A stretch of 28,129 bases of DNA. Origin: Candidatus Lithacetigena glycinireducens (GTDB lineage: Bacteria; Coprothermobacterota; HKB111). The translations under genes were made by a program, and so were the position numbers. The notes beneath the pieces were generated by a model. That model saw only the letters and a program-made list of their open reading frames with translations. It was not told the origin of the DNA and ran no database searches. Position 1 is the stretch's first letter; the number at the start of each line of letters is the position of its first letter. The stretch lies in assembly GCA_018725485.1 (NCBI GenBank), contig QLUP01000001.1, positions 1 through 28,129 on the forward strand. Direction: 5' to 3'. Positions 1-28,129 of this stretch are shown in pieces.

Positions 1-624
1 GATAAAGATCCTAACTGGTGGAATGTTTATGGTCTTGGCAGACTCGGGAAAATTGAGGGTTTAGTTTATCCTTATTTCTCCCAATGCAAAGAACTGCCTA
101 TGGGTGATTATATCTACGGATTAGATTGGGGCTTTAGTAATGATTATACCGCTCTGGTAAAAGTATTAGTGGATGGCAATAATTTATATTGTCAGGAATT
201 ATTATATGAAGTGGGTATGACCAATCAAGACATAGCTAATAGAATGATGGAGTTAGGTATTAGAAAGCATTACGATGAAATCTGGGCCGATTCTGCCGAG
301 CCAAAAAGCATTGAGGAGATTTATCGGTATGGCTTTAATATTAAAGGAGCGCCTAAGGGACCTGGAAGCGTAGAATACAGGCACCAGAAAATAAGGCAGT
401 ATAAATTGCAGGTTACCGAGGATAGTCTTAACTTAATTAAATCACTGCGGAACTTTCGCTACATTGAAGACAAGAATGGAAAACTGACCGATAAGACTAC
501 TCATAATTATTCACATTTGCCTGACGCCTTAGGTTATGCTATGATAGGAAGAGAAGGGGTAAGAAAAGATATGGAAAGGGTTATAGTATATAATAGCATG
601 GAGGAGATAGATTTTGACTTTTAG
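1..624 (+). CDS. terL: Terminase large subunit, C-terminal nuclease part (PBSX/Terminase_3-like), 5'-truncated by the window
   Basis: Frame 1 is open from base 1 (DKDPNWWNVYGLGRLGKIEG...), so the ORF-track start at 100 is internal. Motifs YGLDWGFSND, IWADSAEPKSI and HLPDALGYA are typical of the terminase RNase H-like domain. Lies directly upstream of the portal. Confidence 0.9.
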   Translation, partial: DKDPNWWNVYGLGRLGKIEGLVYPYFSQCKELPMGDYIYGLDWGFSNDYTALVKVLVDGNNLYCQELLYEVGMTNQDIANRMMELGIRKHYDEIWADSAEPKSIEEIYRYGFNIKGAPKGPGSVEYRHQKIRQYKLQVTEDSLNLIKSLRNFRYIEDKNGKLTDKTTHNYSHLPDALGYAMIGREGVRKDMERVIVYNSMEEIDFDF

Positions 625-650
625 TAAATTATTACAGGGATGAAACAAAA

Positions 651-2012
651 ATGTTAGATGAGTGGAACGAAATTTTGAGAGAAACTGTAAGAAATATTGA
701 GCAGGAGCTTTCTGACGACCGAGGATGGGTAAACCTTTCTCAATTAAATCTAAAAGGTGAATTTACTCAGAGCCACATAAAAGATATTATCAAGCGCTCT
801 CGTTACTATACCAAAATAGATCCTCTCGCTGCCCAGGCTTTAAGATTATGGACTGATTATACTTTTGGCTCAGGTTTAATAAGACGGGCTGAAGATGACA
901 AAATAAATAAGATAATGGATGAGTTCTGGGATGCACCGAGAAACCAATCTGTCTTATCCTGTGCTGGTCAGCGTAAAAACTCCCATAATTTATTAAGAGA
1001 TGGCAGTATTTATTTTGCTTTATTTTTGGCGCCAAAAGGACAGGCTACCATCAGAAGAATTGACCCTTTAGAAATTACCGAGATTATAACTGACCCTGAC
1101 GATGCTGAGGATATAAGATATTACAAAAGAGATTGGATAACTCCTCAGGGGGAGATGAAAACTGGATATTATAAAGCCTGGCAGAATAAGAAAGATGAGG
1201 CCACTAAAGATTATGCAGGTAAGACAATAACAGCCACTGAGGAGGCTTTAGTTTATAGATTAGAAAGAGAACCTGACGGGCTACCCTTAGTATTACCTGC
1301 CTTAGACTGGATAAAGTTATACAGGAGATTTTTGGCTTCTCGGGTAGCTGTTATCTTGGCTTTAGCTCGATTCGCCTGGAGAGAAAAGGTTGCAGGTGGA
1401 CCGCAGGCAGTGGCTGCTATTCGAGAAAAGCATGAGGGTGAGGAAATACCTGCTGGCTCTGTCCGCATAGAAAGCTTAGGTAGTAGCTTAGAGCCCATTA
1501 AAACTGATACTGGCTCTGCTCAGGCTTATCAGGATGGTAGGATGATTAAACTGCAGATATGCGCAGCCTTTGGAATACCTGAGCAGTATTTCGGGGATAT
1601 CAGCATTGGGAATCTGGCAACAGCCAAGACTGTTGAACTACCGATGATTAAGATGTTTGAGTCTTATCAGTCCATCTGGCTGGATGCTTATAAAGATATA
1701 AATAATATTGTCTTAAAACATAACGGAATAGATGGAGAGGATGTAAAAATAGATTGGGACCTGCCCAATATAACCCCGGAAGATGCCTCAGCAATAGCTA
1801 AAAACATCTCTGCTTTAATCCCTGTAATTCCAGAGCTGGCCTATAGTGATGATGTCTTACAGGCGGCTTTGATGTCTTTAGGTATTAAAGATATAAGCAA
1901 AGCTATAGAGAAATTAAAGAATATAACTGAGGCTCCACAGGTTGATGTTAACATTAAGTTAGCTAAGGCGCTAAAGTTATTTCAGGAGGTAATCAAAAAG
2001 AATGGTTTGTAA
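651..2012 (+). CDS. Portal protein
   Basis: 453 aa, directly after terL and before the head genes. Contains the portal-like segment ICAAFGIPEQYFGD..NLATAKT and is largely helical. Confidence 0.8.
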   Translation: MLDEWNEILRETVRNIEQELSDDRGWVNLSQLNLKGEFTQSHIKDIIKRSRYYTKIDPLAAQALRLWTDYTFGSGLIRRAEDDKINKIMDEFWDAPRNQSVLSCAGQRKNSHNLLRDGSIYFALFLAPKGQATIRRIDPLEITEIITDPDDAEDIRYYKRDWITPQGEMKTGYYKAWQNKKDEATKDYAGKTITATEEALVYRLEREPDGLPLVLPALDWIKLYRRFLASRVAVILALARFAWREKVAGGPQAVAAIREKHEGEEIPAGSVRIESLGSSLEPIKTDTGSAQAYQDGRMIKLQICAAFGIPEQYFGDISIGNLATAKTVELPMIKMFESYQSIWLDAYKDINNIVLKHNGIDGEDVKIDWDLPNITPEDASAIAKNISALIPVIPELAYSDDVLQAALMSLGIKDISKAIEKLKNITEAPQVDVNIKLAKALKLFQEVIKKNGL

Positions 2013-2232
2013 GTCTTGCGGAGGATTAGGATTTATTGAGTATGAGGCTGGTTTAATCAGGGTTTTATGCTCTGATTGTGAGACAGGTCTAATCAAGCTT
2101 TTATCCCCTGATTACGAGGGAAAAGAGGAAGAAGAGATAAGTAGTGAACAAGTTGTTAGAAGCATTGACCGAGACGATACAGTTATTGGAGAAGAGAGAA
2201 ATCCCAGCCGATCCAGAAAGCGAAGTAAATAA
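2002..2232 (+). CDS. Small putative zinc-binding protein (CxxC...CxxC)
   Basis: MVCKSCGG...LCSDC, SD-like CAGGAGGT upstream; overlaps the next ORF by 89 nt. Confidence 0.45.
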   Translation: MVCKSCGGLGFIEYEAGLIRVLCSDCETGLIKLLSPDYEGKEEEEISSEQVVRSIDRDDTVIGEERNPSRSRKRSK

Positions 2233-2344
2233 AAAGCTTAGCAGTCAACTGGAAAGGGATTTACGGAGATACTTTAGGTCACTGGATGATGCCTTACCGT
2301 GGGAGGCGATAGAGGAACTTTATTATAAATTTGTAAAACAATAA
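2144..2344 (+). CDS. Hypothetical helical head-region protein (GTG start)
   Basis: 66 aa amphipathic helical sequence; its TAA overlaps the ATG of the gpF-like gene (TAATG), suggesting translational coupling. Confidence 0.55.
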   Translation: MNKLLEALTETIQLLEKREIPADPESEVNKKLSSQLERDLRRYFRSLDDALPWEAIEELYYKFVKQ

Positions 2345-2943
2345 TGAAAGAAGATATTGATGATATATTAGACCCAATACTCACGACCTTTCGAGGCACG
2401 CTACAATCCACTTTGCAGGGGCATGCGGTGAATGCTTACCTAAGAGGCAGTGCTCAATTAATTCAGTGGGGCAGGACAAAACTAACTGACCGTCCAGCTT
2501 TCTACGAAGGACCTCCCCTGGAAAGTGCCATCAGGTATGCTAATAGGCACTGTGCTAAATTAGTTACGAAAATAGATTTAGAAACCAAGGAAAGGCTAAG
2601 GATAATAATCAGCAATGCTATAAAAGAGAAGAGAGGTATCCCAGGATTAGCCAGGGATATCAGAAGAGAAATAGAGAATATGAAAAAATATAGGAGTGAA
2701 TTGATAGCTAAGACTGAGACGAGGAGAGCCTTATTCCATGCCTTTCAGGATAGAAGTAAAGCGATGGGGGTTACTGGCAAAAGATGGATTTTAGGTTCTG
2801 GTGGTAAAGAGGGAAATTGTGAAGATTGTAAAGCTAATGCTGCGGTGGGAGTTATTCCTATAGATGATGAGTTTCCGACGCCGCAAGATGAGGTGCACCC
2901 GGGTTGCCTTTGCAGCCTTGCACCTGTGATGTTAGAAAGATAA
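2344..2943 (+). CDS. Minor head protein, Mu gpF/SPP1 gp7-like
   Basis: Contains IAKTETRRA, a KRW..(CEDC) segment and C-terminal HPGCLCSLAP (HPxCxC motif of the MuF family); located after the portal. Confidence 0.8.
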   Translation: MKEDIDDILDPILTTFRGTLQSTLQGHAVNAYLRGSAQLIQWGRTKLTDRPAFYEGPPLESAIRYANRHCAKLVTKIDLETKERLRIIISNAIKEKRGIPGLARDIRREIENMKKYRSELIAKTETRRALFHAFQDRSKAMGVTGKRWILGSGGKEGNCEDCKANAAVGVIPIDDEFPTPQDEVHPGCLCSLAPVMLER

Positions 2944-2961
2944 AATGAAGGAGGTGAAAAA

Positions 2962-3144
2962 ATGGGACTTAAAGAAAGATTAGAGGAAATCCAGAGAAAG
3001 CAACGAGAAGATTTAAAGAAACTTAAGGAAGAGGGTGTTAGTGATGAAACTGTTGGAGGGATTCAAAAAGTCTTAAGGATTGTTGGGACTATTATTTTTG
3101 TGGTAGGATTATTAGGATTAGTTTTATCTTTTTTGTTGAGGTAA
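2962..3144 (+). CDS. Small membrane protein
   Basis: Strong SD AAGGAGGTG; charged N-terminus and a C-terminal hydrophobic helix (IVGTIIFVVGLLGLVLSFLL). Confidence 0.6.
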   Translation: MGLKERLEEIQRKQREDLKKLKEEGVSDETVGGIQKVLRIVGTIIFVVGLLGLVLSFLLR

Positions 3145-3146
3145 AA

Positions 3147-5120
3147 ATGCCTTACAAAACAATTGATGATTTACCAGAAGGAGTAAAGGGCTTACCAGTT
3201 AAAGCTCAGGAGATTTATTTGGCAGCTTTTAATTCTGCTTATGAGCAGTATAAAAGTGATGGGGCGGCCGCAGCGATTGCGTGGTCTGCCGTTAAAAGGA
3301 AGTTTGAGAAGAAAGGTGATAAATGGGTGGCCAAGGAGGCGAGCATGAGTGAATTACTCCTTCCTTACGGAAGGGGACTTCTCGGTGATAAAGTTAGAGA
3401 TAATTTAAGAAAAGCTTATGCCGAGATAATCCAAGAGTATGGCAAAAGGAATGCGGCTAAAGATGAAGCCAGAATTAGAAAGATAATCCAGTTAGCCTGT
3501 GAACTTCTATCAGAAGAGGAAGTAACAGAAGCGGGGAATATTGATTTTATTATAAATGCTTGGAAGGACTGGGCAGGCAGTTATACCGATTGCGTAGAGG
3601 CTTTGAGTGGTAAGCCAGGTATTACAGACCCAGAGTCCTTATGTGCCTGGCTACACTATAAGGCGGAGGGTAAATGGCCTGGAGAGAAGGAATCAGGTAA
3701 GACAGATTTTGACAATAAAACTTTATTGGCTATGAAAGAACAGGTTTTAACTCTGGCTTTAAAGGAAGCTGACTCTGTCCTAACCTTACTTAAAGGACTG
3801 GAATTAGTAAAAACGGAAGAAGGTAAAAAATATCCTAAGGAAGCTTATGCTTATGCACCTGGAGAGGATGTAACTCAATGGAAATTAAGATTGTGGGAAA
3901 CTCCAGAACTGAAAGTTACTAAAAACCAACTTAATAAAGCCTCAGCCTATTTAAGCCCTGGAGGCTATAAGGGTGATAAGATATCTATCCCTGTCGATTT
4001 AATAGAATCGGTAAAGAGAAAAGTAAGGACTGAATACAGAAAACTCGGTGTGGAAGATGAAGAAATACCCAGGTGGGTAAGTGAGGTAGAAAGTAGAACT
4101 CTTTTACTTGATTATGTCTCGCTTGCTGAGTCTAAAGTTTCATCTAAAGGAATAGCTGAGGTGGTTATCCTCAAACCTGGTTTTAATACCTCCAAGGAAA
4201 GGTATTATCCTCCTGAGGTAATTGTTAGGGATTTTGGGGTTTTTGAGGGCGTAAAAATGTATGCTGATCACCCTACTACGGAAGAGGATAAAAACCGCCC
4301 AGAAAGAAGTATTAAGGATTGGGTAGCCAACTTAAAGAATGTTAGAGTAAATAAGGAAGGACAAGCCGTTGGTGATGCTATCATAATTGAGCCATGGATG
4401 CAAGAGAAGTTAGCCACGCTGAGAGATAAAGGGCTCCTTAGCGAAATGGGAGTATCCATCAATGCAGTCGGGCAGGCGTCTAAGCAAACCATAGAGGGTG
4501 TTAAAACTAACTTTATTGAAAAGATAGTTAGAGCCCGTTCAATTGATTTTGTGACCGAGGCAGGAGCCGGGGGACTGGTACAGATGTACGAATCCAGTCC
4601 TGAATATGATGTGGATATCGTGTCTTTGGAAACTTTAAAGGAAAGAAGACCCGATATAATAAAAATAATAGAGGCTGAGGCCAAGGCCGAGGCCTTGCAG
4701 GAGGTAAAGAAGAAAATGGAGTTAGAAGAAAAGATAAAGTTATTAGAAGAACAAATAGCCACGCTTACCGTAGAAAGAGATGCATTAAAATCTCAGATAA
4801 CTGAGGCTGAAAAAGCTAAAGCAATCGCAGAGACCAAGGTTAAGTTAGACGAGGCTTTAGTCAAGAGCGAATTGCCAGAACCAGCTAAAGTTAGAATATT
4901 GGAGAGTTTTAAAGAGGCTCAATCTGTGGAAGGATTAGAAGAGGCTATTAAGATTGAAAAAGAATACATAGCCTCTCTCACGGAGGCGGGGAAAGTAAAA
5001 CATATGGGTGGAAGTCAGCCTGATTCTAAGGCTGCTAAAGAGGCTCTTAAGGAAAGTTTTAAGAAATTACACCCAGAATACAGTGAAGAACAGTTAAGAA
5101 TTGCCACAGAAGGCAAATAG
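3147..5120 (+). CDS. ChaB-domain / prohead protease / scaffold fusion protein
   Basis: N-terminal MPYKTIDDLPEGVKGLP..AQEIYLAAFNSAY..AAAIAWSAVKRKF is a ChaB signature. Central YADHP...GVSINA...SIDFVTEAGAGG fits a phage prohead serine protease. C-terminal Glu/Lys/Ala coiled coil fits a scaffold. Precedes the capsid genes. Confidence 0.8.
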   Translation: MPYKTIDDLPEGVKGLPVKAQEIYLAAFNSAYEQYKSDGAAAAIAWSAVKRKFEKKGDKWVAKEASMSELLLPYGRGLLGDKVRDNLRKAYAEIIQEYGKRNAAKDEARIRKIIQLACELLSEEEVTEAGNIDFIINAWKDWAGSYTDCVEALSGKPGITDPESLCAWLHYKAEGKWPGEKESGKTDFDNKTLLAMKEQVLTLALKEADSVLTLLKGLELVKTEEGKKYPKEAYAYAPGEDVTQWKLRLWETPELKVTKNQLNKASAYLSPGGYKGDKISIPVDLIESVKRKVRTEYRKLGVEDEEIPRWVSEVESRTLLLDYVSLAESKVSSKGIAEVVILKPGFNTSKERYYPPEVIVRDFGVFEGVKMYADHPTTEEDKNRPERSIKDWVANLKNVRVNKEGQAVGDAIIIEPWMQEKLATLRDKGLLSEMGVSINAVGQASKQTIEGVKTNFIEKIVRARSIDFVTEAGAGGLVQMYESSPEYDVDIVSLETLKERRPDIIKIIEAEAKAEALQEVKKKMELEEKIKLLEEQIATLTVERDALKSQITEAEKAKAIAETKVKLDEALVKSELPEPAKVRILESFKEAQSVEGLEEAIKIEKEYIASLTEAGKVKHMGGSQPDSKAAKEALKESFKKLHPEYSEEQLRIATEGK

Positions 5121-5129
5121 GAGGATTAA

Positions 5130-5963
5130 ATGGCGAGAAATATAACTTATAGACCAGGCTGGAAGATGTCTGTGGTTTGTAGCAATCCTGCGATACCGAG
5201 AAGCGGTGGAGCAGTGCGCTTAGGTATTTTGACAGGCATCGCCTTAACTGATAGAAGGCCTGATGGAACTACCTCAGTAGACTTTGGTCCTTTTATTGCG
5301 AGACTTCCAGTCAGGGATGAATTGAATTTAGTAGGCGGGATACCCGCAGGTGCAGCAGTCTTTTATCGAGATGATGCTGCGTTTTTAACCAACGATCCTG
5401 CTGGCACTAACCATTATTTTGGTATAGCCTTAGCCCCAGTTGGTAGGGCCTTAACCGCTACCATCGAAGTTTTGCACAGCGTAAGCCCTGGAGCAGGGAC
5501 ATTGGCTGTTGACTCTATAACTACGACCAGGATTGCTCCTGGAGCGGTTACAGAATCCAGGATTGCTCCAGCGAGTCTTACTGGAACAGTTGCCGCAGTT
5601 GTAGCTAACGCTAATGTTATTGGTGGGTTATTAGTGCTGCACCGTATTGACTGTCCTGATGTGGCTCAGAATAACGATATTATTCTGACTCACAGGACTA
5701 GACTTATTGATGCCTGGGGCCTGAATATAGGTGCTGCCGCTCATGCTACGGTTGATACCTGGCAGGTGTTTAGTGGTCCTAATGCTGTTAGCGATATAGT
5801 GACCAAAACTGCTGTTGTAAATGCAGTTAGGAGAATCAGCACTATTAATCCAGTCCACCACGAGATTCCGGTTGGCGGGATACTAAGAATAGCGGTCGCT
5901 AAAGGTGTTGGTACTCTGAATGCCGCAGTGACTGTGTATGTCTTAGGCGTTAGAGTAGCCTAA
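5130..5963 (+). CDS. Capsid cement/decoration protein (DUF2190-like N-terminus with extra C-terminal domain)
   Basis: Sits between scaffold and major capsid. N-terminal SGGAVRLG.L.GIALTD...GAAVFY...YFGIAL resembles DUF2190; short ITTTRIAPGA/VTESRIAPAS repeat links to a beta-rich C-domain. Confidence 0.6.
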   Translation: MARNITYRPGWKMSVVCSNPAIPRSGGAVRLGILTGIALTDRRPDGTTSVDFGPFIARLPVRDELNLVGGIPAGAAVFYRDDAAFLTNDPAGTNHYFGIALAPVGRALTATIEVLHSVSPGAGTLAVDSITTTRIAPGAVTESRIAPASLTGTVAAVVANANVIGGLLVLHRIDCPDVAQNNDIILTHRTRLIDAWGLNIGAAAHATVDTWQVFSGPNAVSDIVTKTAVVNAVRRISTINPVHHEIPVGGILRIAVAKGVGTLNAAVTVYVLGVRVA

Positions 5964-5976
5964 TAGGAGGTAAATA

Positions 5977-7116
5977 ATGGAATTATTAAAATTAATGGAA
6001 GGTTGGGATAGCTATAAAACTATCTCAGAAATAAATAAACCAGCCGACTGGGATACGAGGTTAACTAAGTTAGTTGAGTTATTAGCTAATTCTAGTGGTA
6101 TGCCTCGGTACAGACACGAGTATTTACTAAGAGAAGCGATGACTACTTCTGATTTTCCTTTTCTTTTTGGGGATGCATTAGACAGGCAGGTGTTAGCTGC
6201 CTATAAAGCGATCGAACCAGAATGGAAAAGGTATATGCGGATTAGCACAGTTGACCGGCTATTCCCTAATGTAGGAGGGAGAAGGTTTGCTATTGCTAAT
6301 TCAGGTATGGTTTTGGATGAAGTACCTGAAAAAGGCGAATACAAACTTGTTACTAAGGCAGAAACCAGGTATGATGTCTTTGCCAGGAAATACGGAAACA
6401 AATTAGAGATCTCTTGGGAGACCCTTTTGGCTGATGATTTAGGGGCTTTAAAAAACACACCTAATGAGATGGCCTGGCTGAGTGCTAATACCGAACATTT
6501 TTTGGCGGTAAGTGCTTATGCTGGAGATATAGGTACTCATGCTGGTGGTAATCTATATCAAGCCGGCGTTAATGCAGGAACCTTACCTTTAACTATTGAG
6601 AATTTAGAGACAGCTGTGGCGGCTATGCAAGCTTTTAGACATCCTTCCGGGCAACCGATGAGAAACAGACCTAAATATTTGGTGGTTTCCGATGGTGGTT
6701 TGGAAATGACTGCCAGAAAGATTTTAACTTCGGCAGTTCAATCCTTCTTAATTAGGGGAGCTACTGATATGCCAGCTATGCCCGTGCCAACAACTAATGT
6801 TATTTCTCAATATGGATTGGAGTTAATAGTTGATCCCTGGTTATCTATTGTGGGACCAACTGGTTTTACAAGAAGGTCCTGGTATCTGTTTGCTGCTCCG
6901 ACTATGATAGCAGCGATAGAATGTGATTACCTAAAAGGACATGAGAGACCGGAAATCTGTATGAAGGCTTCAAATAAGGTCTCTATCGGCGGTGGAGATC
7001 TCGGGCCCATGACTGGAGATTTTGAATCCGATAATACTCTGTATAGAGTGAGGCAGTGCTTTGGCGCTAACAAGCTGGACTGGAGAGCTACATATTATAG
7101 CAGGGTAGCTGACTAA
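5977..7116 (+). CDS. Major capsid protein (HK97 fold, Mu gpT-like)
   Basis: 379 aa, strong SD AGGAGGT, motifs EAMTTSDFP.L, KYG..L.ISWE.L..DDLGAL, P.YLVV, and C-terminal YRVRQCFGA..LDWRA.Y typical of Mu gpT-like capsids. Confidence 0.85.
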   Translation: MELLKLMEGWDSYKTISEINKPADWDTRLTKLVELLANSSGMPRYRHEYLLREAMTTSDFPFLFGDALDRQVLAAYKAIEPEWKRYMRISTVDRLFPNVGGRRFAIANSGMVLDEVPEKGEYKLVTKAETRYDVFARKYGNKLEISWETLLADDLGALKNTPNEMAWLSANTEHFLAVSAYAGDIGTHAGGNLYQAGVNAGTLPLTIENLETAVAAMQAFRHPSGQPMRNRPKYLVVSDGGLEMTARKILTSAVQSFLIRGATDMPAMPVPTTNVISQYGLELIVDPWLSIVGPTGFTRRSWYLFAAPTMIAAIECDYLKGHERPEICMKASNKVSIGGGDLGPMTGDFESDNTLYRVRQCFGANKLDWRATYYSRVAD

Positions 7117-7127
7117 GGGACAATTAC

Positions 7128-7149
7128 GGGGGGTTGGCGCCGATCCCCC
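7128..7149 (+). other. GC-rich hairpin directly after the capsid gene (mRNA-stabilising or weak terminator)
   Basis: GGGGGGTTG-GCGC-CGATCCCCC forms a 9-bp stem (2 G-U) with 4-nt loop; no U-tract follows. Confidence 0.45.
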
Positions 7150-7168
7150 AGTAGCAATGGAGTAAGAA

Positions 7169-7471
7169 GTGACTAATATTGAGAGAGTAAGGCTTTTAAT
7201 AGGTGATATAACGACACCACCTTATTATTCAGATATCAGGATAAGTGAGTTTTTATCTATTGCTGATAATTCCTTGTTTTTAGCTTCTGCTCTGGCTCTG
7301 CAGGCCTGGGCAGGTGCTCTGTCTGATTCTATGGACAGTGAGAAGATAGGGGATTATTCCTTTTCCAAAAAACAAGTAGAGAACAAGCTGGCACTGGCTG
7401 AATTATATCTGAAGAAGGAAAGTGAAACTCCAGCAGTAGCCTGGGCTTCTTTTAATCTCACTGGAGAATAG
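7169..7471 (+). CDS. Head-tail adaptor (connector) protein
   Basis: 100 aa, GTG start, RVRLLIGD...SDIRISEFL...SEKIGDYSFS motif typical of gp15-like adaptors; first gene after the capsid. Confidence 0.7.
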   Translation: MTNIERVRLLIGDITTPPYYSDIRISEFLSIADNSLFLASALALQAWAGALSDSMDSEKIGDYSFSKKQVENKLALAELYLKKESETPAVAWASFNLTGE

Positions 7472-7476
7472 GAATA

Positions 7477-7806
7477 ATAGCATATAGAAATTTATTAATT
7501 AATAGGTGCACCATAAGACGATACACCGAGGGCGTTGTTGATGCGTACGGTAATCCGGTAAAAACCTGGGTTAATCACTTAGTTAACGAGCCTTGCCGTT
7601 GGAGTACACCTAAAAACAGAGAAGTTAAAATTGGGGCTGAAGTAGTAATCGCTGACCTTCAGCTATTCCTAAGAGACATATCCATTTCGGAGAAAGATAG
7701 GGTGATCTTAGAGGGTAGGACCTATGAAATCCTGGAAGCAGTTAGAAGACAGGATGGAGTTGGTTCTCACCATGTTGAGGCTCTTTTGAGGGCAGTAATA
7801 TCATAA
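7477..7806 (+). CDS. Head-closure (stopper) protein, not in the ORF track; apparent ATA start
   Basis: Manual translation: (M)AYRNLLINRCTIRRYTEGVVDAYGNPVKTW...CRW...DRVILEGRTYEILEAV..HHVEALLRAVIS*, a typical SPP1 gp16-like sequence filling the gap between adaptor and gp10-like gene. In-frame TAA at 7453-7455 and no ATG/GTG/TTG near the 5' end. Confidence 0.7.
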   Translation: MAYRNLLINRCTIRRYTEGVVDAYGNPVKTWVNHLVNEPCRWSTPKNREVKIGAEVVIADLQLFLRDISISEKDRVILEGRTYEILEAVRRQDGVGSHHVEALLRAVIS

Positions 7807-7810
7807 TGCT

Positions 7811-8209
7811 ATGAAAATGAATATAGAAGTTAAGCTCAATTTGAAGACTGAAGCAGCAAAAAAGCTTGTGGAAGAAGCCACTCGGTTAGCTCTAAGAGAT
7901 ACAGTAGTAGCTGTACATGAAGATGCTATGCGTGGCTCACCTAAAAAGACAGGCCATAACATGCGTTCTATAGCCTCTGAAGTCTCAGGGATGGGAATGG
8001 TAGCTACCGGAGGAGAGGCTACTCCTGAGAAGGTAGTTGATGATAATAAGTTAGAAGCAGCCTGCTTCTCTACGTCAGGTTATGGTGGATTCCTGGAAAC
8101 AGGGACTTATAAAATGAACGCTCGCCCTTATTTTAAACCAGCCCTGGACAAAAACTTTACTGAAGAAAAGTTTGCTGAAAGAGTAAAGAGGCACTTAGAA
8201 AGAAGATGA
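7811..8209 (+). CDS. HK97 gp10-like tail completion/neck protein
   Basis: SPKKTGHNMRSI and GYGGFLETGTYKMNARPYFKPALD motifs characteristic of the gp10 family. Confidence 0.8.
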   Translation: MKMNIEVKLNLKTEAAKKLVEEATRLALRDTVVAVHEDAMRGSPKKTGHNMRSIASEVSGMGMVATGGEATPEKVVDDNKLEAACFSTSGYGGFLETGTYKMNARPYFKPALDKNFTEEKFAERVKRHLERR

Positions 8210-8210
8210 G

Positions 8211-8624
8211 ATGGCGGAAATACCTGATGTAAATGCTATATTCCGTGCTTACTTAGTAACTCAACCAGAGGTTACGAGACTCGTGGGCACGAGGATATAT
8301 TGCCCAAGGTTACCAGAGAATGCTACTTTACCAGCTATTGGTTATTTTGTTAGAGGTGGTCCTTCAGGTAATCCTCACATTCCTCCTCTCTTAACCCCGA
8401 GTTTTCAGGTGGATTGCTGGGCTGATTCTTTACCGAGGGCTCGTGAGGTTTACAGGGCGGTTTATAGTGCCCTGCAAGGAATCCAGGATGTAATAATCAC
8501 AGTTGGTGGAATTAATTACAGGATATTATCTGCCCGTGAGGAAGTTCAGGGGCAGGATTTAATTGAAAATGAAATACCTAATTATAGTCGGGTACTGACC
8601 TTTTTTGAGGTCCAAATATGTTAA
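8211..8624 (+). CDS. Tail terminator protein (DUF3168-like)
   Basis: LVGTRIY.PRLP..ATLPAI.Y and FQVDCWA motifs; canonical position before the tail tube. Confidence 0.8.
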   Translation: MAEIPDVNAIFRAYLVTQPEVTRLVGTRIYCPRLPENATLPAIGYFVRGGPSGNPHIPPLLTPSFQVDCWADSLPRAREVYRAVYSALQGIQDVIITVGGINYRILSAREEVQGQDLIENEIPNYSRVLTFFEVQIC

Positions 8625-8644
8625 TGATTAGGAGGTGCTAAAAA

Positions 8645-9013
8645 ATGGCAGATGTAATTTTGCCGGTAACTCAAGGAATTAAGACTGGTGTTTTGGATGT
8701 GGTAAACCATGTTAACTCCCGGGCAGGAACAGCGGCAGGGGCAGGTTTCTTTCTTATGCCTAATGATGGGATGACTGTGTTAGTGTGCGTCTGTGGAGTT
8801 ACGCCCAGGGCAATCAATTTCATCCCTGTTCCTGACAGATTCGGGCGGGTGGAGACCCTAAATCCAACTCCAACCGCAAGCGGAACGAGCATTTTCGGAC
8901 CCTTTTTACCCGAGATCTGGAACAATCATTTAGGCCAGATAAGGTTTCAGGCTGCTGCAGGCGGGTTAGCCACGGATAGATATTTAGCGGTCAGGATTTC
9001 TGACCCGAGATAG
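8645..9013 (+). CDS. Small virion structural protein of unknown role
   Basis: 122 aa beta-rich with PNDG and IFGPF..E.WN motifs, SD AGGAGGT, between terminator and tail tube. Confidence 0.6.
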   Translation: MADVILPVTQGIKTGVLDVVNHVNSRAGTAAGAGFFLMPNDGMTVLVCVCGVTPRAINFIPVPDRFGRVETLNPTPTASGTSIFGPFLPEIWNNHLGQIRFQAAAGGLATDRYLAVRISDPR

Positions 9014-9024
9014 GAGGTAAATAA

Positions 9025-9510
9025 ATGACAGTAGCAACAAATGTACTGGTAGGAGTAGCTACCTTATCTTTTAGACATCCAGTTGGTGGTACCTGGGTGG
9101 GAGTTGGCTACACAGAAGACGGCGTTACCTTTGAGTATTCCGCTGACACCGCCGATATTGAGACCGAAGAAGAAACCTTCCCTATTGCACGAGTAATCAC
9201 CAAAGAAACCCTGACAGTAACTTGCAACATGGCTGAGAGCTCTTTAAATAATATTGACAAAGCTATCGCTGGGAGTGTTTTAGCTGGTAACACCATAACT
9301 ATTGGAGGTGGCAGAATTAAGGAAATGAGTATTAGGATAGTAGGTAGGAATCCTGCAGGTTTTGCGAGAACTATTGAGATACCATTAGCCACTGCTACAG
9401 GGACGGTAGGTATGGCATACAGAAAAGGTGCGAAGACGGTGGTGCCTGTTTCTTTTCAGGCACTCAGAGGCGTTGGGCCTGTATGCACCATAACTGATTC
9501 CACTGTATAA
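9025..9510 (+). CDS. Major tail (tube) protein
   Basis: 161 aa beta-rich; VGYTEDGVTFEYS..T.DIE.EE, TVTCNMAE and VPVSFQAL fit siphovirus tail tube proteins; precedes chaperone and tape measure. Confidence 0.8.
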   Translation: MTVATNVLVGVATLSFRHPVGGTWVGVGYTEDGVTFEYSADTADIETEEETFPIARVITKETLTVTCNMAESSLNNIDKAIAGSVLAGNTITIGGGRIKEMSIRIVGRNPAGFARTIEIPLATATGTVGMAYRKGAKTVVPVSFQALRGVGPVCTITDSTV

Positions 9511-9520
9511 GAGAGGTTTT

Positions 9521-9907
9521 ATGGCCCGCAACGAGGAGGAAAAACTTACCAAAGCTGAAATTGAGATTATTCTGGGCGGTAAATCATATTTTGTTAGACC
9601 CCTAGTTATTAAGGAATCCAGAAAGTGGAGAGCTAAGTTTTCTGCTGTTTTGGGAGAATTACCTCAATACACAGGAATAACTACTGATACACCTGATAAG
9701 TTTATGGCAGCTATAAATGCTATGTTAGTAGGTATGCCTGATAAGATAGTAGATCTGGTCTTTGATTACGCTCCAGAATTAGATAGAAAAGAGATAGAAG
9801 CCACCGCTACTGATGCTGAGATGGCTAAGGCGTTCGAACAGATTATAGAGGTTGCCTTCCCTTTAGCACGAAGTCTGGTGGGAGCGATGGGGAAGCTGTC
9901 ACCATAG
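9521..9907 (+). CDS. Tail assembly chaperone (gpG-like)
   Basis: 128 aa helical ORF between tube and tape measure, with a slippery heptamer near its 3' end. Confidence 0.8.
   Translation: MARNEEEKLTKAEIEIILGGKSYFVRPLVIKESRKWRAKFSAVLGELPQYTGITTDTPDKFMAAINAMLVGMPDKIVDLVFDYAPELDRKEIEATATDAEMAKAFEQIIEVAFPLARSLVGAMGKLSP
9859..9865 (+). promoter_or_regulatory. -1 programmed ribosomal frameshift site C.CCT.TTA
   Basis: X XXY YYZ heptamer in the correct phase of the chaperone frame (codons CCT 9860-62, TTA 9863-65); the -1 frame is open to TGA at 10135-10137. Confidence 0.75.
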
Positions 9908-10137
9908 GAGAAGTTTATGAATTTATCCTGGCGGAATGGCATCTCCCACCGGAATATATTATAAATAATTGGACGGACGAACTGTTAAGTCTAATGTTAG
10001 ATAAATTGGTAGACAGAAAACAGAGAGAATACGAAGCATTAGCTGGAGTTACAGAAGCTCCTCGGCAGGGTAGAGTAGTGTCTGATAGCGAGTTTTTTAG
10101 ACTTCTTGGTGATAAAATTGAGGTGGTAAAGAATTGA
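9859..10137 (+). CDS. Frameshift extension of the tail assembly chaperone (gpGT-like), not in the ORF track
   Basis: -1 frame reads STKSGGSDGEAVTIGEVYEFILAEWHLPPEYIINNWTDELLSLMLDKLVDRKQRE...KN* and fills the gap to the tape measure SD. Confidence 0.7.
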   Translation, partial: PFSTKSGGSDGEAVTIGEVYEFILAEWHLPPEYIINNWTDELLSLMLDKLVDRKQREYEALAGVTEAPRQGRVVSDSEFFRLLGDKIEVVKN

Positions 10138-10152
10138 GAGTAGGAGGTTAAG

Positions 10153-11799
10153 TTGGCAATCTCGATAGGAGACGCTCTGTTAAAGCTTGGCTTAGATAAG
10201 ACTGCTTTTGACAGTGATATGAAAAACTTAGATGCCCAAGTGAAAACCTCCATGAAGAAACTCCAGACCGCCTTTAAAGTTGGTGGAGCAGCCATAACTG
10301 CTATGGGTGCCGCTGGGCTTAAATTCGTGTCTGATGCTCGAGTAATGAATGCTCAGCTTGGTCAAACTGCTCTGATCCTCGGTATAACTACCAAAGAAAT
10401 ACGAGATTTGGCTCTGGCTACTGCCGATGTGTCCTTCCCCATCAAGAGTGTTGCTGACACTTTCGAACTACTAAGCAGAGCAGGGGTAAAAAATACTGAG
10501 GACATGAAGGCTAACGCTAAAGCCTTCGATGCCCTGGCTGACGCTACAGGCTCAAGTGCTGAGGTAATAGCTGGCATGCTCATCCCAGCTTTCAGGGTAT
10601 TCGGGAAAGAACTACCAAAAACCTCTAAAGAACTGGATATATTTACCTGGTTAAGCAGAGAGACTACAGTTAATTTAGGTGATTTTAGCGGCATGTTAAC
10701 TCGTCTGGCTCCCCAAATGATCGAAGCAGGAATAAGCATGGAAGACGCTGTTATTGCCTTAGCTGCTTTGGAGGAGAGAGGTATTACCGGAAGAGCGGCT
10801 ATGCGGGAACTAAATGAAGCGATTGGAGAATCAGTTGAGAGAAATATAAGTCTCCATCAGGCTTTAGGCATAACTACCGAGGAGGTTGGCAGGTATAATC
10901 AGCAGATAAGTGAATCTGTAGGAATCACCGATAAATATGCGGCAATAGCTGATAAGCAGTTTGGGATTATGGACAAGTTAAAGCATGCATGGAGTGAACT
11001 TACTTTTGCCGCAGGCTCTTTTTTAACTCCCTTAGAGCCTATCTTAACTGCTATGACTGCCCTGGGGCCAGTGATGATGTTTTTCGGAACAGCTACAGCT
11101 GCAGCTACCATAAAGACCATAAAACATACCGCAGCTTTGATAGCAAAGAAGGTGGCTCTGACAGCCAGCACTGTGGCCATCAAGGCAGCTACTGCTGCTC
11201 AATGGCTCTGGAATGCGGCTATGACTGCTAATCCTATCGGAATAGTTATAGCGGGGATAGCAGCCCTAATAGCAGCTATTATCTTGATAGCCAAGAACTG
11301 GGATTGGATCAGAGAGAAGACTATAAATGTTTGGGAAAGGCTGATGATTTTCTTCCGGGGGATAGTTGAACGGATAGGCGGTATTTTTGCAGGGTTAAAG
11401 GAGATGATATTAAGTCCATTTCGGGCTGCCTTAAGTGGAATAGAGGCAGGGATAAATTGGTTAATTAGACAGTTAAATAAAATCAGTTTTAAGGTACCTG
11501 ATTGGGTACCTCTTCTCGGCGGGAAGACTTTTGGATTAAACATCCCTGAAATTACCTTACCTAAATTTGCCCATGGTGGTTTAATTACCGAACCTACTCT
11601 TCTCTATGGATTGCGTTCTAAGAGACCCTATGCTGTTGCTGGTGAATCTGGGCCAGAAAGAATCTCTCCTATAACAAACTATGCAGGTGCAACTTACATA
11701 ACTCATCTGCACATAGGCACTTTAATTGCTGATGAAGCAGGTTTAGAAAAATTGAGATGGGAACTTCAGAGGATTGACAAAAAGGTAGGGCTGAGATGA
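10153..11799 (+). CDS. Tail tape measure protein
   Basis: 548 aa, TTG start with SD AGGAGGT; Ala/Gly-rich helical; MTANPIGIVIAGIAALIAAII..KNWD and PKFAHGG motifs. Confidence 0.9.
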   Translation: MAISIGDALLKLGLDKTAFDSDMKNLDAQVKTSMKKLQTAFKVGGAAITAMGAAGLKFVSDARVMNAQLGQTALILGITTKEIRDLALATADVSFPIKSVADTFELLSRAGVKNTEDMKANAKAFDALADATGSSAEVIAGMLIPAFRVFGKELPKTSKELDIFTWLSRETTVNLGDFSGMLTRLAPQMIEAGISMEDAVIALAALEERGITGRAAMRELNEAIGESVERNISLHQALGITTEEVGRYNQQISESVGITDKYAAIADKQFGIMDKLKHAWSELTFAAGSFLTPLEPILTAMTALGPVMMFFGTATAAATIKTIKHTAALIAKKVALTASTVAIKAATAAQWLWNAAMTANPIGIVIAGIAALIAAIILIAKNWDWIREKTINVWERLMIFFRGIVERIGGIFAGLKEMILSPFRAALSGIEAGINWLIRQLNKISFKVPDWVPLLGGKTFGLNIPEITLPKFAHGGLITEPTLLYGLRSKRPYAVAGESGPERISPITNYAGATYITHLHIGTLIADEAGLEKLRWELQRIDKKVGLR

Positions 11800-12137
11800 G
11801 GTTAGGGCCAAGCTTAACTAACAATTTCCCTTTCCCTAAGTACAGATTCGCCAGAGTTGTATCAGATATAGAAAGTTCTGTCCAGCAGAGAGCCATAGAT
11901 GCCACCTTGCACTACATCATTACCGGGTTAAAAAGGAAATGGACAATATCATTTATTTATCCTAAAACTGAAACTAATATTGTGAATTTGCCAAAGTTGA
12001 GGTTATGGAGGGCACTTAATTTAAAATTATTAGATAAAGACAATGTTTGGTATGATGTTTCCATTATGGACATCACTGAGGAATCTATTCTGAAAGGTAA
12101 ATACTGGCAGGTAGGCTTAATACTGGAGCAGATGTGA
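11796..12137 (+). CDS. Distal tail protein-like
   Basis: 113 aa directly after the tape measure (ATGA overlap); beta-rich, KRKWTISF motif. Confidence 0.55.
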   Translation: MRLGPSLTNNFPFPKYRFARVVSDIESSVQQRAIDATLHYIITGLKRKWTISFIYPKTETNIVNLPKLRLWRALNLKLLDKDNVWYDVSIMDITEESILKGKYWQVGLILEQM

Positions 12138-14447
12138 ATGCCTGTTAAAGAGTTAAATTATCGGGTTACTTTATTAAAAGAATATAGGGGAGCGCCTGCT
12201 GGGAGTAAAACCTGGCTGGTTGATCCTTTAACCATTACGGGCAATGAACATTCTGCTTATTTCCCTCTCAGAGACGTTTTGAGTAAGTTGCCTTTAGACA
12301 TTAATTTAGCCAGATACGGAATCTGTGATGTACATAGAACTGATGATGGTTTTATCTGCCTGGCGGTAGATGGGACAGTTAAAAGGGAATGGAGAGGAGC
12401 TTTATCTCCTGTCACCGGGGTATATGTTACTCCTCTGGTCTGGGAGGTAATATACAGAACCCTGAAACATCCCGGAAGAATAGTATTAGAGGGTGGAGAA
12501 ATCAGAAGGGCCGATATTAGATTCAGGGATATAAATGGGGTCTGGCATATATTATTTACTGATGTGGTTATACCTAATGACCTGGTATTTACGCCAAGAA
12601 CGATTACCGGAATCAGAATCAGTGTAAAAGAAACCCAGGCCGGTCATCAGAGACCGAGAATAAGGAATTTAGTTTTACACGCCGATACCACTACTCTGAA
12701 AAGTGAGGTGGTCAGTCTCAGGCTATTATTGTCTGCTGAAAAGACCAGCTTAATTCCTCAGTGGGGGTCCATCCAAACAGGAGCTTTTGATATGGTAGTG
12801 AGGGACCCTGGTTGGGCAACTTATCCTTATCAGTTACCGGTGAGATTTGAGGTTGGTTTGCCTGGACTCTCACCAATAATGTTAGGTTTTGTAGACAATT
12901 GGGAGAAAAAAGAAGTTGGCGGAGTTAGATACTGGAAGGTTGACGGTAGAGATGTTCTGAAATTAGCTAAGGAAAATACAACCAGGCCTGACTATCGTTA
13001 TAAATATAGATTAGGGGATTTATTCAGTTATTTGATTAACTTTTTAGGGGTGAGTGGAGTTAATGAAGTTGGACAGGGTAAAGAAGTTAAATGGGCTATG
13101 TTTGATAGAATCTGGGACGATTTAGGTTATATTGCTGCGGCTATACAGGGTAAAATTACCGCCATCGATGACATAATTTACCTGAGACCCATAAGTGGTG
13201 TGGTTGAGTATAATCTTTTTGACAGCGACATAATCGATAGGCCCGAGCAGATAGATGTAGCCGTAAATAAGATAAACATAGAGAGCTCATTTTACGATTC
13301 TCATCATTGGATACTAAATTTAGGTTCTTCCGGTTTCTTTGTAATACAAAGCAACCAGGTTTATAATATAGAAACACCTTATTTTCATATACCCTCCGAC
13401 CCCGATTCTCTTATGTTTGCCGGACTTTTTAGACACACCGGGGAGTTTTATTCAGACAATTATAGTTGGTCTATAATCTCAGCTACTCCTGAGAGGTGTA
13501 CAGTCAGGATAACTACTGCTATCCTGATTAATCCTGGGGCTATTGTCCAAGCCAGAGTCCAGGGAAGAAGTATTAGCAAAAAGAGTATAAGCCGTATAGT
13601 AGAAGATAAAGATAGCCAGTTAATCTGGGGGGAGAGAGAAGCAAGTGTAAAGCTGAAGTTTTTAGAAAGTGGGGTAGAAGTAGAGAATTTAGCCTATGCC
13701 ATACTCGCTTTTTATTCGGGTATTAGTAGGTATAAATTAACTTTAACGCTAAGACCCGAATTAAGGGCTGGAAGTGTTATCAGGTGGAAGGATAGAAACT
13801 TTTTAATTGCTTCAGTAGAACACTCTTTACCCGCCTGTACCACCATTATTGAGATAGAAGAGATTAAGCCTTGGGAGGTGACAGAAAAATTGTTAAGGGA
13901 TTTAAGTGCCTATAAGAGAGTTGGTGTTACGGCTAACAGGTATTATATCGCTGGACACCTGGGAGGCGGTGTAGCTACCACACTGACAGTATCGGCTAAT
14001 ACCATATATGCTATGCCTCTTATCTTGCCGCAGGGGGTAAATATTGATAGATTATTATCAGAGATTACTGTTTTATCGGCTGGTAATGCCAGATTTGGAA
14101 TATATAGCGACGAGAACATACATCCTAGAGACCTGATACTAAACGCTGGAGAAGTCAGCACTGGCTCTACAGGGGTAAGGGAAAGGAGTTTGAATCAAAA
14201 CTTAACTGGCAATAGATTATACTGGTTTGTAATTCATTTTTCAGCTACCCCCACCGTAAGGGCCATAGCCAGAGAATATGTTTTACCTGTTATAGGAGCC
14301 CCTGTTACCTTAGGAGCGGATATTACCCCTTCGTGCTGGATATTAAGCAGGGCCTATGCTGACGGATTACCAGCGATTATGCCTGCTATGACTACGGCTA
14401 ATATTAATATACCCGCCATAGCGGTCAGAATAGCGAGCTATATTTAA
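12138..14447 (+). CDS. Tail tip / baseplate hub protein with C-terminal putative receptor-binding beta domain
   Basis: 769 aa after the Dit-like gene; VDGRDVLK and SQLIWGERE..L.L.L.PEL..G.VI segments typical of hub proteins; last ~165 aa resemble the tail fibre C-domain. Confidence 0.7.
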   Translation: MPVKELNYRVTLLKEYRGAPAGSKTWLVDPLTITGNEHSAYFPLRDVLSKLPLDINLARYGICDVHRTDDGFICLAVDGTVKREWRGALSPVTGVYVTPLVWEVIYRTLKHPGRIVLEGGEIRRADIRFRDINGVWHILFTDVVIPNDLVFTPRTITGIRISVKETQAGHQRPRIRNLVLHADTTTLKSEVVSLRLLLSAEKTSLIPQWGSIQTGAFDMVVRDPGWATYPYQLPVRFEVGLPGLSPIMLGFVDNWEKKEVGGVRYWKVDGRDVLKLAKENTTRPDYRYKYRLGDLFSYLINFLGVSGVNEVGQGKEVKWAMFDRIWDDLGYIAAAIQGKITAIDDIIYLRPISGVVEYNLFDSDIIDRPEQIDVAVNKINIESSFYDSHHWILNLGSSGFFVIQSNQVYNIETPYFHIPSDPDSLMFAGLFRHTGEFYSDNYSWSIISATPERCTVRITTAILINPGAIVQARVQGRSISKKSISRIVEDKDSQLIWGEREASVKLKFLESGVEVENLAYAILAFYSGISRYKLTLTLRPELRAGSVIRWKDRNFLIASVEHSLPACTTIIEIEEIKPWEVTEKLLRDLSAYKRVGVTANRYYIAGHLGGGVATTLTVSANTIYAMPLILPQGVNIDRLLSEITVLSAGNARFGIYSDENIHPRDLILNAGEVSTGSTGVRERSLNQNLTGNRLYWFVIHFSATPTVRAIAREYVLPVIGAPVTLGADITPSCWILSRAYADGLPAIMPAMTTANINIPAIAVRIASYI

Positions 14448-14455
14448 GGAGAGAA

Positions 14456-14914
14456 ATGAGTGTTTGGTCAACAGTATCCTGGGTTTTTAGGGATGATATA
14501 ACCTCTGCTAAACTGCAGGCAATGAGTAATAATGATTTATACCTGAGAGACAGGCTTCGTTTCCATTATGTAGGCGATGAGACTGAAAGAAGCGTGGCTG
14601 GAACGACGGAAACAGAGATCAAGTTTTTTAGGATGATAAAACATCCTAATGCTTATAACCTGAGGTTACTGAGGTTTTTTGCCGAGTTGAGAGTATCTGC
14701 TGCCTCTACTGGGACTTTAAGGATATACTTAGATGGTGCTGCTTCACCTTCTTTAACTTTAACTACTATAGCCACGGCTTTTGAATTACTAAATGGTTCT
14801 ATAGATGTTTCTGCCTGGGCCGATGGAGTACATACGGTATCTATCCGGTTGTTAAACTCAACAACCGCAACTACCATTAACAGACTTTTGGAATGTTATG
14901 TTGAGGTAGTGTAA
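14456..14914 (+). CDS. Minor tail structural protein
   Basis: N-terminal WSTVSW..RDDITSAKLQAMSNNDLYL resembles fibre-anchoring segments; beta-sandwich-like C-terminus; TAATG coupling to the first Cys-rich ORF. Confidence 0.55.
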   Translation: MSVWSTVSWVFRDDITSAKLQAMSNNDLYLRDRLRFHYVGDETERSVAGTTETEIKFFRMIKHPNAYNLRLLRFFAELRVSAASTGTLRIYLDGAASPSLTLTTIATAFELLNGSIDVSAWADGVHTVSIRLLNSTTATTINRLLECYVEVV

Positions 14915-15363
14915 TGAGAATAAGGGAAAAGGCAATAAGAACTACACAACTCAGAGACATAGAATGTGCTACCTGTGAGGTTTGCCAGGCCTGTCAGAAT
15001 TGTAATGTCTGTCAGTCAGCTTTTGGTACCTGTGGTATCTGTATTACCTGCCAATCTTGTAATACCTGTCAGTCCAGGATAACTTGCGTCTTATGTTTTA
15101 GTTGCGAGAATTGTGTTACCTGCCAAATGGAAGCCAGTTGTGGGGTATGTTTTGCCTGTCAATTATGTGTTACGGCTTGCCAGAATAATTTTGGTACCTG
15201 TTCCAGCTGCGTTACCTGCCAGATCTGTAATGTTTGCCAGATCTGCAATGTCTGCCAATCTTGTAATACCTGTCAGTTGAATTTTGGGAGCTGCGGAACT
15301 TGTGTAGTCTGCCAAGTTTGTGCAGCTTGCCAAATTTGTAATATCTGCCAGAGCGGGATATAA
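14914..15363 (+). CDS. Cys-rich repeat protein A (37 Cys in 149 aa, CxxC register), candidate radical SAM substrate
   Basis: Short basic leader MRIREKAIRTTQLRDIE, then six blocks of CxxCxxC repeats separated by short linkers; SD GAGGT; adjacent to the rSAM/SPASM gene. Confidence 0.85.
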   Translation: MRIREKAIRTTQLRDIECATCEVCQACQNCNVCQSAFGTCGICITCQSCNTCQSRITCVLCFSCENCVTCQMEASCGVCFACQLCVTACQNNFGTCSSCVTCQICNVCQICNVCQSCNTCQLNFGSCGTCVVCQVCAACQICNICQSGI

Positions 15364-15669
15364 ATGAGTACTAATATTAGACTTTGTATAACCTGCCAGA
15401 TATGTAATTTATGCCAATCCTGTAATACCTGTCAGGCTTGTGTAGCTGCTCAGCCGAGCTGTGCTACCTGTGAGGTGTGTAATGTTTGCCAGAGTTGTGT
15501 TACCTGTCAGCAGTGTAATGCAGTTTGTTTTAGCTGCAACAGTTGCCAGAGCTGTATAACTTCTCAAACCTGTGGGACGTGCGATAAGTGCTTCACCTGT
15601 CAGAATTGTTTTTCTGACCAGGGTACACCTCCAGTTTGTGCTGCCTGCCAGAGTTGTAATACCTGTCAG
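15049..15669 (+). repeat. Four dispersed 24-bp repeats encoding CQSCNTCQ
   Basis: TGCCAATCTTGTAATACCTGTCAG identical at 15049-15072 and 15253-15276, one mismatch at 15412-15435, variant at 15646-15669. Confidence 0.9.
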
Positions 15670-15780
15670 GTGTGTTTTGGCTGCCAGAATTGTAACATTA
15701 GCCAGGCCTGTAGCTGCCAGGTTTGTGCAGCCTGCCAGGTTTGTGCAGCCTGCCAGAATTGTTTTATTAGCCCATTTTAA
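15364..15780 (+). CDS. Cys-rich repeat protein B (37 Cys in 138 aa), candidate radical SAM substrate
   Basis: Same CxxCQx repeat as protein A; starts immediately after its TAA, in the same frame. Confidence 0.85.
   Translation: MSTNIRLCITCQICNLCQSCNTCQACVAAQPSCATCEVCNVCQSCVTCQQCNAVCFSCNSCQSCITSQTCGTCDKCFTCQNCFSDQGTPPVCAACQSCNTCQVCFGCQNCNISQACSCQVCAACQVCAACQNCFISPF
15714..15756 (+). repeat. Perfect 18-bp tandem repeat (about 2.4 copies) encoding CQVCAA
   Basis: CTGCCAGGTTTGTGCAGC x2 followed by CTGCCAG. Confidence 0.9.
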
Positions 15781-15791
15781 GAGGAGGAAGT

Positions 15792-17102
15792 ATGGAAGAG
15801 TGTGAAAATTGTTTTACCTGTGAGAACTGCTACACCGACCAGAGCTGCGTAGAATGTCAGGTATGTGTTGAATGCCAGAGTTGTTATACCGCTGAATCTT
15901 GCGATAAATGTGAATCTTGTTTTACCTGCGAAACGGTGGCTCAACCTCACGGTTTGGTACAAAAAACCTGTCAGATTAAGCCTAAGATATATACCAACTC
16001 TTTAACCATCTTTGCTTCTAACGGCTGTAACTTAGATTGTGAGTACTGTTTTTTTAGGGGAACTAAAGACAAAGACAATCTTACCTATGAAGTTGGTAAA
16101 GAGGCGGTAGATTTTCTCTTCTTAGTTTCCGATAGCACTAAACCTGTTTCTATCTGGTTTTTTGGTGGTGAACCCTTCCTTAACTACGAGGTTATGCAGA
16201 AGGTTATTCTTTATGGGAAGCAGAAGGCTAAAAAATATGACAGGCAGTTGTCTTTTGGGGCTACTACCAATATGACCTTACTTAACCAGGAGAGAATAGA
16301 TTTCTGGCATGAGGAGGGTGGTAATCTATTAATTTCTCTTGATGGTTGCGAGGAGGGGCATAATTTCTACAGGAAAGATATATATGGAGAAGGCTCTTTT
16401 GCTACTGCCTGGAACTGGACTGAGAAATGGCTAAAACTAAAGCCTGAAACTTCTATCAGGTTTACCGTAAACCCGGAAACCTTACTTTACCAGATAAAAG
16501 GGCTTAAGTTCTTAGTAGAGTGGGGAGTAAATAATATCGCTATGTGTCCTAACCAGGAATGCGACTGGAGTGAGGAGGATTATAAACTTTATAAAGAAAA
16601 TCTTCTGGAAATAGCTGAGGTGTTTATAGCGAAGTTACGAGAAGGCAGAAGGCTTCTAATCAAACCTTTTGAAGACGGCTTTTCACTACATAAAATAAAA
16701 GGTAGGATGGGAGGAACTCGTTGCGGCACAGGGGGTTATGATGTGGGGGTTGGTGTTGATGGGAAATTATACCGCTGTCATCGTTTTGTTTTAAGAGGTG
16801 AAGCCGGGGAAATAGGCAATGTCTGGGACGGCTTTTCGGAGAAGAGGAAAGAGACCTTGAATTATGATATAAATAAGATACAGGGTTATAATTGCGAGAA
16901 GTGTATGATAAAAGCACGCTGTAATGGATACTGTATAGCCGTAAATCAGGATAGAAAAGGTGATTTATGGATTGTGCCTGAGGAAGTATGTAAGCAGGAA
17001 ATTATACATCAGGAAGTAGCGGATTTTATCCTGAATACTTTGAGAAGTGAGGAAAAACTTTATAATAAAGTGATGGGAAATGAAAATAAAAGTTGTAGAT
17101 GA
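15792..17102 (+). CDS. Radical SAM/SPASM-domain enzyme with N-terminal Cys-rich repeat tract
   Basis: CNLDCEYC (CxxxCxxC), FFGGEPFLN, ATTN and ISLDG core motifs; complete seven-Cys SPASM pattern C-x12-G-x4-C ... C-x2-C-x5-C-x3-C-x18-C; SD GAGGAGG. Confidence 0.93.
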   Translation: MEECENCFTCENCYTDQSCVECQVCVECQSCYTAESCDKCESCFTCETVAQPHGLVQKTCQIKPKIYTNSLTIFASNGCNLDCEYCFFRGTKDKDNLTYEVGKEAVDFLFLVSDSTKPVSIWFFGGEPFLNYEVMQKVILYGKQKAKKYDRQLSFGATTNMTLLNQERIDFWHEEGGNLLISLDGCEEGHNFYRKDIYGEGSFATAWNWTEKWLKLKPETSIRFTVNPETLLYQIKGLKFLVEWGVNNIAMCPNQECDWSEEDYKLYKENLLEIAEVFIAKLREGRRLLIKPFEDGFSLHKIKGRMGGTRCGTGGYDVGVGVDGKLYRCHRFVLRGEAGEIGNVWDGFSEKRKETLNYDINKIQGYNCEKCMIKARCNGYCIAVNQDRKGDLWIVPEEVCKQEIIHQEVADFILNTLRSEEKLYNKVMGNENKSCR

Positions 17103-17646
17103 TAACATAGAAAAAGATAAAGAATTAGTAAGTATCAGCAGGGGATTGGAAGATGCTGGAAACATAGTCGCTCTTAATGGATTAGGGAAAATAGATAATT
17201 CTATGATAGAGTTTCCTCCTCCTACTTCTCCCAGAGGTACTATTATTTTACTTCACGCTGATGAAACTGATGGGACTGAATTTTCTAACACTGCAGATGA
17301 AAATATCCTTAAAGGATGGATTTTGCCTGCTAATAATTATGCTAGAATTATTGTGGAGGGGGAAATTAGATATAGAATGCCAAATTTAATTCAGGCTACT
17401 ACCCATACGGTTACCGTCAGGATAAGAGAGGGTGGGATAGGAGGAATAATCAGGAAGACCTTTTTAAGCGGGGTGTGGAGTAGCGTAACTACTGTGGTAC
17501 CCCAACATTTTATCTTTTCGCCTAAAACTTCGCTTGCTGGTGGGCAGGGTTCTCCCACTTCCTTAGTTATTACAGGCCAATTAGGTCTGGCACACTCTGA
17601 CTTTACCATTATGGGGTGTTCTATGCGAGTTTATGGAGTAGTATAG
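17080..17646 (+). CDS. Minor tail/fibre structural protein
   Basis: DAGNIVALNGLGKIDNSM segment recalls fibre shaft motifs; beta-sandwich-like C-terminus; overlaps the rSAM 3' end by 23 nt. Confidence 0.55.
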   Translation: MKIKVVDDNIEKDKELVSISRGLEDAGNIVALNGLGKIDNSMIEFPPPTSPRGTIILLHADETDGTEFSNTADENILKGWILPANNYARIIVEGEIRYRMPNLIQATTHTVTVRIREGGIGGIIRKTFLSGVWSSVTTVVPQHFIFSPKTSLAGGQGSPTSLVITGQLGLAHSDFTIMGCSMRVYGVV

Positions 17647-17656
17647 GAGTGCAGAT

Positions 17657-18025
17657 ATGGAATTACCTCTAAAAATGGTAAAAGGAGATTCCTTCAGAAG
17701 GAAGATTACTTTTTTTGATGGGACTACCAGAAGAGTGGTTGATATATCCAACTGGACCCTTTTCTTTACTGTAAAGAGACCTGAATATTTGGATAAGGAC
17801 GATTCTGTGGCTGAAATTAGAAAGACTGAGACTATAAGGGCAGGACAAGGAACTTCTGGAATCTGGATACTGGAAATCTTACCTGCAGATACAACTACAG
17901 TCAAAGATGTCCAGCCAGGGCTATATAAGTATGATGTTCAATATAGAAGACCCGATGGAACAATAAAGACCGTAACTGTGAGTGACTTTGAAATAGCACC
18001 GCAGGTAACTGTGAGGACAACCTAA
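17657..18025 (+). CDS. BppU N-terminal-like baseplate/fibre-attachment protein
   Basis: KGDSF...F.D....VDIS.WT.FFTVK...G.YKYDVQ....G.IKTV...FEI pattern typical of the BppU/DUF2479-like Ig fold. Confidence 0.7.
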   Translation: MELPLKMVKGDSFRRKITFFDGTTRRVVDISNWTLFFTVKRPEYLDKDDSVAEIRKTETIRAGQGTSGIWILEILPADTTTVKDVQPGLYKYDVQYRRPDGTIKTVTVSDFEIAPQVTVRTT

Positions 18026-18210
18026 TGCCTGAAGACATAAGAATAACTATCACTGAAATTGAACCTGTAAATGTAATTATTCAGGATTACATAGTCCAAA
18101 ATATTATTGATTTGTTAGATGGTCCTAGAATATACATAAATGGTAGGCTTTTAATGTCTACGGCCTCAGGTTGGGTTTGGGTAGATGAGATTGACGGCGG
18201 AACATTTTAA
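18025..18210 (+). CDS. Small structural protein ending in DGGTF
   Basis: 61 aa, TAATG-coupled; C-terminal IDGGTF motif common in fibre-associated proteins. Confidence 0.5.
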   Translation: MPEDIRITITEIEPVNVIIQDYIVQNIIDLLDGPRIYINGRLLMSTASGWVWVDEIDGGTF

Positions 18211-18232
18211 ATTTGGAAAAAGGAGGTAAGAA

Positions 18233-19537
18233 TTGTCTATTAGAATAAGAGTTAGAAGGGGTCCAAAAGCCAGACTACCAGTTCTTGGAGCTGGCGAGTT
18301 TGGTTTTACTACAGATACTAAGGAAGTATTTATCGGCGACGGCACTGCTAATCACGAGTTAGAGATGACTGCACGAAAAGGTGCGCCTTCTGGTTATGCT
18401 GCTCTAAATGCTGCTTCTTTAGTAGTGCAGAATCCCGCTAGTGCTACTGTAACTGCCGCACCAAATAGCATTGTTTTACGGGATGCTTTTGGTAGGTCCA
18501 AAATAGCAGCTCCCGCTGCTGCTGATGATATTGCTCAAAGAGCTCAAGCGGATGCGGTCCAAACTAATCTTGATATTCATTCTAGTTTAACTATAGCTCA
18601 TGGTGCTGTTTCTGCTGCTATGGCAGGCCGAATAGTAGTTCGGGATGCGAATGCCAGAGCTTCTTTTGCCGCACCCTCAGCAGCAGGCGATGTCGCTATC
18701 CTCTCAACAGTAACTGACCACGCAGCAGCAACTACAGGAGTCCATGGAGTAGGAACTTCTGTGGTCGAAAGTGTAGCAGGTGCTCAGAGTAAAGTAGACA
18801 TACACGGAGCATTAACAGCTCCGCATGGTGCCACTGATGCTGCTATTGCAGGTAGATTAGTCTTAAGAGACGCAGCAGGTCGAGCTAAATTTGCTGCTCC
18901 TGCTGCTGCTGGGGATGCTTTAATAAGAGGTGCGAGGCTAACTGCAGCAGAGATGCCTGATGGACCAATTGGTCTGGTTTTGACAGGTAGAGGACCTGGG
19001 GTTAATCCTGTTTATGAGGCTGCTGATTACCCTAGAAACCTAAAACCTGCTATAGTAAGATGGGCACTACCTGGGTGGTCTGGTGGATCTCGTGATGGTG
19101 TATGCACTGCTAATGTGATTTATTATATTCCCATTTTTGTTTCGGAAACTACTACTTATATAAGAGTTGGACTTTGGGTTCTTGTTGCATCTGCAGGGAC
19201 TATAGATATAAGAATATTTAGTTGGAGAGATGGAGTTCCTCACTCTTTAATCTTAAGCGCAGGAACAGTAGATACAGGAACTACAGGGCCAAAAGAAATA
19301 ATTATTTCTCAAGTATTAACTAGAGGTTATTATTTTTTAGCTTATAGATGTACAGGTACACCTATTTGTGTGGGTTTTAGTGATGATGCTCGAACACCTG
19401 CAGCAATTATGAGAAAACTAGGATGGGGAACTACCGAAAGTGTGTTAACTGTTATGGCTGCATATGCTGATCCTGCTCCTGCTCCAACTGATATTGCTAG
19501 AAATATGTTTGCCGTTCTTGTTTTAAGAGAAAACTAA
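18233..19537 (+). CDS. Tail fibre / receptor-binding protein
   Basis: TTG start with SD AGGAGGT; N-terminal IRVRRG..LPVL..GEFGFTTDTKEVFIGDG (Mtd_N/hyaluronidase-like anchor); three VxRDA.GR...AAP.AA.D shaft repeats; beta-rich C-domain. Confidence 0.8.
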   Translation: MSIRIRVRRGPKARLPVLGAGEFGFTTDTKEVFIGDGTANHELEMTARKGAPSGYAALNAASLVVQNPASATVTAAPNSIVLRDAFGRSKIAAPAAADDIAQRAQADAVQTNLDIHSSLTIAHGAVSAAMAGRIVVRDANARASFAAPSAAGDVAILSTVTDHAAATTGVHGVGTSVVESVAGAQSKVDIHGALTAPHGATDAAIAGRLVLRDAAGRAKFAAPAAAGDALIRGARLTAAEMPDGPIGLVLTGRGPGVNPVYEAADYPRNLKPAIVRWALPGWSGGSRDGVCTANVIYYIPIFVSETTTYIRVGLWVLVASAGTIDIRIFSWRDGVPHSLILSAGTVDTGTTGPKEIIISQVLTRGYYFLAYRCTGTPICVGFSDDARTPAAIMRKLGWGTTESVLTVMAAYADPAPAPTDIARNMFAVLVLREN

Positions 19538-19547
19538 CAGGAGGCGT

Positions 19548-20261
19548 ATGATGGCAGAGCAGGGAATTTACCAGATTAAGAATATTTTGAATGAGAAAAT
19601 ATATATTGGAAGTGCGATTAATATTAAGGCACGGTGGGGAATGCATCTTCATCTTCTAAAGAAGGGTTTACATCATAATAAACATTTACAAAACGCCTTT
19701 AATAAATACGGGGAAAATTCATTCAAATATAGTATTCTGGAAATTGTCCAAACACCCGAAGGATTGATCTTATTAGAACAACATTATATAGATTTACTCC
19801 AGCCCGAATATAATAAACGACTGTTTGCTAAAAACAATTTAGGGGTAAGACATACTGAAGAAGTAAAACAAAAAATGGGTAAGGAACGCATAGGGAAACC
19901 TCTCTCGGAGGAACATAGAAAAAAATTAAGTGAGGCCCGAAAGGAATTTATGACTAATCCCGAACACAGAAAGAAGATAAGTGAACTTAATAAAGGAAGA
20001 ATATGCACTAAAGAAACAAGGGAAAAATTAAGTGAGGCTACTAAAAGGACTTGGGCTAATCCTGAAAACAAATTAAATATGCGTAAAAATACAAAGAGAA
20101 AATCATATGACTCTCGTGTTCCTCCTTCAAGGGAGACAAAGCAGAAAATAAGTGAGGGAGTAAAACGATATTATGCTAATCCAGAAAATAGGCAAAAGCA
20201 AAGTAAAGATATGAAACGATATTATGAACAGCGAAATCAAGAAATTAGAGAAGTGAGGTGA
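19548..20261 (+). CDS. Free-standing GIY-YIG homing endonuclease with NUMOD3-like repeats
   Basis: GIYQIKNILNEKIYIGSAINIKARW..H...L....H.NKHLQNAFNKYG..SF...ILE, followed by H/TEE.K.K(I/L)SE repeats. Confidence 0.9.
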   Translation: MMAEQGIYQIKNILNEKIYIGSAINIKARWGMHLHLLKKGLHHNKHLQNAFNKYGENSFKYSILEIVQTPEGLILLEQHYIDLLQPEYNKRLFAKNNLGVRHTEEVKQKMGKERIGKPLSEEHRKKLSEARKEFMTNPEHRKKISELNKGRICTKETREKLSEATKRTWANPENKLNMRKNTKRKSYDSRVPPSRETKQKISEGVKRYYANPENRQKQSKDMKRYYEQRNQEIREVR

Positions 20262-20265
20262 AAAA

Positions 20266-20475
20266 TTGGCAAAGAATGAGGTATGGCAAAAAGTAGGAGA
20301 AAACCTTGATGGTACACCTGTTATGGAACTTGTAAGTAGTATAGAAGTTCCTGATGAGGTTTTACCTGAAAGAGTAGAAATAGAGTTGACCCCAGAAATT
20401 AAAGCAGAATGGAAATTAGCGAATACAACATCTAAGAAAATGAGAGTAATAAGTAAGTTACTAAAATTGGGATAA
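20266..20475 (+). CDS. Small protein, possibly tail-fibre associated
   Basis: 69 aa, TTG start, SD GAGGTG; function inferred only from position. Confidence 0.5.
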   Translation: MAKNEVWQKVGENLDGTPVMELVSSIEVPDEVLPERVEIELTPEIKAEWKLANTTSKKMRVISKLLKLG

Positions 20476-20486
20476 GAGTATGAAAT

Positions 20487-21011
20487 ATGGAATTATCAGA
20501 GGTAATAAAAATAAAATTTAATAAAAATACTCTACTGTTTTCCGGAATCCTGGCATATTTTACGAGAAGAGAAATCCTTTACCCAATAATTGGATTTTTA
20601 GTAGTCTTTTTGTTGGATACCATACTGGGTTCACTGGCAACTATAAAAAATGGTGGCAAAGATAAAAAACCATTTCGTAGTGAGAGTTTTGCCAGGAAAA
20701 CAGCTAAGAAGATGTTAAATTATCTAATTGTATGGACATCCTTCTGGGGCCTGGGTATGATAGCCCACTCACTCCCAGAAATATGGGGGCTTAGCGAGAT
20801 TGTGCCAGCGATCACTATAGCGATGGGCATCCTGATAACCATATTTTGTGAGATAGTATCTATCGAGGAGAATTTAACGGTATTAGGTTTTGACCCTTAT
20901 CCTATGAGAATAGTTAAAGCAGTGGGGAGAAGAATATTTGAAGGTCTGGGGATTTATCTTCCAGAGAAAGAAGAGAAAAAAGAAGAACTAAAGGAGGATA
21001 ATGGTAGATGA
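20487..21011 (+). CDS. Holin (Phage_holin_4-like)
   Basis: Several TM helices; LLDTILG...FRSESF..K..KK..NY and EIVSIEENL..LG motifs; ATGA overlap with endolysin. Confidence 0.8.
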   Translation: MELSEVIKIKFNKNTLLFSGILAYFTRREILYPIIGFLVVFLLDTILGSLATIKNGGKDKKPFRSESFARKTAKKMLNYLIVWTSFWGLGMIAHSLPEIWGLSEIVPAITIAMGILITIFCEIVSIEENLTVLGFDPYPMRIVKAVGRRIFEGLGIYLPEKEEKKEELKEDNGR

Positions 21012-21580
21012 ATATAGAGTATATTCCAGGGATCACTAAGTTTGGATACCCTCAGGGTAGAATGGGTAGGGGTGGTTTAAGACCCACAGCCCTCGTTATA
21101 CATGTTATGGAGGGTACTATCAATGGAACTACATCCTGGTTTAGGAGACCTATATCGAGCAATCCTGGATCAAAAGTTAGTTATAATTATGGAGTTGGTA
21201 AAAATGGAAGGATAGTGTGTTGGGTGAGGGATGAGAATGCTGCCTGGGCTAATGGAGGGATACAAAATCCTACTTGGAGAGGATTATTGAAAACAGCCAG
21301 CGGTTATGTAAATCCCAATCTATACACTATATCCATAGCACGAGAAGGGTTTAATGGTGAACTTTGCACACCCAGGCAATATCAGAGTTTGCTTTATGTA
21401 GTTAGGTTGATGGTAGATAAATATCGGTTGCCGATAAATCGCAATACTATAATCGGACATTATGAGATAGATAGCAGAAAACCATTGTGCCCAGGGAGAA
21501 TTAATTTAGACCATTTTGTTAGTGAGTTGAGGACGAAGAAACCAACAGGTGGAGGCGATAAACCGCTGGATGTGTTATAA
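21008..21580 (+). CDS. Endolysin, N-acetylmuramoyl-L-alanine amidase (Amidase_2)
   Basis: VIHVMEGT, AAWANG, IIGHYEID and CPG provide the His/His/Cys zinc ligands; no obvious cell-wall-binding domain. Confidence 0.88.
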   Translation: MNIEYIPGITKFGYPQGRMGRGGLRPTALVIHVMEGTINGTTSWFRRPISSNPGSKVSYNYGVGKNGRIVCWVRDENAAWANGGIQNPTWRGLLKTASGYVNPNLYTISIAREGFNGELCTPRQYQSLLYVVRLMVDKYRLPINRNTIIGHYEIDSRKPLCPGRINLDHFVSELRTKKPTGGGDKPLDVL

Positions 21581-21596
21581 AATAAAGAGGTAGAAA

Positions 21597-21788
21597 ATGA
21601 ATGAAAATGATTTAGCGGTAAAGATTACTTTATTAGAGGGCAAGAAGATATCTATTAATGTTGCTCAGGTAAAGGAACTTTTGAAGATTATTTTATTGGA
21701 GCTGGCGTTGATGGAAGAAAGTGAACTACTAAATCTTTTGCGTAAACACCGTGAAAGGTTTATAAAATTTATTGAGGAAGAAGGTTAG
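21597..21788 (+). CDS. Hypothetical protein in lysis region
   Basis: 63 aa, SD GAGGT. Confidence 0.5.
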   Translation: MNENDLAVKITLLEGKKISINVAQVKELLKIILLELALMEESELLNLLRKHRERFIKFIEEEG

Positions 21789-21799
21789 GAGGTGAAAAA

Positions 21800-22108
21800 A
21801 TGTTAATAATAATTGAGATCCTATTAGTAGCCTCGGTATTAGCAGCTTTTGTGGAAGCCATAGTAGAAATAATAAAGAAGAACACGGTTATTATCATCCA
21901 TCCGAGGATATATTCCCTTTTAGTTGGCTTAATTCTGGGATCGTTTTTGGTAGAGATACTTAATTGGGATATTTATCAATCCTTTGTAACGGGAGCAATA
22001 TCAGGATTGGTTTCTGCACCAGTTTTGCATGATGTTACAGCGATCTTAAGAAATCTAAAAGACTGCTTAAAGGACAATAACCCTTCAGGAGACAAGTTCC
22101 CGATATAA
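21800..22108 (+). CDS. Second holin-like membrane protein
   Basis: 102 aa with about three hydrophobic helices and GAISGL motif; SD AGGAGGTG. Confidence 0.6.
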   Translation: MLIIIEILLVASVLAAFVEAIVEIIKKNTVIIIHPRIYSLLVGLILGSFLVEILNWDIYQSFVTGAISGLVSAPVLHDVTAILRNLKDCLKDNNPSGDKFPI

Positions 22109-22115
22109 TAATCTC

Positions 22116-22200
22116 ACCTGGTGTGTTGGGTTTTTTATGTCATGGGCTGTCTGGCCCCCTAACCTCCTCCCACATACCCTCCTTTACCAGCACACCAGGT
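22116..22200 (+). ncRNA. Candidate structured RNA element
   Basis: 14-bp closing stem ACCTGGTGTGTTGG / CCAGCACACCAGGT (one G-U), inner TATGT/ACATA and GGGC/GCCC pairings, two pyrimidine-rich anti-SD-like tracts. Confidence 0.4.
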
Positions 22201-22204
22201 CGCT

Positions 22205-22408
22205 ATGATTAAAATCTACAAATTTTCTAATATAACCTTTAGTAAATTCCAAAGTGCCATTAACAAACTTCAAATTCCCGAAGGATACGGTATCGGAACC
22301 GATAACCAAAAGAATTGTTACCTGTCCTTAGAGGAAGGTAAAGAGCAATATATTGAGGAATTGCAGAAATTAATCGAGAGAGAAGGAATTTTTATCTATT
22401 TTAGGTAA
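22205..22408 (+). CDS. Hypothetical protein
   Basis: 67 aa ORF; no SD, starts 4 nt after the hairpin. Confidence 0.45.
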   Translation: MIKIYKFSNITFSKFQSAINKLQIPEGYGIGTDNQKNCYLSLEEGKEQYIEELQKLIEREGIFIYFR

Positions 22409-22413
22409 GAAGA

Positions 22414-23022
22414 ATGAAAATAGCACGATTATTTGAGGAGAAAGCAGAACCATTGGCAAGCCCGAAATTGCTTACATGTTCCGAAATAAATGTAATTAGG
22501 GCTTGCAATCTAAACAGGCGGTGGCATAGTCGTCTGCCAGAAATCCACTGGTCAAATGTGGTAAGAAGTAAGCACTATATTTGTTACGGAGCGTTCTATA
22601 ATAACGTGGTATATGCTGTTGCTATTTGGTCGTCTCCTGTGGCTGCTAATAGGTTCAAGAACGGAGACACACTTCTTGAACTAAGGCGCATGGCAATATC
22701 GCCTGAAGCTCCGAAGTATACGGCAACATGGATGTTGAGTAGGATGATAAAAGATATTAAAAAACGCTTTCCCAAAATAACAAGGCTAATAAGTTATCAG
22801 GATACAGAGGTGCACAAAGGGACGATTTATGCAGCTGCAAATTGGACAAAATGCTCAGAAACTAAATATATAGATTGGACAACAAGAAAGCGCAAGAGAA
22901 GCGAAGCACAGTCAAAAGCAAATAAAGTGCGATGGGAATACTGTATTGACTGTGCATCTAAAAAGGGATATGTCCCTAAACCCGGAACCATCCGTAGAGA
23001 ATCAAAAAAGCCCATTTCCTGA
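22414..23022 (+). CDS. mom: Mom-like adenine modification enzyme (GNAT fold)
   Basis: WHSRLP, LELRRMAI...APKYTATWMLS, and LISYQDTEVHKGTIYAAANW match the Mom family pattern ELxR...(I/V)SYxD...HxGxIYxAxNW. Confidence 0.75.
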   Translation: MKIARLFEEKAEPLASPKLLTCSEINVIRACNLNRRWHSRLPEIHWSNVVRSKHYICYGAFYNNVVYAVAIWSSPVAANRFKNGDTLLELRRMAISPEAPKYTATWMLSRMIKDIKKRFPKITRLISYQDTEVHKGTIYAAANWTKCSETKYIDWTTRKRKRSEAQSKANKVRWEYCIDCASKKGYVPKPGTIRRESKKPIS

Positions 23023-23351
23023 GGAAAAATATCTGTTCTTATTTGCGCCTATTTCGCCGTATTTTTAGTCAAGATATATATTAATACATATTTGCACAAA
23101 ATCTATCCAAATTTTACACTTTGTCAATAGGCGTAAAACACTGATGAATACACGCTTTTCTGTTATTAGGGGTTATTTATAGCGGAAAATTAGCCTTTTT
23201 TAATCATTTTTAATCTACCTTAAAAAAATACGATAACAGAAATACTGATTAAATCAATGTTTTTTAAATCCAAAAAATAAATAGATTGTCTGGATAATCG
23301 TCAAAATCCTCGGCGGAATTAAACAATCTGTAAAATTACCTGACAAAACAC

Positions 23352-23380
23352 TTGACAAAAAATTAAATATTTATTATAAT
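23352..23380 (+). promoter_or_regulatory. Consensus sigma70/sigmaA promoter P1
   Basis: TTGACA (23352-57), 17-bp spacer, TATAAT (23375-80); A/T-rich UP-like region. Confidence 0.9.
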
Positions 23381-23423
23381 AAAAATGAAATTAAACAATT
23401 TGTAAAATATCTTGACAAACTAC

Positions 23424-23452
23424 TTGACAAACTGTTTAATATGTGCTACAAT
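23424..23452 (+). promoter_or_regulatory. Sigma70/sigmaA promoter P2 with extended -10
   Basis: TTGACA (23424-29), 17-bp spacer, TG-n-TACAAT (23444-52). Confidence 0.85.
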
Positions 23453-23480
23453 AAAGTATAAAAATTAATGGAGGTTAGAA

Positions 23481-23837
23481 ATGAGATTAGAAAACCGAAC
23501 TGATTATAAAGCAGAAAGCTGGATAGAAAAGGTAATAAGAAAAGATGAATTAGCTTCTGTTTTGATGAAGGGTATTAAATTGGTCGTTGTTAAGTACTTC
23601 ACCAGAAAAAGCAAAATTGTCATCAGATTGAGAAGAGGACGAGAAGATCTTGGTTTGGTAGAATGGGATTTTGTTAAAACTCTTGGCCACGAGTTGCATC
23701 ATCACCAGGAATGGTTGATACGGGTAGAAAAAATAAGGAACAATAAAAAGTTTAATTATCGCTTTTCACACAAGGCTTCTGAGGATTATGCAGAAGTGTT
23801 GTGGAGAAAGTATCAATCGTTAGAAAAAGAGGTGTAA
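23481..23837 (+). CDS. Early protein with HExxH motif (putative zinc metalloprotein)
   Basis: FVKTLGHELHHHQE; first gene after tandem promoters; SD GGAGGT. Confidence 0.65.
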   Translation: MRLENRTDYKAESWIEKVIRKDELASVLMKGIKLVVVKYFTRKSKIVIRLRRGREDLGLVEWDFVKTLGHELHHHQEWLIRVEKIRNNKKFNYRFSHKASEDYAEVLWRKYQSLEKEV

Positions 23838-23842
23838 GAAAA

Positions 23843-24049
23843 ATGAAAAGATGGTTAATTGTTGATGGTGAAGTAAGCTTGGAGTTTGACTCAGGGAAGA
23901 TTGTTACCCTGACAGACGACGAGTTTGAGGAATTGAGAACGTCATTGGTTAAGGATTATATGTTTTCGGATGATTACCTGAAAGACATGTTTGTTCATCT
24001 GGAATTTTGTTTTGATGTGGCAAGAGATGTCAAGCTGAAAGCATGGTAG
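23843..24049 (+). CDS. Hypothetical early protein
   Basis: SD GAGGTG before ATG 23843 favours this start over 23801. Confidence 0.6.
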   Translation: MKRWLIVDGEVSLEFDSGKIVTLTDDEFEELRTSLVKDYMFSDDYLKDMFVHLEFCFDVARDVKLKAW

Positions 24050-24076
24050 TGTAAAGTATAAAAAAGAGGTGTAAAA

Positions 24077-24436
24077 ATGGAAGACAAATGGAAGACAAAA
24101 GAATCAGAAAGGGCTTGGGAAGAAACCTTGGCCCTTTGGTCTCATCTGGCGGAAAGACCAGATGAAGAGGTAATTGGGAAGCCATCTGAATGGCTACCCA
24201 AGGTGTTAGAGGAATTAGGGATATGTCATACACAAAAAGGGAAACCTTTCTGTGAGATATACGCTAATACCCCTAACTGTCCGTTAGGGGATTGCTCAGT
24301 GCGGTGGATGCCCGCACCATGCTGGAGCCGCACTCCCTACTATGAATGGGAGAGAGAGATGACCTGCAACGGTTGGCACCGGCAGGAAAAAGCCAGGAAG
24401 TTTTACAACTTCCTGGTAGAGAAAAAAGGAGGTTAG
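24077..24436 (+). CDS. Cys4 early protein, paralogue 1
   Basis: FC-x8-CPLGDC-x7-CWS pattern; clear paralogue of 24440-24844. Confidence 0.8.
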   Translation: MEDKWKTKESERAWEETLALWSHLAERPDEEVIGKPSEWLPKVLEELGICHTQKGKPFCEIYANTPNCPLGDCSVRWMPAPCWSRTPYYEWEREMTCNGWHRQEKARKFYNFLVEKKGG

Positions 24437-24439
24437 AAA

Positions 24440-24844
24440 ATGCAAGAGGAAAGAAAGATTATGGTAAGGAATAACCAGGCGGAAGCCTGGGAAGAAATTT
24501 TAAAACTGTGGAAGGAACTGGCAGAAATGCCGGACCAAGCCATTGAAAATGGTGATTGGATTGCGTTTAACAACGCAATCCTGAACAAGTTAGGGATTGG
24601 AAATAGAAGGCACGGGAGTGCTTTCTGTGAGAGGTTTTACAAAACTCCCTTCTGTCCGTTGGGGGATTGTTCGGATAAGGTGGATAAGAAACCTTGTTGG
24701 TCAACTCCCTTTTTAGAGTGGGAGTGGGAAGCGAATGAGAAGGGCTGGCATGTAAAAATGCTAGCTCAAGACTTCTTGGATTTTTTGATATACAAGAAAG
24801 AGACAGACGAGAAGTATGGAACAATCCAAGAAGAGGATGAGTAA
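24440..24844 (+). CDS. Cys4 early protein, paralogue 2
   Basis: Same AWEE.L.LW..LAE.PD, FCE....TP.CPLGDCS and PCWS.TP..EWE motifs; SD AGGAGGT. Confidence 0.8.
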   Translation: MQEERKIMVRNNQAEAWEEILKLWKELAEMPDQAIENGDWIAFNNAILNKLGIGNRRHGSAFCERFYKTPFCPLGDCSDKVDKKPCWSTPFLEWEWEANEKGWHVKMLAQDFLDFLIYKKETDEKYGTIQEEDE

Positions 24845-24862
24845 ATAAAAAAGGAGGTTAAA

Positions 24863-25063
24863 ATGTTAAGGAATCTTGATTTAAGGATTATTGAGTATGC
24901 TGCTAGGAGAGTTTTGACTTGTTCTGGTTGTGGTTATGAATTAGAGTCTCGATCCATAGATTCGTTGGTGAGAAGAGCCAATGAAAATGGCTGGAGATAC
25001 GACTATCAAGAGGATGGGATCTATTGTTCTGATTGCTTGGTAATAATAAAAGAAGGAGGTTAG
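24863..25063 (+). CDS. Small zinc-ribbon-like protein
   Basis: CSGC and CSDC pairs; SD AGGAGGT. Confidence 0.65.
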   Translation: MLRNLDLRIIEYAARRVLTCSGCGYELESRSIDSLVRRANENGWRYDYQEDGIYCSDCLVIIKEGG

Positions 25064-25066
25064 AAA

Positions 25067-25420
25067 ATGAAAAGAATTACAAAAAAGGTTGCAGGTAAAA
25101 GAGGTAAGATAGGTGCTATCTATATTAGAGATGATAGCGAAGATAGAAAAGGGTGGCAAATGATACTCATACACCCTGACGGAAGAGTGGAGTATCCGAG
25201 AGAAGGATATTTACATAAGAACCGGGCGGAGGTATACCGATGCGCCCGAGCTATGTATGCCCCAGAGTGTTGGGGCTGGAGAGAAAGGGATAAGTCAATA
25301 CTGCTCGACTATCCTGATCTCACGGAAGAGGAAGAAGAAGTTGAAAAGAACGAGACTTTAAAGGAATCAAAATTTTGGTCTGAGGTGAAACGAAATTGGA
25401 AAGAAGAATCTACAGTGTAA
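25067..25420 (+). CDS. Early protein, WRERDKS family copy 1
   Basis: Paralogue of 27770-28054; SD AGGAGGT. Confidence 0.75.
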   Translation: MKRITKKVAGKRGKIGAIYIRDDSEDRKGWQMILIHPDGRVEYPREGYLHKNRAEVYRCARAMYAPECWGWRERDKSILLDYPDLTEEEEEVEKNETLKESKFWSEVKRNWKEESTV

Positions 25421-25599
25421 CTCAGGCCGCTAGACACTCGGGGTACTCCCGAGTGTCTATCTATTTGAAGATAAAAGCAGGAATTATCCAGGCTGTTTTG
25501 CTGGGAGATAAGCAATACATCTCCCAGCGAGAGTTGAACAAACTAATAAAAATGAAACAAAAAGGAAAAGGAGGTAAGAAGGATGTTTGTAAAAATTAG
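25396..25599 (+). CDS. Excisionase-like helix-turn-helix DNA-binding protein
   Basis: YSVTQAARHSGYSRVSIYLKIKAG.I.A..LG..YIS..EL is a MerR/HTH_17-type pattern; TTG start with SD GAGGTG. Confidence 0.75.
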   Translation: MERRIYSVTQAARHSGYSRVSIYLKIKAGIIQAVLLGDKQYISQRELNKLIKMKQKGKGGKKDVCKN

Positions 25600-25783
25600 A
25601 ATGAAGGACGGAAGTGAAGAAGTTTTTGATACTGACAAAATAACACTTGTCAGTAAAGATTGGGGTAAACCCATCTACACCATACATATAAGTGAAAACA
25701 AATATGTGAGGGTTGATGAGGGGATTTATCAGGCTCTTATGGAAAGATTAGAGCCTGTGTTATTAATAGCAAAGGAGGGTTAA
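25583..25783 (+). CDS. Hypothetical early protein
   Basis: 66 aa, SD GGAGGT. Confidence 0.6.
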   Translation: MFVKIRMKDGSEEVFDTDKITLVSKDWGKPIYTIHISENKYVRVDEGIYQALMERLEPVLLIAKEG

Positions 25784-25784
25784 A

Positions 25785-26627
25785 ATGGAAAGTAAAAAGG
25801 AAGAAAAAATGAGTAAAATTGTAAGAAAAGAAAGTGAGGTTCTCCCGTCTCGAATGGGGGAATTAATTAAGTTCTCAGAGTTACTCTACAAATCGGGTAT
25901 GTTTCCTAATGTCAACTCCGCTATGGGGGCCTTAGCTATCATAGAATATGGAAGGGAATTGGGAATCCCTCCCGTAATAGCCTTAAACTCCATCTCAGTC
26001 ATTAAAGGGCGTTTATGTGCGAGCGCCCAACTAATGTTGGGATTAGCGGTAAGAAACGGGGTAACTTATAAAGTTGAAACCAGCACTGATAAGGTTTGTA
26101 GAATTAAATTTGTCAACGGTAACTTAGAATATGTATCAGAATACACCATCGAGGAAGCCGAAAAGGCAGGACTAGTAAGACCTGGTAGTAGCTGGACAAA
26201 CTACCCTAAAGATATGCTCTGGTCTCGTTGTGTAAGTAGGGGTCTGCGAAGGGTTAATCCCCTACCCATGGCAGGGTTATATCCTATTGAAGAAATACAT
26301 GATGTGAATGATGTGGATATTGAGCCTGCACCAGAAAATAACGAAACAATAATGCCAGTAGTTGAAGTACCAGAAGACCTATCTTGGCCTACTTTTTGGG
26401 GTAAGATTAAGTCCCTCGGGCTAACTGAGGAGGAGGCGCACAATCTCCTCGGGGTAAAGAGTTTTAAGGAAATCATTGATGGAGGGCAAACTAAAAGGGA
26501 TATACTAAAAACCTTGTGGAGAGCAGTAAGGCAAAAAGAGGTATTGCCACCCAAGGAAGAAATATCTCCTTTAATAGAGCCCGAAGACATCTCCAAATTA
26601 GCTGGTTCGTGGGAGCCAGAAAAATAA
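25785..26627 (+). CDS. RecT/Redbeta-like single-strand annealing protein
   Basis: SGMFP...A.II.YGRELGIPP..ALNSISVIKG...SAQLM, EYTIEEAEKAGL, W..YPKDML..R..SR..R pattern typical of RecT-like phage recombinases. Confidence 0.75.
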   Translation: MESKKEEKMSKIVRKESEVLPSRMGELIKFSELLYKSGMFPNVNSAMGALAIIEYGRELGIPPVIALNSISVIKGRLCASAQLMLGLAVRNGVTYKVETSTDKVCRIKFVNGNLEYVSEYTIEEAEKAGLVRPGSSWTNYPKDMLWSRCVSRGLRRVNPLPMAGLYPIEEIHDVNDVDIEPAPENNETIMPVVEVPEDLSWPTFWGKIKSLGLTEEEAHNLLGVKSFKEIIDGGQTKRDILKTLWRAVRQKEVLPPKEEISPLIEPEDISKLAGSWEPEK

Positions 26628-26633
26628 TGAACT

Positions 26634-26684
26634 ACCCGCCTGTCTATTCAAAATTTCTACCACTAACAACATGGGCAGGCGGGT
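26634..26684 (+). other. Long intergenic stem-loop
   Basis: ACCCGCCTGTCTAT (26634-47) pairs with ATGGGCAGGCGGGT (26671-84), 14 bp with 2 G-U, 23-nt C/A-rich loop; no U-tract. Confidence 0.6.
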
Positions 26685-26712
26685 TCTATTTCATAAAAAG
26701 GAGGTTAATAAG

Positions 26713-27045
26713 ATGGAGGAAAGAGTAGAATTATTAGATTATTATAAAGTACAGTATGAGAAATTATTATATCATAACCAAGAACTACAAAATACAGTCG
26801 AAACATTAAGAAGACAGATTGAACAGTTAGAAAAACAGATCGAACCAAAAGCGTTAGAGACTATAAAGGGACAGTCAAAGATTATAGATGAGTTATATAT
26901 TGATTTGGCAGTTTTGCGGCGATTATCATTGTTAATTATAGAAGAATTGGAAAGGCAATACCCTGATAATGAAGTTATTAAATTGTTAGCAAAGAATATA
27001 TATAACAGAGTAAGCTGGCAGGAAGATGAAGATTATGATCGCTAA
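26713..27045 (+). CDS. Coiled-coil hypothetical protein
   Basis: SD AGGAGGT before ATG 26713 favours this start over 26671. Confidence 0.7.
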   Translation: MEERVELLDYYKVQYEKLLYHNQELQNTVETLRRQIEQLEKQIEPKALETIKGQSKIIDELYIDLAVLRRLSLLIIEELERQYPDNEVIKLLAKNIYNRVSWQEDEDYDR

Positions 27046-27059
27046 AAAAGGAGGACAAA

Positions 27060-27380
27060 TTGGAAGTATTAAATAGGCTAAAAAATGAGAAAGATATTAT
27101 CGGCTGGGTTAGGCAGCTCGCCCTGCCACCTAAAGATATCAGGCATTTTGAAATAACCGATATGTTAATAATCGCTACCTTTCGTTCCGACGAAAGGTAT
27201 TTACTTCGTTTTAGAGTACTTCATTCTTTTGGAGGTACTGTTTTACGAGTTATTAATGGTTGGTTAATCCAAAATCTCTGTGACCGTATATCCAGTTATA
27301 CACTGGAGGAGTTCACGGAAAAAACAGGGTGGGGAACTACCCTGGAAATTTATCAATACAAACAAGGAGGCGAAAAATGA
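27060..27380 (+). CDS. Hypothetical early protein
   Basis: TTG start with SD AGGAGG; N-terminus similar to the truncated ORF at 28073. Confidence 0.65.
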   Translation: MEVLNRLKNEKDIIGWVRQLALPPKDIRHFEITDMLIIATFRSDERYLLRFRVLHSFGGTVLRVINGWLIQNLCDRISSYTLEEFTEKTGWGTTLEIYQYKQGGEK

Positions 27381-27398
27381 AAGGAGGTAAAGAAAAAA

Positions 27399-27767
27399 AT
27401 GAAAGAGTTTAAAACATTGATGAGAGTAGGTGACCAATACTACCAAGTATTGGATCACACAGGAATAGCTGAACTTATAAAGATCAACCCTGTTGAACTT
27501 TATAGTGTATTAAGGTTTTATCTTAAAGGGGATAAGTTTGGTTTCCCCTTAAGTTGGGATGAAGAAAGAGACAAAGGAGAAAAGATTAGTAGGAAGATAA
27601 TAATAAGTTATCTTCATGATCGATGGAGTAGTGAGAGAGTTTATCAAATTACAGTTTCTTCCTATGATGAAAGCGGTCATCTGGAAGCAACTGAGCTCGT
27701 TAAATTTACTTTAAATGGTATTTACGAGTTATTTAAAAGTTTTCTTGAAAGGAGTTGTAGGAGGTAA
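27399..27767 (+). CDS. Hypothetical early protein
   Basis: 122 aa, SD AGGAGGT. Confidence 0.65.
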   Translation: MKEFKTLMRVGDQYYQVLDHTGIAELIKINPVELYSVLRFYLKGDKFGFPLSWDEERDKGEKISRKIIISYLHDRWSSERVYQITVSSYDESGHLEATELVKFTLNGIYELFKSFLERSCRR

Positions 27768-27769
27768 AA

Positions 27770-28054
27770 ATGATAAGGATTAATAAAAAAGGTAAAATGG
27801 TTGTAAGTAAGGAAGTAAGAGCAAGGGTTAGGGTTGTCAAATACCCACACGGTTGGGTTATAGTGCTTTTGTACCCAAAGTGGAAGGTAGAATTCCCTAA
27901 AGGGAGACATCCTCACTTGACAGAAGAGGATGCGTATGAGTGGGCAAGGAGTGTGTACAATAATGAAACATGGGCTTGGCGTGAGAGGGATAAGTCTATA
28001 ATAATAGATAACCCGTCCTATATTCCCGAAGCGGATAAGGACTTTACGCCGTAA
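27770..28054 (+). CDS. Early protein, WRERDKS family copy 2
   Basis: Paralogue of 25067-25420; SD AGGAGGT. Confidence 0.75.
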   Translation: MIRINKKGKMVVSKEVRARVRVVKYPHGWVIVLLYPKWKVEFPKGRHPHLTEEDAYEWARSVYNNETWAWRERDKSIIIDNPSYIPEADKDFTP

Positions 28055-28072
28055 TAAAGGAGGAAATTGGAA

Positions 28073-28129
28073 ATGTCAAATAGAGGGAGAAATGTTATCG
28101 ATTGGGTGAGGGAATATGCCATCCCGGCT
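28073..28129 (+). CDS. 3'-truncated ORF, probable paralogue of 27060-27380
   Basis: SD AAAGGAGG; MSNRGRNVIDWVREYAIPA versus NRLKNEKDIIGWVRQLALPP; in-frame TTG at 28067 is an alternative start. Confidence 0.55.
   Translation, partial: MSNRGRNVIDWVREYAIPA

Follow-up and report, generated by a model that had tools for sequence, protein, structure and literature searches.

The window analyzed here, a stretch of 28,129 nt (QLUP01000001.1:1-28129, Candidatus Lithacetigena glycinireducens), comes from a siphovirus-like contig and encodes a terminase, a portal, a major capsid protein, a tape measure, an Mtd_N fibre, a holin and an amidase. A cassette formed by two cysteine-triplet proteins, named here A and B, and a radical SAM/SPASM enzyme sits among the tail genes (Table 1). 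The original prediction had described it as inserted in a phage tail module with no intergenic space, and both points agree with the layout found: the gene of the tip protein and ORF A overlap by 1 nt at position 14914 (TAATG), ORFs A and B are contiguous (0 nt gap), 11 nt containing GAGGAGG separate ORF B from the ATG of the enzyme, and the enzyme ORF overlaps the next ORF by 23 nt. No excess of promoter-like or terminator-like sites was found. When a 7.5-kb region was compared with phage records, the DNA search returned 0 matches and the protein search only relatives at ≤30% identity. Holin_4_1 and Amidase_2 in the window, together with the SCIFF system present in the host bin, where no 16S gene was found, suggest that the host is a Gram-positive anaerobe.

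Table 1. Features of the cassette and of the neighbouring tail genes; coordinates are counted from the first nucleotide of the window.
Feature	Position	Strand	Basis or remark
Upstream 769-aa tail-tip protein	12138..14447	+	After the tape measure gene; C-terminal part matches phrog_25864, like the Mtd_N fibre
Predicted TNF-like fibre-tip (receptor-binding knob) protein, stand-alone, 152 aa	14456..14914	+	Domain homology, AlphaFold2 and Foldseek
Cys-triplet protein A, 149 aa, 37 Cys	14914..15363	+	Composition, repeats, paralogue correspondence
Cys-triplet protein B, 138 aa, 37 Cys	15364..15780	+	Composition, repeats, 44% identity to A
Shine-Dalgarno GAGGAGG, 4 nt 5' of the enzyme ATG	15781..15787	+	Sequence reading
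Enzyme residues 1-47, acidic Cys-triplet tract	15792..15932	+	13 Cys, E-rich; occupies the place of an RRE
Radical SAM/SPASM enzyme, 436 aa, PapB/CteB-like putative thioether (ranthionine) synthase	15792..17102	+	Family profiles, CteB match, invariant Cys
SPASM region, aa 311-400, seven conserved auxiliary-cluster Cys	16722..16991	+	Invariant alignment columns; aligns to the CteB SPASM domain
Downstream fibre genes: 188 aa, 122 aa, 61 aa, 434-aa Mtd_N fibre	17080..19537	+	PF18454 Mtd_N E=1.9e-11; phrog_1084 and tail-fibre PHROGs

Cysteine makes up 24.8% of protein A (37/149 aa) and 26.8% of protein B (37/138 aa). Of the 1784 stop-to-stop ORFs in the 1.24-Mb bin that reach 100 aa, these two are the richest in Cys; the next highest value is 15% and the median 1.1%. 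Consecutive cysteines are exactly 3 positions apart in 30 of the 36 intervals of each protein (60/72 combined), bearing out the CxxC register and the 37 Cys per ORF that had been read initially, and Tandem Repeats Finder gave a period of 18 nt, corresponding to a hexapeptide. Both proteins consist almost entirely of C-[Q/N/D/E]-[T/S/V/A/I] triplets located behind a short conserved x-I-R box. Protein A starts with a 17-residue N-terminus (MRIREKAIRTTQLRDIE), followed by blocks of C-[Q/N/E]-x triplets with xFG(T/S) linkers, and is the counterpart of the "long N-terminus" paralogue (..NIRDVEC) of the phage loci L005, L049, L168 and L172. Protein B, a paralogue of A with 44% identity, has instead the short N-terminus MSTNIRL and shares its MSxNIR start with L001, L172 and L349. 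A residue D, E, N or Q follows 61% of the cysteines at +1 and 64% at +4, the latter pattern (C-X3-[D/E/N/Q]) being made mostly by Q and N. The totals of Cys per protein are odd as often as even (37, 37, 25, 17, 19, 41 and others), which argues against a fully disulfide-paired fold.

ORF B displayed a weak partial match to phrog_15341 (E=2.7e-7) and ORF A none, and neither protein matched structural families. The Pfam copy searched at E<=10, which seemingly does not include the newer target models (PF27846 and others), yielded no target-family match for A, B or their relatives. A tblastn search of ORF B against phages returned nothing, as did a homologous-protein search with the same ORF, in this case probably due to composition filters or missed gene calls. 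With an 11-row alignment, AlphaFold2 gave no fold for protein A (pLDDT 37), thus no structural model backs a rod or a knob; beta-helix-like structural neighbours obtained from an Atlas model were set aside, as this model has a pLDDT of 0.49.

The enzyme carries a CxxxCxxC motif (CNLDCEYC, C79/C83/C86) and scores above the cut-offs of PF04055 (53.8 bits, cut-off 29.5) and PF13353 (33.4, cut-off 22), which places it in the radical SAM superfamily. Seven cysteines (C311, C329, C368, C371, C377, C381 and C400) as well as G324 are invariant in an alignment of 17 sequences, and their spacing, Cx17C...CxxCx5Cx3C...C, is that of the seven-Cys motif of the SPASM subgroup (Cx9-15Gx4C ... CxxCx5Cx3C ... 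C), which serves two auxiliary [4Fe-4S] clusters, so that the enzyme is as intact, and its SPASM domain as complete, as had been proposed. PF13186 did not reach E<=0.01 on the enzyme; membership of the SPASM subgroup therefore rests on the motif and on the alignment with CteB. In CrpC and CteB-type enzymes, a 3+4 ligation by the SPASM cysteines leaves an open iron on auxiliary cluster I (PMC13692751; PMC10177961), a pattern that the seven invariant cysteines of the phage enzyme fit.

The first 47 residues of the enzyme constitute a third Cys-triplet tract in the locus, with 13 Cys, that the original prediction did not include. Its counterpart is a separate 73-aa ORF in L172, L001 and L008 have a shorter version, and L005 and L049 have none. 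Given that GAGGAGG precedes the ATG at 15792, translation is taken to start there, the Cys-rich N-terminus being part of the protein; an internal start codon was considered and rejected, since the internal GTG has no Shine-Dalgarno in front of it. The alignment with CteB opens at enzyme residue 65, opposite CteB residue 93, and starting only there it indicates that the phage enzyme has no RRE.

Among the family profiles the best match was NF047865 (PapB), with 247.2 bits (E=2.5e-73) over profile positions 3-326 of 330, below the cut-off of 340. The SCIFF maturase TIGR03974 came next (156.2 bits vs a cut-off of 425), and lower scores were obtained for TIGR03906 (QhpD; 132 bits vs 453), TIGR04115 (CXXX-repeat maturase; 110.8 bits vs 350) and TIGR04463 (CrpC; 47.8 bits vs 525); the target models TIGR04114 and TIGR04117 had no match to A or B. 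By sequence, the closest solved structure is CteB (5WGG, E=1.9e-33), aligned over the radical SAM core and the SPASM domain. Among SPASM-type maturases, the enzyme is thus nearest to PapB and CteB, which form thioethers; as it does not reach the curated cut-off of any named maturase family, it may catalyse a different chemistry (sactionine, formylglycine or other). The host bin has its own canonical SCIFF peptide, with a ScfB that shares 32% identity with the phage enzyme.

We then compared the cassette with the known systems. As in PapB/PapA (freyrasin), the seven-Cys SPASM domain belongs to a radical SAM enzyme whose putative substrate has repeated Cys and a candidate acceptor four residues downstream. 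The PapA motif is C-X3-D/E, the acceptor at +4 defining the PapB-type register (PMC9413430), whereas the likely acceptors in A and B are mostly Gln and Asn. Moreover, PapA is a peptide with six separate rings, in contrast to proteins of 138-149 aa with 37 Cys in overlapping triplets, and the cassette differs from PapB/PapA in lying in a phage tail module without export or protease genes. In the PapB family the Cys sulfur is bridged to the C-beta of Asp or the C-gamma of Glu. As far as is known, PapB needs a carboxylate acceptor, and the predominance of Gln and Asn in A and B therefore counts against the best explanation we can offer below. Regarding CteB/CteA (SCIFF, thermocellin), CteB has an N-terminal RRE of ~90 residues where the phage enzymes have a Cys-triplet tract or nothing, and the SCIFF substrate is a 45-residue six-Cys peptide, unlike the 138-149-aa neighbours of the phage enzyme. 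The Cys-to-Asp/Glu thioethers made by QhpD, another SPASM enzyme, are located in a protein subunit and not in a secreted peptide, a feature that brings QhpD close to the cassette, but QhpC has three bridges, is an enzyme subunit, and is unrelated in substrate architecture and context. The CXXX-repeat system resembles the cassette in having long Cys-periodic targets that adjoin a SPASM maturase; the register in the window is three and not four, although the CXXX register (Cys at every fourth residue) is seen exactly in neighbouring enzyme clades, on viral and Bathyarchaeia-like contigs.

The only experiment we found in which ranthionine bridges are made by a SPASM enzyme on a Cys-rich protein, and the closest precedent for the cassette, is CrpC/CrpA (PMC13692751). 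In this system, described in Methanococcus voltae in 2026, the radical SAM enzyme CrpC, with a seven-Cys SPASM domain, installs the bridges on CrpA, a protein of 28.8 kDa with repeated C-X-X-Q/D motifs and a paralogous partner, CrpB (PMC13692751). The cassette likewise has a Cys-rich protein with a paralogous partner beside a seven-Cys SPASM enzyme. The differences are clear too: CrpC has an RRE, CrpA has a 47-residue leader-like domain, a 17-residue repeat and far sparser Cys, and this is a cellular system of an archaeon for which a metal role is suspected; the paper makes no mention of phage (PMC13692751). Finally, the cap-plus-CxxC phage proteins of PHROG 15341 also have Cys at every third residue, but their triplets read C-x-[D/N/G], which puts the polar residue at +2 and not at +1, they carry a W-x-D-x-N-G-N-x-W cap, and the locus has no radical SAM gene.

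Relatives of the enzyme in IMG/VR were recovered by an alignment-based scan, a scan with the single protein being empty. The module, [TNF-like tip domain]-[two CxxC ORFs]-[radical SAM], is present in at least six further independent phage loci with enzymes of only 31-37% identity, and since the Cys frame is kept in loci so distant, we discarded the reading of A and B as non-coding repeat artefacts. In all five of the closest loci (L005/L006, L049, L001 and L008) two CxxC ORFs abut the enzyme in a tail context, as they do in L172/L173 and L349, which were found by other routes; one Cys-rich ORF of L172 had been called in the wrong frame. More broadly, a Cys-dense ORF lies nearby for 37 of 48 non-redundant viral enzymes versus 13 of 80 cellular loci. 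At the level of comparative genomics this favours the original prediction, which homologues mostly devoid of adjacent Cys-rich ORFs or of a tail context would have contradicted. On the wider viral enzyme tree the Cys register (2, 3 or 4) is clustered, with 14 changes against a shuffled mean of 26.2, and 0 of 200 shuffles matched it. The reverse search, using Cys-triplet DNA patterns, was swamped by simple tandem repeats, and among the matches listed a radical SAM gene was seen only in L349, L332 and L336; a separate cap-plus-CxxC repeat family with no radical SAM gene nearby was also among the matches listed, which means that Cys triplets do not need such an enzyme.

The pair L005 and L006 allowed us to look at selection. 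All the cysteines are kept (34/34), and dN/dS is 1.69 for the non-Cys codons, 0.12 for the enzyme and 0.17 for the fibre; N:S counts are 19:6 in the non-Cys codons vs 18:31 (Fisher p=0.003), a result that comes from one pair and 25 substitutions. An invariant set of cysteines is thus combined with variable positions between them.

These data bear on whether A and B work inside the cell, unstapled, as fibre-assembly chaperones or as metal or iron-sulfur binders, with the enzyme performing another reaction or using them as cluster donors. The gene that follows a tail-fibre gene often encodes an assembly chaperone, and A and B come after the gene of a fibre tip; in addition, CxxC arrays with ~25% Cys resemble metal-binding proteins, and the enzyme falls under all the maturase cut-offs. 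For CrpA, a metal-related role is suspected by its authors (PMC13692751). Nevertheless, a dN/dS above 1 at non-Cys positions would be unexpected for such proteins, the covariation of register with enzyme clade and the enzyme abutting the Cys ORFs in every relative are what is expected of an enzyme and its substrate, and the regular Q/N/D/E beside Cys matches the acceptor positions of known thioether systems (PMC13692751, PMC9413430). We consider an intracellular role improbable.

The 152-aa protein encoded just before A offers a link to the fibre. At E<=1e-3 its domain has 212 representatives, in proteins that range from 115 to 1588 aa and invariably carry it at their very C-terminus, and the protein is 45%, 34% and 26% identical to fibre C-termini of L049, L005 and L001, respectively. 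The AlphaFold2 model (pLDDT 90.6) matched in Foldseek the Pgp3 C-domain, the BC2L-C TNF-like lectin, the lambda J tip and the phi812 spike knob; as modelled, the protein is a fibre tip, a TNF-like jelly-roll receptor-binding knob. With the exception of L008, all register-3 loci have this gene or domain directly upstream of the Cys-triplet ORFs, and its HMM matches register-3 loci and no other locus type; L170, a relative by the tip domain, has no cassette. In other enzyme clades the Cys tracts are fused to large structural (fibre) proteins, and in L064, L067 and L070 the tract is immediately before a Peptidase_S74 chaperone domain. Those fusions come from other clades, whereas in the clade of the window the Cys proteins are always separate small ORFs, an arrangement with which a released product or an assembly chaperone would be compatible too.

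One possibility is that A and B are modified by the enzyme and yet do not join the virion, being a RiPP-like effector released at lysis (for instance a bacteriocin aimed at competitors, a signal, or something that acts on cells nearby). Each has a small ORF of its own and, as in leader-core peptides, a short conserved box at the N-terminus, the enzyme is nearest to RiPP maturases, lysis would make an exporter unnecessary, and diversifying selection on a fixed Cys scaffold fits toxins too. Furthermore, in L005 and L049 the cassette is directly before the holin and lysin genes, moron-like, at the end of the late operon. On the other hand, known ranthipeptide cores are far smaller than proteins of 138-149 aa with 37 Cys, the window showed neither a leader protease nor a GG-type cleavage motif, and none of the window ORFs searched is a peptidase, transporter, exporter or immunity gene. 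A released effector would also leave unexplained why, in seven independent loci, the proteins are encoded strictly next to one particular fibre-tip domain, and related systems carry the Cys tract on fibre proteins. We regard it as unlikely. The original prediction did not choose between a virion component and a secreted RiPP-like product; given the tip domain upstream, the lack of a protease or exporter in the window and the Cys tracts fused to fibres in related systems, the evidence leans towards a fibre-associated product and makes a secreted RiPP less favoured, without settling the question.

Another form of fibre association would be that bridges between chains (A to B, to the N-terminal tract of the enzyme or to the fibre) lock the assembled tail tip covalently, with no binding surface formed. 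The presence of a third Cys-triplet segment besides A and B (the enzyme N-terminus, or the separate ORF in L172), the maintenance of A and B as a pair across loci and the trimeric fibre setting of the S74-bearing relatives are in line with it. L005 and L049, though, do not have the third segment, and x positions that change so fast point to an exposed surface more than to a buried joint. In the SPASM thioether synthases known so far, each bridge stays within one chain and spans 2-4 residues (PMC9413430, PMC13692751). We consider interchain locking very unlikely.

Our best explanation, which we put forward tentatively and at close to even confidence, is that the enzyme installs many thioether bridges in both proteins and that these join the fibre tip as a conserved accessory module. 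A and B would be synthesised in the cytoplasm as late proteins and processed there by the PapB/CteB-like enzyme. By analogy with PapB and CteB, the amide or acid residue close to each Cys would lose a hydrogen on one of its side-chain carbons to the 5'-deoxyadenosyl radical, and the Cys thiolate, placed on the open iron of auxiliary cluster I, would give a thioether (ranthionine) bridge; repeated along the tract, this reaction would produce a densely stapled protein resistant to reduction and proteases. Having no RRE, the enzyme may recognise the repeat or the x-I-R box directly, perhaps aided by its own N-terminal Cys-triplet tract. Once stapled, A and B would become associated with the TNF-like knob whose gene lies just upstream, with the fast-evolving non-Cys positions facing the host surface, where they may take part in adsorption.

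A wider proposal, possible although somewhat doubtful, is that in several phage lineages part of the receptor-binding tip is a thioether-stapled scaffold with dozens of bridges, whose fast non-Cys positions track host receptors and whose enzyme, free of an RRE, carries a substrate-like tract. We found no description of such a system for phage in the literature, in agreement with the novelty tentatively suggested originally. If true, this would extend radical-SAM thioether chemistry beyond small secreted peptides and a few cellular proteins to the maturation of virion parts, and RiPP enzymologists would have at hand a natural RRE-less enzyme handling ~37 sites per substrate. The design of invariant Cys and variable x positions is also of interest for the engineering of stable binding scaffolds and for host-range prediction. 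For the phages themselves, it would account for very Cys-rich ORFs that are often overlooked by gene callers, would add an enzymatic, iron-sulfur-dependent step to tail assembly, and would represent a new class of post-translational maturation of virions together with a new type of binding scaffold.

The siphovirus-like phage contig (28,129 bp), which the window covers from end to end, carries every gene on the plus strand, and its tetranucleotide usage agrees with the remainder of the bin (r=0.95; 1.24 Mb, 204 contigs, 83% complete). From the 152-aa ORF through the Cys-triplet ORFs A and B and the radical SAM/SPASM enzyme to the first fibre gene, successive ORFs overlap by 1 nt, abut, stand apart by 11 nt containing GAGGAGG and overlap by 23 nt, with no excess of promoter-like or terminator-like sites; it is therefore reasonable to infer that A, B and the enzyme would be co-transcribed with the tail genes. 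The homing endonuclease gene lies at a local drop in GC (~34%). A C-terminal domain is common to the 769-aa tail-tip protein and the Mtd_N fibre, both matching phrog_25864, so the phage has the same putative binding domain twice, besides the TNF-like knob that the 152-aa ORF encodes.

Features of the phage contig and of other loci
Sequence	Feature	Position	Strand	Remarks
Window	Terminase C-terminus	1-624	+	
Window	Portal, head-morphogenesis, protease/scaffold, major capsid genes		+	after terminase
Window	Ig-domain major tail protein		+	
Window	Tape measure	10153-11799	+	
Window	113-aa tail-tip protein		+	
Window	769-aa tail-tip protein	12138-14447	+	
Window	152-aa ORF	14456-14914	+	
Window	ORF A	14914-15363	+	37 Cys; 30/36 Cys spacings of 3
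Window	ORF B	15364-15780	+	37 Cys; 30/36 Cys spacings of 3
Window	Enzyme	15792-17102	+	
Window	Four fibre genes		+	3' of enzyme
Window	434-aa Mtd_N fibre (last of the four)	18233-19537	+	
Window	GIY-YIG homing endonuclease, NUMOD-like repeats	19548-20261	+	between last fibre gene and holin; phrog_314, E=1.6e-35
Window	Holin, amidase		+	
Window	Mom-like DNA modification protein	22414-23022	+	early or replication region; phrog_1384, E=3e-23
Window	RecT		+	
L172	Upstream intein-bearing gene	508-2130		
L172	Gene call across two Cys-triplet genes	5376-6098		
L172	Split radical SAM gene	6473-7429		
L086 (contig C170)	SCIFF-like peptide and ScfB-type maturase	1423-2915	-	
L064	Heptad fibre protein	8668-9372		
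L067	Heptad fibre protein	9784-10539		
L070	Heptad fibre protein	8629-9369		
L002	CQTGCEVS protein	5820-7862		
L004	CQTGCEVS protein	3019-4509		
L227	Cap-plus-CxxC protein	348-998	-	

The original prediction of two coupled 37-Cys ORFs was borne out by their Cys counts, spacing and gapless junction. A and B are paralogues (44% identity) with by far the highest Cys content among the long ORFs of the bin; the DNA repeat period is 18 nt, which makes the repeat unit a hexapeptide such as C-Q-x-C-N-x. Pooling both, 62% of triplets have Q/N/E/D right after the Cys; the third position is T/V/S/A/I. AlphaFold2 yielded no fold for protein A.

The enzyme (436 aa, motif CNLDCEYC) scores above the Pfam radical SAM cut-off, and seven Cys in SPASM spacing are unchanged across 17 relatives, in agreement with the full SPASM domain predicted for it. 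Against the NCBIfam maturase families it matched best the PapB ranthipeptide maturase (247 bits over almost the full profile, under the cut-off of 340), followed by SCIFF (156 bits; cut-off 425), nif11 (152 bits), QhpD (132 bits; cut-off 453), CcpM (115 bits), CXXX-repeat (111 bits; cut-off 350) and CrpC-type (48 bits; cut-off 525) profiles. Judged by its sequence, it is a member of the thioether-forming SPASM maturases outside every named family. Among solved structures CteB comes nearest (E=1.9e-33), with enzyme residue 65 aligned opposite CteB residue 93; as the alignment begins there, the enzyme has no counterpart of the N-terminal RRE domain of CteB. Residues 1-47 form instead a third, Glu-rich Cys-triplet tract, which belongs to the protein because a strong Shine-Dalgarno precedes the ATG at 15792. 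Its counterpart is a separate 73-aa ORF in L172 and a shorter extension in L001 and L008, and is missing from the enzymes of L005 and L049.

In L172 the radical SAM gene is split right after the CxxxCxxC motif by an intein-like insert (Hint module and LAGLIDADG_3, E=2.4e-18), and the contig holds a second intein-bearing gene. The bin also encodes a canonical cellular SCIFF-like 45-aa peptide right 5' of a 450-aa ScfB-type maturase, which has an N-terminal extension and 32% identity to the phage enzyme.

In PapB and CteB, auxiliary cluster I has an open iron to which the substrate Cys binds (PMC10177961, PMC13692751). A SPASM enzyme that puts thioether bridges into a Cys-rich protein of 28.8 kDa carrying C-X-X-Q/D motifs was published in September 2026, in a text from which phages are absent (PMC13692751). 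By analogy, the phage enzyme would bind Cys of A and B as PapB and CteB do and put many thioether bridges into them; we consider such modification probable. Our literature search found nothing relevant joining phage, tail fibre, virion or Cys-repeat proteins with radical SAM, SPASM or ranthipeptide.

The nearest enzymes share only 31-37% identity, and the survey of their neighbourhoods upheld the arrangement: two small CxxC ORFs lie right 5' of the enzyme in 5/5 closest loci (L001, a 144-kb contig; L005/L006; L008; L049). The same ORFs occur in L172/L173, reached via the tip-domain protein, and in L349, reached via a DNA motif; in L168 the first is followed by the contig end. These small proteins have a common N-terminal box (MSxNIR, ..NIRDVEC) and are of two types, with long or short N-terminus. 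In L172 the public annotation has, over the two Cys-triplet genes, an 86-aa ORF called in a wrong frame, so such genes are probably under-represented in protein databases.

Directly 5' of the CxxC ORFs, in every locus with a register-3 cassette (Cys at every third residue) except L008, is a tip domain of ~115 residues, a stand-alone ORF in the window and elsewhere the C-terminus of 258-919 aa fibres. A search of 1.8 billion representatives gave 212 relatives, each with the domain at its very C-terminus; one relative, L170, has the domain but not the cassette. The model (pLDDT 90.6) is similar to TNF-like trimeric lectin and knob domains and to the tail-tip domains of phages (TM about 0.5-0.65). 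An HMM of the tip domain had zero matches in the other ~80 radical SAM loci.

More widely, a Cys-dense ORF lies near 37/48 non-redundant viral enzymes versus 13/80 cellular loci. In the maximum-likelihood tree, the window enzyme's clade (support 96/97) comprises the register-3 loci and two Bathyarchaeia-like enzymes, which have as neighbours large proteins bearing CQTGCEVS repeats at the C-terminus; other clades accompany Cys-every-fourth C-terminal tails or CNCNYCT heptads. Register changes 14 times on the tree versus a shuffled mean of 26.2, which is support and not proof, as relatedness inflates such tests. Contigs of Bathyarchaeia type (also L090, L095, L097, L099, L100 and L143) encode 400-680 aa proteins with lectin-like N-terminal parts and long CQTGCEVS tracts (Cys at every fourth residue) at the C-terminus, and these lie beside the phage enzyme's nearest cellular relatives. 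A separate phage family, probably that of PHROG 15341, carries a W-x-D-x-N-G-N-x-W cap and, after it, C-x-[D/N/G] triplets (also L315, L390, L188, L229 and L260, among the matches listed); among these matches no radical SAM gene lies within the stretches examined, so Cys triplets by themselves do not imply modification.

Peptidase_S74, an intramolecular chaperone domain characteristic of phage fibres and spikes that are trimeric, is immediately preceded by the Cys tract in the clade with heptads (Peptidase_S74 scores of 24-28 bits; cut-off 22). As many as four paralogous heptad fibre proteins (CTCNCNY repeats, then Peptidase_S74; also in L066 and L068) stand in tandem in one locus, 1.5-3.5 kb 3' of a distant SPASM enzyme. 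Further loci have the Cys tract fused onto proteins 600-1474 aa long. No Cys protein in the clade of the window's enzyme is fused to the fibre, so A and B may instead be released products or assembly factors; that their product is associated with the fibre seems to us about an even chance. The full reading is the most economical account: the enzyme would bridge many Cys of A and B by thioethers, and the bridged product would go on to work at the fibre tip. We hold it tentatively, at slightly short of even.

The enzymes of L005 and L006 differ by 1.6%, and their Cys proteins retain 34/34 Cys with 16/114 non-Cys residues changed. For this single pair, with few substitutions, dN/dS is 1.69 at non-Cys codons, versus 0.12 for the enzyme, 0.17 for the fibre and 0.27 for a neighbouring protein (Fisher p=0.003 on N:S counts). 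A fixed Cys frame with quickly changing surface positions would suit a molecule whose partner varies.

Follow-up and report, generated by a model that had tools for sequence, protein, structure and literature searches.

A predicted thioether-type radical SAM maturase in a phage tail module carries a substrate-like cysteine repeat at the position of the recognition element

We begin by considering a radical SAM (rSAM) enzyme whose first residues resemble the Cys-repeat proteins encoded just upstream of it, and ask what such a segment may do at the head of a maturase in which no RiPP recognition element (RRE) is found. The gene lies in a stretch of 28,129 nucleotides (the window), a 28.1-kb phage-like contig that is contig C1 of a MAG of 1.24 Mb and 83% completeness. 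This MAG is placed in the bacterial domain by the presence of ribosomal protein L20 and the absence of the archaeal S8e; no rRNA was found in it. The portal gene (651-2012) is closest, among deposited phages, to viruses of Methanoculleus (archaeal) and to a human-associated caudovirus, with about 28% identity, despite the bacterial MAG. Also in the window are protease and capsid genes, the tape-measure gene (10153-11799), a gene for a tail protein of 769 aa (12138-14447), an Mtd_N-type fibre (18233-19537) and, directly 3' of this tail-fibre gene, a GIY-YIG/NUMOD3 homing-endonuclease-like gene (19548-20261). phrog_25864 is matched by the C-terminal part of two of these proteins, the 769-aa tail protein (residues 583-754) and the Mtd_N fibre (residues 293-413).

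Between the tail-tip and the fibre genes, four genes follow one another free of gaps. The first of them (14456-14914, + strand) encodes a fibre-tip-like domain protein of 152 aa, and its stop overlaps the start of the gene for Cys-repeat protein A. This 152-aa protein shares 43% identity (E 5e-25) with the C-terminal domain of an ORF of tail-fibre type in the prophage locus L017, where that ORF precedes the Cys-repeat genes, and it has a weak similarity (E 0.027) to a domain fused before the Cys tails of cellular relatives. The phage 152-aa ORF and the Cys-repeat gene together look like a split version of a putative "fibre-tip domain plus Cys tail" protein. Protein A (14914-15363, + strand; 149 aa, 37 Cys) has a leader of about 20 aa followed by repeats with Cys at every third position, and over leader and repeats it shares 45% identity with the A-type protein of L017. 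The A-type leader is also present in L018, L020 and L011. It has the form R-x-x-[IV]-R-T-x-[NQ]-[LIV]-R-D-[IV]-E-C-x-T-C over about 20 residues, and is located at 14914-14976 in the window, L017:488-560, L018:3745-3810 and L011:4530-4600. The neighbours of protein A in the ESM Atlas are of low confidence and beta-helix-like, with nothing else among them. Protein B (15364-15780, + strand; 138 aa, 37 Cys) has almost no leader, and B-type proteins with the Cys run starting within a few residues of the Met are found in L009, L010, L017, L018 and L023 as well. The Shine-Dalgarno sequence GAGGAGG (15781-15787, + strand) then stands 4 nt upstream of the ATG at 15792, where the gene for the radical SAM/SPASM protein (15792-17102, + strand; 436 aa, beginning MEE) starts.

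The N-terminal Cys tract covers residues 1-48 of this enzyme (15792-15935, + strand) and is built of three units of 4-5 Cys. The first-pass annotation, made from the letters of the DNA, had described it as a Cys-dense tract in a regular register, as substrate-like and as acidic. The first description is accurate: 13 Cys (residues 4, 7, 10, 13, 19, 22, 25, 28, 31, 37, 40, 43 and 46) stand in a single triplet register between residues 4 and 46, broken at positions 16 (D) and 34 (A) only. As the other 388 residues hold 15 Cys, the chance of finding Cys at 13 of 15 in-register positions is, by simple arithmetic, about 1e-16. The second description is also sound, as the tract belongs to the same repeat family as A and B and shares with them a motif that terminates the unit, CQxC-x-[TS]-x-Q, which recurs in the substrates of L009 and L017. 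The acidity holds for this enzyme, with 23% D/E in the tract versus 2.3% in the two upstream ORFs, but other tracts are neutral or basic, and acidity is dropped as a defining property of such tracts. At the level of DNA, the tract and the upstream ORFs belong to one repeat family with a period of 18 nt, at an identity of 60-72% that is also typical between copies inside A and B. Since the tract is no closer to the ORFs than their own copies are to each other, it is an old family member and not a fresh duplication; a recent duplication from ORF A or B is ruled out, as there is no near-identical DNA copy.

A linker (residues 49-67; 15936-15992, + strand) follows the tract and contains Pro64, which is near-invariant in the aligned homologues and located just before strand beta-1. 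AF2 runs with alignments of 100 and of 15 rows both give residues 1-61 a pLDDT below 50, with the tract undocked. When the core (residues 62-436) with three 4Fe-4S clusters and SAM is co-folded with residues 1-61, the score is 0.02, which speaks neither for nor against binding. In these models, the tract is disordered and tethered by a flexible linker.

We now consider the catalytic part and its family. The radical SAM/SPASM core (15993-17102, + strand) is delimited by PF04055, NF047865, invariant Cys columns, AF2 and Foldseek. The rSAM motif C79-x3-C83-x2-C86 of the partial TIM barrel is located at 16026-16049; Pfam Radical_SAM PF04055 matches with E 3.4e-14, and the rSAM Cys columns are invariant in 100 homologues. 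The seven Cys of the C-terminal SPASM domain (311, 329, 368, 371, 377, 381 and 400; 16722-16991), the set for two auxiliary clusters, are invariant or at least 90% conserved. Among the NCBIfam models, that of the PapB-family core (NF047865) ranks first with 247.2 bits over residues 69-391 (cut-off 340), followed by the SCIFF-maturase model TIGR03974 (156.2 bits, cut-off 425) and other thioether-maturase models, and none reaches its cut-off; TIGR04068 gives 115.3 bits versus 500. The nearest solved structure is that of CteB, both by sequence (E 1.9e-33, residues 65-403 of the query versus 93-438 of CteB) and as the top Foldseek match (5wgg, TM 0.70), and the fold also matches anSME. In the AF2 model, the pLDDT of the core exceeds 90 from about residue 67.

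No RRE of about 90 residues was found in this enzyme: the alignment to CteB begins at its residue 93 and that to TIGR03974 at position 96, and only 67 residues precede the core. The earlier argument that there is no room for an RRE agrees with these alignments and with the 33 residues that separate C46 from the rSAM motif. It had linked the missing RRE to the tract, but the RRE-less state is common to the whole clade and not caused by the tract. Because the alignments skip the N-terminus of CteB and residues 1-61 are unfolded in prediction, the RRE of CteB-type enzymes is absent, with the tract and a 19-residue linker in its place. With no curated cut-off reached and no RRE, we class the enzyme no more closely than as related to the rSAM/SPASM maturases that form thioethers; judged by its sequence, it is a predicted CteB/PapB-like, RRE-less maturase of the thioether type. 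The same MAG also encodes a conventional SCIFF pair on contig C170 (locus L015:1423-2915, minus strand), in which a 45-aa SCIFF peptide (PF13165, 33.7 bits) is directly upstream of a 450-aa maturase. This maturase scores 392.6 bits with TIGR03974, just below the cut-off of 425, and is aligned from profile position 1, RRE region included. On contigs C79, C86, C91, C132, C151 and C175, the MAG also has an element in multiple copies, with a gene for a Cys-rich "KKECPDL..." protein between unusual reverse-frame ORFs rich in Cys, Pro and Leu; this element is probably an insertion sequence or a repeat family of the MAG.

Do other members of the family keep the tract, as the first-pass annotation had proposed to check? 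An exhaustive HMMER search gives 323 matches at E <1e-30, and the census was taken on the best 150 representatives, pairwise less than 50% identical. An N-terminal Cys tract starting at residue 2-9 is present in 15 of the 150, that is, in the window enzyme and 14 others. Thirteen of the 15 fall in one clade of 35 rows (SH-aLRT 99): the window enzyme, P0002, P0052, P0054, P0067, P0070, P0071, P0076, P0078, P0079, P0102, P0170 and P0190. None of 500 label shuffles clusters the tract as tightly, and its distribution on the tree requires at least 4-7 gains or losses. The window enzyme has the traits by which we define this clade: its CxxC-type unit begins between residues 2 and 9, the linker is flexible, the core is RRE-less, and the gene is immediately preceded by Cys-repeat ORFs. 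Since relatives this distant retain the tract, it probably has a function.

The aligned tracts share a common unit, C-[QE]-x-C-[YFV]-[TS]-x-[QE]; two Cys, which are C28 and C31 in the window enzyme, are invariant. Across the 15 homologues, the number of Cys per tract varies from 3 to 19, and the distance from the last tract Cys to the CxxxCxxC motif from 24 to 67 residues, the flexible part being rich in Q, P, G, K and R. The shortest called tracts have exactly three Cys in a CxxCxxC arrangement (P0071 and P0085). The "short" tracts of P0052 and P0170 are truncated gene calls, as the open frame upstream holds more Cys units when compared with L019 and L023, and in L011 (4549-4941) the Cys-repeat ORF is called in the wrong frame. 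Both kinds of error imply that censuses of called proteins undercount the tracts. In one homologous rSAM maturase, P0103 (785 aa), an intein that contains a LAGLIDADG domain (PF14890, PF14528) is inserted directly before the conserved C-H-R-F motif of the SPASM region. Three further searches were carried out: a single-protein scan of viral contigs gave no match, a word-index search with residues 1-60 returned the query itself as the sole match, and a profile of the 15 tract-bearing enzymes retrieved no further tract-bearing proteins. A scan of IMG/VR with the latter profile gives an in-frame tract in only 2 of 80 loci (L019 and L023), most of the matches coming from other clades.

The DNA around these relatives provides a second line of information. 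Cys-repeat ORFs are directly upstream of every tract-bearing relative with readable DNA, mostly among phage tail genes (six loci read: L008, L009, L010, L011, L013 and L023; L010 and L019 are one viral contig of 114 kb). The order in L009 is a 725-aa tail protein that ends in Cys repeats, a repeat protein of 248 aa, the enzyme and a tail fibre; the 769-aa tail protein of the window has no detectable homology to this Cys-tailed protein. In the tract-less cellular subgroup P0003-P0011, the enzyme genes are behind genes for proteins of 500-735 aa that have globular domains and period-3/4 Cys tails at the end. The proposal that the enzyme and the Cys-rich ORFs are more than chance neighbours is supported, as the two are conserved partners in all readable loci (4 cellular, 3 tract-less phage or prophage and 6 tract-bearing). 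The three cassettes nearest to that of the window have a tract-less enzyme: the prophage L017 (38% identical) and the viral L018 and L020 (35-36%). These follow the same order as the window, with the fibre-tip domain, protein A with the same leader, protein B and the enzyme. Because the same synteny is found without the tract, the tract is accessory.

How does the tract compare with the repeats of the substrates? In a 6x6 comparison, tracts are no more like the substrates of their own locus than those of foreign loci. The idea that the tract is a copy of the local substrate, or co-varies with its cognate, is therefore dropped, as foreign substrates match equally well. The similarity between tracts is 0.49 compared to 0.41 for size-matched substrate sets (13 of 16 higher, Wilcoxon p 0.005), a test in which the sequences are phylogenetically related and the substrate set is that of nine loci with readable substrate ORFs. 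Tracts that are closer to one another than to substrates form a lineage of their own. This lineage has a distinct composition: F or Y follows the Cys in 34% of cases in tracts versus 12% in substrates, and N stands two positions after the Cys in 29% versus 8%. From these sequence patterns, the tract is a true repeat unit with a conserved flavour of its own. The donor Cys of the true unit are kept in it, as are the unit's T and Q/E positions, which suggests that it is probably cross-linkable itself, and the tract may also be cross-linked in addition to the substrates.

Combining this information, we propose tentatively, with a probability of roughly 0.4, that the tract serves the enzyme in place of an RRE: as a repeat unit on a tether, it would retain the enzyme on the repeat substrates. 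In this proposal, the enzyme-borne copy of its neighbours' repeat unit is joined by a disordered linker to an RRE-less CteB/PapB-like core, and would associate, as a multivalent handle, with the like-sequenced repeats of A and B. Through the handle, the enzyme would stay on substrates that are long, polymeric and almost without a leader, as its active site introduces the Cys thioether cross-links into A and B, so that homotypic recognition by the tract would replace the recognition of a leader by an RRE. Several features support such a handle, including the location of the tract at the RRE position of an enzyme without RRE, its conservation in 15 lineages as a substrate-type unit with a lineage of its own, and the nearly leaderless B-type substrates. 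A range of 3 to 19 Cys with long linkers rich in Q, P, G, K and R is as expected of a handle that works by avidity, and a tract that is dispensable in L017, L018 and L020 is more in keeping with an enhancer of affinity than with a part of the catalytic machinery. Other features count against the handle: A-type substrates have a conserved leader, and in neither of the AF2 runs is the tract docked or ordered. That tracts are no closer to their cognate substrates counts against a specific pairing of tract and substrate, and the patchy distribution, with 4-7 gains or losses and close cassettes that are tract-less, would also fit a fusion that is merely tolerated.

The chief competitor, possible but rather doubtful, is that the tract is a self-substrate, following the fusion logic of borosins: the enzyme would cross-link the repeat at its own N-terminus, either in cis or inside an oligomer, and the modified tail may join the fibre-tip assembly or be released. 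The donor Cys and the T/S and Q/E positions kept across the 15 lineages are in line with this, and the approximately 12-55 disordered residues before strand beta-1 could plausibly let the tract reach the active site. Two separate substrates are already encoded in the cassette, however, the closest cassettes are tract-less, the signature of the tract differs from that of the substrates, and no cleavage motif is seen in it. An extension of the same idea, which we regard as a long shot, is that the self-cross-linked maturase is built via its tail into the Cys-repeat structure at the tip of the tail fibre, co-assembled or covalently, and is thus a component of the virion; if true, such a self-modifying maturase would be the radical-SAM counterpart of the self-modifying borosin enzymes. 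The same conserved T/S and Q/E positions, which mirror the substrates and are not ligands, argue against an extra metal or Fe-S site, in which the CxxCxxC runs would bind a further cluster or Zn and feed electrons to the enzyme or stabilise it. The CxxCxxC spacing does occur in ferredoxin-type sites, and the shortest called tracts have just these three Cys; any such Cys tract is also expected to bind metal in vitro. But the number of Cys ranges between 3 and 19 and a constant fourth ligand is missing, the two "minimal" forms P0052 and P0170 turn out to be truncated gene calls with longer tracts upstream, and the set of seven SPASM Cys needs none from the tract, all of which makes a metal site unlikely.

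It is also improbable that the tract is the roleless relic of a fusion between an upstream Cys-repeat ORF, or its 3' end, and the rSAM gene. Such a fusion is mechanistically easy, as in all cassettes 11-25 nt lie between the end of the Cys-repeat ORFs and the start of the rSAM gene, and the patchy distribution with tract-less closest relatives agrees with it. A relic, on the other hand, does not account well for a tract that is in frame right after the Met in 15 lineages less than 50% identical, that has its own signature and is closer to other tracts than to substrates; neither a relic Shine-Dalgarno sequence or start in the linker nor a near-identical DNA copy is seen. Could the tract instead be a separate small Cys-repeat peptide, with the enzyme beginning downstream? 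In-frame GTG (15936) and TTG (15954) codons exist, but neither has a Shine-Dalgarno sequence, no stop separates the tract from the core, a strong Shine-Dalgarno sequence precedes the ATG at 15792, and the continuous frame recurs in 14 homologues. A wrong start is thus hardly credible, and the first-pass annotation was right to read the tract as translated with the enzyme.

Returning to the proposed handle, a conserved substrate-like tail in the place of the RRE provides an idea, testable by truncation, of how RRE-less rSAM maturases find large repetitive substrates, with like-with-like recognition or processivity, or else self-modification, as candidate explanations. If the handle exists, tails of this kind could direct thioether-forming enzymes to leaderless designed substrates. 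As the cassette is located in phage tail modules, where some repeats are fused to tail proteins, it is also of interest for the question whether phages of anaerobes staple a part of their virion enzymatically. Our literature search found no paper on a substrate-like repeat carried by the maturase itself, and nothing specific on CXXX repeats, phage rSAM Cys-rich tail fibres, SPASM enzymes with a virion or fused precursor-rSAM proteins.

We finally compare the window enzyme with known systems. The best solved relative by sequence and fold is CteB, which acts on CteA (SCIFF, thermocellin; Clostridium thermocellum; PDB accession codes: 5WGG, 5WHY). Like the window enzyme, CteB combines an rSAM core with a seven-Cys SPASM domain, and it forms a Cys thioether on a Cys-rich peptide. 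While CteB grips the leader with an N-terminal RRE of about 90 residues, the window enzyme has there the 48-residue Cys tract and the linker; the CteA-type substrate has 45 aa, whereas those of the window are repeat proteins of 138-149 aa, and the SCIFF-maturase score is far under the cut-off (156 versus 425 bits). The top NCBIfam match across the whole catalytic core is to PapB, the maturase of PapA (freyrasin ranthipeptide, NF047865). In repeated CX3D motifs, PapB joins Cys to Asp/Glu and tolerates variation in sequence; a dependence on leader and RRE is assumed for it (PMC9413430). The repeat of the window has a period of 3 with Q, N and T, in contrast to the PapA-type CX3D repeat with D.

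The action of an rSAM enzyme on a large protein of Cys repeats has been studied by experiment in CrpC/CrpA, the case that we found. CrpC of Methanococcus voltae (2026) is a SPASM rSAM enzyme that installs ranthionine cross-links on the adjacent large Cys-repeat protein CrpA, and the engagement of this substrate goes beyond leader and RRE (PMC13692751). The archaeal, cellular CrpC lacks a Cys tract and is predicted to have an RRE, while the window enzyme is RRE-less and located in a phage tail module; with the CrpC family model TIGR04463 giving 47.8 bits versus a cut-off of 525, the adjacent Cys-rich proteins are the only common trait. The CXXX-repeat system (TIGR04115 maturase, TIGR04119 domain; TIGRFAMs) resembles the window in pairing an rSAM/SPASM maturase with Cys-periodic repeat targets. 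Its models give low scores, however (TIGR04115, 110.8 versus 350 bits; TIGR04119, 48.6 versus 150 bits), the period is 3 in the window and 4 in that system, and no separate helper protein is seen in the window. Borosin N-methyltransferases such as OphMA carry the substrate core on their own polypeptide and modify it. OphMA has an unrelated fold and chemistry and its C-terminal core is its sole substrate, whereas the window enzyme has separate substrates and self-modification is only a candidate. The chemistry and the fold class are thus already known from CteB and PapB, and it is the substrate-like repeat at the position of the RRE that sets the architecture of the window enzyme apart.
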